Shown here piece by piece: positions 1-64,000 of a stretch of DNA of 64,000 nucleotides. Both the position numbers and the translations under genes were made by a program. The notes below the pieces were generated by a model that was given only the letters and a program-made list of their open reading frames with translations, made no database searches and was not told the DNA's origin. The first letter of the stretch is position 1, and every line of letters begins with the position of its first letter. This stretch comes from Anaerolineales bacterium (GTDB lineage: Bacteria > Chloroflexota > Anaerolineae > Anaerolineales > DRMV01), in contig JALWJZ010000103.1 of the NCBI GenBank assembly GCA_026996855.1, positions 20,047 through 84,046 of the forward strand, given 5' to 3'.

Positions 1-5
1 GGCGG

Positions 6-66
6 GTAGGGGCGCAGCGGTGCTGCGTCCCCGGCGGTGCTGCGTCCCCGGCGGTGCTGCGTCCCC
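6..66. repeat. GTAG-type REP-like palindrome with 17-bp tandem expansion
   Basis: GTAGGGGCGCAGC-GGT-GCTGCGTCCCC hairpin; unit GCGGTGCTGCGTCCCC at 17, 34 and 51. Confidence 0.7.
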
Positions 67-111
67 AGTGGTGTCGAGCCACCGCAGTCCCCAACTGGGG
101 TGCTTTGGGGT

Positions 112-171
112 GCGGATATGTGAATGGGCGAATGAGCGAATATGCGAATGGGCGAATGAGCGGATATGCGA
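112..171. repeat. 8-bp short tandem repeat (GCGAATGG/GCGAATGA/GCGGATAT variants)
   Basis: Visible 8-nt periodicity; reverse-complement family copy at ~8123-8168. Confidence 0.7.
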
Positions 172-189
172 AGGAAAAGGAGGCGAGCC

Positions 190-771
190 ATGACCAACCG
201 AGTGCTGCGCGAGGTGACCGTAGGGTCGGCCCAGGTGCAGTTGGTGCAGGGCGACATCACCGAGGAGCAGGTGGATGCCATCGTGAACGCGGCCAACAAA
301 TACCTGGAACACGGCGGCGGGCTGGCCCGAATCATCGTCAAGAAGGGTGGCTCCGTCATCCAGGAGGAAAGCCATCGGTGGGTGCGGACCCACGGCCCGG
401 TGCGCCACGAGGAACCGGCCTACACCACCGCGGGCGCGCTCCCGGCCCGATACGTCATCCACGCGGTGGGGCCGGTGTGGGGCGAGGGCGACGAAGACGC
501 GAAACTGGCCGTCGCGGTGCAGGGTTCCCTGCGCCGGGCCGAGGAACTGGGATGCACGTCCATCGCCCTGCCCGCGATTTCCACCGGCATTTTCGGTTTT
601 CCCAAAGACCGCGCGGCGCACGTCATCTTTCGGGCCGTGAGGGATTACCTGCGGGATGCGCCAACAACCCCTCTTCGACAGGTGCGCATCGTGGTGTACG
701 ATGCCCCCACCGTGGAAGCCTTTCGGGAAGCGTGGGACACCTTCCCCTGGAACGCCGAGGCATCCGCATGA
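190..771 (+). CDS. Macro-domain protein (O-acetyl-ADP-ribose deacetylase family)
   Basis: GDIT..VDAIVNAAN..HGGG, VIHAVGP, PAISTGIFGFP motifs; AGGAGG RBS. Confidence 0.92.
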   Translation: MTNRVLREVTVGSAQVQLVQGDITEEQVDAIVNAANKYLEHGGGLARIIVKKGGSVIQEESHRWVRTHGPVRHEEPAYTTAGALPARYVIHAVGPVWGEGDEDAKLAVAVQGSLRRAEELGCTSIALPAISTGIFGFPKDRAAHVIFRAVRDYLRDAPTTPLRQVRIVVYDAPTVEAFREAWDTFPWNAEASA

Positions 772-2675
772 CCCTCGATTCTCGTGAAGCCTTCATCCAA
801 TGGCTGGAGCACCGGGCCCGGCCCATCGTACTGGACGGGGCCATGGGTACCATGCTCCACGCCCGGGGCATTTCCTTCGACGAATGCTTCGACGCCCTGA
901 ACCTGACCCGACCCGCCCTGGTCGCCGACGTGCACCGAGCCTACCTGGAGGCGGGCGCGGACATCCTGCTCACCAACACCTTCGGCGCCAACCGCTTCCG
1001 CCTGGCCGAGCACGGCCTGGAAGACCGGGTGGCCGAAATCAACCGGGCCGGGGTGGAACTGGCCCGCCGCGTGGTCATGGCCGCGTTCAAAGAGCAGGAG
1101 GTTTTGGTGGCCGGCGACGTCGGTCCCCTGGGCGTGCGCCTGGCTCCCTTCGGGCGGGTTTCCAAAGAGGAGGCCCGGAGCGCCTTTCGGGAACAAATCC
1201 AGGCCCTGGCCGACGCGGGGGTGGATTTGCTGGTCATCGAGACCATGGTCAGCCTGGACGAGGCCCACGAGGCTTTCCTGGCCGCGCGCGAGGTGGCACC
1301 GCACCTCCCGGTGGTGGTTTCCCTGACTTACACCCGGGACGACCGCACCCTGCTGGGGGAAAAGCCGGACCAGGTGGCCCGCCAACTGCGGGATTGGGGC
1401 GTGGACGTACTGGGCGCCAATTGCTCCAGCGGCCCTTCCCAGTTGCTGCGCATCCTGCGGGCCATGCGCAAAGCCGTGCCCGAAGCCCTGTACTGGATAA
1501 AGCCCAACGCAGGCTGGCCCGAACGCCTGCCCGGTGGCCGCATTTTCTACCCCGCCACCCCCGACTACTTTGCGGATTTCGCCCGCCAGTTCGTGGAAGA
1601 GGGCGCACGCTTCGTTGGCGGTTGTTGCGGCACCACCCCGGAGCACATCCGGGCCGTGGCTCAGGCCCTGAGGGAAATGCGCGTTTCTCCGGTGAGCAAT
1701 GGAGTTCAGGTGCTTTCCCACCCCCGCCGCTTTCCCGAAGAAACGGAAGCGCCGCGTGAAGAAGAGGTCTATCCCAGCCAACTGGCCCGGAAACTGGCCC
1801 GAGGAACTTTCGTCTTCGCGGTGGAAATGTCTCCCCCGCGGGGCGTTTCCCTGCACAAGACCCTTTTGCACGCCGCCTTGTTGAAAGAGGCCGGCGCGGA
1901 CGTGGTCAACATCGCGGACAGCCCCATGGCCCGCATGCGCATGAGTCCCTGGGCCGTGTGCCATCGCATTCAGGAAGACGTGGGCATCGAGACCACCCTG
2001 CACTTTCCCACCCGGGGGCGCAACCTGCTCCGGGTGCAGGGCGACCTGCTGGCCGCCCACGCCCTGGGCATCCGCAACATCTTCGTGGTCATGGGCGACC
2101 CCACCTCCATCGGCGACTACCCCGAAGCCATGGACGCCTACGACGTGGTGCCCTCGGGCTTGATTAAACTCATCAAACAAAGTTTCAACCGGGGAAAGGA
2201 TTACGCGGGCAACCCCCTGGACGAGCCCACCCGCTTTTTCATCGGGTGCGCCCTGAACCTGATGGCGCCGGACCCGGAGCGGGAGATGAAGGTGCTGCGG
2301 CGGAAAATCCGGGCCGGCGCGGATTTTGCCCTCACCCAACCTGTGTACCAGCCCGAGGAGGCCCGGCGCTTTTTGCAAATGTACGAGGAGCGGTACGGCC
2401 CCATACCTATTCCCATCCTGGTGGGGGTGCTGCCGCCGTACAGCCTGCGCCACGCGCGTTTCCTGCACCACGAGGTGCCCGGCATTCACATCCCGGAGGA
2501 GGTCATGCGTCGGCTGGAGCAGGCCGGCGACAAAGCCTGGGAGGAGGGCTTGCGTCTGGCCGTGGAACTCGTCGAGGCATTGAAGGAGTGGGCGCAGGGC
2601 ATTTATTTGATGCCGCCTTTCCGAAAGTACTGGATGGCCGCGGAAATCCTGGAAAAAGTGACGAACGCGGCTTGA
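768..2675 (+). CDS. Bifunctional homocysteine S-methyltransferase / methylenetetrahydrofolate reductase (YitJ-like)
   Basis: LDGAMGT, GANC, GGCCGTTPEHI in N-terminal domain; C-terminal MTHFR domain (NIADSPMARMR, GADFALTQP); ATGA overlap with upstream gene. Confidence 0.92.
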   Translation: MTLDSREAFIQWLEHRARPIVLDGAMGTMLHARGISFDECFDALNLTRPALVADVHRAYLEAGADILLTNTFGANRFRLAEHGLEDRVAEINRAGVELARRVVMAAFKEQEVLVAGDVGPLGVRLAPFGRVSKEEARSAFREQIQALADAGVDLLVIETMVSLDEAHEAFLAAREVAPHLPVVVSLTYTRDDRTLLGEKPDQVARQLRDWGVDVLGANCSSGPSQLLRILRAMRKAVPEALYWIKPNAGWPERLPGGRIFYPATPDYFADFARQFVEEGARFVGGCCGTTPEHIRAVAQALREMRVSPVSNGVQVLSHPRRFPEETEAPREEEVYPSQLARKLARGTFVFAVEMSPPRGVSLHKTLLHAALLKEAGADVVNIADSPMARMRMSPWAVCHRIQEDVGIETTLHFPTRGRNLLRVQGDLLAAHALGIRNIFVVMGDPTSIGDYPEAMDAYDVVPSGLIKLIKQSFNRGKDYAGNPLDEPTRFFIGCALNLMAPDPEREMKVLRRKIRAGADFALTQPVYQPEEARRFLQMYEERYGPIPIPILVGVLPPYSLRHARFLHHEVPGIHIPEEVMRRLEQAGDKAWEEGLRLAVELVEALKEWAQGIYLMPPFRKYWMAAEILEKVTNAA

Positions 2676-2776
2676 AAGCCCTATGGCTCCGCGGTATAAA
2701 TAGACGGCCTGTTTGACGAAGAAAATGAAACAAAAGGTATTCCCAAATCCGAGGCGAACGAAGGAGGTCCTCAACG

Positions 2777-5104
2777 ATGGCTCAATTAAGTGCGTTCGAG
2801 TGGAGTATGTTGTGGGGTGTGCTGATTGTGGCCCTGCTGGGCCTGCTGTATGCCTGGTACCTGTGGGCTTATGTCCGGGGCAAGGACACGGGCACGCCCG
2901 AAATGCAGGAGGTGTGGCAGGCCATTCGGGCCGGTGCCGAAGCCTACCTGTGGCGGCAACTCAAGGCCATCATGCCCCTCATCGTGGTGCTCACCGTGGT
3001 GCTGTTCCTTTCCGTGTACATCGTACCGCCTACGCCCGAGGCCCGAGAGTTCTTCGCCGGGAAATCGGAGAACGAAATCCGCTTCCTGGTGGGCCTGGGC
3101 CGGGCCATCGCCTTCGTGCTGGGTGCACTGTCGTCCCTGGCCGTGGGCCAGTTGGGCATGCGGGTGGCCGTGGCCGCGAACGTGCGGGTGACCTCCGCGT
3201 CCCGCCGCTCCTTCCGGGAGGCGCTTCAGATTGCCTTCCGCGCGGGCACCATCACCGGCATGCTGACCAACGCGCTGGGCCTGCTGGGCGGCACCATCAT
3301 CTTCATGTACTACCAGATTGCCGCGCCCGACGTGCTGCTGGGCTTCGGCTTCGGCGGCACCCTGCTGGCCCTGTTCATGCGGGTGGGCGGCGGCATCTAC
3401 ACCAAGGCCGCGGACGTGGGCGCGGACCTGGTAGGCAAAGTGGAAGCCGGCATCCCCGAGGACGACCCCCGCAACCCCGCGGTCATCGCCGACCTGGTGG
3501 GTGACAACGTGGGCGACTGTGCGGGCATGGCCGCGGACATCTTCGAGTCTTACGAGGTGACCCTGGTCTCCGCGCTCATCCTGGGCCTGGCTCTGTGGCA
3601 CGCCACGGGCCAAATTGCCTGGGTGGTCTTCCCTCTGGTGGTGCGGGCCATCGGTGTGCTGGCCTCCATCGTGGGCACCTACCTGGTGGACGAAGACCCC
3701 AAACACCCCGGCGACGCCATGCGGGGCATCTTCCGCGGGTACATGATTTCCGCCTTCATCTCCCTGGTGCTCACCTTTGCTTTTGGCTACTACTACCTGC
3801 ACGTGATGCAGAACGGCCAACTGGTGGGCGGCTGGTGGCGCACGCCTCTGGCCGTGGTGACCGGGCTGGTACTGGCCGTGGTGCTGGACCGGCTCACCAA
3901 TTACTTCACCAGCACCCAGTACAGCCCGGTGCAGGAAATCCGCAACGCCGCGAGCACCGGTTCTGCCACCCTCATTTTGCAAGGGCTGGTGGTGGGCATG
4001 GAATCCTCTGTATGGGCCGCGGTGGCCATGGCCGCAACCATCATGGTCTCGGTGGGCATCTTCGCCGGGGCCACCGCCGACCCCGTCACCCAGGTGGTCT
4101 TCGTGCTCTACGGCGTGGCCATGACCGGCATCGGGCTGCTCACCCTCACAGGCAACATCGTGGCCATGGACTCCTTCGGCCCCATCGCGGACAACGCTGG
4201 TGGCATCGCGGAAATGGCCTGGTCCGGCCAGGAAGATGAAGAGACCGAAAAGGCCCAGGCCATCCTGGACCATCTGGACGCCACGGGCAACACCACCAAG
4301 GCCATCACCAAGGGCCTGGCCATCGGCACCGCGGTCATCGCCGCGGTGGCCCTGTTCGCTTCCTACCTGGTGGATGTGACCCGGGCGCAACAAGCCCTGG
4401 GCATTCCCGAAACCCAATGGCTGACCAAAACGGGCATTCGGGTCGATATTCCTCAAGTCTTCGTGGGCCTGCTCCTGGGCGGCGCGGTGCCCTTCCTCTT
4501 CTCCTCCTTCGCCATCCAGGCCGTGCGCCGGGGCGCCTCGGCCATCGTGGAAGAGGTGCGTCGCCAGTTCCGCATGGGCGTGCTGGAAGGCAAGGTGAAG
4601 CCCGATTACCAGAAGGCCGTGGACATTTCCACCGCCACCGCGCAGAAGGAACTGCTTCCCCTGGCCCTGCTGGGCGTGGTCACCCCCATCATCGTGGGCT
4701 TGTGGTTGCAGGTGGAAGCCCTGGGCGGCTTCCTGGCCGGTATCATCGTGAGCGGTCAACTCCTGGCCGTGTTCATGAACAACGCGGGCGGCGCCTGGGA
4801 CAACGCCAAGAAACTCATCGAGGACGAGCCCAAGGACCCCGAAAAGGGCCTGGGCAAGGGTTCCGACCGGCACAAGGCCTCGGTAGTGGGCGACACCGTG
4901 GGCGACCCCTTCAAGGACACTGCGGGTCCGGCCCTCAACCCCATGATTAAAGTGGTCAACCTGGTGGCCGTCATCATCGCGCCCATCGTGGTCAAGTACA
5001 CCCTCAGCCTGCCCGTCATCATCGTGATTCTGATTCTGGTGGGCATTCTGGTTTGGGTGATTCGCCAAGCCAAGAAACCAGCCGCCCACCTGGACGCATC
5101 GTAA
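2777..5104 (+). CDS. hppA: Membrane-bound proton-translocating pyrophosphatase, K+-independent type
   Basis: [34 protein letters not shown] motifs; GNTTKA (Lys) is the K+-independent signature. Confidence 0.95.
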
Positions 5105-5132
5105 GCCAATCCAGGCCATACATCGTTCGTTC

Positions 5133-5163
5133 AACCCCGGTGGGGCAGCCCACCGGGGTTTTC
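5133..5163. terminator. Intrinsic terminator between convergent genes
   Basis: AACCCCGGTGGG-gcag-CCCACCGGGGTT followed by T run. Confidence 0.8.
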
Positions 5164-5165
5164 GT

Positions 5166-7973
5166 TTATCGCGTCGTCAAGGCCAGCAGCAGGACTTCCT
5201 GGTCCACGGGCAGGCGGTCCACCCGCACGCCCACCGCGTGGTAAATGGCGTTGGTGATGGCCGGCGCGGTGGGGATGCTCACGATTTCACCCACCCCCTT
5301 GGCGCCGTAAGGTCCGCCGCGCGCGGGGTGCTCCACCACGATGGGATGCACCTCCTCGGGCATGTGCACGATGGAGGGGATGCGATAGCGGGCCAGCCGG
5401 TCGGTGACGACCCGGCCGTTTTCCACGATGAAACGCTCGGTAAGCGCGGTGCCGATGCCCATGGCCACGCCCCCCTCGATTTGCCCCTTCAGGCCCAGGG
5501 GGTTGACGGCCATGCCCACATCGTTGGCGGAAATCACCCGCAACACCCGCACCTCGCCCGTCCGGGTGTTCACTTCCACCTCCGCGGCCTGGGCCGCGAA
5601 GGAAAAGGCAAAGTGCATGTCGCCGGGCTGGCCCAGGGGACGGGTTTCCGGCGCGTGGTAGGTGAAACGGGTGCGGGGTTCCAGGCCCGCGTCCCGCATG
5701 GCCTGCACCAGGTGCGGCAGGGCCACGGTGCGATCGCCGGCGACCAGCGCGTCGCCCCGGAAGGCCACGGCTTCGGGCGGGCAGTCGTAATACTCCGAGG
5801 CCCAGGCCTGGACGGCCTTGAGCAGGCCTTGCGCGGCCAGCCGCGCCGCGTTGCCCGTGACCGCGGTCTGCCGCGAGGCCGTGGTGGGGCCGCCGTCGGG
5901 GGTGCGGCCCGTATCCATGACCAGCACCCGTACCCGGTCCGGGCCCAGGCCGGTTTCCTCCGCGGCAATCAACTGCAGCACCGCCACCAAGCCCTGGCCC
6001 AGTTCCGCCGCGGAGGTGCGTACTTCCAGCACACCTTCGGGCAGGAGTTCCACCTCCACGGTGGATTGGTCCGGCGCGCCGCCGCCCAACCCGGTGTTCT
6101 TGAAGGCCACGGCAAAGCCCCAGGCCCGCACCAGGTGCGGCTTGCCCGGCACCCGGCGGGGTCGGAAGGGGTCCTGGCCGTCGCTCAACCGGCGCATCTC
6201 GGCTTCCACCTTCTCGATGCACTCCAGCAGGCCCACGCCCTCCCGCAGCACCTGGCCGGTGCTGGTGACCGAGCCCTCCCGCAGCGCGTTCTTGCGCCGG
6301 ATTTCCACCGGGTCCATACCCAGGGCGTGAGCCAGCATGTCCATCATGCTCTCGATGGCAAACGCGGACTGGGTGACGCCAAAGCCCCGGAACGCGCCGG
6401 CCGGGGGGTTGTTGGTGTACACCGCGTAGCAATCGGCCTTCACGTGGGGGACTTCATACGGCCCGGCGGAGTGGGTGGTGGCCCGGGTCATCACCTTTTC
6501 ACCCAGGGAGGCATACGCGCCCGTGTCGCCGTAAAGTTCCGTCTGCACCGCCACCAGGCGGCCATCTTTCTTGGCACCGATGCGCACCCGAATCTGGGTG
6601 GCGTGGCGCTTGGGATGCACCATCATGCTTTCCCGGCGGGAGAAGAGCAATTTCACTGGCCGACCCGTGGCCTGGGCCAGCAACGCGGCGTGAATCTGCC
6701 CCGCGATGTCCTCCTTGCCGCCGAAGCCGCCGCCCATGTGCTGGCCCACGATGCGCACCTTCTCCTCCGGCAGGCCCAGCGCGGCCGCCACCTGCCGACG
6801 GTCCGCGTAGGGAATCTGAGACCCCACGTAGACATACATGCTGCCGTCGGGCTGGGGCACCGCGATGCTGCATTCCGGCTCCAGAAAGGCGTGTTCGTAA
6901 ATGGGCGTGTGGAAAGTGTGCTCCAGCACCACGTCGGCCTGGGCAAAGCCCGCTTCCACGTCCCCCTTGCGCACTTTGATGTGCTTGAGGAGATTGCCGC
7001 CCTCGTGGAGCCGGGGTGCATCGGGTTGCAGGGCCTGCACCGGGTCGGTCAGGGGCGGCAGTTCTTCGATGTCCACCCGGATGGCCGCGAGGGCCTCTTC
7101 GGCCCGGTCGGGCGTGTCCGCGGCCACGATGGCCAAGGCATCCCCCACGTAACGGATGCGCTCCCCCACCCCCACCAGGATGGGCCAGTCGGACACGATG
7201 AGGCCGTGGGTGCGGGCCGCGGGCAGGTCCTCCGCGGTGAGCACCGCGTGCACGCCGGGCATCTGCCGGGCCTGGGAAACGTCCAGCCCCCGCAGTATGC
7301 CGTGGGGAACTTCGGCCCGGAGCACCCGGGCGTACAACATGCCGGGGAATTTCAGGTCGTCGGTGAAGATGGCCCGGCCGGTGACCTTGTCCACCGCGTC
7401 GGGCCGGGGCCGGGGACGCCCCACCACCCGCCCGGCCCGGATGGAGGGGGGAATTTCGGGGCGGGGCACCGGCGTGCCTTCCCGCAGGGCCCGGGCCGCG
7501 GCCTGAATCGCGCTTTCGATGGAAGGATACCCACCGCAACGGCACAGGGTATCCTTGAGGGCGTGGCGGATGTCTTCCCGGGAAGGCTCGGGGTTGTGGC
7601 GGAGCAGCGCGTGGGCGGTCATGATTTGGCCGGGGATGCAAAAACCGCACTGCACCGCGCCGTGTTCCACGAAGGCCTGCTGCAAGGGATGCAGCACCAG
7701 GTGGCCGTTCTCGTCCCGGGCCAGGCCCTCGATGGTAAGCACGTGCCGACCGTGGGCCTTTTCCGCGGGGAAGATGCAGGAAACCACGGGTTCGCCGTCC
7801 ACCTCCACGGTGCAGGCGCCGCACTCGGCCTCCTCGCACCCGATTTTGGTGCCCGTCAGGCCCAGGCGCTCCCGCAGCAGGTACGCCAGGGTTTCGCCGG
7901 GGGCAATGCGCACCCGATGCTCCCGACCGTTGACCGTGAGGGTGATTTCGCGAAACTCGGGGGAAGAGGTCAT
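5166..7973 (-). CDS. Xanthine dehydrogenase/aldehyde oxidoreductase family, 2Fe-2S plus molybdopterin-binding fusion
   Basis: GCEEAECGAC, QCGFC, CRCGGY Fe-S motifs; GGGFGGK, AFRGFG, GAKGVGE Moco motifs. Confidence 0.92.
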   Translation of the reverse strand: MTSSPEFREITLTVNGREHRVRIAPGETLAYLLRERLGLTGTKIGCEEAECGACTVEVDGEPVVSCIFPAEKAHGRHVLTIEGLARDENGHLVLHPLQQAFVEHGAVQCGFCIPGQIMTAHALLRHNPEPSREDIRHALKDTLCRCGGYPSIESAIQAAARALREGTPVPRPEIPPSIRAGRVVGRPRPRPDAVDKVTGRAIFTDDLKFPGMLYARVLRAEVPHGILRGLDVSQARQMPGVHAVLTAEDLPAARTHGLIVSDWPILVGVGERIRYVGDALAIVAADTPDRAEEALAAIRVDIEELPPLTDPVQALQPDAPRLHEGGNLLKHIKVRKGDVEAGFAQADVVLEHTFHTPIYEHAFLEPECSIAVPQPDGSMYVYVGSQIPYADRRQVAAALGLPEEKVRIVGQHMGGGFGGKEDIAGQIHAALLAQATGRPVKLLFSRRESMMVHPKRHATQIRVRIGAKKDGRLVAVQTELYGDTGAYASLGEKVMTRATTHSAGPYEVPHVKADCYAVYTNNPPAGAFRGFGVTQSAFAIESMMDMLAHALGMDPVEIRRKNALREGSVTSTGQVLREGVGLLECIEKVEAEMRRLSDGQDPFRPRRVPGKPHLVRAWGFAVAFKNTGLGGGAPDQSTVEVELLPEGVLEVRTSAAELGQGLVAVLQLIAAEETGLGPDRVRVLVMDTGRTPDGGPTTASRQTAVTGNAARLAAQGLLKAVQAWASEYYDCPPEAVAFRGDALVAGDRTVALPHLVQAMRDAGLEPRTRFTYHAPETRPLGQPGDMHFAFSFAAQAAEVEVNTRTGEVRVLRVISANDVGMAVNPLGLKGQIEGGVAMGIGTALTERFIVENGRVVTDRLARYRIPSIVHMPEEVHPIVVEHPARGGPYGAKGVGEIVSIPTAPAITNAIYHAVGVRVDRLPVDQEVLLLALTTR

Positions 7974-8023
7974 GTTCGGCCTCCTTCAGGGAAGCGAAAC
8001 GAAACTTATTTCAAATTCCCGCT

Positions 8024-8201
8024 TTTTGGAGTGCGGTGCTTGGGCACCGCTTTGGTATTCCAAAGCGGCACCGAGGTGCCGCACTCCAAAAGCAAGGGCG
8101 CACGGCCATGCGCCCCTACCACCCATTCGCAAATCCGCTCATCCGCTCATTCGCCCATTCATCCGATTCCAAAGCGGCGCCGAGGTGCTGCACTCCCAAA
8201 A
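8024..8201. repeat. Composite REP-like cluster
   Basis: Three CCAAAGCGGC..GCACTCCAAAA palindromic units (first two inverted), one GGGCGCA..TGCGCCCCTAC unit and 8-mer repeats. Confidence 0.75.
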
Positions 8202-8230
8202 ACGCGCCGTTGTTGTTTTTGTTTAGCCAG

Positions 8231-8518
8231 TCAGGAATCTCTGAGAATGTGTGAAGTCCTTATCGCGGTGAGGGCTTCTTCCACATCCGCGAAAGTGTCA
8301 TCCTCGGGCACTTTCCGAGCCTTTTCCCGCAAGCGTTCTACAACCTGAAAACGTTGTTCCCGTTCGGTCCGCCAGCGCTCGTACAAATCAATGGAGACCA
8401 ACGCGGCCATGGGCTTGCCCGCCCGCTCCAGAATCACCACCTCTTTTTCATCGAGAACCCGACGCAATATCTCGAAAAACCTAATTTGGGCTTCTCGCAC
8501 ATCCAAATGCAACATCAC
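8231..8518 (-). CDS. Phd/YefM family antitoxin (orphan)
   Basis: VREAQIRFFEILRRV..EVVILERAGKPMAALVS pattern; start uncertain (8518 or 8515). Confidence 0.8.
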   Translation of the reverse strand: MMLHLDVREAQIRFFEILRRVLDEKEVVILERAGKPMAALVSIDLYERWRTEREQRFQVVERLREKARKVPEDDTFADVEEALTAIRTSHILRDS

Positions 8519-8619
8519 TTATCTCCACATATCGCCGTGTACACCAAAACGGTGCCCAACCCGGCTTTCGGGGTATGGCCAACGGTGCCGGTCTTTGGAT
8601 GAGGACCCGCAAGACGACC

Positions 8620-9498
8620 TTACGCGGTGCCCGCCCGTGCCCAGGCCGTTTGCAGGGCCTCTTCCAGGAGCACCCCGGCCAGGAGGCGACGGTAGGTTTC
8701 GGAAGCCCGGAATTTGCTGGTGCGGAAGCGGGCCTCTCGGAGGAGGGCTTCCTTGGCCGCGGCCACCCGTTCCGGGGTCAAGGCATGGCCCCGGAGCGCG
8801 GCCTCGGTGGCGCGCAACCGGCGGGGCACCGGGCCGGAGGGACCCATGGCGATGCCCACGTCCGCGACGCGGTCGCCTTCCCGCCGGAGCCACACGGCCG
8901 CGTTGAGGATGGGCAGGGCCACCCCCTGGGGCCGCATCACCCGGCGAAAGGCCGAGGCCTGGCCCGGTCGGGCCAGGGGCAGGTAAAAACCCACCAGCAG
9001 TTCGTCGTGCCCCAGGGCCGAACGGCCCGGCCCCAGGAACAGCGTCTCCAGGGGGACCCGGCGCCGTCCTCGGGGGGAGGCCACTTCGGCCTGGGCATCC
9101 AGGGCCACCAGCGCGATGGTGCCGTCGGCCGCGGGCAGGGCGTGGGCCACGTTGCCGCCCAGGGTGGCCAGGTTGCGTACTTGCGGCCCCGCGATGAGCG
9201 CACAGGCCTCGGCCAGGGCCTGGGCGTGGGTGCGCACCAAAGGCGAAGCCGCGACCCGGGCCACGGGCACGGCCGCGCCCACGAAAAGCCGGTCGCCCCG
9301 CACCTCCAGGGCTTGCAGTTCGTCTACGTCCGTCACGTCCACCAGGGTGTGGGGCCGGGGGTGCCGTCCGGTTTCGATGTCCAGGAGCAGGTCCGTGCCC
9401 CCGGCGATGAACGCGGCGGGTTGGGGCGCTTCGTGGATGGCCCGAAGGGCCTCCGGCACGGTGCGGGGACGCAGATAGAGGTTCCACAAACGACGCAT
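8620..9498 (-). CDS. Xanthine dehydrogenase family FAD-binding subunit
   Basis: IAGGTDL, QVRNLATLGGN, PAAD motifs. Confidence 0.92.
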   Translation of the reverse strand: MRRLWNLYLRPRTVPEALRAIHEAPQPAAFIAGGTDLLLDIETGRHPRPHTLVDVTDVDELQALEVRGDRLFVGAAVPVARVAASPLVRTHAQALAEACALIAGPQVRNLATLGGNVAHALPAADGTIALVALDAQAEVASPRGRRRVPLETLFLGPGRSALGHDELLVGFYLPLARPGQASAFRRVMRPQGVALPILNAAVWLRREGDRVADVGIAMGPSGPVPRRLRATEAALRGHALTPERVAAAKEALLREARFRTSKFRASETYRRLLAGVLLEEALQTAWARAGTA

Positions 9499-11066
9499 CA
9501 GCCCTTCTCCTTCTCCTCGACGCCGGCCATGAGCAGGCCCAGCCGCTCCACCGTGGCCTCTTCCCGGGGCATCACGGCCATGATGCGGCCCTCGTAAATC
9601 ACCGCGATGCGATCCGAGAGGACCAGAATCTCGTCCAGATCCTCGGAAATCAGGAGCACGGCCGCGCCCCGGGTGCGCTGTTCCAGCAGCCGCTCCCGCA
9701 CGTACTCGGTGGCGCCGATGTCCAGGCCCCGGGTGGGCTGCGCGGCCAAAATCACCTTCGGTTCCCGGGCCAGTTCCCGGGCCAGCACGATTTTTTGCAA
9801 ATTGCCGCCGGAAAGGTACCGGGCCGGAGTCTTCACCGAAGGCGTTTTGATGCGAAAGGCCTGAATCAAACGGCGGCTGTGCGCGTACACCGTGGGCCAG
9901 TGCAAAAACCCTTTACGGGAAAAGGGCGGCTTGTGATGGTCCCGCAAAATCAAGTTTTCGGCCACGGTGAATTCCTGGATGAGGCCATCCTTCATGCGCT
10001 CCTCGGGAATGTAGGCCAGGCCCAGGTCCATGCGCGCCGCGGGGGAGGCCTCGGTCACGTCCTGGTCCAGCAGGCGCACCCGGCCCCGGGTCACGGGCCG
10101 CAGCCCTGCCACCACCTGGGCCAACTCCCGCTGGCCATTGCCCGAAACCCCGGCCAGGCCCAGGATTTCACCTGCCCGCACCTGCAACGAAACGCCCTGG
10201 AGCGCGGGCGTTCCTCGGTCGCTTTCCGCGTGCACGTCTTCCAGTTCCAGCAGCACGGGACCGGGTCTGGCGGGTTCCTTCTCCAGGTGGAAGCGCACTT
10301 CCCGGCCCACCATCCAGCGGGCCAGTTCCTCCTTGGTGGTTTCCCTGGCCGGTCGGGTGCCGATTTTGCGGCCATCCCGGAGCACGGTGATGCGGTCGCT
10401 GATGGCCAGCACCTCGTGCAATTTGTGGGAGATGAAGACCAGCCCGTGGCCCTCCCGGGCCATCTGGCGCATGACCGCGAAGAGTTCCTCCACCTCCTGG
10501 GGCGTGAGCACCGCGGTGGGTTCGTCCAGGATGAGCACGTCCGCGCCCCGGTACAGGGCCTTGAGGATCTCCACCCGCTGCTGCTGGCCCACGGAAAGTT
10601 GCCAGATGTAGGCGTGGGGGTCCACCACCAGTCCGTAGCGTTCCCCCAATTCCCGCAAACGCCGGGCCACCACGTCCAGGTCGGTGAGCAGGCCCCGGGA
10701 AGAGGGCAGGCCCAGGGCCACGTTTTCGGCCACGGTCAGGGTTTCCACCAGCATGAAGTGCTGGTGCACCATGCCGATGCCCAGGGCAATGGCATCCCGG
10801 GGGGAAGCGATGCGCACGGGCCGACCGTTGATGCGGATTTCCCCTTCGTCGGGCTGGTACATGCCGTAGAGGATTTTCATCAACGTGGTCTTGCCCGCGC
10901 CGTTCTCGCCCAGCAGCGCGTGGATTTCCCCCGCCTGCACGTCGAAGTCCACATGGTCGTTGGCCAGTACGCCGGGGAAGCGCTTCACGATGCCCCGCAT
11001 TTCCACATGTTGAATGCGGGGTCGGGTAGACGCGGTCGCCAGGGGGGCGGATGGCACTGAGTTCAT
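9498..11066 (-). CDS. Nucleoside/sugar ABC transporter ATP-binding protein (two NBDs)
   Basis: GENGAGKTT, LILDEPT, LSGGNLQK. Confidence 0.93.
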   Translation of the reverse strand: MNSVPSAPLATASTRPRIQHVEMRGIVKRFPGVLANDHVDFDVQAGEIHALLGENGAGKTTLMKILYGMYQPDEGEIRINGRPVRIASPRDAIALGIGMVHQHFMLVETLTVAENVALGLPSSRGLLTDLDVVARRLRELGERYGLVVDPHAYIWQLSVGQQQRVEILKALYRGADVLILDEPTAVLTPQEVEELFAVMRQMAREGHGLVFISHKLHEVLAISDRITVLRDGRKIGTRPARETTKEELARWMVGREVRFHLEKEPARPGPVLLELEDVHAESDRGTPALQGVSLQVRAGEILGLAGVSGNGQRELAQVVAGLRPVTRGRVRLLDQDVTEASPAARMDLGLAYIPEERMKDGLIQEFTVAENLILRDHHKPPFSRKGFLHWPTVYAHSRRLIQAFRIKTPSVKTPARYLSGGNLQKIVLARELAREPKVILAAQPTRGLDIGATEYVRERLLEQRTRGAAVLLISEDLDEILVLSDRIAVIYEGRIMAVMPREEATVERLGLLMAGVEEKEKG

Positions 11067-11136
11067 GGACGAACCTCGCGAAAAGGGCGGCCCGCCCTTT
11101 CCCCAAAGAGGAAAGAACGGGCCGGAGCCAAAACGG

Positions 11137-12150
11137 TCACTTCAGGGGGATGGTGATTTCGCCCTTCTTGATGCCTTCGATGGTCTTTTCGGCCGCGGCT
11201 TTCACGTCGTCGGGCAGGTCGAATTGGGGGTTGTAGACCATGACGATGCCGCCGTTGGCCAGGTCGATGGCGAAGGACCGGCCGCCCAAAGTGCCCTGCT
11301 GGATGAGGTCGATCATCTGGTTGAGCACCACTTCCCAGTGGTACACCTGGTTGGCCACCACGATTTCCGGCGCCAGGGAGGTCTGGTCCGCCTGGGTGCC
11401 GAACCAGAGCACGCCGTGCTCCTTGGCCACGCCGATGGCGCCCACCACCATTTGCGCGGTGCCGGTCATCACGTCCGCGCCGGCCGCGATGTGGGTCTTG
11501 GCCGCCTCCGCGGCCAGGGAGACGTCGGAGAAGGAGCCAATCCAGTTGACGTTGACCGTGGCGTCGGGTTTGGTGGCCTTCACCCCGGCCACGAAGCCGT
11601 CCACGTACCGCTTGGCGTCGCCGGTCTCGATGGGTCCCACCACGCCGATGACGCCGCTCTTGGTCAGCATGGCGGCCATCACGCCGTTCACGTACCCGCC
11701 CTGTTCCGAGGCGGCTTCATACGCGAAGACGTTGGGCAGGCCGAAGGTCTCCACGGTGGTGCCCCAGGCAAAACTGGTGTTGGGGAAGTCGGGCGCGATT
11801 TCCTGCAACGAGGAGCCGTACTGGGAGCCGTGGGCGATGACCAGGTCGTAGCCCTGGGTGGCGTAGTCCCGGATGGCCGCGGCCGCGTCGTCCACCACGT
11901 ACATGCCGTCGGAATAGACGAACTGGAAGTTCTCCTCGCCTCGCTCCTTCTGGATGGCCACCAGCGCGTCGTACATGCTCTGGCTGAAGGCCAGGTCGTT
12001 GATGGCGCTGGGCATGACCACCGCTACACGGAAGGGCTTCTTGGCCTCTTCGGCCGCGGGCGTGGCCGGTTGTTGGCCTTTGCACGCGGCCAACAGGCCC
12101 AGGGCCAGCCCAAAGACCAACAGCAGGCGGAAAAGGGGATTTCTGAACAT
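11137..12150 (-). CDS. BMP family ABC substrate-binding lipoprotein (purine nucleoside-like)
   Basis: Lipobox LAAC; DLAFSQS and GYDLVIAHG motifs; GGAGG RBS. Confidence 0.9.
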   Translation of the reverse strand: MFRNPLFRLLLVFGLALGLLAACKGQQPATPAAEEAKKPFRVAVVMPSAINDLAFSQSMYDALVAIQKERGEENFQFVYSDGMYVVDDAAAAIRDYATQGYDLVIAHGSQYGSSLQEIAPDFPNTSFAWGTTVETFGLPNVFAYEAASEQGGYVNGVMAAMLTKSGVIGVVGPIETGDAKRYVDGFVAGVKATKPDATVNVNWIGSFSDVSLAAEAAKTHIAAGADVMTGTAQMVVGAIGVAKEHGVLWFGTQADQTSLAPEIVVANQVYHWEVVLNQMIDLIQQGTLGGRSFAIDLANGGIVMVYNPQFDLPDDVKAAAEKTIEGIKKGEITIPLK

Positions 12151-12216
12151 GTCGTTCCTCCTTCGAGAAGAAAGGATGGGCAAAACCGCGACTTCTTCCG
12201 GTGGAGACCGCTCGCG

Positions 12217-13158
12217 TCAGGCCTCCCGCTCGAAGGGTTTGGTCAGGGCCGAGGGCGGCCGCGCCCGCGAGACGGTGAGCACCAGCACCACGATGGTGAG
12301 GATGTAAGGCATCATCACCGCCAGTTCCGAGGGGATGGGCACCCCCAGCACCTGGACCCACAGTTGCATGGCGTTCACCAGGCTGAAAATCAGCGCGCCG
12401 GCCAGCACGCCCAAAGGCCGCCACGCGCCGAAGTACACCAGGGCCACCGCGATGAAGCCCAGGCCGCTGGTCATGTTTTGTTGAAACACGCCCAGCAGGC
12501 CCACGGACAGGGCCGCGCCGGCAATGCCCGAGAGCACGCCCCCCAGGATGATGGTGAAGTACCGCACCCGGGCCACGGAAATGCCCAGGGAATCCGCGGC
12601 TTCGGGGTTTTCCCCCACGGAGCGGATGTTCAGGCCCAGGGTGGTCTTGTTGAGCACGAACCAGGCCAGAGGCACCAGCAGGTACGCAGCGTAGACCAGC
12701 ACGTTGTGGCGGAAGAACACCGGCCCCAGGAGGGGGATGTCGCTGAGCAGGGGAATGGGCAGGTCGGGGAAAGGCTCCACGGTGCGCACCGTGCCCAGGA
12801 GTTTCTGGAAGAGCAAATCGCTCATCCCCAGACCGAAGAGGTAGAAACCGATGCCGCTGATGCCCTGCTCCGCGTGCAGGTTCACGGTGACCACGGCCAT
12901 GGCCAGGCCCATGAGCGCGCCCACCACCACCGCGGCCAGCAGCCCCAGGAGCAGGTTCCCCGTGCGCCAGGTGACGTAGAAGGCCGCAAACGCTCCCATG
13001 AGCATCTGACCTTCCACGCCCAGGTTGAGCACGCCGCTCCGCTGGCCAAAGGTCTCGCCGATGGCCGCGTAGAGGTACGGCGTGGCCAGGCGAATGCCCG
13101 AGGTCAACATGCCCAGGAGCACGCTCAGGGAAAGGACTTTCTCCAGTAGACCTTCCAT
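12217..13158 (-). CDS. Nucleoside ABC transporter permease
   Basis: RSGVLNLGVEG, VGENPEAADSLG, GFIAVA motifs. Confidence 0.92.
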   Translation of the reverse strand: MEGLLEKVLSLSVLLGMLTSGIRLATPYLYAAIGETFGQRSGVLNLGVEGQMLMGAFAAFYVTWRTGNLLLGLLAAVVVGALMGLAMAVVTVNLHAEQGISGIGFYLFGLGMSDLLFQKLLGTVRTVEPFPDLPIPLLSDIPLLGPVFFRHNVLVYAAYLLVPLAWFVLNKTTLGLNIRSVGENPEAADSLGISVARVRYFTIILGGVLSGIAGAALSVGLLGVFQQNMTSGLGFIAVALVYFGAWRPLGVLAGALIFSLVNAMQLWVQVLGVPIPSELAVMMPYILTIVVLVLTVSRARPPSALTKPFEREA

Positions 13159-14300
13159 CAGTCCTGCCCCCCGGAAGCGGAAGAAGCGGCCGCGGTCTCC
13201 TGCACCGGGCGCGGCGCTTCGGCTTCCCGCTGCAGGGCCATGCGCCGGCGCTGCCGACGGCGACGCCAGTACTCGCTGCTCACCACGAAGACCACCACCA
13301 GCCCGTTCAGCGCGATGACCAGCGCGGAAGGCACCTGCACCGCGCGCTGCATCTTGTTGGCCCCCACCAGCAGCGCGCCAAAGAGCACCGACGCGGGCAC
13401 GGTGCCCAGGGGGTGCAGCCCGCCGAAGAGCGCGGCCACGATGCCGTTGAAACCCGCGTTACCCGTGAAGCCCGAGGCGGAGCCGTCGGTAATCATGCGG
13501 TAGTTCACCCCGTACACCTGAACCACCCCGGCCAGCCCGGCAAAGGCGCCGCTGAGGAGCAGGGCCAGTACGGTGTACCGCTTCACGGGAATGCCGGCGT
13601 ACCGGGACGCGTCGGGGTTCTTGCCCACGGCCCGGATGCGGTAACCCCAAACGGTGTGCCACAGGAAAACGTGCACCACCACGGCCAGTACCACGGCCAG
13701 CAACGTCCCCAAATGCAACCGGGTGGGCACCCACCGGGGCAGACGGAAGGCCATTTCCAGGGCCGCGGTCTGGGGGATTTCCGAAGCCATGGCCTTCTGG
13801 ACCGGGTCGATCATGGGGCCCCGCAGCAGGTAGTTCATGATTTGCACCGCGATGGCGTTCATCATCACGGTGCTCAGGATTTCGTTGACGTTGAAGTAGG
13901 CCTTGAGCACGCCGGGAATGCCGCCCCACAACGCGCCACCCACGAAACCCGTCAGCATGGCCAGGGGAATCACCACCCAGCCGGGCCAGTCGGTGAAGGT
14001 AAGGCCCACCAGGGTGCCCAAAATCGCGCCCACGATCATCTGGCCCTCGCCGCCGATGTTGATGACGTTAGCCTGGAAGGCAATGCAAATGCCCAGTCCC
14101 ACCAGCAGCAAGGGCGTGGCCTTGACCAGGGTTTCGGCCACCGCGTTGGGCGTGCCAAACGCACCTTCCACCAATGCGGCGTAGGCCGTCAGAGGGTTGA
14201 CCCGCATTACCATCAGGAAGACCGCGCCCACCAACAAGGCCAGGCTCGCGGCCAGGAGGGGAAGCAAGGCATCAAACAACACATCCGTCAGGCGCTTCAC
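13158..14300 (-). CDS. Nucleoside ABC transporter permease
   Basis: NIGGEGQ, NEILST, GKNPDASRYAG motifs; GTG start with GGAGG RBS. Confidence 0.92.
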   Translation of the reverse strand: MKRLTDVLFDALLPLLAASLALLVGAVFLMVMRVNPLTAYAALVEGAFGTPNAVAETLVKATPLLLVGLGICIAFQANVINIGGEGQMIVGAILGTLVGLTFTDWPGWVVIPLAMLTGFVGGALWGGIPGVLKAYFNVNEILSTVMMNAIAVQIMNYLLRGPMIDPVQKAMASEIPQTAALEMAFRLPRWVPTRLHLGTLLAVVLAVVVHVFLWHTVWGYRIRAVGKNPDASRYAGIPVKRYTVLALLLSGAFAGLAGVVQVYGVNYRMITDGSASGFTGNAGFNGIVAALFGGLHPLGTVPASVLFGALLVGANKMQRAVQVPSALVIALNGLVVVFVVSSEYWRRRRQRRRMALQREAEAPRPVQETAAASSASGGQD

Positions 14301-14389
14301 GGGAGGCCTCCTGACCGAAAACCAAAGTGTGCAAAGGGGCGGAACTTTTTGTGCTCATGGGGGAAAAATCGCTGAAGGACGTGCACGCT

Positions 14390-14401
14390 TTTGTGCACAA
14401 A
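14390..14401. promoter_or_regulatory. Candidate operator upstream of the purine ABC/XDH operon
   Basis: Perfect palindrome TTTGTGCACAAA with related TTTGTG/AAGTGTG half-sites nearby. Confidence 0.35.
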
Positions 14402-14593
14402 CATCGCGTTATTGAAAAGTGTGAAGACCGCGGAAAAACTCCGTGCGCACGGGTCCGGGTTGGGGCCCCGGGTACACCGGGCGGGACGTGCTTTGGAGGG
14501 GTGCACGCCAGGCAGCATGACGTCGAACCCGGCGGGAGTTGCATTCGTTTGTATCACAATCTTCCATGGATGGCAAGAAAAGACGCCCTAAAT

Positions 14594-14735
14594 CACGCGT
14601 TTTTCAAAATCCACCAAAGCGGCAAGAGCCATCGCATTTCCTCGCGGAGACACAAAGAAAATGCCGGCCTTCTCCAGCGGATACTCCGTGTTCTCCGTGG
14701 CTCTGTGTGAGTATTTGTTGTTAGAACATGCAAAA
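14594..14735 (-). repeat. ~145-bp dispersed non-coding element, copy A
   Basis: Reverse-complement homolog of 22902-23050 and 62949-63096; flanked by GCCCTAAAT direct repeat. Confidence 0.85.
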
Positions 14736-14811
14736 TACCCGGCCCTAAATTCGCTGGTGGTATACTGATGGTACAAGCCGGGTTCGTCCTGCACCGCCAT
14801 GGGAGGGACCC

Positions 14812-17800
14812 ATGCCCCAACGGTTCTCGGTGGTTTCATGGGGATGGGGGTTGGTTTTGGTGCTTTTGGCCGTCTTCGGGAAAGGGTGCACCACGGCTAC
14901 GACATACCTCACCCCCGCCCAACCCACCTCCCCTCGAATGGCCGTCCCTTCGGTGGACCCAACGCCTGCGACGCCGTCCAACTTCTCCCTACCTTCACCT
15001 CCGCCCTCGACCGCATCCCCCCGCCTGCTGCTGTGGAACCCTCTGCCCGGAAGTCTGCTGCCCATGCCCCAGGCCCGGCTTCGCCTCGTCTTCGACCGGG
15101 CCATGGATCCTGCATCGGTGGACCGGGCCGTGCAGGTCGTCGATGAACACGGGAACCCCTTGCCGGTTCGCATCGAATGGCCCGCCCCCAACGAAGCCGT
15201 ACTTCGGATTTCGGGGCTGGAACCCGAGGCCACCCTCCGGGTGCAGGTGGGCGAGCAGGCCCGGGATGCCTGGGGAGCCACCCTGGAACGGGCCTACCGG
15301 GTCGAATACCACACCCTACCTCCGTTGAAGGTGACCCATCACCAACCCACCCGCCCACGGGATGTGGACCCACGCACCGACATCGTGCTGGTTTTCAATC
15401 AGCCCGTAGTCGGCCTGGAGGAAACCCTGCACGAAACCCCGCCGCCCTTCACCCTGGAACCGACGGTAGAAGGCCGGGGCCGCTGGACCAACCCTTCTAC
15501 CTACGTCTTCCGCCCCGAGCCGCATCTGGCACCCAGCACCCGCTACACCCTTCGCCTCCGAGAGGACTTGCGCGCGGCTTCGGGCGCGCCTCTGGCCCAA
15601 CAGGACCGCACCTTTTCCTTCCAAACCCAGCCGGTACAGGTGGAATCCCTGGATGTCTCTCCCACCTTCCCCAAGGTCTGGAAATGGGACGGCCCGGAAT
15701 GGGTCCATATCCGGCCCTCCATCCGCCTGGAACTCAGCCTCCCCCTGCCTTTGGAATCGGTAACACCCCATTTGTGCCTGGCCCCGCAGGACGCAACGAA
15801 CACCTGTCTTCCCCTGGTGGGGGAGATGACCGAAGACGACGGCGGTTCTTACACCTTTGCCCCCGAGGAGCCACTGGCCTTCGACCAGGATTACGTGTTG
15901 AGATTCCAGATTCCCCAAACCTCCTACAAAAAGGTGTTGAAATTCCACACCATCCGCCCGGTTCTCCACCTGGTAGCCGTTCAGGGGGAAGAAATCCACC
16001 CGGTGGAGGGGAGCACGGTAGAAACGCCGGTGCATCCCTATTGGGAAGGGTTCAGCCTCCATTTCGACGGCCCGCTGGCCCCCGACCAGGAATGGGAACG
16101 CTTCCTGGAAGCGCCAGAAGGTGTGCTCCTGAACATCAACGCCCACCCCGACGAGGGGATACTGCAAATTCAGTTGCTCAAATATGAACCGGATACGGTG
16201 TACACCTTTGCCTTGAAACCGGAATTGCGCACCCCTTGGGGCACGGAAACCGAAAGCACCTGGACGTGGAAGGTGAAGACCCCAAAGCCACCCCGGTCCC
16301 TTTCCTTAGGCCTGTTCGCCAACGATGACCATCGTTTCCTCATGGCCCAGGCGGAGACCGGGAAAGGGTTGCCCGTGTACGCCACCCAGGTGGAAGACGT
16401 GGTGCTGGAATTGTTCACACCCCGAGCACCGGACGTACAGGCGTGGTTTGCCTGGAACCCGTACTCGGAGACTCCCTGGAAGATGGGCGCGCCTTTCAGC
16501 ACCCGAAAGGCAACCCTCCACGCGGGCTTGAAACCCCAGGCCTTCGTCCTGCCTTTGGCCGACCAGGGCCCGTTGCCCACGGGGTTTTACCTGGTGCACG
16601 TGCGCGAAGCCGCACCACCCCCGGGAGCCGAGCCCCTGGAGACCTCCTGGTACATGATGGCCGTGGTGAACGTGCATTTGACGGTGAAGCGAACGGCCCG
16701 GGGGCTGTGGGTGTGGGCCGTGGACATGGAGACCGGGGAACCCGTACCGGACGCCCCGGTACAGGCCTACGACCATGAAGGCCGCCTGCTCTGGGAAGGC
16801 CGCACCGACGAGCAGGGCATGGCCCGGTGGCCGTGGGAGGAAGGCGAGAAGTTCGGTGTAGAGCTAGTAAGCCTGGGCCGGCCGGGAGGCCGCGCGCCTT
16901 TTGGCTTGGGCAGTCCCTGGTGGCACGACACCATCGCCCCCTGGGACTTCGACCTGGAAGAAGCCCGAAAGGAAAGCCCCTTCTGGGTGGCCGACCTGTA
17001 CACCGACCGTCCCCTTTACAAGCCCGGCGACACCGTACATTTCCGCCTTACCCTGCGCCGCAACATGGACGGACGTTACCGACTGCTCGTCGAGCCGCTT
17101 CAAGCAACGTGTCGGTTGGTGCATTGGACGTCCGATTTCGAGGAAGAGACCGTGGCGCAGACCACTGTCCACGTCAGCCAAGAAGGCGTGGGCCACGGTG
17201 CCCTCCACCTTCCCCAAGATGCCGCGCCCGGCTCCTACACCCTGGAATGCGCCTGGGGCGATACTTACGCAGAAACCGCCTCCCTGCCCCTGGAGGTAGC
17301 CCACTATCGCAAGCCCACGGTGCAGGTGCAGGTACAGGCCGCCCGAATGGGCGAAGAGGTGCAGGGGGAAATCCGCACCCGCTTTTACAGCGGCGGTGCG
17401 GCCGGAGGGTTGACGGTGGATTGGGAGGTCTACTACCGTCCCAAGCCGTTCCACCTGCCTGGGTATCACGTGGGCGACGACTGGTGGTGGGAATCGAACG
17501 CGCCCTCGGCACCCTTCGACTTCTGGCCGGGGCCTTGGTCGGGGGAGGTCTGGCGTTCCTGGTCTCAAGGGCGGGTGAAAACCGATTCTCAGGGGCGCGG
17601 AACCCTGACCTTTGCCCTGCCCGCTTCCCCGTACGACCCGCTGGAGATTCGCATCCTGGCCCGCACCCGGGGACCGGACGGCGTGCCCACGTCCGAGCAG
17701 GACGTGCTGGTCTACGCTCCTCAACCCTTCTACCTGGGGTGGCGCGCCGAACCCGCCTGGCCTCGAGAAGGAGAAGAAACCCAATTGCTGCTCCGGGCGG

Positions 17801-20800
17801 TGCGGCCCGATGGCAACTCCGCGCCCCATGAAACCGTCCGCTATGCCCTTTACCGGGTGGAACTGGAATGGCTTCCCTCCTCCACGGAAGAGGAGAAGTA
17901 CCAGACCACCTACATTCTTGTGGACCAGGGCACGGTCACCCTGGACGAACGGGGCCAGGCTCGGGTGCTCTGGACCCCACCCACGGGTGGGCTGTACGCC
18001 CTTTTGCTGGAAAGCGGCCAGGTACGGACGCGCGGCGCCCTGTGGGTGGTGGATTCGGGGGACTGGTGGTATCCAGGACGGCATCACCGGCTGGAAATCA
18101 CCCTGGACCAAAACACCTACCGCATCGGCGAAATCGTGGAAGTGTTCGTTCCCAACCCCTGGCCTCACCCGGCCTACGCCTGGGTAACCTTGGAGCGCCA
18201 CACCGTGCACGAAAGCCGCCTGGTGCTGGTGCCGCCGGGAGGCGACCGGGTGACCTTCACCGTCACCGAGGACCACATCCCCAACATGTTCGTGGCTGTG
18301 GTGCTCGTGGGCGGGAAAACCCAGGGCCACGTGCAGGCCCGCTACGGCCTGGCCGAGTACCGGGTGCCACCGGAAACCAGGCTCCTGCAAGTGGAAGTGC
18401 AGGCCGAACCCGAAACCGCCCGGCCCGGCGAGGAGGTCACCCTCCACCTGCGGGTGACGGATGCGGAAGGCCAGCCGGTGCAGGGGGTCTTTTCCATCGC
18501 GGTGGTGGACCAGGCCCTGTTGGACATCGCCCAGGAGCGGGTGCCTCCGGTGCTGGAGGTCTTCTACAAACCCCTTGGGCTGGGCGTCCGCACCGGGCTG
18601 GCCTCGGTGTACGATTTCACCCTCAACCAACAACCACCCCCGTGGGATCGGGACCTGGTACGTACTGGCCTGGGCGGTGGTGGCGGAGACGTGGTCCTGG
18701 AGCATCTCCCTGCCGCGCCGTCGCGTCGGGATTTCCGCGACACGGCTTTCTGGCTGCCCGAGGTGCGCACCGACGCGCAAGGCCGGGCCACGGTGACCTT
18801 CCCCCTGCCCGACAATCTCACCTTGTGGAACGTCTGGGTACGGGGGTTGGATTTGGAAACCCGGGTAGGCGAAGCGCGCGGCCAGGTGCGCAGCACCCTG
18901 CCCGTGTTGCTGGAACCCGTCACGCCCGCCTTCTTCATGGCCGGCGACCGGGTCCAACTGGCTGCGGTGGTGCATAACAACACCGACGCCCCCCTGCCCG
19001 CGCGGGTGACCCTCCAGGCCCAGGGCTTGCAACTGGAAGGCCTCGCGACCCAGGAGGTAACCCTGCCGGCCCACGACCAGGTACGGGTGACCTGGTGGGC
19101 CGGCGTGCCTCCCGAAGCCGAACGGGTAAACCTGAATTTCGCGGTGCAGGCCGGGCCGTACGCGGACCGGGTGCAACCCAAAGGCGCACCCTTCCCCGTG
19201 TACCGCTATTGGGCCGAAGAGACCCTGGGCGACCAGGGGGTGCTGGATCCGCAAAGCGCGGCCGGGGTGGAAATTCCCCTGATGGTTCCCCAAGAGGCCC
19301 ATCAGGCCCGGCTGCAGGTGGGCTTGGCCCTGTCGCCCCTGGCCTCCCTGGAAACGCCCGTGAAAGCCCTGCAGGCCTTCCCCTACTTTTGCAGTGAACA
19401 GTTGGCCTCTCGCCTCTGGGTGCAGGCATCCTGGCTCATGGCCTTGCAACACCTGGGCCGGGACGAAACCAAAGAAGCCCAGGCTTTGCAGAGGCGCATC
19501 CAGGAAACCTGGGCCATTCTGCGGGAACGGCAACTCTCCGGAGGTTGGGCCTGGTGGTCCACGGCAAAGGAACCCGATCCCATGGTGACCGCGTACGTAC
19601 TCTGGGCAGGGTGGCAGGCCCATCGGGCCGGGGTGATTCCCGAAGACGACCCTGCGCTTACCGCGGCTCGTAGCATCCTGGCTCAAATGGAGCCGGAACC
19701 CCTGGAGCGCCGTTTTTCGCCCAACTTCCTCTCGTTCCTGTTCTTCGTCATGGCCGAAACCCAGGTGCCCCTGCCCGAGGCCTGGGAGCGGTGGCTTCCC
19801 CCTGAGGCCTTGGAACCTGCAGGCTTGGCCTTCCGGGCTGCCTTGTTGCAACGGGAGGGCCTGACCGACCGGGCCGGGGAAGCCTGGAACGCCCTGGAAG
19901 ACGCGGCCCGGCACGAGGCCGACGCCGGGGTGGCCTGGCCCGCCGGCCGTATCGGAGGCTTTTGGGGTGCGGACGTGGCTGCCACTGCCACGGTGACGTA
20001 TGTCCTGGCCCGTTACCGGCCGGAAACGCCTCTGCTGCCTCGCGCAGTGCAGTACCTGCTGAGCGAACGCCTGCCCGACGGCACCTGGGGTTCCACCTTT
20101 GCCACGGCCTGGAGCCTGGCCGCGCTCACGACGTATGCCCAAAGCCGGGAAGCGGTGGCGGGCCAACGTCCCTTCCGCCTGCTGTGGGATGGCGACCTGT
20201 GGCAGGAAGAGGCGCTCCGCGCCCCCAAAGACCTGACTCGGACCTTCGACCGGGAACTGACCCCGGGCCTGCATCGCCTGGGTATTTACAACCTGGGGAT
20301 CGGGCCTCTGCTGTACCAGGCCCAGATCCGCTGGTCCCTACCCGCCTCCCAGGCCACTCCCCTTCAACGGGGCCTGCTCCTGGAGCGTATCTACGAGCCG
20401 GTGACTTGTGAAGAACCGCCCTGTGCGCCGCTGCCGGATTTGCACGCCGCGGCTGGACAGGTGGTGCGGGTGCGCTTGCGTTTGCACGTGTACCAGCCCC
20501 TGGCGTACGTAGTGGTGGAAGACCGTCTCCCCGCGGGCGGGGTGGCCCTCAACCCCGCGTTGAAACACGAACGGGCACTCATCGAAGCCGCGGAAGGGAC
20601 ACAGCCGCGCGCCTGGTCCTGGCAGGAGGGGTGGGGCTGGTGGGTCTTTGCCGCGCCAGAAGTGTACCCCCATCGGGTGGTATGGGCCGCAACCCGCGTG
20701 CCCCAGGGGACATACGAACTGACCTATTTGCTGGATTTGCGCCACCCTGGCACCTACCAGACCGCACCCGCGCGAGCCTGGGCCTTCTACCGACCGACCC

Positions 20801-20856
20801 TCCAGGCCACCACGTCGGGCGCGTTGTGGACGGTGGAGCTGGCCGAAGAACGGTAG
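14812..20856 (+). CDS. Bacterial alpha-2-macroglobulin family protein with N-terminal Ig-like domains
   Basis: YTDRPLYKPGD, RRDFRDTAFW, LPDNLT, thioester PYFCSEQ (CxEQ), VVVEDRLPAG; N-terminal signal/lipobox-like segment. Confidence 0.92.
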   Translation: MPQRFSVVSWGWGLVLVLLAVFGKGCTTATTYLTPAQPTSPRMAVPSVDPTPATPSNFSLPSPPPSTASPRLLLWNPLPGSLLPMPQARLRLVFDRAMDPASVDRAVQVVDEHGNPLPVRIEWPAPNEAVLRISGLEPEATLRVQVGEQARDAWGATLERAYRVEYHTLPPLKVTHHQPTRPRDVDPRTDIVLVFNQPVVGLEETLHETPPPFTLEPTVEGRGRWTNPSTYVFRPEPHLAPSTRYTLRLREDLRAASGAPLAQQDRTFSFQTQPVQVESLDVSPTFPKVWKWDGPEWVHIRPSIRLELSLPLPLESVTPHLCLAPQDATNTCLPLVGEMTEDDGGSYTFAPEEPLAFDQDYVLRFQIPQTSYKKVLKFHTIRPVLHLVAVQGEEIHPVEGSTVETPVHPYWEGFSLHFDGPLAPDQEWERFLEAPEGVLLNINAHPDEGILQIQLLKYEPDTVYTFALKPELRTPWGTETESTWTWKVKTPKPPRSLSLGLFANDDHRFLMAQAETGKGLPVYATQVEDVVLELFTPRAPDVQAWFAWNPYSETPWKMGAPFSTRKATLHAGLKPQAFVLPLADQGPLPTGFYLVHVREAAPPPGAEPLETSWYMMAVVNVHLTVKRTARGLWVWAVDMETGEPVPDAPVQAYDHEGRLLWEGRTDEQGMARWPWEEGEKFGVELVSLGRPGGRAPFGLGSPWWHDTIAPWDFDLEEARKESPFWVADLYTDRPLYKPGDTVHFRLTLRRNMDGRYRLLVEPLQATCRLVHWTSDFEEETVAQTTVHVSQEGVGHGALHLPQDAAPGSYTLECAWGDTYAETASLPLEVAHYRKPTVQVQVQAARMGEEVQGEIRTRFYSGGAAGGLTVDWEVYYRPKPFHLPGYHVGDDWWWESNAPSAPFDFWPGPWSGEVWRSWSQGRVKTDSQGRGTLTFALPASPYDPLEIRILARTRGPDGVPTSEQDVLVYAPQPFYLGWRAEPAWPREGEETQLLLRAVRPDGNSAPHETVRYALYRVELEWLPSSTEEEKYQTTYILVDQGTVTLDERGQARVLWTPPTGGLYALLLESGQVRTRGALWVVDSGDWWYPGRHHRLEITLDQNTYRIGEIVEVFVPNPWPHPAYAWVTLERHTVHESRLVLVPPGGDRVTFTVTEDHIPNMFVAVVLVGGKTQGHVQARYGLAEYRVPPETRLLQVEVQAEPETARPGEEVTLHLRVTDAEGQPVQGVFSIAVVDQALLDIAQERVPPVLEVFYKPLGLGVRTGLASVYDFTLNQQPPPWDRDLVRTGLGGGGGDVVLEHLPAAPSRRDFRDTAFWLPEVRTDAQGRATVTFPLPDNLTLWNVWVRGLDLETRVGEARGQVRSTLPVLLEPVTPAFFMAGDRVQLAAVVHNNTDAPLPARVTLQAQGLQLEGLATQEVTLPAHDQVRVTWWAGVPPEAERVNLNFAVQAGPYADRVQPKGAPFPVYRYWAEETLGDQGVLDPQSAAGVEIPLMVPQEAHQARLQVGLALSPLASLETPVKALQAFPYFCSEQLASRLWVQASWLMALQHLGRDETKEAQALQRRIQETWAILRERQLSGGWAWWSTAKEPDPMVTAYVLWAGWQAHRAGVIPEDDPALTAARSILAQMEPEPLERRFSPNFLSFLFFVMAETQVPLPEAWERWLPPEALEPAGLAFRAALLQREGLTDRAGEAWNALEDAARHEADAGVAWPAGRIGGFWGADVAATATVTYVLARYRPETPLLPRAVQYLLSERLPDGTWGSTFATAWSLAALTTYAQSREAVAGQRPFRLLWDGDLWQEEALRAPKDLTRTFDRELTPGLHRLGIYNLGIGPLLYQAQIRWSLPASQATPLQRGLLLERIYEPVTCEEPPCAPLPDLHAAAGQVVRVRLRLHVYQPLAYVVVEDRLPAGGVALNPALKHERALIEAAEGTQPRAWSWQEGWGWWVFAAPEVYPHRVVWAATRVPQGTYELTYLLDLRHPGTYQTAPARAWAFYRPTLQATTSGALWTVELAEER

Positions 20857-20887
20857 ATTCATGAGCAGCCAGTCTTCCCAAAAAACG

Positions 20888-20915
20888 AAACGGGCGGCAT
20901 GAACCGCCCGTTTTT
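20888..20915. terminator. Bidirectional intrinsic terminator
   Basis: AAACGGGCGG-catgaa-CCGCCCGTTTTT between convergent genes. Confidence 0.8.
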
Positions 20916-20958
20916 CAGGAAGCCGGAGAGGAGGCTGGCGGCTATGGGGAAGGTCGGC

Positions 20959-21981
20959 TCAATACGGCGTGGCCCAACTTTCCTCGTCCCGGTACACGGC
21001 TTCGTCGATGATGCGGGTGCCCCTCACCCGGGGCCGGGGAGGACGCACGGCTTCAATGCGGTAGAAGGAGGACTTGTACCAGTCGTGGTCGATGGGTACG
21101 CCCAGTCGGCGCACGATGGGCAGTTGCTCCTGGTAACTGAAGAAGTTGCCTTCCAGTTGCGGATACACGTTGAACTGCCGCCGGATGTCGGTAATGACGA
21201 AACCCATGTCCAGAAGCATTTCCTGGATGCGGTACCATTTTTGACGAGAGGCTTCCAGGGTGGTCAGGCCGAAGTAGCCGGCGCAGCCCACACCCTTGAG
21301 CGCGCTCACGCCCCGGGATAGGAACAGTTCGATGCCCGGCAGGGTTTCCACCGGGTCGGTGACGAACACGTCGAAGCGGCCTTGCAAATCCTCCGGCAGG
21401 GCGTGTTGCACATCCACCACCCGGGCCTGCACGGGAAGGTTCTCCCGCTCGGCCCAGTCGTTGATGAAGCGGATGAGGCGCTCGTCGATGTCGATGACCA
21501 CCACTTCCTTGGGCAGACCGGTGAGGGCCGCAGCCAGGCTGAGCAGGTCGTCGTCGCCCACCACGAAAAGCCGCGCGTCCAGCAGGTCGCCCCGCTCGTA
21601 CAAGAAGGCCACCCGCCGCATCACGCCCTCAGGGTCGATGAAGCCCTGGTCGTACTGGGCCGCGGCCGAAGGCCGGGAGCGGGTGATTTCCAGGTACTTT
21701 TCGAAAGCCTGCTGCAACCGCTCGCCCCAGCGGTAGCCGGTGCCCTGGCACTGGGGGCAGCGCACGTCTTCCAAAAAGGCCCCCAAGCCCCGGGCCACCG
21801 CTTCCCCCTGCTCCGTCAAGCGCACCCGGCCGTCTTCCAGCACCACCCATCCCCGCCGCTGCCACACCTGCAATTGGTGGAAGAATTCGGGCAGCGAGGC
21901 GTCCTGCATGTCCAGCAGGCGGTACACGGAAAGCGGCCCTGCGCTCAAAGCCTGAAGCCATTGCCTGTCGATGCGGTCCAT
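20959..21981 (-). CDS. bpsA: Branched-chain polyamine synthase (N4-bis(aminopropyl)spermidine synthase family)
   Basis: YDQG, VVGDDDLLS, DIDERL, FVTDPVET motifs, CxxCxG; directly downstream of speD. Confidence 0.85.
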   Translation of the reverse strand: MDRIDRQWLQALSAGPLSVYRLLDMQDASLPEFFHQLQVWQRRGWVVLEDGRVRLTEQGEAVARGLGAFLEDVRCPQCQGTGYRWGERLQQAFEKYLEITRSRPSAAAQYDQGFIDPEGVMRRVAFLYERGDLLDARLFVVGDDDLLSLAAALTGLPKEVVVIDIDERLIRFINDWAERENLPVQARVVDVQHALPEDLQGRFDVFVTDPVETLPGIELFLSRGVSALKGVGCAGYFGLTTLEASRQKWYRIQEMLLDMGFVITDIRRQFNVYPQLEGNFFSYQEQLPIVRRLGVPIDHDWYKSSFYRIEAVRPPRPRVRGTRIIDEAVYRDEESWATPY

Positions 21982-21985
21982 GGCG

Positions 21986-22411
21986 CTACCCCCGTTCCAG
22001 TTGGATGTGGCGGTACGAAGCCGGGCGGAAACGCTCCAGGAAGAGTTCGAAGGCCTTGACGGCCTTGGCCGGGTCGCCGCAGGTGAAAATGTCCAGATTG
22101 ACCAGGCCGTGCTCCGGCCAGGTGTGCAGAGAAACGTGGCTCTCGGCCAGGAGCACGATGCCGGTGACGCCGTGGGGATGGAATTGGTGATAGTAGGATT
22201 GAATCTTGGACAGTTCGGCTTCTTTCACGATGCCTTCCACGATGGGTTCCACGTCTTCCACGTAGGAAATCAACGCAGGATCCACTCCGTACAGTTCGAC
22301 GATAATGTGCAACCCCACCGGCGCCATCTCGCGAGGGAAGCGGGACGCGCCGTTGCTGGGAGACACGGTGTGAAACGGCACCATGGTGTTGGTGATTTGC
22401 AAGGCCTTCAT
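21986..22411 (-). CDS. speD: S-adenosylmethionine decarboxylase proenzyme
   Basis: G.H...ELYG, GVTGIVLLAESHVSLHTWPE, DIFTCG, ERG; AAGGAGGT RBS. Confidence 0.92.
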   Translation of the reverse strand: MKALQITNTMVPFHTVSPSNGASRFPREMAPVGLHIIVELYGVDPALISYVEDVEPIVEGIVKEAELSKIQSYYHQFHPHGVTGIVLLAESHVSLHTWPEHGLVNLDIFTCGDPAKAVKAFELFLERFRPASYRHIQLERG

Positions 22412-22451
22412 TGGCACCTCCTTTGGAACGAGAAGATTTGGAATGCAAGGC

Positions 22452-22610
22452 TTAAACGGCAAACCCGAGCGGGAAAAGCGCCGTCCTTCCCCGTGGGGGG
22501 AAGATTCGGAGCCGTGCCCGCTCGGGCCTGCCCCAGGGGCTATTGGCGCGCATGGGCCGGAGGCCGCGCGCTCCTTTCACCAGGGCCACCTCAGTCATAA
22601 TGCCGCGCAT
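22452..22610 (-). CDS. Candidate speD leader peptide (52 aa, MRGIMTEVALVKGARGLRPMRANS...)
   Basis: Short ORF with GAGGG RBS, overlapping a structured leader, ending 40 nt before the speD start. Confidence 0.3.
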   Translation of the reverse strand: MRGIMTEVALVKGARGLRPMRANSPWGRPERARLRIFPPRGRTALFPLGFAV

Positions 22611-22901
22611 GGGTCCCTCGCATTTGCAGTTTCAAAAAGCAAAACACGCAGCGTTTACGCATACCAAGATGCTCCTGTTGCGCTGAACCAAGGATTTTCC
22701 TCGGATTCATGACCGATTTCAAAGAAGTGTGGGTTCGACTTTGAACGTCAGGCTCTGGAAAACGGACAAACGCCTGGAAAATGATAAAAGGGACAAGTCA
22801 TACCCATGCCCTCGGGCACTCCTTGCCCCTTATAGGGAGCGTCCTTATTATACGCCGGAACGGGGAAAAATCAAGCAAATTTTTGGCCGCAAAGCCAGAA
22901 G

Positions 22902-23050
22902 TTTTGCATGTTCGAACAAAGACTCACACAGAGCCACGGAGAACACGGAGTATCCGCTGGAGAAGACCGACATTTCCTCTGTGTTCTCTGTGCCTCTGTG
23001 AGAAAAGGCGACGACTTTTGCCGCTTTTGGTGGATTTTGAAAAACGCGTG
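22902..23050 (+). repeat. ~145-bp dispersed non-coding element, copy B
   Basis: TTTTGCATGTTCGAACAAAG...TTGAAAAACGCGTG; flanked by 14-bp direct repeat GGCCGCAAAGCCAG. Confidence 0.88.
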
Positions 23051-23082
23051 GGCCGCAAAGCCAGGCAACCTCTTCCCCCTCT

Positions 23083-24465
23083 TCAGGAAAGGGTCGCATT
23101 TTTGAAGCGGGCCTCCTCCTCGGCCACCCGGGCCAGGAAGGTCTCCAGAACCTGCAAGGCCCGCTGGGCGTAGGCCTGATGGCGGGCGCGTTTATCCCGG
23201 ATGGGCTGCTCCAGGGGCGGAAGCAGGCCGAAGTTGGCCTTCATGGGCTGGAAGTCGGCCTCGGAGGCATGGGTGATGTAATAGGTCAGCGCGCCCAGCA
23301 TGGTCTCCCGGGGCAGCACCAGGGGCGGCAGGCCGTGGGCGATGCGGGCCGCGTTCCAGCCCGCGAGCAGGCCGGTGGCGATGTTGCCCACGTAGCCTTC
23401 CACGCCCACGATTTGCCCGGCAAAGAGCAGGTCGGGCCGCTTTTTGCTTTGCAGGGAAGGCTCCAGCACCGCTGGCGCGAAGATGTAGGTGTTGCGGTGC
23501 ATCTGGCCGTAACGGGCGAATTCCGCGTTTTCCAGACCGGGAATCATGCGGAAGACCCGCTTTTGCTCGGAGAACTTCAGGTTGGTCTGGAAGCCCACCA
23601 TGTTGTACAGGGTGGCGGCCAGGTTGTCCTGGCGGAGTTGCACCACCGCGAAGGGCTGTTTGCCCGTGCGGGGGTCGATGAGCCCGGTGGGGCGCAGGGG
23701 GCCGAAGCGCAGCGCATCCCGCCCGCGCGCGGCCATGACCTCGATGGGCAGGCACCCCTCGAAGAAGGGGTGTTTCCCGGCCCGGACGCCCTGCTCCAGT
23801 TCCTTCTCGAAATCGTGGAGTTCGATGCGCTCCGCGTGCACCAGGGCATCCACGAAGGCGTAGTACTGCTCCTCGTTCATGGGGCAGTTGATGTAATCGC
23901 CCTCTTCCTGGGTGCCGCGGCCGTAGCGGGAGCCGCGGAAGCACACGTCCATGTTGATGGAATCGTACACCACGATGGGCGCGATGGCGTCGTAGAAGTA
24001 GAGGTGGTCCCGGCCGGTGAAGCGGGCCAGGGCCTGGGAGAGCCGCGGGGAGGTGAGGGGGCCGCTGGCGATGATGGTCAGACCCTGGGGGATGTCGGTG
24101 ACCTCTTCGCGGATGATTTCGATGTTGGGGTGGCTTTCCAGGGCTTCGGTGACCTTGCGCGCGAAGCATTCCCGGTCCACGGCCAGGGCGCTGCCCGCGG
24201 GCACTGCGCACTCCTGGGCCAGGGCCAGGAGCAGGGAGCCCATGCGGCGGATTTCTTCCTTGAGCAGCCCGCCGGCCCGGTCCACCAGGGTGGTGCCCAG
24301 GGAATTGGAGCACACCAGTTCGGCCAGGTAGCCGGTGCGGTGCGCGCCCGTGGTCTTCTTGGGGCGCATCTCGTACAGGCGGACCTGGAGGCCCCGCTGG
24401 GCGGCCTGCCAGGCAGCCTCGCTCCCGGCCAGTCCCCCGCCCACGATGGTGACGACTCGTTCCAT
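23083..24465 (-). CDS. trmFO: Methylenetetrahydrofolate--tRNA-(uracil-5-)-methyltransferase
   Basis: [43 protein letters not shown]. Confidence 0.95.
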
Positions 24466-24481
24466 GGGGGTTCCTTCTCCT

Positions 24482-24754
24482 TCAAAAAGGGTTCCAATTC
24501 TCCACCGCCGCGAATTCGTCTTCCATCTCTTGGGGGGAGTAATCCAGATAGGCAATGCGTCGTTTCCGAAGCAACTTCAGGAATTCCGCGCGCGAAATAC
24601 CAAGCAGCCTGGCCGCCTTGCCCGATGAAATCACGTTGTCCGTAAACAGGGACAACACAAGCCATTCTTTTACGCTGTTCTGGATGCGCGTTTGATCGTA
24701 TCCGAAGCGCAACAAATCAGAGGGCACTTTCACTTCCAAGGTTACTTCTGTCAT
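24482..24754 (-). CDS. UPF0175 family protein (putative antitoxin, orphan)
   Basis: [23 protein letters not shown] pattern; no PIN-domain partner follows. Confidence 0.8.
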
Positions 24755-24830
24755 GGGAGTCGTCCTTTTTTTCAAGGGGTGAAAAAACTATACATCACAG
24801 CAAGGCGCTTTGTCTACTGGTGTCCAAAAT

Positions 24831-24962
24831 CCAAAGCGGCACCAAGGTGCCGCACTCCAAAATCTAAAGCGGCGTCGAGCCGCCGCACCCCAAAACCCAG
24901 AGCGGCGCCCAGGCGCCGCACTCCAAAAGCCAAAGCGGCGTCGAGGTGCCGCACTCCGAAAA
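24831..24962. repeat. Four tandem 33-bp REP-like palindromic units
   Basis: CCAAAGCGGC-N-GCCGCACTCCAAAA units at 24831, 24864, 24897, 24930; same family as 8024-8201. Confidence 0.85.
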
Positions 24963-25125
24963 ACGCAGAGGCCTGCACGTTGGCGAGCGGCGGTATCAAT
25001 GTACCATAAGCGGCGTGGAAGGGAACGCGGTTTTGGGAGCCCAAGGGGCGTGGTCACCTGAAAAGTCCGGGGCACCACCGCGGCCCCGGACTTTCCCCCA
25101 TGAAAACGCGGGAAGCACGAACGGC

Positions 25126-27264
25126 TCAGCCCTCCTGAACCGGGCGGAGCAGGATGCGGGCATCCAGGACGTGCGCGCCCTGGCCCACTTCCATCACCAA
25201 CAGGGGGTTGATGTCCAACTCTTGGATGGCCTCGATTTCGGTGGCCAGTTGGGAAAGGCGCATGATGCACTGGGCCAGGGCATGGATGTCGCGCGGGGGC
25301 TGGCCCCGGTAGCCGTCCAGCAGCGCCCGGGCCCGGATTTCCCGCAACATGCGGTACGCGCCCAGTTCCCGCACCGGCGCGATGCGGAAGGTGACGTCTT
25401 TCAGCACTTCCACGTACACGCCGCCCAGGCCGAACATGAGCAGGGGGCCGAAGTGGGGGTCCCGGTGCATGCCCAGGATGGTCTCCAGGCCTTTGGAGGT
25501 GGGGAGGAATTTTTGCACGTACACGCCCCAGATGTCGGCATCGGGCATGGCGGCCAGGGCCCGGGCCAGCACCTGGTTGTAGGCTTCCCGTACCTGGTCG
25601 GGGTCTTGCAGGTTGAGGACCACGCCGCCCACGTCGAATTTGTGGATGATGTGGGGCGAGACGATTTTGACCACCACGGGGTAGCCGATGTCTTCGGCCG
25701 CCCGGACGGCTTCGTCTTCGGTCCGGGCCAGGCGTCCGGGTACGGTGGGGAAACCGTAGGCCCGCAGCACCGCATGGGCCTCGGGTTCGGGCAGGAAGGT
25801 GCGCCCTTCGGCCCGGGCCTTTTCCACGATGGCCCGGGCGGTTTCCCGGTCCACGTCGTCGAAAATGCGCACGGGGGTACGGGGACGGTTCACCCACGCG
25901 GTGTAGCGCACCATTTCGGCCAGGGCGCGCGCCGCGGCCTCGGGGAAGCGGTAGTTGGGGATGCGAGCCTCGTCCAGGATGGCCAGTACCCGCTCCAGCC
26001 CCTCCAGGGCCATGAAGCAGGCCACCACGGGTTTGGAGGCGGGATGCCGGGTCACCACCTGCACCACGGTACGGGCCACGGCTTCCAGGTCCACCATGAT
26101 TTGCGGGGTGCAGATGACCATCACCGCGTCCACGTTGGGGTCGTCCAGCACGGCCTGGAGGGCCAGGGCGTAGCGGTCTTCCTTGGCGTCGCCGATGAGG
26201 TCGATGGGGTTCTGGACGCTGGCCGTGGGGGGCAGGTGGGACCGCAGGTGTTCCCGGGTTTCGCGAGTGAGGGGGGCCATGCGCAGGCCGTAGCGCACGC
26301 AGGCATCCGTGGCCATGATGCCCGGGCCGCCGGCGTTGGTGACGATGGCCACTTTTTCGCCCTTGGGCAGGGGTTGCAGGGCCAGGGCCCGGGCATAGTC
26401 GAAGAGTTCTTCCAGGGTGTCGGCCCGCAGCACGCCGCTCTGGCGGAAGAGGGAATCGTACACCTCGTCGGAACCGGCCAACGCGCCGGTGTGAGAGGCC
26501 GCGGCCCGGGCGCCTTCCCGGGTGCGGCCGGATTTGATGGCCAGGACGGGTTTCTTCTCCGTTACCCGGCGGGCCAGTTCGATGAAGCCTTTGGGGTCCT
26601 CCAGGTCTTCCAGGTACAGCAGGATGACGTCGGTTTGGGGGTCTGCGGCCAGAGCCTCCAGCAGGTGGTTTTCGTGAAGCAAGGCTTTGTTGCCCACGGA
26701 AAGGAATTTGGACAGGCCGATGTTTTCGCCCACCACGTACTCCAGCGCGGCCACGCCCACCGCGCCGCTCTGGGAAATGAAGGCGATGTTGCCGGGCAGG
26801 GGCATGGAGCGGGCAAAGGTGGCGTTGAGCCGCACCCCGGGGTCGGTGTTCATCAGGCCCAAACAGTTGGGTCCCATGAGCGCGATGCCGTACTGGCGGC
26901 CGATGTCGCGGATTTGCGCTTCCAGTCTGGCCCCTTCGGGGCCGATTTCCTTGAAGCCCGCGGTAATGATGACCGCGGCGGGAATGCCCTTGACGCCGCA
27001 CTCCTCCAGCACTTTGGGCACCACCCGCGCGGGCACCACGATGACGGCCAGGTCGATGGGGTCGGGGATGTCCAGCACCGAGGCGTAAGCCCGCACGCCC
27101 ATGATGCTGTAGGCTTTGGGGTTGACGGGATACACCACGCCCTGGAATTCGCCCAGGAGGATGTTGGCGAACACGGCGCGACCCACCGTATCCGGCCGGG
27201 TGGAAGCGCCGATGACGGCCACGGAAGTGGGGGAGAGCAGGGCTTGAATCTGTTGGTTTTGCAT
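25126..27264 (-). CDS. Acetate/acyl--CoA ligase (ADP-forming), fused alpha-beta
   Basis: SVAVIGAS, GPNCLG, SQSGA, SHTGALAG, NPIDL, ELDINP ATP-grasp motifs. Confidence 0.92.
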   Translation of the reverse strand: MQNQQIQALLSPTSVAVIGASTRPDTVGRAVFANILLGEFQGVVYPVNPKAYSIMGVRAYASVLDIPDPIDLAVIVVPARVVPKVLEECGVKGIPAAVIITAGFKEIGPEGARLEAQIRDIGRQYGIALMGPNCLGLMNTDPGVRLNATFARSMPLPGNIAFISQSGAVGVAALEYVVGENIGLSKFLSVGNKALLHENHLLEALAADPQTDVILLYLEDLEDPKGFIELARRVTEKKPVLAIKSGRTREGARAAASHTGALAGSDEVYDSLFRQSGVLRADTLEELFDYARALALQPLPKGEKVAIVTNAGGPGIMATDACVRYGLRMAPLTRETREHLRSHLPPTASVQNPIDLIGDAKEDRYALALQAVLDDPNVDAVMVICTPQIMVDLEAVARTVVQVVTRHPASKPVVACFMALEGLERVLAILDEARIPNYRFPEAAARALAEMVRYTAWVNRPRTPVRIFDDVDRETARAIVEKARAEGRTFLPEPEAHAVLRAYGFPTVPGRLARTEDEAVRAAEDIGYPVVVKIVSPHIIHKFDVGGVVLNLQDPDQVREAYNQVLARALAAMPDADIWGVYVQKFLPTSKGLETILGMHRDPHFGPLLMFGLGGVYVEVLKDVTFRIAPVRELGAYRMLREIRARALLDGYRGQPPRDIHALAQCIMRLSQLATEIEAIQELDINPLLVMEVGQGAHVLDARILLRPVQEG

Positions 27265-27535
27265 ACGGCCGCTCCGTCAGGAAACTTCTCACGCGCTTGA
27301 AGGATGCAAGGGGATTTCTTCCACCTTGGATTGTACCTGAGGGGCGATGGCCTTCGTGGGTGAGAAACAGCACGTTGCCGCTGGCACCTTGCGCGCGAAA
27401 CGAACCTGGTCCAAAAGGGCAGGAGTTATTCCCTGGCTTTTTGGTATCCTGGGAGAGGACGGGACCGACGTGGTGCGAAAGAATCGTGTACGTTGCTCCC
27501 TACAACTCCAACACCCGCAGGGAAGGATGGAGAAC

Positions 27536-28651
27536 ATGAACGTTTCCGGCGAAAGCAAGCCTCTGGTGTACGACCTGACTTACGAAGACTGGGAGGCCTG
27601 GGTGCAGAACCAGGGCCAGCCCCGGTATCGGGCCCGGCAGATTTGGGAGGGCCTGTACAAGCACCTGTGGCACCGCCCCGAGGATTTTTCCACCCTGCCC
27701 AAGGCGTTGCGGGAAGCCCTGGCCCGGGATTTCACCTTTTCCCATCTGACGCCGGTGAAAGAGCGGCAATCCCGGGACGGCGAGACCCACAAGACCCTCT
27801 TTCACCTGCCTGACGGCGCGGCGGTGGAAACGGTGCGGATGCGTTACGTGCGACGGCGTACCTTGTGCATCTCCACTCAGGCGGGTTGCGCCATGGGGTG
27901 CGTGTTCTGCGCTACGGGGCAGTTGGGGCTGCTGCGCCACCTCACACCGGGGGAAATCGTGGAGCAGGTGCTGTACTACGCGCGCAAACTGCGGGCCCAG
28001 GGCGACCGGGTGACCAACATCGTGGTCATGGGCATGGGGGAGCCGCTGCACAATTACGCGGCTACCCTCCAGGCCATGGATACGCTGAACGACCCGCGCG
28101 GGTTCGGTCTGGGCGCGCGGCGCATCACCATTTCCACCGTGGGCCTGGCCCCCAAAATCCGCCAACTGGCCCGGGAGGGGAAGCAGTACAACCTGGCGGT
28201 GTCCTTGCATGCCGCGGACGACGACCTGCGGTCCGCGCTCATCCCCGTGGCTCGCAGGTACCCCCTGGCCGACCTGTTCGATGCCTGCCGGGCATACTTC
28301 CAGGCCACCAGGCGACGCATCACCTTCGAATGGACCATGATTCGGGACGTGAACGACAGCCCTCAGCAGGCAGAGCGCCTGGCCCGGTGGATTCGGGAAT
28401 ACGGGCTGGTGGCCCATGTGAACGTGATTCCCCTGAACCCCACGCCGGGGTACGAGGGCCGGCCCAGCCCCCGTCAGCGCATCGAGGCCTTTGCCGCGGT
28501 GCTGGAGGCCCACGGCATCCCCTGCACCGTGCGGGTGCGCCGGGGCATCGACATCCAGGCCGGTTGCGGTCAACTGGCCGGGGAGCGGCTTGAGAGGGGC
28601 AAAATGGCCCTCCATGTCGCTACCGGGAAAAGAGTGGGAGGAAGGGCATAG
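27536..28651 (+). CDS. rlmN: Dual-specificity RNA methyltransferase RlmN
   Basis: CISTQAGCAMGCVFC, MGMGEPL, AGCGQL. Confidence 0.95.
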   Translation: MNVSGESKPLVYDLTYEDWEAWVQNQGQPRYRARQIWEGLYKHLWHRPEDFSTLPKALREALARDFTFSHLTPVKERQSRDGETHKTLFHLPDGAAVETVRMRYVRRRTLCISTQAGCAMGCVFCATGQLGLLRHLTPGEIVEQVLYYARKLRAQGDRVTNIVVMGMGEPLHNYAATLQAMDTLNDPRGFGLGARRITISTVGLAPKIRQLAREGKQYNLAVSLHAADDDLRSALIPVARRYPLADLFDACRAYFQATRRRITFEWTMIRDVNDSPQQAERLARWIREYGLVAHVNVIPLNPTPGYEGRPSPRQRIEAFAAVLEAHGIPCTVRVRRGIDIQAGCGQLAGERLERGKMALHVATGKRVGGRA

Positions 28652-28652
28652 G

Positions 28653-29654
28653 GTGACGGAAAAACGCTTCTTTCACGCTCCCCTGTCTGTGGCCCTCCTC
28701 TTTCTCGCGGCTCCTTTCCTGGCCGAAGTGCTCCCCGGTGTGAATCCTCCGGCCGAATTGATGCGCCAACCCGGGGCCGTGCTTCCCCTGGTGGTTTTGT
28801 ACGGCAGCGGAGCCGTGCTGGCCCGGGAACTCACCGTGCGCTGGAAAGGTGGGTATCCCACCCTCCTGCTGCTGAGCGCGGCCTACGGGGTGCTCGAGGA
28901 AGGCTTGCTGGTGCGCAGTTTCTTCGACCCCGCTTGGCTGAAATGGCCTGCACTGGCAGGCTATGGGCGCTGGCTGGGGGTGAACCTGGTGTGGGCGCTC
29001 CACCTGACCCTGTACCACGCCGTATTCAGCATCGCCATCCCGGTAACGCTGGTGCAGCGAGGCCGGGCCTGGCCCCTGGAGCGGCCCTGGCTGGGCCCTT
29101 GGGGGTGGTGGCTGGTGGGTGGGTTGTACCTGCTGCGATTAGGCCTGGGATGGAGGAGCGATTCCCTTTATCGGGCTTCGGCGTTCCACGTGGCGGGGGT
29201 CCTGGTGGTCACGGCTCTTTTGGCCTTCTGGGCCCGCCGCGTCGCTTCGTTTCCTCGGAAGCCCAGGGGGCAGCAGGTACCGCGGAAGGCGCCCGCCCCC
29301 TGGAGGCTGAGCCTGTGGGCGCTGGGCACTTCGACCTTGTTCTTCGTCGTTTCCTGGGGGCTGCCCTTGTGGGGCGTGCCGGCGTGGGTGGTGGTGCCGG
29401 TGCTGTTGGGCCTGGCCATGGGGGCCTTTGCCTTTCTGGCCGCCTGGGGACGCCGCGGCGGTTGGGGACCGCGCCATCGCTTTGCCCTGGCCTCGGGCGG
29501 GGTCCTCTTCTTCGTCCTCCTGGCCTGGTTGCAGGAATGGCGACCCGACCCCGCGGCCTCCCGCCAGGGCATGGCGTTGCTGGGCCTTCTGACCGCGCTG
29601 ATTCTGTTTTGGGCTTATCGCGGCCTTCCCGCCCGGGAGCCGGGAGCGCTTTAG
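28653..29654 (+). CDS. Multi-pass membrane protein, unknown function
   Basis: Many hydrophobic segments; YGVLEEGL..SFF motif; GTG start right after rlmN. Confidence 0.75.
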   Translation: MTEKRFFHAPLSVALLFLAAPFLAEVLPGVNPPAELMRQPGAVLPLVVLYGSGAVLARELTVRWKGGYPTLLLLSAAYGVLEEGLLVRSFFDPAWLKWPALAGYGRWLGVNLVWALHLTLYHAVFSIAIPVTLVQRGRAWPLERPWLGPWGWWLVGGLYLLRLGLGWRSDSLYRASAFHVAGVLVVTALLAFWARRVASFPRKPRGQQVPRKAPAPWRLSLWALGTSTLFFVVSWGLPLWGVPAWVVVPVLLGLAMGAFAFLAAWGRRGGWGPRHRFALASGGVLFFVLLAWLQEWRPDPAASRQGMALLGLLTALILFWAYRGLPAREPGAL

Positions 29655-29688
29655 GCGTTTTGCTTCTTCGTTTGGAGGTGATGGCGCG

Positions 29689-30387
29689 ATGTGCACCCGC
29701 ATTTCCCTGACGCTGGACCGGGAAAGCCTGGCCCGGGCCTTCCCCGAATTCGTGCCGCCCACCGAGTGGCGGCCCCGGTACAACCTCAGTCCCGGGCAGC
29801 CGGTGCTGGCGGTGCTGAACGACGGCGCGTACGCCATGCGCCCGGTGTTTTGGGGATGGCGCAAGCCCTGGGCGCCGGAGAAGCGGAGCCTGCTGGTGAA
29901 CGCCCGTGCGGAGACCGCGCATCAAAAGCCCACCTTTCGCGAGGCCTTCCTCCGTCGGCGATGCCTGGTACTGGCCGACGGCTTTTACGAATGGAAGGAC
30001 ACGCCCCAGGGTAAGCGCCCCTGGCGTTTCACCCTGAAGGACGGCCGGCCCTTTGCCCTGGCCGGGTTGTGGGTGGAAGACCAACCCCTGCCCGACGGCA
30101 CCACCGGCCCAGCCTGCCTGGTGTTGACGGTGGACGCCAACGCGCTGGTGGGGCGGATTCACCCGCGCATGCCCCTGGTGCTGCCCCGGAATATGTACGA
30201 GGTCTGGCTGGCCCCTCACGAGGTGGTGCCGTGGGACCTGAAACCCCTATTGCGACCCTATCCCGACGAGGGGATGCGTGCGCACCCTGTGAACCCGCGT
30301 TGCAACAACCCCCGCTTCGACGACCCCATCTGCGTCCAGCCTTACGAAGAGGGGGAAGCCCAGCAACCCGGTTTGTTTCACTCGTAG
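29689..30387 (+). CDS. SOS response-associated peptidase (SRAP/YedK, abasic-site crosslinking)
   Basis: N-terminal MC, RYNLSP, NARAET, RRCLVLADGFYEW, IHPRMP. Confidence 0.92.
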   Translation: MCTRISLTLDRESLARAFPEFVPPTEWRPRYNLSPGQPVLAVLNDGAYAMRPVFWGWRKPWAPEKRSLLVNARAETAHQKPTFREAFLRRRCLVLADGFYEWKDTPQGKRPWRFTLKDGRPFALAGLWVEDQPLPDGTTGPACLVLTVDANALVGRIHPRMPLVLPRNMYEVWLAPHEVVPWDLKPLLRPYPDEGMRAHPVNPRCNNPRFDDPICVQPYEEGEAQQPGLFHS

Positions 30388-31349
30388 TACAGGCGGAAGA
30401 TGCGGTCGTACAGGGCCAGGAGCACCTTGCGTACCGGCCCCAGGTGGGCCAGGCGCCGCAGCAGCCCCGCTTGCCCCCGGGTTGCGGGCGCGGTCGTGGT
30501 GCCTCCCTTCCCCCGGAGAAAGTCGGGCAGGCGGTTGCCCATGTGGTCCACATACGGCCTGGGGGTCATGAGGCGCAGGTAGCCCTTTTCGTTCAGGGCC
30601 AGATCCAGCCGGGTGACGTCCGCGCCCATGGGGCGGTCGTAGGGGAGGGGGAGCACATCCAGCAGCGCGGCCTTGGGGGCCACGAACTGCCAGTGGCCCG
30701 CGCCGGCGATGGCTTCCACCCCGCGGTAGCGGATTTTCAACAGCCGCAGGTTTTCGTACGCCTGCCGGATGCGGTCTTCCGGGTGGCCCAGGCTGCGCTC
30801 GAAGGCGCGGAAGTCCTCCCACGCCAGGAAGCGGCCCCATTCGGTTTCGGCCTCCGGCTCCCGTTCGGCCCAGGCCCGGGTGGCGGTCCAGCGCTCGGCC
30901 GCGTTGGGGAAGGGCCGCGCGGTGACCATGCCTACCCGGGGGAAGGCCTCCAGGATACGCAGGGAGGCCTCCAGCCAGCCGGGCCGGAAGTACACGTCGC
31001 TGTCCGCGTAGGCGACGATTTCCCCCGGCGCGGCAAGGAAGGCCATGTTCCAGGCACCCGTCTTTCCCAAATTGGCATGGGATAGCATGAGGTAATGAAT
31101 TTTTCCTTCAAGATGGTATTGCTGAAGCACGGCTCGAGTGGTAGGTTCGCTCCCGTTGTCAAACACCAGCACTTCAAAAGAATTGGAACGAACACTCTCC
31201 CACAAGCTGGTCAGGCTGGCTTGAAAGACTTGCAAACTTTCCCGATAGTAACCTGCCAAATGCGGGATGTAGGTGACAAAAACTACGGTTACCCGGGCGG
31301 GAGCATGTGCTTGATGGGCTTGTTTGGCGGGGTTCTGTCCTACACGCAT
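30378..31349 (-). CDS. Glycosyltransferase family 2
   Basis: EVLVFDNGS, NLGKTGAWN, YADSD (DxD). Confidence 0.85.
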   Translation of the reverse strand: MRVGQNPAKQAHQAHAPARVTVVFVTYIPHLAGYYRESLQVFQASLTSLWESVRSNSFEVLVFDNGSEPTTRAVLQQYHLEGKIHYLMLSHANLGKTGAWNMAFLAAPGEIVAYADSDVYFRPGWLEASLRILEAFPRVGMVTARPFPNAAERWTATRAWAEREPEAETEWGRFLAWEDFRAFERSLGHPEDRIRQAYENLRLLKIRYRGVEAIAGAGHWQFVAPKAALLDVLPLPYDRPMGADVTRLDLALNEKGYLRLMTPRPYVDHMGNRLPDFLRGKGGTTTAPATRGQAGLLRRLAHLGPVRKVLLALYDRIFRLYYE

Positions 31350-32284
31350 GGCCGCTCCATCCTGTAGTAGCCGCGCCACCAACCATCCCGGCTCAGCAGC
31401 GCGGCCTGCCATTTGCGGCGCACGATGCGAATCAAAACCCGTTTCCACCCTCGCTCGGGGAAGCCGTCTTTGAGGAGCCACAGTTCCAGTCGGCGCAGGG
31501 GCTTCATGGGGTGCCAGGGCGCGGGGCGAAGGCCCTGGGGGTACAGGATGTGGGTGGCTTCCCATAGGGTATACATGCGGGCGTCGCCTCCGGCCAGGCG
31601 CACGTTCACCCGGCTTTCGGGCTGTTTGTAATGGGGCCTGCCGCCGGGCAGGTGGCGGTAATGGTGGTTTTGGTGCACCACGAAAACCGTCGGGGTACCG
31701 TCCACCATGCGCCAGCCCTGGGCTCGAGCGTTGTAGACCATCCAGTTGTCCCACCCGGCCCGGCCGATGGCGAAATCGGGCATGTGCAGGGGCAGGCTTT
31801 TGGGGAAGAGGAAATAGTCCATGCCCGTGGGGTTCAGCCGGCCTTCCCGCAGGGCCCGCCGGGCCAGGTTTTGGGGCCAGGTGGTTTCGGAGAAATCCAG
31901 GTCTTCGGTCACGTCCAGGTCCCAGCGCCGCCCGGTGACCAGGCTGAAGCCTCCCGCGCGTTCCAGCACCTCCACCGCGTGAAACAGGCAGGGGGTGAAG
32001 AGGATGTCCGCGTTGGCCAGCATGAGCCAGGGCGCGGTGGCCCGCTCGCGGGCCTGGTGGAGGATGTCGGAGAGCAGCGGGGTGCCCTGGGCGTTGCGCC
32101 GCACCCGGGGCAGGTACACCAGGCCCAACTCCCGGGCGATGGCTTCCGCCCCATCTTCGTCGCCGAAGACCAGCACCTCCAGGCCCAGGGCCTTCCAGTT
32201 GCGCAGCGCGTTGGCCTGAATGCGCCGGATGTGGGGGTCGGTGAAGGGCTTGGGCGAGGTGGCCACGGTGATGCGGGGAGTCAT
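31340..32284 (-). CDS. Glycosyltransferase-like protein (GT-A fold)
   Basis: LANADIL, GRRWD, MDYFLF, GRAGWDNW, HQNH. Confidence 0.65.
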   Translation of the reverse strand: MTPRITVATSPKPFTDPHIRRIQANALRNWKALGLEVLVFGDEDGAEAIARELGLVYLPRVRRNAQGTPLLSDILHQARERATAPWLMLANADILFTPCLFHAVEVLERAGGFSLVTGRRWDLDVTEDLDFSETTWPQNLARRALREGRLNPTGMDYFLFPKSLPLHMPDFAIGRAGWDNWMVYNARAQGWRMVDGTPTVFVVHQNHHYRHLPGGRPHYKQPESRVNVRLAGGDARMYTLWEATHILYPQGLRPAPWHPMKPLRRLELWLLKDGFPERGWKRVLIRIVRRKWQAALLSRDGWWRGYYRMERPCV

Positions 32285-33840
32285 GCCGGGGCTGCCTCCG
32301 AAGCATCGGTTTGGGAAGCCAGCATCCCGGCCAGTACCTCCAGGCCCTGGCGGAGCCAGCGCAGGGTCCGCGCTTTGCCCAGCAAGGCCAGAGTTTCAAA
32401 GAGGGGCGGGCTGACCCCGCGGCCGGTTACGGCCACCCGTACCGCGCTGAAGAGTTTGCGGGGCTTCAGCCCCAATTCTTCCGAAAGGGCGCGCAATGCG
32501 GCTTCCAAATTTTCCGCGTTCCAGGGGTCCACCTCTTGCAGCCGCTGGTACACCTTTTGCAATGCCCGGTACGCGGTGGCCAGGTCCAGTTTTACCTTCT
32601 TGTGCCGCACCAGGAATTCCTCAAAGGCTTCGGGGGTGTGCTGGATGTCTTCCTCGAAGAAGAAACCGGCCAGCCGGGGGGCATCGGCCAGGGTGTGAAT
32701 GCGGGTTTGGATGAGGGGCACGATGGGTAGCAGGTCTTCCGCGGTCACGTGGGTGTACCCGGCCTTGTGGAAGAAGGGCACCAATCGGCGGGCCAGGTCT
32801 TCCGGGGAAAGGGCGCGCAGGTGCAGGCCGTTGAAATGGTCCAGTTTGTCGAAATTGACCGCCGCGGGGGAGGGCTTGAGCCGCTCCAGGGAGAACTTCT
32901 CGATGAGGTCCTGCATGGTGAAAAACTCGGTGCGGTCGTCATAGCTCCAGCCCATGAGGGCAATCCAGTTGTTGATGGCCTCGGGCAGGTACCCGGCTTC
33001 CCGCAAATCCCGGATGAACACGCCCGCGTAGCCCATTTTGCGGATTTCTTCCATATCCCGTTTGCTGATTTTGCCCTTACCGCTGGGCTTGAGGAAGGTG
33101 GAGAGGTGCACCCATACGGGCTCTTCCCAGCCGAAGGCCCGGTAGAGGTGCACGTGCAGGGGAAAGGTGGACAGCCATTCGGCCCCTCGCAGCACATGGG
33201 TGATGCGCATCAGGTGGTCGTCCACCACCACGGCCAGGTGATAGGTGGGCAGGCCGTCGGACTTGAGCAGGATGTAGTCGTCGATGTCCTTGTTGGCCAC
33301 GGTGATGGGGCCGCGGATGAAGTCGTGGCCGGTGATGGTACCTTCGCGCGGGGCTTTGAAGCGCACCACGTGGGGTTCCCCGGCTTCCACCCGTTTTCGG
33401 GCCTCTTCGGGGTCCAGGCGGCGGCAGTGGCCGTCGTAGCGGGGCGGCAGGCCCAGTTTGCGCTGCCTTTCCCGCATTCGGCGCAGGCGCTCGGGGGTGC
33501 AGAAGCAGTAGTACGCGTGGCCCTTTTTCACCAACTCTTCCGCGTATTTGCGGTACAGGTGGGCCCGCTGGCTCTGGCGGTAAGGGCCGTACGGCCCGCC
33601 CACGTCGGGGCCTTCGTCCCAGTGAATGCCGAGCCAGCGCAGGCCTTCCATCAAATCCTCTTCCGAGCCGGGCACGTAGCGCTTGCGGTCGGTGTCTTCG
33701 ATGCGCAGGAGGAACTGCCCGCCGGTCTTCCGGGCCAGCAAGAAGGAGAACAGCGCGGCGCGAGCGCCGCCGATGTGCAGCCATCCCGTAGGGGAAGGGG
33801 CGAAACGGGTGCGCGCGGGGCCTTGCATGGAGTGGGTCAT
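32281..33840 (-). CDS. gltX: Glutamate--tRNA ligase
   Basis: RTRFAPSPTG, HIGG, LRIEDTD, PTYHLAVVVDD, KISKR. Confidence 0.96.
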   Translation of the reverse strand: MTHSMQGPARTRFAPSPTGWLHIGGARAALFSFLLARKTGGQFLLRIEDTDRKRYVPGSEEDLMEGLRWLGIHWDEGPDVGGPYGPYRQSQRAHLYRKYAEELVKKGHAYYCFCTPERLRRMRERQRKLGLPPRYDGHCRRLDPEEARKRVEAGEPHVVRFKAPREGTITGHDFIRGPITVANKDIDDYILLKSDGLPTYHLAVVVDDHLMRITHVLRGAEWLSTFPLHVHLYRAFGWEEPVWVHLSTFLKPSGKGKISKRDMEEIRKMGYAGVFIRDLREAGYLPEAINNWIALMGWSYDDRTEFFTMQDLIEKFSLERLKPSPAAVNFDKLDHFNGLHLRALSPEDLARRLVPFFHKAGYTHVTAEDLLPIVPLIQTRIHTLADAPRLAGFFFEEDIQHTPEAFEEFLVRHKKVKLDLATAYRALQKVYQRLQEVDPWNAENLEAALRALSEELGLKPRKLFSAVRVAVTGRGVSPPLFETLALLGKARTLRWLRQGLEVLAGMLASQTDASEAAPA

Positions 33841-33868
33841 GGCGTTTCCTCGGGTGTAAAGAGTTGGC

Positions 33869-33894
33869 TGCCAAAGGGTATGTACCCTTTGGCA
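33869..33894. promoter_or_regulatory. 12-bp inverted repeat upstream of gltX
   Basis: TGCCAAAGGGTA-tg-TACCCTTTGGCA. Confidence 0.4.
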
Positions 33895-33960
33895 ACGGAA
33901 TTTCGATGGGTCAAAGCCCAACAGGGCGTTGCGGTACTTTCCAGGCGGCAAAACAAAAAA

Positions 33961-34024
33961 CAGGCGGAGGGAGCGGGATTCGAACCCGCGGTGGGCGCGA
34001 GGCCCACAGGGGATTTCAAGTCCC
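33961..34024 (-). repeat. att site (left end): displaced 3' part of tRNA-Ser
   Basis: 63/64 identity to 62791-62854; stops at the anticodon arm. Confidence 0.95.
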
Positions 34025-34046
34025 GAAGCCGCCAGGTGGCTCTATT

Positions 34047-34880
34047 TTACCGCAAAAGAAAGCGGTTGAAACGTCTGTGAAACTCTTGCAGTTCTTGCGT
34101 TGCAAAACGCCCGTAAAAGTGGACGGTGACGTAAATCGTACTGTGTCCCATCAACTGGCTGAGCATAGCCAGGTTTCCCCCGTTTTCCAGAATTCGCCGT
34201 GCGAAGGCATGGCGGAACGCGTGCGGATTCCATCGCTTCACTCCAGCCCGTCTCCCAATATCCCGGAGTACGTGATAAATCGTCCACTTGGAGAGTACGA
34301 AGACGCGCGGGTCATCCGTCTGGGGTCGCTCGCGAAGCCAATCCTCCAAGGCCTTCCGTGTGGCTTCTCCAAAGAAGACGAAACGCGAGCGCTCCCCCTT
34401 CTCGTAGACCAATGCTCTGCCTGCATCCAGATCCAGGTTGTCCAGGGTGAGGGTGGCCACACCGTTCAGTCGCGCCCCAGTATCGGCGAAAAAGAGCACC
34501 AGTGCGCGCTCACGGGCGTTTCGGCAAGCCCGGAGCATTTTCAGGATGTCCTCATCGGAGATGGCCTTGGGGGGTTGGTTGGGCAACGTCGGGAAAGCGA
34601 TTCGCTCCATAGGGTTGCGTTCTATCAAACCTTCACGGTAGGCCCAACGGAAGAAGCGCCTCCAGGTTCGCAAGTAACCGTGGAGTGTGCTGACGGCCAG
34701 GCCGCGCTTTTGAAGTTCCTGATACCGATTCTGCAAATCAATGTGAGTAACCTCTGACAACTCCCGTTCGAACAAAGGTTGCAAACTGCTCTGGAGCCGT
34801 TTTTTGTACCACTTCCGGGTGGCTTCCGATTGGACGGTGAGGCTTTCGAAGAAAAGCCTGAGTGCCTCCTTGACGCGCAT
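34047..34880 (-). CDS. Tyrosine recombinase/integrase
   Basis: DTGAR, KG, HAFRH, MGH, Y catalytic residues; ends 22 nt from att. Confidence 0.93.
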   Translation of the reverse strand: MRVKEALRLFFESLTVQSEATRKWYKKRLQSSLQPLFERELSEVTHIDLQNRYQELQKRGLAVSTLHGYLRTWRRFFRWAYREGLIERNPMERIAFPTLPNQPPKAISDEDILKMLRACRNARERALVLFFADTGARLNGVATLTLDNLDLDAGRALVYEKGERSRFVFFGEATRKALEDWLRERPQTDDPRVFVLSKWTIYHVLRDIGRRAGVKRWNPHAFRHAFARRILENGGNLAMLSQLMGHSTIYVTVHFYGRFATQELQEFHRRFNRFLLR

Positions 34881-34935
34881 GACCCACCTCCAGCGCTAAT
34901 TATGTGGAGATAGGGAGGCAAATAAGGTGTGCCCT

Positions 34936-34969
34936 AAAAAAGAAACCCCGCGGCCGATAGCCGCGGGGT
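34936..34969 (-). terminator. Intrinsic terminator after relE
   Basis: Minus strand ACCCCGCGGC-tatcg-GCCGCGGGGT followed by TTCTTTTTT. Confidence 0.8.
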
Positions 34970-34989
34970 CGGACACACAAGAACAACGG

Positions 34990-35247
34990 TCAGCGGTACG
35001 CTTCGCGCCGGTGGACCACAGCGTGCACGTACACCCGCTTTTCGGCGTCGTTTATGTCGTAGAGAATGCGGTACGGGCCAACGCGCAGCCTGTAGGTGTT
35101 TTCCTGGCCGCGCAATTTTTTCACGCCGGGAGGGCGGGGGTCTTCTTGGAGGGCTTGGAGGATTTGTTTAATGCGAGATACATAGTGAGCGGGTACCCGG
35201 TCCAAGTCTTTGTAGACCGACCGGTGTACCTCAACCCGATACTTCAC
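34990..35247 (-). CDS. relE: RelE/ParE family toxin
   Basis: DPRPPGVKKLRG..TYRLRVGPYRILY..HRREAYR. Confidence 0.9.
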   Translation of the reverse strand: MKYRVEVHRSVYKDLDRVPAHYVSRIKQILQALQEDPRPPGVKKLRGQENTYRLRVGPYRILYDINDAEKRVYVHAVVHRREAYR

Positions 35248-35434
35248 GGGCGCCCCCCATTTCTAAGCCCTCCAAGAATTCCTCCAAAGGCACGTAATTG
35301 GGGGCCTGTTTTCGAGCCTGGACCACCAACATGTCCAGGATGTCCTCCCATAGTTCAGGGTCCACCAAAACCCAGGTTTTTCCCTGGGCATCGCGCACCC
35401 ATCGCGTTTGGGTTTCCAGGCGTTCTTCCAGCAT
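35231..35434 (-). CDS. Putative cognate antitoxin (67 aa)
   Basis: Small acidic ORF overlapping toxin start; AGGAGG RBS; WEDILD..VPLEEF pattern. Confidence 0.75.
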   Translation of the reverse strand: MLEERLETQTRWVRDAQGKTWVLVDPELWEDILDMLVVQARKQAPNYVPLEEFLEGLEMGGAREVSG

Positions 35435-35498
35435 AACACTTCCTCCTTTTGGCTTTGGGCTTCCATGGGAGCATTGTACCGCAAGGGACCCTTGAGAT

Positions 35499-35527
35499 AA
35501 AGAAAACCCGCGGCGGGTGGCCGCGGG
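35499..35527 (-). terminator. Intrinsic terminator
   Basis: Minus strand CCCGCGGC-caccc-GCCGCGGG followed by TTTTCTTT. Confidence 0.6.
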
Positions 35528-35552
35528 GGATTTTTGTGCGCAGGCGGGTGGC

Positions 35553-36302
35553 CTACGCGTTGGGAAAGACGGCCTTGTTGATGTCTGCATTGTGCATGGC
35601 GTGCAGGGCGCGCGCCTTGCGCTGGATGGCTCGACCATAGCCGTCCTTGGGTTGGTAGTTCTCCGCCAACCATCGGATGTAGTCGGGGTCCTCTTGAGCA
35701 ATTTGCTCAAGCGTTTTCCCCTTGTGCTTCCCGAAACCCATGGTGAACGGCTTCTTGTCATTCCGCTGGTCCTGAGTGGACGGGCGGGATTGCAGGGCTT
35801 CGGGATGGTGCTGGCGGAGAAAGTCACGGGCCACTTCGGCCCATTTGCCCGGCGCATAGGGCGAGGTGGCCAACCAGCGCACATACCCCGGTGCTTCAGC
35901 CCAGACCCGGGCCAGGGTCTTGCCCACGTGCTTGCCGAAGTCCAGCACACGGGAGCCGGGGTCTTCCTGGGGCTTTTGGGCTTCTGTGGTCTGCCGGGCT
36001 TGCGGCTGTGCGGGCTGGGGTTGCCCCCCATCCTGCCATCCCAGGGCTGCGGTGAGTATCTCTGCCAGGTGGATGTGCTTGCACCGCACGGCCCGGTTGA
36101 TGAAGTCCGGGCATCCGCAGGTGGCCTCGGGCTCCAGTTCCACCAGGTACGCTTTCCCGTCGCCGTTCTCGATGACGAAGGCCACGGGGCGCACCCGATA
36201 GCGGCCTTCGGCCAGGCCCTGCAGGGCCCGCTGACGCCGGACCTGGATGGGGTCGGCCTGTTGCTTTTGGGGCTTTTGGACTTGCGGCTTTTGCGTGGTC
36301 AT
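35553..36302 (-). CDS. SWIM zinc-finger protein with two FGKHxGK (DUF3820-like) repeats
   Basis: CGCPDF..RCKH; FGKHVGK..YVRWL and FGKHKGK..YIRWL; alternative in-frame start at 36428. Confidence 0.75.
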   Translation of the reverse strand: MTTQKPQVQKPQKQQADPIQVRRQRALQGLAEGRYRVRPVAFVIENGDGKAYLVELEPEATCGCPDFINRAVRCKHIHLAEILTAALGWQDGGQPQPAQPQARQTTEAQKPQEDPGSRVLDFGKHVGKTLARVWAEAPGYVRWLATSPYAPGKWAEVARDFLRQHHPEALQSRPSTQDQRNDKKPFTMGFGKHKGKTLEQIAQEDPDYIRWLAENYQPKDGYGRAIQRKARALHAMHNADINKAVFPNA

Positions 36303-36360
36303 GGCAGCACCTCCACTTTGGGATTTGGGCTTCAGGCTTTGAACGAAGGCGTTCCAGGCT

Positions 36361-36741
36361 TCACGGGCTTTGGGGTCCCAGGGGTCCTCGAACCCACTGG
36401 CGATGAGCCAGGCTTTCACCGCAGCCATGGCTTTCCTCCAGTTCCTGGGACCGCACCTCGGCCTCGAAGGCCAGGGTGTCCCAGAATTCCCTCTGGGCTT
36501 TGGGGTCGGTGGGCTTCAGGCGCTCGGCCAGGGCCAGCACCAGGAAGGCCCGACGGTGGGCGGTGAAGGTGGCCACCTGCCGCAGCAGGTCCATGATGTC
36601 CCTGGTGCGGTTGATGACGAGATGGTGGATGAGCTCCGGGTGCTCCTCTTCCACCTTCACCAGGCCCTCGATGTCCTGCCAGAGGCCCTCCAGGCGGACC
36701 AGGAAACCCGGGGCTTCCCAGCGCTCGAACAGGGGCTTCAT
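36361..36741 (-). CDS. Hypothetical protein
   Basis: GGAGG RBS, ATGA overlap, helical composition. Confidence 0.65.
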   Translation of the reverse strand: MKPLFERWEAPGFLVRLEGLWQDIEGLVKVEEEHPELIHHLVINRTRDIMDLLRQVATFTAHRRAFLVLALAERLKPTDPKAQREFWDTLAFEAEVRSQELEESHGCGESLAHRQWVRGPLGPQSP

Positions 36742-37229
36742 GGCTTTCCCTCCCGGTCAGAATTTGGGCTTTGGGGGATGGGCGTGGGCTTCCCCCATCC
36801 CATGAAACCGAACTCATCGTGGAAGTGGGCGACCAGGATGTGCTTTCGGCTTTCACAGAAACGGCATAAGCGGCGCACCACGAGGGGGATCCGGGTGGCG
36901 CTTCCCTCCCGGACCTGGGCGCTCCACAGGGGCTTTTCGATGACCCACTGCTCCTGCCGCATCCCGTTGTCCACCAGGACCGTTGTTCCGGGTGCCAGGA
37001 CCGCGATGTGGATGCGGTCGCGGACCCCGGCGGTCACGACGTCCTGGTGGAACACCTGCTGGAAGCAGGTGGGGCACAGGGCATGGGTTCCCCAGGCGAC
37101 CGGCACGGGCCGGATGGTGACCTCGGCATTGCAGAGGTCGCAGAGGACCTCGGCGATGACCGGGCCTTCTTCCAGCACCTCACCGGTGAGGGGGGCCAGC
37201 ACCTTCCACGCGGTGCGCGGGCCCAGCAT
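36738..37229 (-). CDS. Hypothetical Cys-rich (zinc-binding) protein
   Basis: CDLC, CPTC, CRFC; start uncertain. Confidence 0.6.
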   Translation of the reverse strand: MLGPRTAWKVLAPLTGEVLEEGPVIAEVLCDLCNAEVTIRPVPVAWGTHALCPTCFQQVFHQDVVTAGVRDRIHIAVLAPGTTVLVDNGMRQEQWVIEKPLWSAQVREGSATRIPLVVRRLCRFCESRKHILVAHFHDEFGFMGWGKPTPIPQSPNSDREGKP

Positions 37230-37263
37230 CTTCCAGACGACCTGGCTTTGGGCTTTTTGGTGC

Positions 37264-37372
37264 GGGGCGCACCGGGAAAAAGCCGCGTCCGCGGCATCTT
37301 CCCGGTGCGCCCCATAGGGCAGGGGTGTCCTGGGAAAAAGCCGCGTTCGCGGCATCTTCCCAGGACACCCCT
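37264..37372 (-). other. Twin long hairpins with a shared core (candidate single-strand signal or structured RNA)
   Basis: Two ~50-nt stem-loops with near-identical core and different, fully paired outer stems. Confidence 0.6.
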
Positions 37373-37607
37373 TTGTCCGCTTCCCGGAACCTGGAAGCGG
37401 ACGGGCCGGCTATTCGGCTGTCAAGGTGCCGGGAAACGCAAAACGCCCCACGCCGAAGCGGTCAGGCTTCGACATGGGGCTTTCGTGCTTTCATAGAAAA
37501 AGCCCAAAGCCACATCGGGCTTTGGGCTTTGGAGGCTTTGCGGGGCTTTGCGGAGTGCGAGAGTGCTTGGGTTCAGGCTTTTCCGGTCGAAAAGGATTAT
37601 AGCGAAG

Positions 37608-37937
37608 TCATTTCAGGGTTTCAACCTTCTCGGCGATGATGACGTTGGCCGCACGGGGGATGAGTACATGGCGCAGGTGCTCAGGCAGGGCGTCCTGGGG
37701 CAGCACCCGGCGCACCAGTTGGGCCAGGGGCTGTGTGAAGTCATAGGAGCCGAGTTTGCCTTCGACCCGGATGACCTGGCCTTTTTTCACCTCAGCGCCG
37801 TTAGGGAGCCAGACGGTGACGTAGTAGTCCTCGGTGTCGGTGCGGTGATTGAGGCGGGCCCAGGTGAGCCTGCGGCCCGCATGAGGGGCCTTCCACACTT
37901 TGACCACCTTGCCGGTGAACGTGACCTGGTTTTCCAT
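37608..37937 (-). CDS. SSB-like OB-fold protein
   Basis: NQVTFTGKV...YVTVW...KKGQVIRVEGKL pattern; AGGAGGT RBS. Confidence 0.7.
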   Translation of the reverse strand: MENQVTFTGKVVKVWKAPHAGRRLTWARLNHRTDTEDYYVTVWLPNGAEVKKGQVIRVEGKLGSYDFTQPLAQLVRRVLPQDALPEHLRHVLIPRAANVIIAEKVETLK

Positions 37938-38084
37938 ACGGCACCTCCTTCAGGCTTTGGATGGCCCTGTCAGGTCCTGCCGGATTGTGTCGCACAAGGG
38001 GCCTTGTGCGTCGCAAGAGGGGCTTTCACGCCGCGAAAAGCCCCGTTTTTGGCCCGTAACGCCGGAAAAACGTGTCGTACAATG

Positions 38085-38624
38085 TCACTCCCCTTCCTCT
38101 GGCCCTCTGAGTACCACATGCGCCATCCACCCTTTCACCCATTTTCCGTTGACCTTGGCCTCTACTTCAAACCAACGATAGCCCTGGTTTTCGACTTCCT
38201 TTCCTGTCCAATACACCACGGTACCGTTAGGCACCACAATCACCACTTCGGCTTCTAAACTGGGTTCCTGGCGCAAATTCGCCCCATTCGCTGCTTGGGC
38301 CTGAACTGTGAAGGCTTTAAACGGCGTGGGGGTCGGTACAGGCGTGGGAGACGGCGCGGGTGTTGGTTGCGGTTTAGGCGTGGGCGTGGGCATAGCGGCA
38401 AGGGCTTGCTGGACGCGACGTGGTACCAGGGTTTTGGTGGCGTAGAACACCCCTGCAACCGTCCCGCTGAAAAAAGCAAAAAGCCCGACTCCCATTAACA
38501 CCAACGCCATCGTCCAGGATATTTGCGAAACGCGCTGTTTGAAACTTTCCAAACGGGCTTTCCATCCGGGCTGAACGGGTTGTTCAACAGACACGCTTTG
38601 CAGTTTTTCCCAATTGGTAGTCAT
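38085..38624 (-). CDS. Membrane-anchored SH3-domain protein
   Basis: TM helix, PT-rich linker, GANLRQEP...WFEV...GWM. Confidence 0.8.
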   Translation of the reverse strand: MTTNWEKLQSVSVEQPVQPGWKARLESFKQRVSQISWTMALVLMGVGLFAFFSGTVAGVFYATKTLVPRRVQQALAAMPTPTPKPQPTPAPSPTPVPTPTPFKAFTVQAQAANGANLRQEPSLEAEVVIVVPNGTVVYWTGKEVENQGYRWFEVEAKVNGKWVKGWMAHVVLRGPEEGE

Positions 38625-39799
38625 GACCACACCTCCAACCAGAAGTCTTCAGGCTTTTCCTGAGCCAAAGTGACCAAATCCGTTGCCCGACCGGGCAACC
38701 CCATGCGCCTGATGTCCGACACCAGAACGCGACGGCGCTCCGGGTTCGCGGCCACCAAAGCCACGAACCCGCCGTTGGCTTCGGCGTTGTGCCGCCACTT
38801 GGCCGGATTCTCTTTGTCGCTGATTTCCACTTCCACGAACACACGGCGTTCGGCGTCCAGGGCCAGGTCGGGGGGCGTGGGACTGTCCACCTGGGGCAGC
38901 ACTTCCACCTTGTAGCCCCGCAACCGGGCGTGCATGGCCGCGGCCAGCACACCGAGAGTGTGTTTTTCAAAGCGTTCGCCCTCATGGAGACGTATGAGCC
39001 GTTCCCAATCGCTTTCCACCGGTTCCCAACCCAACCGACGGGCCAGGTCTTTTCCTTCGGATGTGAGCCGATACACGGCCAGACTGGAAGCCACATCTGG
39101 CCGCCCGTTCAGCGTGGCTTCCACAAGAAAGCCGCGCTGGGCCATGAAGGACCCGGCCTTGCGCACCCAGGACCGGGTTGTGTTGGGGGAACGGTGGAAG
39201 GCCTGGGCCAGGATGAGCACGTGCTCCATGCGGGTGTTCACACCGAACCGGGCGAGCAGAAAGACCATCATCAGCCCGCGTTTCCAGCGCACGCCGCCGG
39301 AGCGGGCGACCTCACGATACAGGCTGGGCACACGGATTCCCCCTTCCCAATCCACCTCTTGCAAAGCCCTGGCCCACTCTTGCAGAAGGTCCACACGATG
39401 CGGAAGCACAGGCGTTGCGTTGGATGTTGGCTCTGCGACTGCGGGTGTTTCATGCTCAGATGTTTCATGCTCAGAGAGAGCAGCCTGCTTCGGCTTGTGC
39501 TCTGGTTCTGGCTCTGGACTGCCGTTCCAGGGGCGCGTGAGCACGTCCTCGAAAAAGCGTTCCCAATCCTGGGCCGTCCAATGTTCCAAAGCCCTGGGAT
39601 TGGCCTTGCGCAGGGCTTCCAATCGCTCGCCCGCGCCCAGACGGTAGGCCAGGCGCACCATGAGGGACCGGAAGGCCTGCACTTCGGCCTCGGCCCGTTT
39701 TCGCCATTGCCGTTCCAGCGCGGCCAGGCTATCGCTCAGGCCTGCGGAATCGCGGTGTAGTTCATTTCTCCAATTCACGAACGGCTTGCTCCAGAGCAT
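38621..39799 (-). CDS. wHTH plus PD-(D/E)XK nuclease-fold protein (replication-relaxation-like; candidate relaxase)
   Basis: YRLTSEGK wing, HTLGV, PDLAL...FVEVE; start uncertain. Confidence 0.55.
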   Translation of the reverse strand: MLWSKPFVNWRNELHRDSAGLSDSLAALERQWRKRAEAEVQAFRSLMVRLAYRLGAGERLEALRKANPRALEHWTAQDWERFFEDVLTRPWNGSPEPEPEHKPKQAALSEHETSEHETPAVAEPTSNATPVLPHRVDLLQEWARALQEVDWEGGIRVPSLYREVARSGGVRWKRGLMMVFLLARFGVNTRMEHVLILAQAFHRSPNTTRSWVRKAGSFMAQRGFLVEATLNGRPDVASSLAVYRLTSEGKDLARRLGWEPVESDWERLIRLHEGERFEKHTLGVLAAAMHARLRGYKVEVLPQVDSPTPPDLALDAERRVFVEVEISDKENPAKWRHNAEANGGFVALVAANPERRRVLVSDIRRMGLPGRATDLVTLAQEKPEDFWLEVWS

Positions 39800-40184
39800 G
39801 AATAGCCTGCTCCTTGGGTATCTGTCCCAGGCTCCAATCTCTCACGGCTTTGGCGGCCTGCAAGACGGCCTGTCTCTCCGGTTCCAGGGCTTCCACGCGT
39901 TGCTCATTCACCAATCGAAGCGTTTCCTCGTACAGCCATTGGCCGCGCACGGCGTCAGGGTTCCCGTCCAAAATCTCGGCCAGAGCCTCGGTTTGGCGGC
40001 GCAGCGCCGCCAGTTCGCGGTCATAGGCCCGTTCCTCCTTGAGGATTTGCCACTCCGTCCAGGTCAACAGTCGGTCTGGTGCCAGGGACTTCCCCAAAGC
40101 ACCCAGGCCCACCATCACCGCCAGGACAATCAGAAAAGCGCCTATGAGCATAGGCATTCGTTTGACTTCTAATTCAATCTCCAT
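39762..40184 (-). CDS. Membrane-anchored hypothetical protein
   Basis: N-terminal TM, helical body, AGGAGGT RBS. Confidence 0.7.
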   Translation of the reverse strand: MEIELEVKRMPMLIGAFLIVLAVMVGLGALGKSLAPDRLLTWTEWQILKEERAYDRELAALRRQTEALAEILDGNPDAVRGQWLYEETLRLVNEQRVEALEPERQAVLQAAKAVRDWSLGQIPKEQAIHALEQAVRELEK

Positions 40185-40247
40185 GAGACCACCTCCTGGG
40201 GGCCGCCCCTGGCAGGCCGCCTAAGTGACGGCCCCAGGCGGCAGTGC

Positions 40248-40382
40248 TCAGGGCAAAAGGCGGGCGAGGGCGAGGAACCGAGCCAAAACCCACCGGTTCA
40301 CAGCCTGGCCAACTTTGAGAATGAAGAGCAGTTTGAGAACCAGCAGCCAGGCCATCATGCTGAGGGATGCAGAGCCGCGCAT
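40248..40382 (-). CDS. Small hydrophobic peptide (44 aa), possible minor pilin
   Basis: GGGAGGT RBS; MRGSASLSMMAWLLVLKLLFILKVGQAVNRWVLARFLALARLLP. Confidence 0.45.
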   Translation of the reverse strand: MRGSASLSMMAWLLVLKLLFILKVGQAVNRWVLARFLALARLLP

Positions 40383-40465
40383 GGGAAACCTCCCACAAGT
40401 GATTTCCCCATGCCGCGACGAAGTGCCGGGAGCATGGGTACCCAAATGCTCCCGGCACTTTTCCC

Positions 40466-40894
40466 TCAGCGCGTGCGGAACGTGCCCTCGGCATCCGCCC
40501 AACCCTCCAACGCGACCGTACGAGGAAGAAACCACAGAGACACTTGACCACGACTCACACAACGAATGCGACGCTCACCTACAGGATGGGCTGCAAAAGA
40601 AACCCCCTGCAAAACAGGGGCACCCTGGAGGGTGCGCAGGAACATGGCACGCCCCACCTGCAAGGCTCGCGGGGACCATTTCATGCGTTTCACGCCTGTT
40701 TGTTTGAAAGCATCCACACCGTCCTCAAAAGCCACTTGAACGGCTGCCTCGCATCCCGCGTCCGTGGCCACCTGCAATCGGGCGTCAGCGTAAAGCAAGC
40801 GGAGGCCGTCAATGACCAACGCCATCAACGGCATGAGGACGAAGCCCAGGAGAAGGGCCGTCCATGCCAGCGACGAGGCTCGAACGGGGCGCAT
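40466..40894 (-). CDS. TadG/Tad-domain pseudopilin
   Basis: Hydrophobic N-terminus, then LVIDGLRL..ARLQVATDAG. Confidence 0.75.
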   Translation of the reverse strand: MRPVRASSLAWTALLLGFVLMPLMALVIDGLRLLYADARLQVATDAGCEAAVQVAFEDGVDAFKQTGVKRMKWSPRALQVGRAMFLRTLQGAPVLQGVSFAAHPVGERRIRCVSRGQVSLWFLPRTVALEGWADAEGTFRTR

Positions 40895-41295
40895 CACCAT
40901 CCCTCCTTGCGGAAGGTGGCCCTGGCCTGGCCATGAAAATCCGACATGTTCACGCCGAACCAAGAGGCCAGGCCCTTGAAGTAGTTGGGCACGGTGAAGT
41001 CTACGATGACCTGAACCTCACCGCCTCGTTCGGACGCCGCGACGACTCGAACGCGGTATTGCCCTACCGGGGCCACGGCGATGCGCTGCATGGCCGCCTG
41101 ACGTGCGAGAGCGGCCGGATTCTCCTGCGCCACGGAACCCATGCGGGCACCGTAGTTGGCCGCATTGGACGCCAGCAACCCCGCGTAGCCAAAAAGGGCC
41201 AGGTTGAAAAGCCCTATGGAGAGCAACAGAAGCAGCGGGTAGGTAAAAGCGGCTTCTTCCAATTCCCCGCGGCGTTTACGCCACCATCGCCACAT
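40894..41295 (-). CDS. tadE: TadE-family pseudopilin
   Basis: RRG|ELEEAAFTYPLLLLL...AANYGARMG. Confidence 0.8.
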   Translation of the reverse strand: MWRWWRKRRGELEEAAFTYPLLLLLSIGLFNLALFGYAGLLASNAANYGARMGSVAQENPAALARQAAMQRIAVAPVGQYRVRVVAASERGGEVQVIVDFTVPNYFKGLASWFGVNMSDFHGQARATFRKEGW

Positions 41296-41310
41296 CCCAA
41301 TCTCACCTCC

Positions 41311-41490
41311 CTACAAACGGCTGGCCAGAGATTGGAAGGTCTGACTGACACGGCTCCCCAGCGCATACACACCAACTACGGCCACCAAGACGAAGAAAGC
41401 AATGAGTAACGCCTTTTCATCCAGTTCCCCGCGACGCTCTTCCAGCCAAAGGCGCATTTTGATAACCTTCAACATCAGACACTCGACCAT
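41311..41490 (-). CDS. flp: Flp-type pilin, atypical (59 aa)
   Basis: EERRG|ELDEKALLIAFFVLVAVVGVYALGSRVSQTFQSLASRL; AAGGAGGT RBS; own promoter. Confidence 0.78.
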   Translation of the reverse strand: MVECLMLKVIKMRLWLEERRGELDEKALLIAFFVLVAVVGVYALGSRVSQTFQSLASRL

Positions 41491-41520
41491 ATCATTACCT
41501 CCTTCAGGCGGATTTAAAGC

Positions 41521-41591
41521 AAAAAGGCGTACTACCCCTCCGGTAGTACGCCAGTCATTTCGCATTATAGAGCCATGGACGCAATGGTCAA
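41521..41591 (-). promoter_or_regulatory. Sigma70-type promoter plus leader terminator upstream of flp
   Basis: TTGACC-16-TATAAT, then GGCGTACTACC/GGTAGTACGCC stem and T5; homologous to 53152-53228. Confidence 0.75.
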
Positions 41592-41954
41592 GACCAAAGC
41601 GCCTAAAAAGAAACCCGGAAGAGCGGGAAACGGCGACCGAAACCCCTGGCCAGCCCACCACAGCATAGCACCCAACCATGCACCAATGGGCAAAACGGGA
41701 TTAACCAGACTCATAGCGCTCAGGGTCAGCACATCCGCCGAACCCATCCAAGAACGAAGAAGAAGGCCCAAACCAAACCACACCACAGCCCATATCCAGG
41801 CTTCCAGTCCTCCCATAGAGAGACGAAGGGTTATGGCCCAAAACAACATCCCGGCAAGCGTCCATGCATTCACCTGCCGCGAACGCAGGTCCTGCCAGGC
41901 GGCCAGGCCCAACAAGACCAGAAACCCTACCATACCCCAGGCAGAAGCCGCCAT
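41565..41954 (-). CDS. Prepilin peptidase (A24, TadV/CpaA-type)
   Basis: WQDLRSR and MGSAD catalytic Asp motifs, PFPALPG; short multi-TM protein. Confidence 0.78.
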   Translation of the reverse strand: MAASAWGMVGFLVLLGLAAWQDLRSRQVNAWTLAGMLFWAITLRLSMGGLEAWIWAVVWFGLGLLLRSWMGSADVLTLSAMSLVNPVLPIGAWLGAMLWWAGQGFRSPFPALPGFFLGALVLTIASMAL

Positions 41955-42517
41955 CGTACCCTCCGGGCGTACTCGGTGTAACCGTCCAAAATCCCCTCTT
42001 CCCACTGAATACGCAGCAACACCGTTACGGTGAGCACCGCGGCCAGAGCCAGATTGCGCAGGGAGGGGTTCAGAAGCACAACCGGTATCAAACTCAGGGT
42101 TTCCCCAGCATACATAGGGTGTCGAATGAACCGATAAGGGCCGTGTGTGACCAAACCCCGGTCCGCAGGTGCAACACCAAAAGCCGCACCCAGGGAAACC
42201 ATCCCCCACAAAGCCAGGCCCACACCCACCAGGCCCAATGCTTCAGCCCACCATGTCGTATGACCCGCTTCCAATCCCTGGGGGAGAACAGCGTCTATCC
42301 ATGCGATGACCTTCTGATACCAGGGAGCGTCTCTCCGGGCCGCCCGCCGATGCCAAAGGCGGAAGGCAGCCAATCCGCCGTGCAAAGCCACGGCCAAGGA
42401 CAACCAATTTCCCATATCTACAAACCGGCGCAGATTGATGCCGGCCAGCAGAACCAGGAAAGCAGTACCTATCAGGGTGAGGCAAACATGGAGAACACGG
42501 GAGCACCCAGTACCCAT
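41927..42517 (-). CDS. Isoprenylcysteine carboxyl/phospholipid methyltransferase family membrane protein
   Basis: LVTHGPYRFIRHPMYAG...RIQWEE..L..Y..Y...V.WRLLPG; start uncertain. Confidence 0.85.
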   Translation of the reverse strand: MGTGCSRVLHVCLTLIGTAFLVLLAGINLRRFVDMGNWLSLAVALHGGLAAFRLWHRRAARRDAPWYQKVIAWIDAVLPQGLEAGHTTWWAEALGLVGVGLALWGMVSLGAAFGVAPADRGLVTHGPYRFIRHPMYAGETLSLIPVVLLNPSLRNLALAAVLTVTVLLRIQWEEGILDGYTEYARRVRWRLLPGVW

Positions 42518-43332
42518 AGAAGGAACCCCACGAAAGGCATGAAGTAAAAGATAGCCGCGGCCAACACCAACTGGCTGTCCAGTTTCTTGGCCCGTGCCAT
42601 AACGTCTGTGCGATATTCACGAGCCATAGCGCGGGCAATTTCCGACATGAGAAAAGCCCCCTGGGTACCCTTCCGGGCCACCATGTCCAATTGGACGGCC
42701 AGCATCAAAATTTCCGGCACACCGCGGGAAAACTTGCGGGCATAATCCAGGAACATGCCCACCGCAGGGGGACGGGAAAACAGCGGACGTCCGGTTTTCC
42801 GAGCCTGCTCGACGGCCTCAGCAATGAAACGGTGAAGCGGGCCTGAGAGTTGCGCGGCGCGTTCCAAAGCCAGGTCCGGTGATGCGCCCGCGGCCAGTTC
42901 CGCAGCCATGACAGTTGCCAATTCAGGAAGTTGACGTTTAGCCAATCGCTTCGCGCGGGAGGCCCGGTTTCGTACTTTGAGGATGGGGTAATACGTGAGA
43001 AGCAGGGGCAGAAACCAGGCCAACCCTTTTGGAATGCCAACAACCAGGAAAAGGGCCAGATACCCAAATGCCGTCATGACCGCGGCTTCCCCAAGGACGC
43101 GGTACGCCGTCACGTTTTTCAAGTACCCGGCTCGCTGCGCCCAGGTCAAATCCTCTCGGATACGCTTGAGGGAAAACGGGAAACGCTTGGCCAACCAAGC
43201 CCCAAATTGCTCCAAGGTACCCCCTTCTCTTCCGCGGTATTCAGCCAAAATCGCGGTCGGACGGCGAGATAGTCCCAAATCCAAGGCCCAATATACGGCC
43301 AGGCCCAAAGCAAACGCTGCGAAGAAAGTCAT
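42472..43332 (-). CDS. tadC: TadC-like (T2SSF-domain) platform protein
   Basis: RQLPELATVMAAELAAGASPDLAL; TM pattern; follows TadB. Confidence 0.75.
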   Translation of the reverse strand: MTFFAAFALGLAVYWALDLGLSRRPTAILAEYRGREGGTLEQFGAWLAKRFPFSLKRIREDLTWAQRAGYLKNVTAYRVLGEAAVMTAFGYLALFLVVGIPKGLAWFLPLLLTYYPILKVRNRASRAKRLAKRQLPELATVMAAELAAGASPDLALERAAQLSGPLHRFIAEAVEQARKTGRPLFSRPPAVGMFLDYARKFSRGVPEILMLAVQLDMVARKGTQGAFLMSEIARAMAREYRTDVMARAKKLDSQLVLAAAIFYFMPFVGFLLWVLGAPVFSMFASP

Positions 43333-44249
43333 AGGCTCACCTCCCGAATGAGGCCCTGGATATAGAAATAGCCCACCACCCCCCAGACCACGAGAAGCAC
43401 CAAAAGTACCTGATTGAACGGCTGGTAAAACAGGGCTTTGGTCTGGGGGTTGGACATGATGACAACAAGACCGGTACCCAAGGCCAACAAAATCACTCGG
43501 ATAGTACCCCATGCACCGGCCGCCGCGGCCATGGCCTCGGCGCGGGCGTCCAGGATGTGGGTGAGGTTCTCGGCCACCATGTTGAAAGCCTCTACATAAC
43601 CCACGCCGCCGGTTTCCCACACGCGCTTCAATTCCCGAAGGAACAGCACCAGAGTTGGCGAAAGCATTTCGGCTTCCTGGATGGCTTGTTGAAAAGCGCG
43701 GCCGGGTTCCCGGTGAAGCCGATGGACGAAGGTCTGCATCCACTTCCTCAGCGGGCTGTTCTGCTCCATGCTTTCGAGCACTTCATCCAGGGCTTGCAAA
43801 AGATTGGGGGTGATGGGAAGGGTGGCAGCCAGGCGGGTCAGCACCAAAGGGAGTTCCTTTTCCATGCGCTGACGAAAGTCCTTCCACTTGGTCTCTACCC
43901 AGGTGCGCACCAGGAAATAAGATGCTACAGGGGATGCAAGGACAAAGACAGGTGGTAGAAACACCGCGGCCAGACTGCCCACCACGACGGTGGAAGCCAG
44001 AACACCAAACCAAAAGGCCCTGTTTTCCCAACCTTTGACGTCCAGGCCCAGGGATTGGAAAGCCAGGCGAATGGGCAACGCCCGGTCAACAATCAACGTT
44101 TTTTGGTCGTCACGGCTTCGCATGTATTGCCGCAAGGTAGTCTGCACCCGGTGGCTATTCCAAAGGGATAGTCCCAAATCCAAAGCCCAGTAAACAGCCA
44201 GGCCCAAAGCAAACGCCACTATGATGGGTATAACCAAATCCATCATCAT
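43329..44249 (-). CDS. tadB: TadB-like (T2SSF-domain) platform protein
   Basis: KELPLVLTRLAATL..NLLQAL, ETGG; follows CpaF. Confidence 0.75.
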   Translation of the reverse strand: MMMDLVIPIIVAFALGLAVYWALDLGLSLWNSHRVQTTLRQYMRSRDDQKTLIVDRALPIRLAFQSLGLDVKGWENRAFWFGVLASTVVVGSLAAVFLPPVFVLASPVASYFLVRTWVETKWKDFRQRMEKELPLVLTRLAATLPITPNLLQALDEVLESMEQNSPLRKWMQTFVHRLHREPGRAFQQAIQEAEMLSPTLVLFLRELKRVWETGGVGYVEAFNMVAENLTHILDARAEAMAAAAGAWGTIRVILLALGTGLVVIMSNPQTKALFYQPFNQVLLVLLVVWGVVGYFYIQGLIREVSL

Positions 44250-45472
44250 CGCCGCTCCCTGGTGAGGGGTTCCATGGAAGTGTCGCCGTAACGGTACACC
44301 TGGCGGAACTTCACATCTCCGCCTTTGAAACCTGCAACTTCGTGAACGGCCAGCACCCGCCGTTTGCCGTCCGCCCAACCCACGGTGACCACCACATCTA
44401 TGGCCTGCTCGAAGATGGCTTTGGCGGCCTCCATACGCACCTGGGCGTCGGCGAACATGATGACGGCCAGACGAAACACCGCGTGCTGGGGACTTTCCGC
44501 GTGGAACGTAGACAGACCGGGGTGGTCGGACATCTGGGCGCGGAACAGGGCCAGGGCTGCATCGCCCGTGCGCACCTCACCCACGATGAGCCATTGCGGT
44601 GCCATGCGCATAGCATCGTCCACGCCGTCCTTCAGGGTGTACGGCGGTACCTGGCTTCCGGGCATGGAAGACCGGGCTTCGAGCGTGACCACATTGGGAT
44701 GCCGGAGCCAGATTTCTTCAGGGTCCTCAATCTTCACCACGCGTGCATCGGCCGGGATGCCCCCGTTGGCCAGGGCACTGAGGAAAGTGGTCTTGCCCGT
44801 GGCCGTGCCACCAATGACCAAAACCCGCAGTTTTCGCCCGACCGCGGCGCATAAAGCGTCCATGACAAAATCCGGGGCCATTTCCCAGGCAATGATGTCC
44901 TGGGGCAGGATGGGTCGGGCTTCAAACAAACGAATGTTAATGGCGGGGTACCCTTCCCCTGGGGCCAACACAGGATGCACGATTTTTACACGTGCGCCCC
45001 CCGTTCCATGGAACCGAGGCAAACGAGCGTTTACTGAAGGATTGGCTTCGTTCAAAGCCCGCCCCGTAGGGGCCAACAGGGCTTCCACAGCGCGCCAGGC
45101 TTCTTCTACTGTGGGGCGATAATCCCACGGCTCGAAATGCTCAGCCCCTTTTCGCAACAACCACACCGAGCCATCAGGGTTCAAAGCAATCTCGGTCAGG
45201 TCGTTTCGAGAAGGAGGCAATAGCGCACCAAGAAAACCCATCCCGCCCACTTGAGCGGCTGCTCGGCGCGCCATATCTTCCACCAACACCGGCCCCGCGG
45301 TTAGACCCTTTTCTGCAAGGAGGCGGTGCACTTCTTGGCGGGCCTCTTTCAAGAGGGCTTCTGTATCCCGAACCACGGCAAGGGGTAGCCGTCCTAACCG
45401 TTCCACAGCTTCCCGAACGATGTTGTCCTGGTGCTCTGTGGTTAGCGTTTGGGCAAATTGCGTCCAGGTCAT
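44246..45472 (-). CDS. cpaF: CpaF/TadA pilus assembly ATPase
   Basis: GGTATGKTT, IEDPEE, DAMRMAPQWLIVGEVR, STFHA. Confidence 0.9.
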   Translation of the reverse strand: MTWTQFAQTLTTEHQDNIVREAVERLGRLPLAVVRDTEALLKEARQEVHRLLAEKGLTAGPVLVEDMARRAAAQVGGMGFLGALLPPSRNDLTEIALNPDGSVWLLRKGAEHFEPWDYRPTVEEAWRAVEALLAPTGRALNEANPSVNARLPRFHGTGGARVKIVHPVLAPGEGYPAINIRLFEARPILPQDIIAWEMAPDFVMDALCAAVGRKLRVLVIGGTATGKTTFLSALANGGIPADARVVKIEDPEEIWLRHPNVVTLEARSSMPGSQVPPYTLKDGVDDAMRMAPQWLIVGEVRTGDAALALFRAQMSDHPGLSTFHAESPQHAVFRLAVIMFADAQVRMEAAKAIFEQAIDVVVTVGWADGKRRVLAVHEVAGFKGGDVKFRQVYRYGDTSMEPLTRERR

Positions 45473-45491
45473 GACTCCCTCGCTTCCGGTC

Positions 45492-46754
45492 TCACGTTCG
45501 CACCTTTACCCGCACCGGTCCCATCCGATACTCCTGGGCTGCGTTGGATGCGGCTGCGACCGCGGGCATGGGCGGAACCAATGCATTGACAAGTCCCTGA
45601 ATAGCCTTTCGAAACTCCCCCACACCCAGTGGGGACTGACGTCGGTCCTGGGCCACGGCCACCGCGGACAGGAAAGGAATGGTCGCGGCCAAAGGCGGGA
45701 AAGTGGCCCCCGACACGTCCCGCAGCATCTCTGTTGCGGCCCGGTGCCATTCTTTGGGCGCGATGCGTCCGCCCACCATGTTCAGGGCCACCAAGATGTG
45801 ATTCGCGGGCAGGCGGTGCTCGCCGGACACGCGTTCGGTGACCGTGCGGTAGGCTTCCACAGTGCTCAGGATGTCGGCCAGAGAAGGTCTGGCTACCAAC
45901 ACCAAATGAGTGGCCGCAGTGATGGCTTGGGCCGCGATATTCGCGTTAGGGGTGTCCAGGACGAGCAGGGCATACCCTGCCCTGGCCGCGGTGCTCACCA
46001 ACGCAGACAGCGAAGCCGGGTTTTCGGTAGGCAATGCGGAAAAGCGGGCCTCGGTGAGTACATCCGGGAACCCCCCTAACACGGCCAGGCCGTTCAGCAT
46101 TTGCAAACTTTCCTGCAACCCTTCTACCGAGGGATTGGCCATCCAGGATGTGATATTGGGTTCAGGCTTCAAGCCCAGAACCAGGGGGTTGGTGTCCGGG
46201 GTATCCAGGCCCACCAACATGGTGGGCACGCCGCGAGTTGCGGCTTCCAGGGCCACTGCCGCGGCCAATGTGCTTTTCCCCGTACCGCCTGCATGATTCC
46301 AGAACATCACCACGCGAAAACCCACCACCAACGCGGGGCCAGATGGGGCCGCTTGCGGCGAAACCTCTGCCCCACCCCATCCCCCTGTGGTTGTCATGAC
46401 TGCGGCGGCCACAATGCGGTCGGGAAGTTTGTGCAGGTCTTCGAAATCCCCTATATGCACCTCCCGCACCCTGGGCATCTGGGCAAAGGCCTGACGCATC
46501 TCCGCGGCCTGGGGCGGCAGGACCAGAAAGACCTCCGCCTGTACGGCCTGCAGGAACCGCTGCAGGGGGTCCGGCCCACCGAAGAGGGTGGCATCCAGGA
46601 CCAAGGCCTGGGGGTTGTAGGCCATCTTGGATTGCAGGTCTTCGACGCTCAGGGCCACCGAGACCACATGGAGCCGGTCGTCGTCGCTGAGCACCGGCCC
46701 CCATACGTTGAGGCGAGGCATGGGAGCGGCAATCAAAACCGTGACCTTGGTCAT
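45492..46754 (-). CDS. CpaE/TadZ-like protein (pseudo-receiver plus MinD-like ATPase)
   Basis: N-terminal receiver-like fold, AGGTGKST, LVLDTP. Confidence 0.75.
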   Translation of the reverse strand: MTKVTVLIAAPMPRLNVWGPVLSDDDRLHVVSVALSVEDLQSKMAYNPQALVLDATLFGGPDPLQRFLQAVQAEVFLVLPPQAAEMRQAFAQMPRVREVHIGDFEDLHKLPDRIVAAAVMTTTGGWGGAEVSPQAAPSGPALVVGFRVVMFWNHAGGTGKSTLAAAVALEAATRGVPTMLVGLDTPDTNPLVLGLKPEPNITSWMANPSVEGLQESLQMLNGLAVLGGFPDVLTEARFSALPTENPASLSALVSTAARAGYALLVLDTPNANIAAQAITAATHLVLVARPSLADILSTVEAYRTVTERVSGEHRLPANHILVALNMVGGRIAPKEWHRAATEMLRDVSGATFPPLAATIPFLSAVAVAQDRRQSPLGVGEFRKAIQGLVNALVPPMPAVAAASNAAQEYRMGPVRVKVRT

Positions 46755-47599
46755 TTGCTTTCCTCCGCTTGCTCGGATGGTTGCGGAAACACCACCATAG
46801 CGGGCACGAAGAAGCCCGAAGTCCGAATGCTGACCTCAGCATTCGGGGGAACCAAAAAGAGGCTCAAGCGCGCGCCATCCGACATTTGCAAAGCAGCCAG
46901 CAATTCCACGGGGTTCACAGGCATGGTGACGTTTTCCGCTCCGAACGTTTGAAACTCGTACACCACATTCACCGGCTCTGCAGGTACGGCCACCACCACT
47001 GCCCCCTCTTTAGATTTCATGGAGCCAATACTCCCCAAAAGGGGGTCCTCACTGCCCGTTTCTTGCAAAGCCTGGAACTCCGGCGATACGTATAGCACCC
47101 GCAACCCTTCAATGACCACCTTAGCGTAATCCCCTGAGACCAGGGGCGTTTGCGCTTCCCCTGCTTCTTCCACAGGGAAACGGGCCAGGATGGCCTGGAC
47201 AAAAGTCTGGTCGTCAATAAGAGCGACCACGCCCACCTTGTCACCGGGCTTGAGCACACCCGCGACGCCGGAGGCATCGTCCACCTGGATGGCCATCGCA
47301 CGCTCGTCGGGATTGAGGTCGAACTGCCATGGTCCCAGATGGGCCTGACGAATCACATCCCCCGCGCTCCGTGGTACGGCCAGGGTCTGGCCCAAGACGC
47401 TCTCGATGGATGTCAATGCGTCTTCAGGGGCCAGGTTTTCGGGCATGGCTTGCAGGGTCACGTCTCCTTCCGAGATGACCTGACCGGGGGCCAGGTCGCG
47501 AGCGGCGACCACAACTTGAACGGTTTGAGTCTGTGAAAGCAAGTACACCACCGCGGCCACCAACAGAGCGATGCCAATGCGCAGCGCTTTACTCAACAT
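46751..47599 (-). CDS. cpaB: Flp pilus assembly protein CpaB/RcpC
   Basis: VVVAARDLAPGQVI (SAF), ERAMAIQVD..SGVAGVLKPGDKV. Confidence 0.88.
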   Translation of the reverse strand: MLSKALRIGIALLVAAVVYLLSQTQTVQVVVAARDLAPGQVISEGDVTLQAMPENLAPEDALTSIESVLGQTLAVPRSAGDVIRQAHLGPWQFDLNPDERAMAIQVDDASGVAGVLKPGDKVGVVALIDDQTFVQAILARFPVEEAGEAQTPLVSGDYAKVVIEGLRVLYVSPEFQALQETGSEDPLLGSIGSMKSKEGAVVVAVPAEPVNVVYEFQTFGAENVTMPVNPVELLAALQMSDGARLSLFLVPPNAEVSIRTSGFFVPAMVVFPQPSEQAEESK

Positions 47600-47777
47600 G
47601 GCTTTTCTCCTTCTTCACGGTCTGTTTGGCAATCAACAAAAGCGTCAAGGCTTCTTCCAGGGATTTCCAATCCACGTCCAGCACATGCTGGTTTTGGTCC
47701 ACCACCACAACCAGGGCCCGGTTGCCTTGCAGTAAACGCTTCACGGTCTCTTCCAGAACTCGTTTCACATCGTTCAT
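47589..47777 (-). CDS. Hypothetical protein (62 aa)
   Basis: GAGGT RBS, coupled overlaps at both ends. Confidence 0.6.
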   Translation of the reverse strand: MNDVKRVLEETVKRLLQGNRALVVVVDQNQHVLDVDWKSLEEALTLLLIAKQTVKKEKSHVE

Positions 47778-48043
47778 GGCGCCACCTCGTTTGCACTGGT
47801 TGCCGTCATCGTGGGGCCGGGTGTCACGGTTGGCGTGTACACCCAATGTGGAGGCGGAGTGACCCCCTGCCACCATCCCGAAAGGGTGGGTGTGGGTGTG
47901 GCCGTGGAGGGCACGGTCACCATCCATGCCGTAGGCGTTGGGGTTCTCCCGCCATTTCCACTCCAGGACAGACCTCCCAGGGCCATAAGCATGGCCAGCA
48001 GAAAAACCAACAGCACCAGGAACCCCATGACGCTTTGCTTCAT
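47774..48043 (-). CDS. Small membrane-anchored Pro/Thr-rich protein
   Basis: N-terminal TM, TPTPT repeats, GGAGG RBS. Confidence 0.65.
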   Translation of the reverse strand: MKQSVMGFLVLLVFLLAMLMALGGLSWSGNGGRTPTPTAWMVTVPSTATPTPTLSGWWQGVTPPPHWVYTPTVTPGPTMTATSANEVAP

Positions 48044-51000
48044 ATCCGTATCCTCCCCAGTCGCGCAGCGATTTCCGTGTCGTCTGGCTCCGGTACGTCC
48101 AGCATCAAGGGTTTGAAAAGCACGGGGCGCTGATAAGCCCGGTCGAAGGTGTATGGGAAGCGACCAATTTGCAGGCCAATGGGCATATCGGTGAGGAAGC
48201 GCCGCCATTCCTCATCGCGGAAACCTTTCTCCGAGAAACCCAGGGCGGCCAGCACGATGTCCTTGTCCCTGGGGTTCTTGAGGAAGGCGATGCACAGGTT
48301 GTTGCAGGAACTGATGATGTCCTGGGGAATGAGGGAAGGGGCCTGGGTGATGACGTGCAAACGCACGCCGTACTTCCGCGCATCCCGGAACATGTCTCCG
48401 AAACGCTGGGCCGCAGAGATGCCCTCCTCGGCCTCTTCAAAGGACGCGGCCCCAAAAATCTTGTTGGCCTCTTCGAAGAAAATTTGCAACAACGGCTCAT
48501 CGGGACCGGCCAGGTGGCGCACCCGGCGGGTCATCATGTCCATGTAGAGGTGCCAGCCCAACCATCCCAGCAGGAAAGCCTTACCGAAGTCGTCCAGGAA
48601 GGAGCCGCCTTCCACAATGAGGATGCCCCAGGGCCGGGCCATTTCCTCCACGGGCACCACGTCCGGCCCCGGCTCGAACATCCGGGACGCCGCTCCCTGA
48701 ACCAGGGGGTTGAGCCGGTACAGAATGCCCTCCAGCACCCCCTGAAGCATGGTGTCCCGCGGAGGCACGGTAGTCAGTTTTTCCTGGACCTGACGGTACA
48801 GGTCAGCCAGGCCCACCTTGCTACTTCGATGCACCGCGATGGCTTGCTTTTGTTCCCAGGTGAGGTCGCTCAGGGGTGTTCCCGCGGAAACACCCACCAG
48901 GTCGGCCTCGTCGGGCTGCACCCTGCCCCATTTGGGGTCGGTGCGGATTTCGGGGTCGTCCACCAGAACCCCGGCCCGCAGGTACACTTGTCGCAACGCG
49001 TCCAGAAGTTCCTGTTTCTGTCGGCGCACGCCCAGGCGGGCGATGGAACCAAAGATGTCCGCAAAGGCTCGCCACTGGGTTTCGGGGTCAATGTTGCGAC
49101 CGATTTGGAGGGGGTTCCAGCGCAGGGGCCGGGGAGCATCGGGCCAGAGTTGACGAATGTCCACGTGCCCTTCCAGGCCGGGCGCGTTGAGAAGCGCCCG
49201 CCAGCCCGCGCCGAAGTCCAGCACCACGGTGCGGGTGCGCCATTTGAGCGTGGTCTCATAGGCCATGCGGATGGCCGATACCGATTTCCCCCACCCCGTG
49301 TCCCCTGCAAACAGGGTATGGAAAAGCCGCCGTTGGTCCAGGCGCACAGGCGCGGTGGTGAGTTCGTGGGTAGTGGGCGAAACCTGGTGCCCCAGCACCA
49401 CATCGCCGGGCATGTCGGGATAGAACCCCATGCCCTCCGGGATGGGTGCCATGACGGTCACCGTGGACCCTTCTTCGATGAGCGCGGGTGCGGTATATGC
49501 GGCCACCTGGCCCGCGGTGAGTAGGGTCGTGTACTTGGTCCAGAGTTTTCCACCAAAGGGGTCGTTCTCCGCAGGTCCATGCCAGGGCAGAAAAGCCAGG
49601 GCGTGATAGCGCAGGGGTTCCACGTCCTGGGGTTCTGGATGCACGGTAAGCACGGGTGTGGGCACGTTCGGCCCATGGAAGGCCTGGGGAACTAGGCTTT
49701 CCACCGCGGCTGCGGCCTCTTCGTCGTCCACCCATATCAGGGCCTCGGTCATAAAGCCGCCCTCCGCGCTGGCCTGGTTGAGGATACCCTCCAGTCCCCG
49801 CAGGATTTCCGTGAGGCGCATGGCCACGTCGTCTTCGGTTTGCCAGGAACGCCCAATGCTGACGCCGGGCACCAGGCCCGCGCTCAGGCCCGAAACCCAT
49901 CCGTATCCACCGGCATGGCCTGCCGCGTTGGACACGCCTTTGCTCTCTGCATGGGACAGCCCCCACCCCTCACTTTTCGTATCCGCTTGCGACCAGGTGT
50001 CGGATTGGCTTCTTGTGGTGGACCAGAACCGGGACACGGACACGGATTTCCCTTTCGTATGTGCGTGGCTGTGGGTGACACTGGTTGTATCCGCCGTCCC
50101 CCAGGTTTCTGACCGTCCCGTGGTATGCGCGGTGCCATGGGTCACCGTGGTACTGGAAAAGGTGCCCGATGTTGTCGTCACTCCCCACGTACTCGCACCG
50201 CCCACAGAAGCGCTCACCGTATCGGAGGTGGAAGTGGTATTGGCATCACTTTGCATGGTACTGATGGAGCCCGACAACGATGCACTCCGTGACGCGCTCT
50301 GGGTACCGGACCAGCCGACTTCTCCAGACACATTGGCGTTCCATCCACCATTCACGCCTGCCCCTAACGTTCCAGGTACACCCAGGCTCACGTTGCCTCC
50401 GGCATGATAACCTGCACTCCCCCCTACACTGGCGCTTTGTGTAAAGGATTGTCCCACCGTGAGGCTTTGGCCTACGGTTATGCCTTGGGTGGTGCCGGAA
50501 GTATGCGTTTTGGCCGTCCCCGTTGTATGGGCACCACCTATGGACCAGCTCGAAGAGCCTCCTGCGCTATGACCCACAGAGCCACTTGTTCCCTCAGTAT
50601 GGCTGACGGAAGTGCTGTGGGTCGTGCTTTCAAAGGTGCCCACGGAATGGCTCACCGTATGTGCCCGTCCGTGCGCCACGCCTGTGGTGTCTGCTGAACT
50701 GTGGGTAACGGTCACGCTTCCACCAGTCGTATGGGCCACGCCCTCTGTGTGGGCATAGCCCTCAGTATGGGCCTGGCCCCACTGCCGGGATACCCCGTCC
50801 GTGTGGGCCACACTTTCCGCACGTCCTGCCATGCCCGAGTGGGAAAGGGTGCGACCCAGGGCGGCCATGATGGGCACGCCCAGGGAAAAGCCGATACTGA
50901 GGGCCCCTCGCTGCCGCGAGGCCACGATGGACGCCAGTTGCGCCACTTCTACCAGGGTTTTGGACAGATAACGCCGGGGCAGGGCCTCGGCCACGGTCTG

Positions 51001-51591
51001 AAACACGAAGTTCTTGCGCAACTTGGCCAGGCCCCGGAAAAGGATTTCGTTCTGTTCCGCGGCCAGGTCATCGGGTGTGGGATTGGGTAGAGAACCGTCT
51101 TCTCCGTACAACCCCCGCCGGGTCTCCCGCGGATCCGGGAAACCCAGCAGCACCAGGGGACGGCGTGCGGACATGATGAACCGAAGATACCACTCCAGGT
51201 ACTCCGTCTCCGGAGGCACCGTTCGAGACTGGGGGTAGTTTGCCAGGGTCGCCAACACCGCGGCCAGCTGTTCCCGGGCTCGAGCGATGGCTTCATCCTT
51301 CGTGTCCGCGGTGGCCGCGGCGCCGTAGAACTGCACGATGCCCACGTAACGAGGCCGAAACATGCCCATGGCGCTGTATACGAAGTTCACCCCCGCGTTG
51401 TACATGCCCCGGATGGCGGCCCACTGCTTTCCCAGAAGGTCGTAGTCTTCCTTGGCGGCGATGGGGATGGCGTGAAGCCGATGCAGGGCTACTGCCCTGT
51501 ACAACGTTCGTCCTTCGGGAGTGGCGATGTGGAACCACAGCGCGCCCACTTCACCGCCGTTGTCATGTACACCTGAAGCCAGAATACACAT
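48040..51591 (-). CDS. VirB4/HerA/FtsK-superfamily ATPase with long Ser/Thr/Gly/His-rich insertion (1183 aa)
   Basis: Walker A FAGDTGWGKS, VVLDFG, WNPL, Walker B IFFEEAN, RKYGVRLHVITQ; GAGGAGG RBS. Confidence 0.85.
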   Translation of the reverse strand: MCILASGVHDNGGEVGALWFHIATPEGRTLYRAVALHRLHAIPIAAKEDYDLLGKQWAAIRGMYNAGVNFVYSAMGMFRPRYVGIVQFYGAAATADTKDEAIARAREQLAAVLATLANYPQSRTVPPETEYLEWYLRFIMSARRPLVLLGFPDPRETRRGLYGEDGSLPNPTPDDLAAEQNEILFRGLAKLRKNFVFQTVAEALPRRYLSKTLVEVAQLASIVASRQRGALSIGFSLGVPIMAALGRTLSHSGMAGRAESVAHTDGVSRQWGQAHTEGYAHTEGVAHTTGGSVTVTHSSADTTGVAHGRAHTVSHSVGTFESTTHSTSVSHTEGTSGSVGHSAGGSSSWSIGGAHTTGTAKTHTSGTTQGITVGQSLTVGQSFTQSASVGGSAGYHAGGNVSLGVPGTLGAGVNGGWNANVSGEVGWSGTQSASRSASLSGSISTMQSDANTTSTSDTVSASVGGASTWGVTTTSGTFSSTTVTHGTAHTTGRSETWGTADTTSVTHSHAHTKGKSVSVSRFWSTTRSQSDTWSQADTKSEGWGLSHAESKGVSNAAGHAGGYGWVSGLSAGLVPGVSIGRSWQTEDDVAMRLTEILRGLEGILNQASAEGGFMTEALIWVDDEEAAAAVESLVPQAFHGPNVPTPVLTVHPEPQDVEPLRYHALAFLPWHGPAENDPFGGKLWTKYTTLLTAGQVAAYTAPALIEEGSTVTVMAPIPEGMGFYPDMPGDVVLGHQVSPTTHELTTAPVRLDQRRLFHTLFAGDTGWGKSVSAIRMAYETTLKWRTRTVVLDFGAGWRALLNAPGLEGHVDIRQLWPDAPRPLRWNPLQIGRNIDPETQWRAFADIFGSIARLGVRRQKQELLDALRQVYLRAGVLVDDPEIRTDPKWGRVQPDEADLVGVSAGTPLSDLTWEQKQAIAVHRSSKVGLADLYRQVQEKLTTVPPRDTMLQGVLEGILYRLNPLVQGAASRMFEPGPDVVPVEEMARPWGILIVEGGSFLDDFGKAFLLGWLGWHLYMDMMTRRVRHLAGPDEPLLQIFFEEANKIFGAASFEEAEEGISAAQRFGDMFRDARKYGVRLHVITQAPSLIPQDIISSCNNLCIAFLKNPRDKDIVLAALGFSEKGFRDEEWRRFLTDMPIGLQIGRFPYTFDRAYQRPVLFKPLMLDVPEPDDTEIAARLGRIRI

Positions 51592-51610
51592 TACTGTTTC
51601 CTCCTCTTTT

Positions 51611-51673
51611 GGCCAATAGGCCTTAACACCCCTTAAGCCCGGCCTATAGGCCCTGCAGGAAGGCCTATAGGCC
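51611..51673. promoter_or_regulatory. Array of three GGCCTATAGGCC-type palindromes upstream of the ATPase gene
   Basis: Copies at 51611 (1 mismatch), 51641 and 51662. Confidence 0.45.
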
Positions 51674-52219
51674 CTTTCCGCGCGTGCGCACCTGGGCGAT
51701 GAGGTCCTCCGGTGTTTGCGGCAACGGTGGATGGGCAAACAGGGCCTGGGCCAGCATAGCGAAGAAACCCACGGGGTATGCGTACAGAGCAATGGCGGCC
51801 AGGGCTTCCAGGTACGATGCCCCGCCAGCGAGCCAATCCTGTCCGGTGCGAGCCAGGACCGAGCGGTAGAGCATCACACCCAGGGCAATAAGTACGTACA
51901 GGGCCAGGCCCTGGGTGATGCGCCAGTACAGGGCCTGGGGGTTGAACCGTTCCAAACGCCAGGCCAGCCATCCCCCCAGGGCCATGGCCCCCATCATCAG
52001 GCCCACCACCGTAGGAGCAAACACGGCTGTAATCAACATGACGGCCAATACCCCGGCCATCCAGCGTCGCCGAAGCGTGTCCTGCTGTTGTAGCAACAAA
52101 GGTGCGGCCGCGGCCAGGAGCAACCACAGCCGCCAGGCCTCCAGCACCGCATACACCACAGCCAAAAAACCGTTGAGCACCCAAAGGCCGGGAAGCCACC
52201 AGGGATTTGGCATGGTCAT
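51665..52219 (-). CDS. Multi-pass membrane protein
   Basis: About five hydrophobic segments; ATGA overlap. Confidence 0.75.
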   Translation of the reverse strand: MTMPNPWWLPGLWVLNGFLAVVYAVLEAWRLWLLLAAAAPLLLQQQDTLRRRWMAGVLAVMLITAVFAPTVVGLMMGAMALGGWLAWRLERFNPQALYWRITQGLALYVLIALGVMLYRSVLARTGQDWLAGGASYLEALAAIALYAYPVGFFAMLAQALFAHPPLPQTPEDLIAQVRTRGKGL

Positions 52220-53127
52220 CCCTCACCATCCCACCAGACGAGAGGAGGCCCTAAGTAGCGTGGATGGAAAGACCAAGCCTGACCTCCCCCATCGAAACGT
52301 GGGTGCAGCACGGGAACTGGAGCACCTAAATGCTCCTGACCAGCGCACCCTGTACCCAAACAAGTGATGGGACCAGGAAAACCTCGACCGGGGTCCCATC
52401 CACGACCGGGGTCATGTCCGGACTCACAAGCCAGGCTTAGGCAGGTATCCACTGGTTCGGATGAGCCGCTTTGGGAACCCCCTCCCAAGGTGGTGTCCAA
52501 CAGCCACACCCGGACGTAGAACGTCCGAGTTTTACTCTGCCCGTCCCGCTGGCGGGTATGCACGCGAATTTCATACACGCCGGGGTCCACAGGGAGGAAA
52601 TGGGCGTGCATCTCCGCAGTCTCGCCCAGCACGTGGTGTTTCAAAGTCCAGGATGGTTCCGGGTTCTTGGGCTTTGCACCCGGATACCACTGCCCCAGGG
52701 TACCCGTAATCCAAGCGCGGCTGGGAGCAGTCAACCGGATGTATTCCACATCCAGCGACACGATGTCCGAGCGGTTTTCCCCGCGCCAGCACCCGTTGTT
52801 CTTGGCTCCGCCTCGCGCTTTGACCAGGATGGTCACCCCTTCCCGCTCGGCATCCTGCCCTACCACCACGGGATAAGGCGGTGCCACCCCTTCCAACCAC
52901 AACGCAGGTTCGTCATAAGTGGGGTCACATGGGGGCGGAGGCGGCGGGGAATCGTTATTTGTATTGTCGTCATCCTCGCACAGAAAAGCCCAAGGGCCAA
53001 CACAATCGCGAAAGTCTGTTATACCTGAATCAGGATTACCCGGCACACCTGGGTTGAAAACCGGAGGCATGACGCTGGCCATGGAGACCAAGCCCAACAG
53101 AGTTAGCACCACCAACCATCGCTTCAT
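52216..53127 (-). CDS. Secreted Cys/Pro-rich protein (possible adhesin)
   Basis: Signal peptide MKRWLVV..., paired Cys, beta-rich core, DPGRG repeats; GGGAGGT RBS. Confidence 0.65.
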   Translation of the reverse strand: MKRWLVVLTLLGLVSMASVMPPVFNPGVPGNPDSGITDFRDCVGPWAFLCEDDDNTNNDSPPPPPPCDPTYDEPALWLEGVAPPYPVVVGQDAEREGVTILVKARGGAKNNGCWRGENRSDIVSLDVEYIRLTAPSRAWITGTLGQWYPGAKPKNPEPSWTLKHHVLGETAEMHAHFLPVDPGVYEIRVHTRQRDGQSKTRTFYVRVWLLDTTLGGGSQSGSSEPVDTCLSLACESGHDPGRGWDPGRGFPGPITCLGTGCAGQEHLGAPVPVLHPRFDGGGQAWSFHPRYLGPPLVWWDGEG

Positions 53128-53151
53128 GAGCAACCTCCCATTTTTGGGAAT

Positions 53152-53228
53152 AAAAAAGGCGCACGAACCCTCTCATGGGTTCGTACGCCAATCACTTCGC
53201 ATTATAGAGCGCCCCTTTGGGGCGTCAA
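53152..53228 (-). promoter_or_regulatory. Sigma70-type promoter plus leader terminator at the head of the transfer-like operon
   Basis: TTGACG-16-TATAAT, 13-bp stem with one G-U pair, T6; homologous to 41521-41591. Confidence 0.75.
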
Positions 53229-53346
53229 GGGGCGGGGCCAAGTTTGGCCCCGCTCAAAAGGCGCTCTCCCATTCCTTTGCGGGCCTGTTCGGCCCGCCCC
53301 CTGAGCCAAGGCCCTTTTGGGCCGCAGGCGTGGGGGGCGAGGCCGG

Positions 53347-53691
53347 TTAGGCCCGCCCATCGCCCGCAGGCCGGTAGGCCGAGGACGACAAAGGCACGGG
53401 CTCCCCAAAGAAACTGACATGACGCACCGCTACATAGGTGCTGGGATTTTCCCCCTGCCATAGGGTAACCAGCCTGCCATAGAGCACTACCTGAATCCGA
53501 CATGGGCCATAGGCTTCAAAATAGGCTCGTGCCAATTCCGCACCCCGTCCCATCAGCACCACAGGATGCCGCCCACCCAGATAAGGTTTGCCCGTATCCA
53601 CATGGGTGCGGAGCGCCAGGCGTCCGTCCACCCTCTCGAAAACATTGCGAATCTCAAGCCAGCCTTGCAGCACCACCACGTTGTTGCTCAT
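53347..53691 (-). CDS. Second SSB-like OB-fold protein
   Basis: NNVVVLQGWL...HPVVLMG..AE...VVLYGRL...VAVRHVSF pattern. Confidence 0.55.
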   Translation of the reverse strand: MSNNVVVLQGWLEIRNVFERVDGRLALRTHVDTGKPYLGGRHPVVLMGRGAELARAYFEAYGPCRIQVVLYGRLVTLWQGENPSTYVAVRHVSFFGEPVPLSSSAYRPAGDGRA

Positions 53692-54581
53692 AGCGCCACC
53701 TCTTCCACGGCCCGGGCCAGGTCCTGGGCCGAGGGTTCCACGTACCGCCGGGTCGTGTCCAGGCTCTTGTGGCCCAGGATACGAGCCACTTTTTCCAGCG
53801 AAACCCCGGCATCCACCAGGGACTTGGCAAATGTGTGCCGAAGCACGTGAGGGGTGGCTTCTACACCCGCTTCCCGAGCCACGCGAGCCACGGCCCGTTG
53901 AACCGTGCGCACGGTCAGACCATCCCGGACCGCCCATACTTGATCGCCTTCGATGTCAGCATCACGTCGGGTTGTCTTCCATCGGCGTAACGCATCCCGC
54001 GCGGCTTTGTTCAGGGGCACCACCCGCTGCTTGTCCCCTTTGCCCCGTACCAACAGGTGACCCTTGCGCTCGCCGAGCACGACGTCGGACCACCGCAGGC
54101 GAACCACTTCGCCAGCGCGCAAGCCCGTGTTCAGCAGGAACAGGGTGAGCAGGGCGTCCCGCTCGTACACCACCCACCGAACCGGATACCGCAGCCGGGC
54201 CACTTGCAAAATCCGCTCCGCAGCCCGCCGCAGGGCATACCGCTCTCGCTTGTCCAGCCATCGAAGGCCGGGCGGTTGCTCCCGGAGCCCAGGTACCCGT
54301 CGCGCGGGGTTTTCGGAAATCCGACCCTGATGCCTGGCCCAGTCCAGCCAGGCACGTACCGCGGCCAGACGACGGTTCACCGTCGCTGCCCGCAGACCTC
54401 GACGCTGAAGCCAATTGCGATATTCCCGCACATCGGACGGTGTGACCCTCTCAGGTTCCAGAGTCTCACCGTTGGTATGCTCGAACCAAACGGCAAACTG
54501 CTGCAAGTCCCGCACGTAGCCTCCCACAGTCACCGGACTGGCCTGGGCGCTGAGATGCCGGGCAAAGTCTTCAAAAGCCAT
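53688..54581 (-). CDS. XerC/D-like tyrosine recombinase
   Basis: N-terminal SAM-like domain, NTGLRAGE, GKGDKQR, HVLRHTFA, LGH, TRRY. Confidence 0.93.
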   Translation of the reverse strand: MAFEDFARHLSAQASPVTVGGYVRDLQQFAVWFEHTNGETLEPERVTPSDVREYRNWLQRRGLRAATVNRRLAAVRAWLDWARHQGRISENPARRVPGLREQPPGLRWLDKRERYALRRAAERILQVARLRYPVRWVVYERDALLTLFLLNTGLRAGEVVRLRWSDVVLGERKGHLLVRGKGDKQRVVPLNKAARDALRRWKTTRRDADIEGDQVWAVRDGLTVRTVQRAVARVAREAGVEATPHVLRHTFAKSLVDAGVSLEKVARILGHKSLDTTRRYVEPSAQDLARAVEEVAL

Positions 54582-54608
54582 GGCATCGCCTCCCCGATTG
54601 TGGTAAAA

Positions 54609-55643
54609 TCATTGCACGTAAAGCGCCGCATACGGCGATTCTGTGTACTTACGCTCACGCAGGGCTTGCGAGGCCGTCCATGCCTCGCTTTCGTCAGGCA
54701 CCAGCCCCTGGGCCACCAGGGGCTGAAGTTTTTCGCCCAATACCCCCCACCAGCGCACCAGGTCATAGTGCTCATCCTTCGCCCGCACTTTCCCACGGGC
54801 CAGGTTCACCGCTGCGGCCACTGCGGGCTTTGCCAACTGACCCTCTTGCGCTTCCCGGAAGCACCGCGTGAACTCGGCCAGCACGTCCAGGCCCGTGACG
54901 CGGCCCTCGGTCAGGGCTTGCAGCACGGGTTCCCGAAGTTTTCGACTCGGAACCCCAGCCGCCCGGAGAAACGCGTCCCAGGCTTTGCGCTCGGCTTTGC
55001 CAGGAGGCTTTTCCAGGCGAGAAAAATCAAACTCAAAATCCTGTGTGTCTCCCCCTCCGTCGCCGAAGGCGGCGAAGCCGCCGAAGGCGACCTCCCTCTC
55101 CCTCTCCCCCACACCCCCTCTCCCTCTGGTCTGGTCTATATCTGTATCTGGTCTTAATCTGTTCTTCTTCTTATTCTTAAGGCGTGACACTTCTGGGACA
55201 CCCCTGTGACCATTGCGTGACGCCAGCGTGACATTAGCGTGACTATCGCGTGACTTTGGCGTGACATTACCGTGACTTTCAACTTCTTCGTCTTCTCCCT
55301 TCTCCTCTTCCCGTTCACGCTCGCGCTGACGCCGCTTGCGTTCGGCCACCTGGGCGCGAGTCACGCGCGCCTGTTCATCCTCATACCGAGCCACCAAAAT
55401 GCCCTCCTCCCCCACTTCCACAATGCCCGCCTGTACCAGGGTGTTCAAATGTGATTCAAATTCGTTTTGGGGAAGGCGCAGCATCCAGGCTACTTGCTCT
55501 CGCGTGCCTGGTATGAGTCCCCCTTGCTCATACCGAGCCGCCAGGGCGTAAAGTTTGAAATAAACAGCCTGAACCTCCAACGGCAACATCCCCAGTTGGG
55601 GGTCGTCCAGGGCCGAATCAACGTGCATTTTGAACCATTTCAT
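54609..55643 (-). CDS. Replication initiator (phage replisome-organizer-like N-terminus)
   Basis: MKWFKM..DP..LP..YFKLYALA wHTH start, ERKRRQRER linker, internal iterons. Confidence 0.75.
   Translation of the reverse strand: MKWFKMHVDSALDDPQLGMLPLEVQAVYFKLYALAARYEQGGLIPGTREQVAWMLRLPQNEFESHLNTLVQAGIVEVGEEGILVARYEDEQARVTRAQVAERKRRQREREREEEKGEDEEVESHGNVTPKSRDSHANVTLASRNGHRGVPEVSRLKNKKKNRLRPDTDIDQTRGRGGVGEREREVAFGGFAAFGDGGGDTQDFEFDFSRLEKPPGKAERKAWDAFLRAAGVPSRKLREPVLQALTEGRVTGLDVLAEFTRCFREAQEGQLAKPAVAAAVNLARGKVRAKDEHYDLVRWWGVLGEKLQPLVAQGLVPDESEAWTASQALRERKYTESPYAALYVQ
55184..55276. repeat. Iteron array, candidate origin of replication inside rep
   Basis: GTGAC at 55184, 55206, 55217, 55228, 55239, 55250, 55261, 55272 and GGGAC at 55195 (11-bp phase), next to an AT-rich tract at ~55136-55180. 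Confidence 0.8.
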
Positions 55644-55776
55644 GATTTCCTCCTAACAGTATGATGATTTCCTCAGCGGCCCTCTGAGCGACGGTTTTCC
55701 CAAAAAGTCCTGTGATACCTGGAGCGTTTTTTCCTTCGCTCAGAGGCTTTCCTGTGAGTTTGTCCTATGCGGCAGG

Positions 55777-55838
55777 CTAAGCGTCCACTAAGCGGCGGCT
55801 AAGCGTCCACTAAGCGGTGCCGCTTAGGTGCCGCTTAG
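55777..55838. repeat. Centromere/operator-like array
   Basis: CTAAGCG at 55777, 55788, 55799, 55810 and inverted CGCTTAG at 55821, 55832; 11-bp phase. Confidence 0.75.
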
Positions 55839-56498
55839 GTTGGAAGAAGAACCTCCGATTTTCCAGGAATTGCTCAAGTTCACCTCCACCTGGGTTTCCT
55901 GAGTGATGGCCACAACCCGTGGCCGCAGGGTCCAAATACCTTTGCGAACTCGTTCCAAGGCCTCCTCCAGCAACGTCACGACCACTTCGCCTATGCGAGC
56001 GTTGCCTGCCAACGTGACAATCCGTTGGTGCATCTCCTTCGACCACCGATAGGCCAGAACCAACGTGATTTTTCGACTCCGCCCTTTAGGCCTGGGAATG
56101 TCTCGCTTCCATCCCGGTTCGCGAACGACTTCCACGGTCATCCTGCGTGCCTTCGGGTTGGAATTGGGCTGTACCTGCAGCTCAATCTCGCCATCCCGAA
56201 CGGCATCCAAAGCGGCCGACATCAAAGCCTCTGCCACCTGGTCCGTAGTGGTCATGTAAGCCTCTGCCAGGCCACGAATGGACTCCCGAACGGCCTTTGC
56301 GCGGGTCACCAGGTCCTGACCTGAAACCCAGTACGTGTAGGACTTGTGCCGCCGCTCCCACTCCCGCCGTCGCTTCTTGGGCTTCGCCCGCGGAATCAGG
56401 TCCAGGGGCGAGGGCGGGGTGCCCGGAGCATCCGCCGACGGCGAATGGCGGTCGGCAGACGGCAATGTCAGGTTCTCGAAGGGGTCACGTCGCGGCAT
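55824..56498 (-). CDS. Putative tandem ribbon-helix-helix protein (candidate partition adaptor)
   Basis: Disordered N-tail, two internally similar beta-alpha-alpha blocks ending AL..VR.G; downstream of parA. Confidence 0.55.
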   Translation of the reverse strand: MPRRDPFENLTLPSADRHSPSADAPGTPPSPLDLIPRAKPKKRRREWERRHKSYTYWVSGQDLVTRAKAVRESIRGLAEAYMTTTDQVAEALMSAALDAVRDGEIELQVQPNSNPKARRMTVEVVREPGWKRDIPRPKGRSRKITLVLAYRWSKEMHQRIVTLAGNARIGEVVVTLLEEALERVRKGIWTLRPRVVAITQETQVEVNLSNSWKIGGSSSNLSGT

Positions 56499-56763
56499 GG
56501 CTTTCCTCCCAGGGTGGGGTGACTTCGCCCTGGTAGATGGGGCAGTCCACGGGAACGCCGCCCAGATACCCATCATCCAGGGCATCGTCCGAAGCGATTT
56601 CCGCTTCCCACTCGTCACGGGTGGCCATGCATACAGGGCGAGGTTCCAACCCTGCTTCTTCCAGGTCTCCGGCCAAGGCTTCTACTTCCCAGAAGTGTCC
56701 CTGGGCATCCCGAACCAGGTAAGCCCGGAAAGCGCATTCCAAACCACATTCCAGCACCTTCAT
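56485..56763 (-). CDS. Hypothetical acidic protein
   Basis: GGGAGGT RBS; 92 aa with four Cys. Confidence 0.6.
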   Translation of the reverse strand: MKVLECGLECAFRAYLVRDAQGHFWEVEALAGDLEEAGLEPRPVCMATRDEWEAEIASDDALDDGYLGGVPVDCPIYQGEVTPPWEESHAAT

Positions 56764-56783
56764 GGCTACCTCCCGTCACAACG

Positions 56784-57617
56784 TCACAAGTGCTTCATCA
56801 CAGCATCCACCAGGGCTTGGTACTCCCGCGCGGCCCGGTGGGTGGGGGCATACTCGAAGACCGTTTTTCCCTCCGCCGCGCACTCCCGCAGCACGGTGCT
56901 CCGGTGAATGGGCGGGAGCACCGCGTCCCCGAAGTGCTGGCGCAGCAGGCTCAGGTTGTGCCGACTCTCCCGGGTGCGTTCGTCGTAGAAGGTGGGCAGC
57001 ACCCCCAGCAGGCGGCCCGACCATCCTCTTTCCGACAGCGAAGCCAGGGCGGCCACCATCTTGCTCACGCCGTCCAGGGCCAGGAAGTCCACGGCCGCGG
57101 GGATGACGACCAGGTCAGCAGCGAACACGGCCCGTTCCTGAATGCCGCCCACCGAGGGCGCGGTGTCCAGGACCAGCACGTCGTATCGGGCCACTTCGTA
57201 GTGAGTGAGCGTTTCGCAGCTATAGCTGACATCCCCGCTGACGTACACCTCGCTTCTGCTTGAATGGCTTGACACGAAGGCCGTTTTCAACGCCCGGACA
57301 ATGGCATCCAGGGGGCGGTTCTCCGCGGACAGCACGATCTGGGCCGTGCTGGTGGTGGGGTCGCCGGGGAGGACGTCCAGGTTCTCTCGACCGGTCATGC
57401 GCACCCATTGCACCGCCAGGGCCGGATCGGGCAGGGTGAGCAAGTAGAACGCGCCCGGCTCAGGCCGCATCCCTAAAGACACGGCCACATGACCCTGGGG
57501 GTCGAAGTCCACCAGCAGTACCTTCAAGCCTTTCATTGCCAGGCCGTGGGCAAGATGCACCGCGGTGGTGGTCTTGCCCACACCGCCTTTTTGGTTGGCG
57601 ACCGTAACGACGTTCAT
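56784..57617 (-). CDS. parA: ParA/Soj family ATPase
   Basis: VANQKGGVGKTT, VDFDPQG, LDTAPS. Confidence 0.92.
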   Translation of the reverse strand: MNVVTVANQKGGVGKTTTAVHLAHGLAMKGLKVLLVDFDPQGHVAVSLGMRPEPGAFYLLTLPDPALAVQWVRMTGRENLDVLPGDPTTSTAQIVLSAENRPLDAIVRALKTAFVSSHSSRSEVYVSGDVSYSCETLTHYEVARYDVLVLDTAPSVGGIQERAVFAADLVVIPAAVDFLALDGVSKMVAALASLSERGWSGRLLGVLPTFYDERTRESRHNLSLLRQHFGDAVLPPIHRSTVLRECAAEGKTVFEYAPTHRAAREYQALVDAVMKHL

Positions 57618-57907
57618 GCCAATCCTCTCCTTTTCGCCCAGGATGGTGGGGGAACGATGGGCAGCCACAACTGCCCCGGAATGTAGCGGGCTTGCAGGCT
57701 CAGATGACATTTTTGGCAAAGGGCCACCAGGTTCTCGAAGGTGCAGTTGGAAGGATTGCCGTCCAGGTGGTGGACGGTCAGGGTATGGCCGCTCTGTGGG
57801 TCGTGAGGATGGCCACAATGCTCACAGCGCCATCCCGCCCGCTCTTTGACACGGGCGGCGATGGTTTCCCAGTCTTCCGGATACCGCGAGCGTGTCCAAG
57901 GCATCAT
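57614..57907 (-). CDS. HNH endonuclease-like protein
   Basis: YPEDW..RAGWRCEHCG..LTVHHLD.N..N...NL.ALCQKCH. Confidence 0.85.
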   Translation of the reverse strand: MMPWTRSRYPEDWETIAARVKERAGWRCEHCGHPHDPQSGHTLTVHHLDGNPSNCTFENLVALCQKCHLSLQARYIPGQLWLPIVPPPSWAKRRGLA

Positions 57908-58122
57908 TTGCGCTCCCAAAGCTTGGGAATCCCACTCAAATACGGACACTCTTCCGGGACCTGACTCGCGTCCCAGGTTTTTTCATCTGCGCCGCACACC
58001 GACACCCCGGGCGGGGTGGGGGAAAACTCGTATTTCCAATCCCGTTTCCAATCCCGCACCTGCAAATAGCGCCGAAAAGGGCACTCCAAATCGCAAAGCA
58101 TGAACACGCGAGGCAGGCTCAT
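57904..58122 (-). CDS. Small Cys-containing hypothetical protein
   Basis: 72 aa, four Cys, ATGA overlaps, GGAGGT RBS. Confidence 0.55.
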   Translation of the reverse strand: MSLPRVFMLCDLECPFRRYLQVRDWKRDWKYEFSPTPPGVSVCGADEKTWDASQVPEECPYLSGIPKLWERK

Positions 58123-58469
58123 TTCTTCACCTCCTCTTCTGTGGCTTCGGTCGCGTCCAGGGCCTGCCGGCGCACTTCCTCCAACAAGGCCTGGGGAATG
58201 GTGAGCGGTGCGTCCCCCCGTTTTCGGCGTTCTTCGTTGAGGCGCTGGTACAAACGGAGGCGCGCTTCGGGGGAAAGGCGCAATTCGCTTTCCAGGACCT
58301 GGAGTTGCTCGCGTAGCCGCTGAATGTTCTCCAGCAGCACCTGGCACGCATGGCAGGATGCCAGATGTCGTTGCACCTCTTCCACGTCCGGCTTGGGCAG
58401 GGTCCCTTCCACATAGGCCATCAAACGGTCCAACCAGCGTTCCAGATGTTCTCGGGTCTCTCGGGTCAT
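58119..58469 (-). CDS. zf-HC2 (ZAS anti-sigma-like) protein
   Basis: LMAYVEGTL...VQRHLASCHAC (HxxxCxxC); no TM segment. Confidence 0.8.
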   Translation of the reverse strand: MTRETREHLERWLDRLMAYVEGTLPKPDVEEVQRHLASCHACQVLLENIQRLREQLQVLESELRLSPEARLRLYQRLNEERRKRGDAPLTIPQALLEEVRRQALDATEATEEEVKK

Positions 58470-58483
58470 GGCATCCTCCCTCC

Positions 58484-58981
58484 CTACGGCATCGGCGTGG
58501 CCGTGGCGGGCCACTTCGGTGGCAGGTCCAGGGTGGGCACCCAGCCCGGAGTGGGTGGCGTCTCCGGAGACACCGGGCACAGGTACCGTAGGTTCACCCA
58601 ACCCTCGGTGGGCATATGAATCCACACCCAATGTCCCCCGTCGTGAGTCACCGTCTCCGTGGGGGAGACAAAGACCACTTCCCTCTCACGCAAAAAATCC
58701 TGCACCCAGCACTCGGTGCCAGGGCAGGAACGCACGTTCAACATCCCCAGTTCCCAGCCCGTGCACACCTGCATGACGGACCCGGCCTGGGGCGAAATTC
58801 CCGTGTTAACCGCGGTTGCAATGGAACCCGTCGGCGCGGGAGGAGGGGAGGGGGCGGCGACCCCCGAAGAGGCCGCCGCCGTAGGGAGGTGGGGCGATGG
58901 TGTCTCGATTGTAGCCGTAGGGGAAGGCGTGGAGAAGACGGGTGCCAACTGCTGCCAGTTGCAGGCCAAAAGCAGCGCCAT
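58484..58981 (-). CDS. Putative lipoprotein with SH3-like domain
   Basis: LLAC lipobox, P/T linker, LNVRSCPG...WV...GWVN..YL; start uncertain (frame open to 59179). Confidence 0.7.
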   Translation of the reverse strand: MALLLACNWQQLAPVFSTPSPTATIETPSPHLPTAAASSGVAAPSPPPAPTGSIATAVNTGISPQAGSVMQVCTGWELGMLNVRSCPGTECWVQDFLREREVVFVSPTETVTHDGGHWVWIHMPTEGWVNLRYLCPVSPETPPTPGWVPTLDLPPKWPATATPMP

Positions 58982-59169
58982 CAGCGCCAGCGCCCACGCA
59001 AGAGGACTAGGGCGCGACCATCGTCCACGTTGCCCACTTCCACGGGTACGCCGGCCTCTTCCAAGGCTTTCAGCGCCGAGACCACCAGGGCCACGGCTTC
59101 CTCGCGAGTCGGCGGCCGCGACCGGCCACGGCGAGCGACCCGAACCGAGGGCGCGAGCAGCCGTCCCAA
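58981..59169 (-). CDS. Hypothetical protein (62 aa)
   Basis: Protein-like sequence filling the gap; TGATG overlap with the next gene. Confidence 0.4.
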   Translation of the reverse strand: MGRLLAPSVRVARRGRSRPPTREEAVALVVSALKALEEAGVPVEVGNVDDGRALVLLRGRWR

Positions 59170-59183
59170 AACCGGCCATCCCT

Positions 59184-60041
59184 TTACTCCGCGTCCAGTG
59201 TGGTAAAATGCGGATGGCGGTCGTTCCGCGACGGCTCCGCCGGAGCCGGGGGACCCACCGGGGTTTCCCCGGCTTTCTTCGCTTCCGTTTCCGCCTCCGC
59301 TTTTCCCTCCATGGCCTTCAGGAAGGCTTCCCCCAAAGGGAGCCCCTTCTTGTCCTCTCCCAAAAGCCGCGCCACCAACTCGCGTTCGGTTGCATTCAGC
59401 TGTTGGTACAGCTCAACCAGTTGCTGATAGGCACGAATGGCTTGCTGGCGTTTGGCGACAAGTTCTTTCGCCAGTTCAACTTCCAGTTCCTCACGCCGAG
59501 CAGCGGCCTCGCCCTGGATACGCCGTAGGGTTAGCTCGGTTTCAATACGGCGCATCTCGCGGCGACGAATGGTGCCCGGGCCGGTGAGGTGGTAAGTCAT
59601 TCCTGCCACCACGTTCAGGACACCCAGGGTAGGCACTACCCACCAAATAAGCGTCCGCACCAACTCAACTAAGGCCCCGCGCGTTGGGGTGTACAGAAAC
59701 GTGTCCGCAAGCACAGTCAAATACACCCCTAAGATATCCAGGACCCACATGCCCAGAGAAATCCAGTCTTGGTACTTCGTGGTGGAGCCGAAAATCCACG
59801 CTAGGTTCCAACTAATGGCTCCAATATCCAGGAAGAACAGGCCTGCAATGGCAATGACCATGAGGGTGGTGTCGTTTCCCGGAAGGCTATGCATCAAAAG
59901 GTCGTAGGAGCGCCAGGCGGTGAAGATGGTCGCGATCCCGGTTACGACGGTGACAATGACGTCGCCCAGAGTGATGCCCCCGTGGTCCGTGCGCAGGTCG
60001 GGAAACATCTTTTCGAAAAGGGAGAAACGTCGCTCGGCCAT
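59184..60041 (-). CDS. Four-TM membrane protein with C-terminal coiled coil
   Basis: Four hydrophobic segments, then an E/R/L-rich heptad region; GGAGGT RBS. Confidence 0.8.
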   Translation of the reverse strand: MAERRFSLFEKMFPDLRTDHGGITLGDVIVTVVTGIATIFTAWRSYDLLMHSLPGNDTTLMVIAIAGLFFLDIGAISWNLAWIFGSTTKYQDWISLGMWVLDILGVYLTVLADTFLYTPTRGALVELVRTLIWWVVPTLGVLNVVAGMTYHLTGPGTIRRREMRRIETELTLRRIQGEAAARREELEVELAKELVAKRQQAIRAYQQLVELYQQLNATERELVARLLGEDKKGLPLGEAFLKAMEGKAEAETEAKKAGETPVGPPAPAEPSRNDRHPHFTTLDAE

Positions 60042-60044
60042 GGC

Positions 60045-60569
60045 TCAACCTCCCTGGTTGGGATTTGGCTTCAGGCTTTCCCGGTACTGCCGGAGGCGGA
60101 AGCCCAGGTACAGGCTCCCCGCGGCCCACAGTACCGCCGGAGCCAGGGCCACAGCCTCCGGCGCGATTTGCCAGGCCCAAACCAACGCCTGGGTACCGAA
60201 CCAGAGACCCAGGCCCGTCGCGGCCAGCACCCCCCAGCGCGTTCTGGGTATCCGCCACGCCAGGTACCCGCCTGCGACGAAAGCCAGTACAGGCAAACCC
60301 GCCAGGGCATACTCGGCCTGGCCGGGTGCGGTGCGGAACACGGTCACCACGGCCTGCACCGCTGCCAGGGTTCCCCATGCCCAGACCGCCACCGCACCTG
60401 CCCGAAGCGCCCAGGGTATGGCGACCAGAACCGCATACATCGCGCCCAGCACCAGGTCTCCCAGGAACCGGGCCAGGTTTCGCAGGGCTTGAAAGGTTTT
60501 GGAAGGCCAATGGTCTCGTCGTGGTTCCACGCCGATCACTCCCTCACCCTCAAAAAGGAATGTCATCAT
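60045..60569 (-). CDS. Multi-pass membrane protein
   Basis: Four to five hydrophobic segments; start uncertain. Confidence 0.65.
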   Translation of the reverse strand: MMTFLFEGEGVIGVEPRRDHWPSKTFQALRNLARFLGDLVLGAMYAVLVAIPWALRAGAVAVWAWGTLAAVQAVVTVFRTAPGQAEYALAGLPVLAFVAGGYLAWRIPRTRWGVLAATGLGLWFGTQALVWAWQIAPEAVALAPAVLWAAGSLYLGFRLRQYRESLKPNPNQGG

Positions 60570-60585
60570 CTGGCCGTCACCATCC

Positions 60586-60804
60586 TCACAGCAAACGTGG
60601 TTGGCGGCTGACCAGGTACCAGACATTGGTGTGGGCGTTGTCCCGGACGTCGAAGTAACAGTCCACCAGGCCCAAACGGGCCGCCAGATAAGCGGTGGCC
60701 AGGGAGAAGCCCGCTTCCACGATTTCCCGGTTGGTGCGTTCTCCCTGAGCCAGGAAGTCCAGAAGCCGCTGCAATTCCCGTTTGGCCTCCCTTGACAAGT
60801 TCAT
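60586..60804 (-). CDS. Small winged-helix-like protein
   Basis: LLDFLAQGERTNREI...LGLV...WYL pattern. Confidence 0.55.
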   Translation of the reverse strand: MNLSREAKRELQRLLDFLAQGERTNREIVEAGFSLATAYLAARLGLVDCYFDVRDNAHTNVWYLVSRQPRLL

Positions 60805-61079
60805 GCCTCTCCCTCCGCCAGGGCCACGAACCATTGCCCGTTCCGATGGGCCAGGTACAACCCTTTCTCAGGGGTGGGGATGTACCGGGTACCCTGGGCC
60901 TGTCCAAAGGACAGGGCATAGGGGAGATGCCGGGCGTCGAAGTCCCTGGGCGGTGAGACCTCGGCAACGCGGAACCGGCCGCACTCCAGGCGCATCATCC
61001 TTCCCTTCTGGGCCAGGTCCCGCCATTTGCGCAGCAAAGACCGGTTCTGCAACCTGGGCCACAACGGATTGACCGCCAT
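60801..61079 (-). CDS. Hypothetical protein
   Basis: GGAGG RBS, coupled overlaps. Confidence 0.55.
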   Translation of the reverse strand: MAVNPLWPRLQNRSLLRKWRDLAQKGRMMRLECGRFRVAEVSPPRDFDARHLPYALSFGQAQGTRYIPTPEKGLYLAHRNGQWFVALAEGEA

Positions 61080-61306
61080 TACATCCTCCGCGGGTCGTGG
61101 ACTTCGAAATCCACACGACGGGGCGGGGTGAGGCCGCCGCCGCAGATGCACAGGGGCCATGCTTCGAAGGTTGCCCGTACCCGCAGGCCCTGGCGGGCCA
61201 GAGCCACCGCCCACGCCAGGGGGACCGGTTCTCGGAGCCACCCCCGCACCCCGCCACAGCGAGGGCACAGCACCACAGGCACCGGTCGGTGATGGTGAAC
61301 CAGCAT
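61079..61306 (-). CDS. Small zinc-ribbon-like protein
   Basis: CPRC...CICG; GGAGG RBS, TGATG overlap. Confidence 0.55.
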   Translation of the reverse strand: MLVHHHRPVPVVLCPRCGGVRGWLREPVPLAWAVALARQGLRVRATFEAWPLCICGGGLTPPRRVDFEVHDPRRM

Positions 61307-61590
61307 CACACCGCCTCCGCTAACGGCAGCACCAACTGGTTGGCCAGCACCTTGCTTCGTCGCGGGAAGACCTCGCCTTCCCAATCCTGCAAGCCCTTGC
61401 GCAGGGCGTATTCCACCATCCAGGTCTCGGCCATCTCACGGGTGTTTTCCAGGGCGCGAGCCAGGCCCACACCGTGGTTGGCCCCGCCGCAGATGCACTC
61501 GCATTCCGGGTGCTGGGCGTTGTAGCACTTGGCATCGCAACGCCCGACCACACCGCTGGACGTGCGCACTTCGATGAGCACGGCCATCAC
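61306..61590 (-). CDS. Cys-rich hypothetical protein
   Basis: RCDAKCYNA..ECECICGGANHG; start 61590 or 61587. Confidence 0.7.
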   Translation of the reverse strand: MMAVLIEVRTSSGVVGRCDAKCYNAQHPECECICGGANHGVGLARALENTREMAETWMVEYALRKGLQDWEGEVFPRRSKVLANQLVLPLAEAV

Positions 61591-61997
61591 ACCGCCTCCG
61601 GCTCGGTCAGGACGTATTCGTACCGGTCTTCGTCGAAGTGCATCAGGCCGGTACCCGCCCGCATCAGACGCAGGTCTCGGGGCACGGCCACGGTCGCGGG
61701 AACAACGGAAAAGCCGCGCCCGGCCAGGATGGAACGCACGCAGTCCAGGGCCGAGTGCGCGGCTTTCACCTTCTTTTCGTCCGTAAAGCCCACCATGGTG
61801 GCGGCCCGGAAGAGCCAGTAGTGGGCCAGGCCGTCGCGAATCTGAAAGGCCCGGACCTCGCCGTAAACGATGGGCACACCATGGGGGCCGCGCTCTTCAT
61901 GGGAGACCAGGGAGAGATACACGGGCAGGGCAGGGTCGGCGTGGGTCATGAAGTCCTCCAGAGAGTTGTAGCCGATGAAGTAAGCCGTCCGTTCCAT
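61587..61997 (-). CDS. Hypothetical protein, first gene of the early-like operon
   Basis: GGAGGTG RBS; follows the promoter at 62072-62100. Confidence 0.65.
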   Translation of the reverse strand: MERTAYFIGYNSLEDFMTHADPALPVYLSLVSHEERGPHGVPIVYGEVRAFQIRDGLAHYWLFRAATMVGFTDEKKVKAAHSALDCVRSILAGRGFSVVPATVAVPRDLRLMRAGTGLMHFDEDRYEYVLTEPEAV

Positions 61998-62036
61998 CGC
62001 CACACCTCCGGGAGGAGGGACTCCCCGGCCCCCTGG

Positions 62037-62116
62037 AAAAACTCGGCACCCCAGAGGACCGGGGTGCCTGTAGTGTAGCACGAGTTTCAAATTCAGTCAA
62101 GAGTATTTGAAACTCG
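62037..62116 (-). promoter_or_regulatory. Promoter with overlapping operator and leader hairpin
   Basis: TTGACT-17-TACACT (with TG extension); 12-bp inverted repeat CGAGTTTCAAAT/ATTTGAAACTCG around -35; GGCACCCC/GGGGTGCC hairpin plus T run. Confidence 0.7.
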
Positions 62117-62122
62117 GGGCCT

Positions 62123-62147
62123 AAAAAAAGCGGCCTAATTAGGCCGC
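62123..62147 (-). terminator. Intrinsic terminator after the HTH gene
   Basis: Minus strand GCGGCCTAATTAGGCCGC followed by T7. Confidence 0.75.
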
Positions 62148-62165
62148 AATTATCGCGGTTGGCTT

Positions 62166-62735
62166 TCACTGGTGCCGTAACTTTGAAAGGGAAGGATGTT
62201 TCAGCAATTTGGGGCGTCCCTCTTCATCTAAAAGAGGAATTCCTGAACGCACCCCAAACCGCTTACGTAAATGATGAATGCTGGCTAAGTAGGCCACATC
62301 TGCTTCATTTACAATTTTTCGACTTCCGCGTCCTTTACCTTCATCCAAAACGCGGACCAGGCCGCGCTTTGCCCAAACATGCACAGTTTGAGGCAACAGA
62401 CTATATTTTCGGGCCGCCTCACTTATGGAAATCCCCACCCCTTCCAAATCTTTGAAGGCAACCCGTTCAATTTGGGCCAGGCGGCGGTTCAACTCGAACA
62501 CATCCCCTTCGTGCTCGTGTTCGCCGTTGCCTGTGGCCTGGTTTTCCAGGCCGTTTTGTCTCTGGCCGTTTTCCAGCATGACCACCTGTCCGTCCTGTAC
62601 GGCTACCAGGATGCCTCCTTCGGGGGAAATGCCTGCCATAACCTTACCCGATTCAGCCCATTGGCGCAGAGTGTCTTCGGGAAGTCCCGTTCGTCGGGCG
62701 GCTTCGGGAAGAGGAACCAAAAGCGGCATAGGCAT
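62166..62735 (-). CDS. Double MerR-like/excisionase-type HTH protein
   Basis: PLPEAARRTGLPEDTLRQWAESGK and ISISEAARKYSLLPQTVHVWAKRGL; next to att. Confidence 0.8.
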   Translation of the reverse strand: MPMPLLVPLPEAARRTGLPEDTLRQWAESGKVMAGISPEGGILVAVQDGQVVMLENGQRQNGLENQATGNGEHEHEGDVFELNRRLAQIERVAFKDLEGVGISISEAARKYSLLPQTVHVWAKRGLVRVLDEGKGRGSRKIVNEADVAYLASIHHLRKRFGVRSGIPLLDEEGRPKLLKHPSLSKLRHQ

Positions 62736-62790
62736 CGCTCACCTCCGTCGGTGCGGGGGAACCGGGGATGGTCCCCGGCCCCCGCTGGTT

Positions 62791-62854
62791 CAGGCGGAGG
62801 GAGCGGGATTCGAACCCGCGGTGGGCCCGAGGCCCACAGGGGATTTCAAGTCCC
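62791..62854 (-). repeat. att site (right end), within the intact tRNA
   Basis: 63/64 identity to 33961-34024. Confidence 0.95.
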
Positions 62855-62882
62855 CCGCCTTCGTCCACTCGGCCATCCCTCC
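62795..62882 (-). tRNA. tRNA-Ser(TGA)
   Basis: GGAGGGA/TCCCTCC acceptor stem, G discriminator, GGGGA-CTTGAAA-TCCCC anticodon arm, long variable arm, GGTTCGAATCC T-loop. Confidence 0.96.
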
Positions 62883-62948
62883 GGGGGTTTATTTTAGCCG
62901 ATTTGCCCGGCCTTGCCTATATGCAAAAACAGAACTCTGGGACAGACG

Positions 62949-63096
62949 TTTTGCATGTTCGAACAAAGACTCACACAGAGCCACGGAGAACACGGAGTAT
63001 TTGCTGGAGAGATCAAAATTTTCGCTGTGTTCTCTGTGCCTCGGTGAGAAAATGCCACGGCTTTTGCCGCTTTTGTTGGATTTTGAAAGACGCGTG
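62949..63096 (+). repeat. ~145-bp dispersed non-coding element, copy C
   Basis: Homolog of copies A and B; flanked by ACTCTGG direct repeat. Confidence 0.85.
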
Positions 63097-63216
63097 ACTC
63101 TGGAGGGCGCAAGGCGAATTTCGACCAACGCACCTGTATAATGCAACATACCCCGTCACCGTTGCGGCGGTAAAAACCTGACTCGATTTTCTCGACTTGC
63201 CCCAGGAGTTCCTACC

Positions 63217-63906
63217 ATGTTTTCCCTGAAACCCCTGTTTGCCCGTTTGCCCATGGCCCGCTCCACCCGGGCCTACGCCTTCGGCCTGGAGCGCCTGCCG
63301 CCCCTGCCCCCGGGTCCGGTGCTGGACCTGGGCGCGGGTCAGGGCTACGGCACCGCCTTCCTCAGCCGCGCGCTGCCCCAACGGCAGGTGGTGGGGGTGG
63401 ACATCACCTACCAATGCCTCAAGCCCCAACGGCTGGCATTCGGCCCGCGGCGCCCCTGGTTCGTGCAGGCCAGCGCGCCCTATCTTCCCTTTCGTGCTTC
63501 CGCCTTCGCCCTGGCCACCGCGGTGATGACCTTCCACTGCCTCCCGGAGCCGGAACGGGTGTTTCGGGAGGTCTTCCGGGTGCTTCGGCCGGGCGGCGTT
63601 TTCCTGCTGGCCGACGTGGATGGTCGGCATTGGATTGCCCCCTGGTTCGAGCGGGTGGAACATTGGTTCGGCATCAGCCCTTTGACCCGGGCCTATCCCC
63701 CGGAGGAAATCGAAGGGCTGGCTCGCGCAGCCGGGTTCCTTCCCCCGAAAACGGCCCGACGAAAGGCGCGCGGTTTCATGGTGTGGTATTTCTTGCAAAA
63801 GCCGGGGGCTTCGGGCGGAGAAAGCCCATCCCGGACCGCGCGCGTGGCCGAGGCTTACGAAAATTCTGGCGAAGGCAGGGCCTCGGCCACCACTTCCAGC
63901 ACGTAA
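63217..63906 (+). CDS. Class I SAM-dependent methyltransferase
   Basis: VLDLGAGQG, VVGVD, LPF, EVFRVLRPGG. Confidence 0.88.
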   Translation: MFSLKPLFARLPMARSTRAYAFGLERLPPLPPGPVLDLGAGQGYGTAFLSRALPQRQVVGVDITYQCLKPQRLAFGPRRPWFVQASAPYLPFRASAFALATAVMTFHCLPEPERVFREVFRVLRPGGVFLLADVDGRHWIAPWFERVEHWFGISPLTRAYPPEEIEGLARAAGFLPPKTARRKARGFMVWYFLQKPGASGGESPSRTARVAEAYENSGEGRASATTSST

Positions 63907-64000
63907 CGCACGGGGAGGCGCCAACCCTTTCGCCACAAACCCCGCTCCAGATGCAACGCGCAGCCGGGGTTGGCCACCACCAGCAGGTTGGGGTCGGCGC
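63855..64000 (-). CDS. 3' end of an Fe-S oxidoreductase (GlcF/CCG-domain-like), truncated by the window
   Basis: Manual translation ADPNLLVVANPGCALHLERGL...YVLEVVAEAL..stop. Confidence 0.6.
   Translation of the reverse strand, partial: ADPNLLVVANPGCALHLERGLWRKGWRLPVRYVLEVVAEALPSPEFS

Follow-up and report, generated by a model that had tools for sequence, protein, structure and literature searches.

Two short leaders on the minus strand of the window (the whole 64,000-nucleotide stretch of Anaerolineales DNA analysed here) place a housekeeping-type promoter immediately ahead of an intrinsic terminator, one at the head of a pilin gene set (leader A) and the other at the head of a long pilus-machinery operon (leader B). 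By sequence, A and B are paralogous copies of one leader module, and they are best read as promoter-proximal attenuators that need read-through. The full explanation, in which paralogous attenuator leaders are opened conditionally by a factor, is held tentatively and falls somewhat short of probable; within it, we infer where transcription starts, that it terminates in vivo, and that a factor exists and has the target named below.

The first-pass annotation had described, at 41521-41591 and 53152-53228, TTGAC(C/G)-16-TATAAT followed by a shared segment, a stem, five or six T residues and a ribosome-binding site (RBS), and the sequence bears this out. At site A, the promoter (41564..41591) consists of TTGACC (41591-41586), a 16-nt spacer and TATAAT (41569-41564); GCGAAATGACT forms the 11 nt between the -10 box and an 11-bp stem with a loop of 5 (41552-41526), which is followed by T5 (41525-41521), GGAGG (41502-41498) and an ATG (41490). 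Site B is laid out in the same order, with TTGACG (53228-53223), a 16-nt spacer and TATAAT (53206-53201; promoter 53201..53228), the 11 nt of GCGAAGTGATT, a 13-bp stem with a loop of 6 (53189-53158), T6 (53157-53152), GGGAGG (53139-53134) and an ATG (53127). Stem B includes one U-G pair that would be a C-A mismatch if read on the plus strand, in keeping with the earlier remark that the upper stem differs between the sites yet stays paired. Both promoters score 11/12 as sigma-70-type (housekeeping) promoters, with spacers inside the required range of 16 to 18 nt, and both hairpins qualify by structure as intrinsic (Rho-independent) terminators; a scan for promoter-like and terminator-like sites listed all four. 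In each leader the stem starts 11 nt past the -10 box and the RBS lies 20 to 30 nt beyond the T-run. The predicted short transcripts run from ca. 41558 to 41521 (A) and from ca. 53195, the R of an RTG, to 53152 (B), and each would comprise a 6-nt tail, the stem and the T-run. Hairpin A is predicted at -21.6 kcal/mol (z = -4.9) and hairpin B at -26.6 kcal/mol (z = -6.5), with 0/200 shuffled sequences equally stable in either case; the values for the predicted short transcripts are -20.4 (A) and -25.4 kcal/mol (B; 37°C). The terminator hairpin dominates the predicted ensemble in both leaders, and since only about 6 nt precede the stem, there is no alternative RNA fold able to compete with it. 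The surroundings of the two sites differ: at A, the TAA stop codon (41567-41565) of the upstream A24-like peptidase ORF falls within the -10 box and the stem begins 12 nt past it, and terminator A also serves as the end of the upstream machinery operon, an ordinary role; at B no gene overlaps the site, and the upstream ORF stops 119 nt ahead of the -35 box.

The homology of the two sites, also claimed earlier, rests on a 28-nt block (41573-41546 and 53210-53183) that is identical at 26 of 28 positions (93%) and spans the -10 box, discriminator, start region and stem base. A 24-nt pattern of this block, allowing up to 3 mismatches, has A and B as its sole matches both in the window and in the entire 2.56-Mb assembly, and 0/100 shuffles contained any match. 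The upper stems and loops are wholly different in sequence, with pairing retained, and the conserved stem bases are separated by 13 nt in A but by 18 nt in B, a spacing that suits an RNA stem better than a dimeric DNA operator. No further or antisense copy of RTGAYTGGCGTAC was found in the window, and a look-alike tail at 38473-38493 was rejected, being inside a coding region. Exact-pattern scans for the motif had no match in any of 22 further genomes from the family, nor in the viral-contig and genome-contig collections. When DNA contigs of four runs were compared with 41000-53500, none of the differences listed fell in 41521-41591; with many differences outside the listing and site B partly covered, the comparison carries no weight.

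Both leaders are held by an integrated element of ca. 28.9 kb (33961..62854) in tRNA-Ser, with a 64-nt direct repeat (63/64 identical) of the 3' part of that tRNA at 33961-34024 and 62791-62854. The element encodes an integrase (34047-34880), a Xer-type recombinase (53688-54581), a DnaD-like Rep (54609-55643), ParA (56784-57818) and a MerR/excisionase-like protein (62166-62735); an anti-sigma-like gene is also present. The operon behind leader B (41565..53127, minus strand; 11.6 kb), which is syntenic in relatives, encodes a 303-aa secreted protein (53127-52216), a 198-aa membrane protein, a 1,250-aa serine-rich protein with a HerA/CedD-like ATPase (51792-48040), two small ORFs, CpaB (47599-46751; SAF/RcpC Pfam match), a CpaE-like protein (46754-45492; CbiA match), CpaF (45472-44246; T2SSE match), TadB/TadC (44378-42472; two genes with weak T2SSF matches), a PEMT-like methyltransferase (42517-41927) and the A24-like peptidase (42209-41565), whose Peptidase_A24 match is weak (20.1 bits, below the Pfam cut-off). 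Its first genes encode secreted or membrane proteins. Behind leader A, also on the minus strand (38085..41490), lie genes for a 59-aa Flp-like pilin (41490-41311), assigned by motif (G/ELDEKALLIA plus a hydrophobic helix) and position only and without a Pfam match, a TadE-like protein (41295-40894; TadE match), a Tad/TadG-like protein (40963-40466; weak Tad match), three ORFs without assignment, and an SH3 protein (38630-38085). With CpaB, CpaE/TadZ, CpaF/TadA, TadB/C, a peptidase, an Flp pilin and TadE/G, this is a Tad/Flp pilus locus. What had been called the transfer operon is thus a long operon, as stated, but its identity is that of a Tad-type pilus/secretion cluster with a HerA/CedD-like ATPase; we infer that its machinery may transfer DNA. 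The unassigned ORFs gave no usable match to Pfam at E values up to 5. The 303-aa protein is nearly an orphan, with one close and one marginal homologue; among 400 genomes sampled from the phylum, one other had a match (locus L004), where the leader is absent, and the protein found nothing in viral contigs.

The same kinds of signal occur elsewhere in the host genome. Only 49 sites on both strands score at least 11/12, many of them at tRNA genes. At a threshold of at least 10/12 there are 168 promoter-like sites, 26 of which are followed by a hairpin and T-run within 130 nt; 12 of these 26 pairs, read by eye, are tRNA genes (promoter, tRNA, terminator), and only at A and B does the stem start 11 nt past the -10 box. 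Such terminators stand at 21 of 52 tRNA genes (median, -16.5 kcal/mol; range, -25.0 to -11.2), and A (-20.4) and B (-25.4) are at the strong end of this range. Since promoters and terminators of these types flank host tRNA genes, promoter and terminator alike probably work in this host. The GCGAARTGA half of the shared block also resembles the start-site context of other strong promoters here, including tRNA promoters, and an RTG lies 5 to 7 nt past the -10 box at 13 of the 47 other sites scoring at least 11/12 (versus 10% at random). Some of the conservation can thus be explained without a dedicated factor, and the shared antiterminator proposed to act on the conserved 5' sequence is hypothetical: once GCGAARTGA is set aside, the stem base TGGCGTAC (GCGYAC motif) is the only candidate recognition site.

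Related, syntenic loci were found with the 1,250-aa protein (13 plus 78). Among the 34 with at least 3.5 kb of upstream DNA, 31 carry an operon-head leader consisting of a near-consensus promoter, one or two hairpin/T-run terminators and an RBS (27 recognized automatically and 4 by eye; 3 show no leader), and retention of the design at the same operon head excludes chance or accident. Many relatives have two terminators in tandem, the T-runs after the stems are conserved, and the promoter-terminator unit always lies 23 to 70 nt ahead of the first operon gene; L069-type relatives have a separate terminator for the upstream gene, ahead of the promoter. A promoter-like site was followed by a terminator within 130 nt in 33/71 cases on the operon strand versus 1/25 on the opposite strand. 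The first-pass annotation had suggested searching related elements with a covariance model, and a model built from A, B and L018 gave 9 matches in 950 kb of related loci (E up to 1), all on the operon strand and all operon-head leaders; in the genome itself it found A and B only. The resulting alignment, itself fitted to that model, has 94.8% of its cells paired, and double changes occur in 8 of the 11 pairs. GCG[CT]AC has a density of 6.4 per kb across 43 leaders versus a background of 0.70 per kb, and is found in the 5' arm of 12/44 leader hairpins versus 2/191 other terminator-like hairpins, the motif being limited to some leader classes (18/43 leaders) and the loci being kin, so that the counts are not independent. 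Within one leader class, the leader is 84 to 96% identical, the ATPase gene 71 to 89%, and the flanks 65 to 81% or unalignable. In both sequence classes where both leaders were seen, the pilin and operon leaders of one element have start-proximal sequence in common: RTGAYTGGCGTAC in the window and CAGACGTGMACCCAWAGCCC in L069, with AGACGTA in L086, of L069's broader class. As judged from these alignments, the hairpin is homologous across relatives rather than merely analogous, the constraint on the sequence exceeds the needs of a terminator, and the leader module has been passed down within a family of integrative elements of the Chloroflexota that have a Tad-type pilus and a HerA-like ATPase. 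Dozens of related elements of uncultured Chloroflexota have this design at the head of the equivalent operon, so it looks like a conserved on/off gate.

In the working that we propose, transcripts from a strong housekeeping-type promoter would reach a canonical intrinsic terminator 6 to 7 nt past the start; RNA polymerase would by default make a 38- to 46-nt RNA and stop, and read-through would be the sole route to the pilin gene set (A) and to the 11.6-kb pilus-machinery/ATPase operon (B). The interval from T-run to RBS is too short to hold a further promoter, which makes the downstream genes dependent on read-through, and the anatomy agrees with the earlier statement that every transcript entering either gene set passes a canonical terminator. 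Conditional read-through could be driven by an element- or host-encoded factor whose target would be the 5' tail as it emerges, together with the stem's 5' arm, UGGCGUAC (GCGYAC motif), and such a factor would switch on the pilin and the machinery together. The attenuated-leader reading thus stands as regards the promoter-terminator design at the operon heads, but no antiterminator gene was recognised. Element ORFs gave no Q-like, ANTAR, CAT/PRD or KOW match, the Q family has no Pfam or PHROGs match in the element, and inspection of RTGAYTGGCGTAC by eye found no hexamer with A at position 2 and T at position 6, as in a Q-type pause element; PF02357, used for NusG paralogues of the RfaH/LoaP type, has a single match in the 94.8%-complete genome, on another contig. 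Rfam, the suggested check for a motif that the annotation had not recognised, has no match at the gathering score, either in the window or among 14 related loci, and nothing meaningful at E values up to 1. With neither an upstream antiterminator structure nor an aptamer, the leaders are not classical or zipper-type attenuators or riboswitches. A hairpin after the T-run that would hide the RBS appears in both folds, but was rejected, the Shine-Dalgarno sequence being paired in 23 of 39 leaders versus 28.7 expected from shuffles; a trans-acting RNA from a third promoter/terminator unit (37624-37497) was likewise rejected, as 300/300 and 245/300 shuffles scored as low in pairing with the leaders. 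Our literature search found no account of this family of elements or of comparable leaders preceding pilin genes. One further-reaching version of the proposal seems unlikely to us: an element-specific antitermination switch in which the 6-nt 5' tail and 5' arm (GCGYAC) would be the entire cis element, read by an unrecognised element protein or RNA without Q, a NusG paralogue or a nut-, put- or canT-like upstream RNA, and turning on the pilin together with a Tad-pilus/HerA-ATPase machine for passing DNA from one uncultured member of the Chloroflexota to another.

A simpler possibility, which we regard as real though doubtful, is that the leaders are constitutive attenuators or insulators, whose leaky terminators would lower the output of two very strong promoters, keep out read-in transcription and protect the read-through mRNA with a 5' hairpin, with no dedicated factor. 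At A, the hairpin would then chiefly terminate the machinery operon, and the pilin promoter would be fitted in just before it; the overlap of stop codon and -10 box suits this. In Escherichia coli, the frd terminator doubles as the ampC attenuator, and the final gene of frd contains the ampC promoter (PMC6045580). The generic promoter context of part of the block and a regulator search that found none also speak for such an arrangement. It fits less well at B, with no gene overlap, in L069-type relatives, where the upstream gene has a separate terminator, and in the many relatives with tandem terminators; moreover, a weak promoter would be a cheaper way to low output, yet a near-consensus promoter and a terminator on a par with the strongest in the genome are kept together at 31/34 loci, and the enrichment of GCGYAC is left unexplained. 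The likeness of A to ampC/frd lies in a promoter inside the end of an upstream gene and one hairpin that both ends an operon and attenuates; B and the leaders of relatives, in contrast, overlap no upstream gene, and two paralogous copies occur in one element. It is improbable that control acts on DNA, with the block from -17 to +19 as the operator of a repressor or activator and the hairpin and T-run secondary. The block does cover the -10 box and start site, a common repressor target, and the element has MerR-like and anti-sigma-like genes; however, the block is not itself a palindrome, the stem is the only inverted repeat and its halves are differently spaced at A and B, the upper stems covary to stay paired with a U-G tolerated on the RNA strand only, and T-runs are kept after the stems in relatives.

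Still less credit goes to the idea that the 38- to 46-nt RNAs are themselves the product, as trans-acting sRNAs or decoys, with the downstream genes expressed in some other way. An sRNA gene does have this build, a strong promoter with an efficient terminator, and most such pairs genome-wide are RNA genes, but there is no other promoter between T-run and RBS, the unit always keeps its short distance to the first operon gene in relatives, and the RNA is a 6-nt tail plus hairpin only. Ribosome-mediated attenuation through a leaderless mini-ORF (ATG ACT...TAG in A; GTG ATT...TGA overlapping the start codon in B) is the most improbable of all: although both leaders have an RTG at the predicted start site, where a bound ribosome would cover the 5' arm, that context also occurs at tRNA promoters, where translation is unexpected, relatives lack a start codon at the equivalent position, and the putative peptides of A and B are unrelated apart from the shared DNA.

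Attenuators opened conditionally, our preferred reading, have parallels in known systems. Lambdoid phages transcribe their late genes from a constitutive promoter, PR', through a nearby terminator, tR', with the help of the antiterminator Q. The likeness lies in a strong mobile-element promoter, a short terminated RNA by default and a long operon behind; in contrast, the initial transcribed region in the window has no -10-like pause element, no Q homologue appears in Pfam or PHROGs, the terminator starts at +7 rather than tens of nucleotides or more downstream, and the host belongs to the Chloroflexota. Pilus genes are controlled through intrinsic terminators in Clostridioides, where a c-di-GMP riboswitch lies ahead of type IV pilin genes, and in Aggregatibacter, where the tad locus has a termination cascade with terminators downstream of the pilin gene. 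Unlike these, the window has only 6 nt, too short for an aptamer and without an Rfam match, and its terminators precede the pilin gene. The conjugation operon of pLS20 combines processive antitermination by conAn1/conAn2 (PMC8191782) with a zipper-type attenuator, cATT (PMC13401043); it shares with the window a leader with an intrinsic terminator, placed on a mobile element just ahead of a long operon of the transfer type and conserved family-wide, but its leader is 456 nt long and an upstream segment pairs with the terminator as antiterminator, where the window has 6 nt upstream. In Tn916, a terminator, T1, acts as insulator and a cis-acting antiterminator RNA, canT, counters termination (PMC11658703). 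Terminators there likewise silence the genes of an integrated element and a device of the element passes its own transcripts, but canT is a separate upstream RNA that meets the terminators after excision and circularisation, whereas in the window promoter and terminator adjoin while integrated.

The leader defines a compact, unannotated family of cis-regulatory motifs that is not in Rfam, and its minimal form, 6 nt plus a hairpin, would limit the mechanism to a factor on the 5' arm of the terminator or on the polymerase at the promoter. The elements that carry it form a widespread, undescribed family with a Tad-type pilus, a serine-rich HerA/CedD-like ATPase, Rep, ParA and an integrase, in a phylum, the Chloroflexota, for which to our knowledge there is almost no genetics. 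If the terminators are merely leaky, the leaders would be an example of ampC/frd-type economy joined to mobile-element insulation. If the gate is regulated, it would offer a handle on when the integrative elements of the Chloroflexota build their apparatus.

Two promoters on the minus strand of the window are each followed at once by an intrinsic terminator and then by the ribosome-binding site (RBS) of a pilus gene set. At leader A, ahead of the Flp-like pilin genes, sequence reading and a promoter scan gave TTGACC, a 16-nt spacer and TATAAT (41591-41564); a hairpin with an 11-bp stem and a 5-nt loop begins 11 nt past the TATAAT (41552-41526) and is followed by T5 (41525-41521), the RBS GGAGG (41502-41498) and a start codon, ATG, at 41490. 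Leader B, ahead of the Tad machinery operon and found by the same means, consists of TTGACG, 16 nt and TATAAT (53228-53201), a hairpin with a 13-bp stem and a 6-nt loop that again begins 11 nt past the TATAAT (53189-53158), T6 (53157-53152), the RBS GGGAGG (53139-53134) and an ATG at 53127. The two sites have a 28-nt block in common, identical at 26 positions, which runs from the -10 box through the following 11 nt into the stem base (UGGCGUAC, the GCGYAC motif). Outside this block the -35 surroundings, spacers, upper stems and loops are unrelated, although the upper stems are still paired. A pattern scan found the block just twice in the window (any match in 0 of 100 shuffles), and it has no further copy in the whole 2.56-Mb assembly. 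The hairpins have energies of -21.6 (A) and -26.6 (B) kcal/mol, with z values of -4.9 and -6.5, and their conserved stem halves lie 13 nt apart in A and 18 nt apart in B. The layout, the block and the fold energies bear out the first-pass annotation's description of two homologous leaders, and its remark that one G-U pair is restricted to the minus strand proved correct: this U-G pair, in the stem at site B, is a C-A mismatch when read from the other strand. At neither site could a second promoter be accommodated downstream of the T-run and ahead of the RBS, which makes expression of both gene sets dependent on read-through.

Both leaders lie in an integrated element of about 28.9 kb. Its limits are marked by the 3'-terminal 64 nt of tRNA-Ser(TGA), at 62791-62854, and by a direct repeat of them, identical at 63 of 64 positions, at 33961-34024. 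This second copy, on the left, adjoins a tyrosine integrase, and the tRNA-Ser on the right has a MerR/excisionase-like gene next to it; the element further encodes a Xer-type recombinase, a DnaD-like replication initiator, ParA, ParE and a zf-HC2 anti-sigma-like protein. The 11.6-kb gene string behind leader B starts with a secreted 303-aa protein, a membrane protein and a 1250-aa ATPase-bearing protein, continues with CpaB, a CpaE-like ATPase, CpaF, TadB and TadC, and ends with a PEMT-like methyltransferase and a weakly assigned A24-like peptidase, the stop codon of which falls within the TATAAT of site A. The 1250-aa protein (48040-51792, minus strand; NCBIfam NF033849, "serine-rich protein," 1135 bits) has a conserved domain at its N terminus, then a long stretch rich in S, T, G and H, and a HerA/CedD-like P-loop ATPase at its C terminus. 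Its 129 relatives in metagenomes, mostly from Anaerolineae-type MAGs, are always beside a Tad cluster, and together with that cluster the protein may form an undescribed pilus-linked DNA-translocation module. The neighboring TadB-like and TadC-like genes each contain one copy of a 50-nt direct repeat (92%; 43268-43317 and 44167-44216), a pattern consistent with T2SSF paralogues in which one segment was homogenized recently. Behind leader A are a 59-aa Flp-like pilin, TadE-like and TadG-like proteins and four more ORFs. The 59-aa protein has no Pfam match; its G/ELDEKALLIA motif and hydrophobic helix make the earlier label of pilin a reasonable one, while the companion term "transfer operon" was extrapolated from the presence of an ATPase in a mobile setting.

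In the host genome, our promoter scan returned 168 sites scoring at least 10/12, 49 of them at least 11/12, and at 26 of the 168 a hairpin and T-run come within the next 130 nt. Twelve of these 26, read by eye, are tRNA genes built as promoter, tRNA and terminator; thus, consensus promoters and intrinsic terminators are working signals in this host. Only at sites A and B did the genome scan find a stem starting 11 nt past the -10 box. Terminators lie within 80 nt of 21 of the 52 tRNA genes (ca. 40%; median, -16.5 kcal/mol; range, -25.0 to -11.2), and terminators A and B (-20.4 and -25.4 kcal/mol) stand at the strong end of this range; at 65 C their energies are still -11.5 and -14.1 kcal/mol. 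The tRNA promoters themselves are near consensus, with a recurring RRRRTGCC start-region motif [e.g., C96:11561(-), C28:10788(+) and C4:42693(-)], and with their terminators they provide a useful reference set for an uncultured Chloroflexota genome. An RTG is found 5 to 7 nt past the -10 box at 13 of the 47 other sites scoring at least 11/12, versus 10% at random positions (GGCAAGTGCC and AAGGGATGCC are tRNA-promoter examples). Given this excess, the GCGAARTGA half of the shared block looks like ordinary promoter/start-site context. The claim that the conserved 5' sequence is special is weakened to that extent, with the stem base left as the candidate recognition site.

Other such arrangements were seen. 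Four promoter-like sites with a hairpin/T-run 27 to 36 nt on [C57:6395(-), C44:860(+), C93:27016(+) and window position ca. 22874 (C103:42920, minus strand)] are unrelated in sequence to leaders A and B and are possible small RNAs or attenuators. A third 11/12 promoter in the window (TTGAAA, 17 nt, TATAAT; 37624-37497, minus strand) lies where an OB-fold gene ends and has a strong terminator 68 nt on; the predicted RNA of ca. 90 nt, with four CAAAGCC-like repeats, is a candidate small RNA, and it displays no special complementarity to leaders A and B. Two tandem 50-nt near-perfect palindromes (37264-37372; 82% alike, starts 58 nt apart) each contain an inner GCCGCG..CGCGGC hairpin and a T-run, forming REP-like nested hairpins.

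Exact-pattern searches for the leader motif elsewhere gave no matches, and the first operon gene (303 aa) is nearly an orphan in homologue searches. The 1250-aa protein retrieved 13 loci in Chloroflexota/Anaerolineae MAGs and 78 in metagenomes, all syntenic for the ATPase and Tad genes. At the operon head these have a near-consensus promoter and then a 73- to 151-nt leader with one or two hairpin/T-runs, the RBS following 23 to 70 nt past the last T-run. Terminators lie within 130 nt of 33/71 promoter-like sites on the operon strand versus 1/25 on the opposite strand. Thirty-four loci extend 3.5 kb or more upstream of the ATPase gene start; a leader was detected automatically in 27 of them and by eye in four more (L008, L011, L032 and L048), with none in L043, L047 or L063. 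Sequence classes are marked by AGAWTTTGCGCACC at the start, by CAGACGTGAACCCATAGCCC at the start or by a conserved GGATTCTATCTCAACCC linker. The closest leader-bearing relative, L018, has a window-type hairpin (ATTGGCGTAC...GTGCGCCTTTTT) and then a second terminator. Pilin leaders were located in L069, L080 and L086 only; in L069 and L086, the two for which an operon leader could be compared, the pilin and operon leaders have start-proximal sequence in common, as in the window.

The first-pass annotation had proposed a covariance-model search of related elements. A model of the A, B and L018 hairpins matched only A and B in their own genome. The related loci (950 kb) yielded nine matches, every one of them in an operon-head leader and on the operon strand. 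The aligned stems reach 94.8% pairing, and double changes affect 8 of the 11 pairs; this alignment had been fitted to the model, and three of its rows come from the reverse strand. GCG[CT]AC occurs at 6.4 per kb in leaders versus 0.70 in background (nine-fold; 18 of 43 leaders) and in the 5' arm of 12/44 leader hairpins versus 2/191 other terminator-like hairpins, counts in which independence is overstated because the loci are related. GGATTCT-class leaders are 84 to 96% identical, compared with 71 to 89% for the ATPase genes and 65 to 81% (or unalignable) for the flanks; this class (L046, L049, L054, L058, L088 and L092) is more conserved than neighboring coding DNA. When eight of its leaders were folded, the first stem showed few compensatory changes. 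In the six named loci that stem, CCTGC..GCAGG, covaries to CCCGC..GCGGG, the GGATTCT linker does not vary, and the A-tract/U-tract terminator is a perfect palindrome. The class is not in Rfam and is a candidate structured regulatory RNA.

How might such leaders work? Transcription would start at the R of RTG, the default product would be a terminated RNA of 38 to 46 nt, and read-through of terminators A and B would be conditional. We hold this conditional gate tentatively, at somewhat short of even chances. It is favored because consensus promoters and top-strength terminators are persistently kept together, because many relatives have tandem terminators, because the sequence of the stem base is constrained and because two leaders of one element have sequence in common. 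A shared antiterminator for A and B is a plausible proposal. Counting against the conditional gate, no antiterminator gene was recognized among the element ORFs, the genome has one NusG gene and no paralogue of it, and the tail ahead of each stem, at 6 nt, is too short for an alternative fold. The comparison with Rfam, also suggested at the outset, matched no family in the window or in 14 of the related loci, which again speaks against the gate.

The main rival, a constitutive leaky attenuator or insulator, is only somewhat less probable than the conditional gate. A DNA operator is a lesser alternative: the stem-half spacing differs (13 versus 18 nt), which fits recognition as RNA over a dimeric DNA site and so favors the conditional gate. 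That the short terminated RNA is itself the product is likewise a lesser alternative, as is a leaderless mini-ORF beginning at RTG; the latter is undercut by the relatives and by the presence of the same RTG context at tRNA promoters.

The lambdoid gate consists of PR'-tR' with Q, and leaders A and B resemble it in working design but are without a pause element and without Q. They also resemble the pLS20 conjugation leader, for which processive antitermination (PMC8191782) and a zipper-type attenuator (PMC13401043) are reported, but they have no upstream competing RNA. A similar likeness holds for Tn916, with its insulator terminator and cis RNA canT (PMC11658703). Leaders A and B have the defining features of none of the lambdoid, pLS20 and Tn916 systems, and we found nothing in print on the element family or on such leaders ahead of pilins. 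The leader module is real, conserved and unannotated, a variation on the promoter-proximal attenuator/antitermination theme, and it is carried by integrative elements of Chloroflexota that belong to a family about which little is known.
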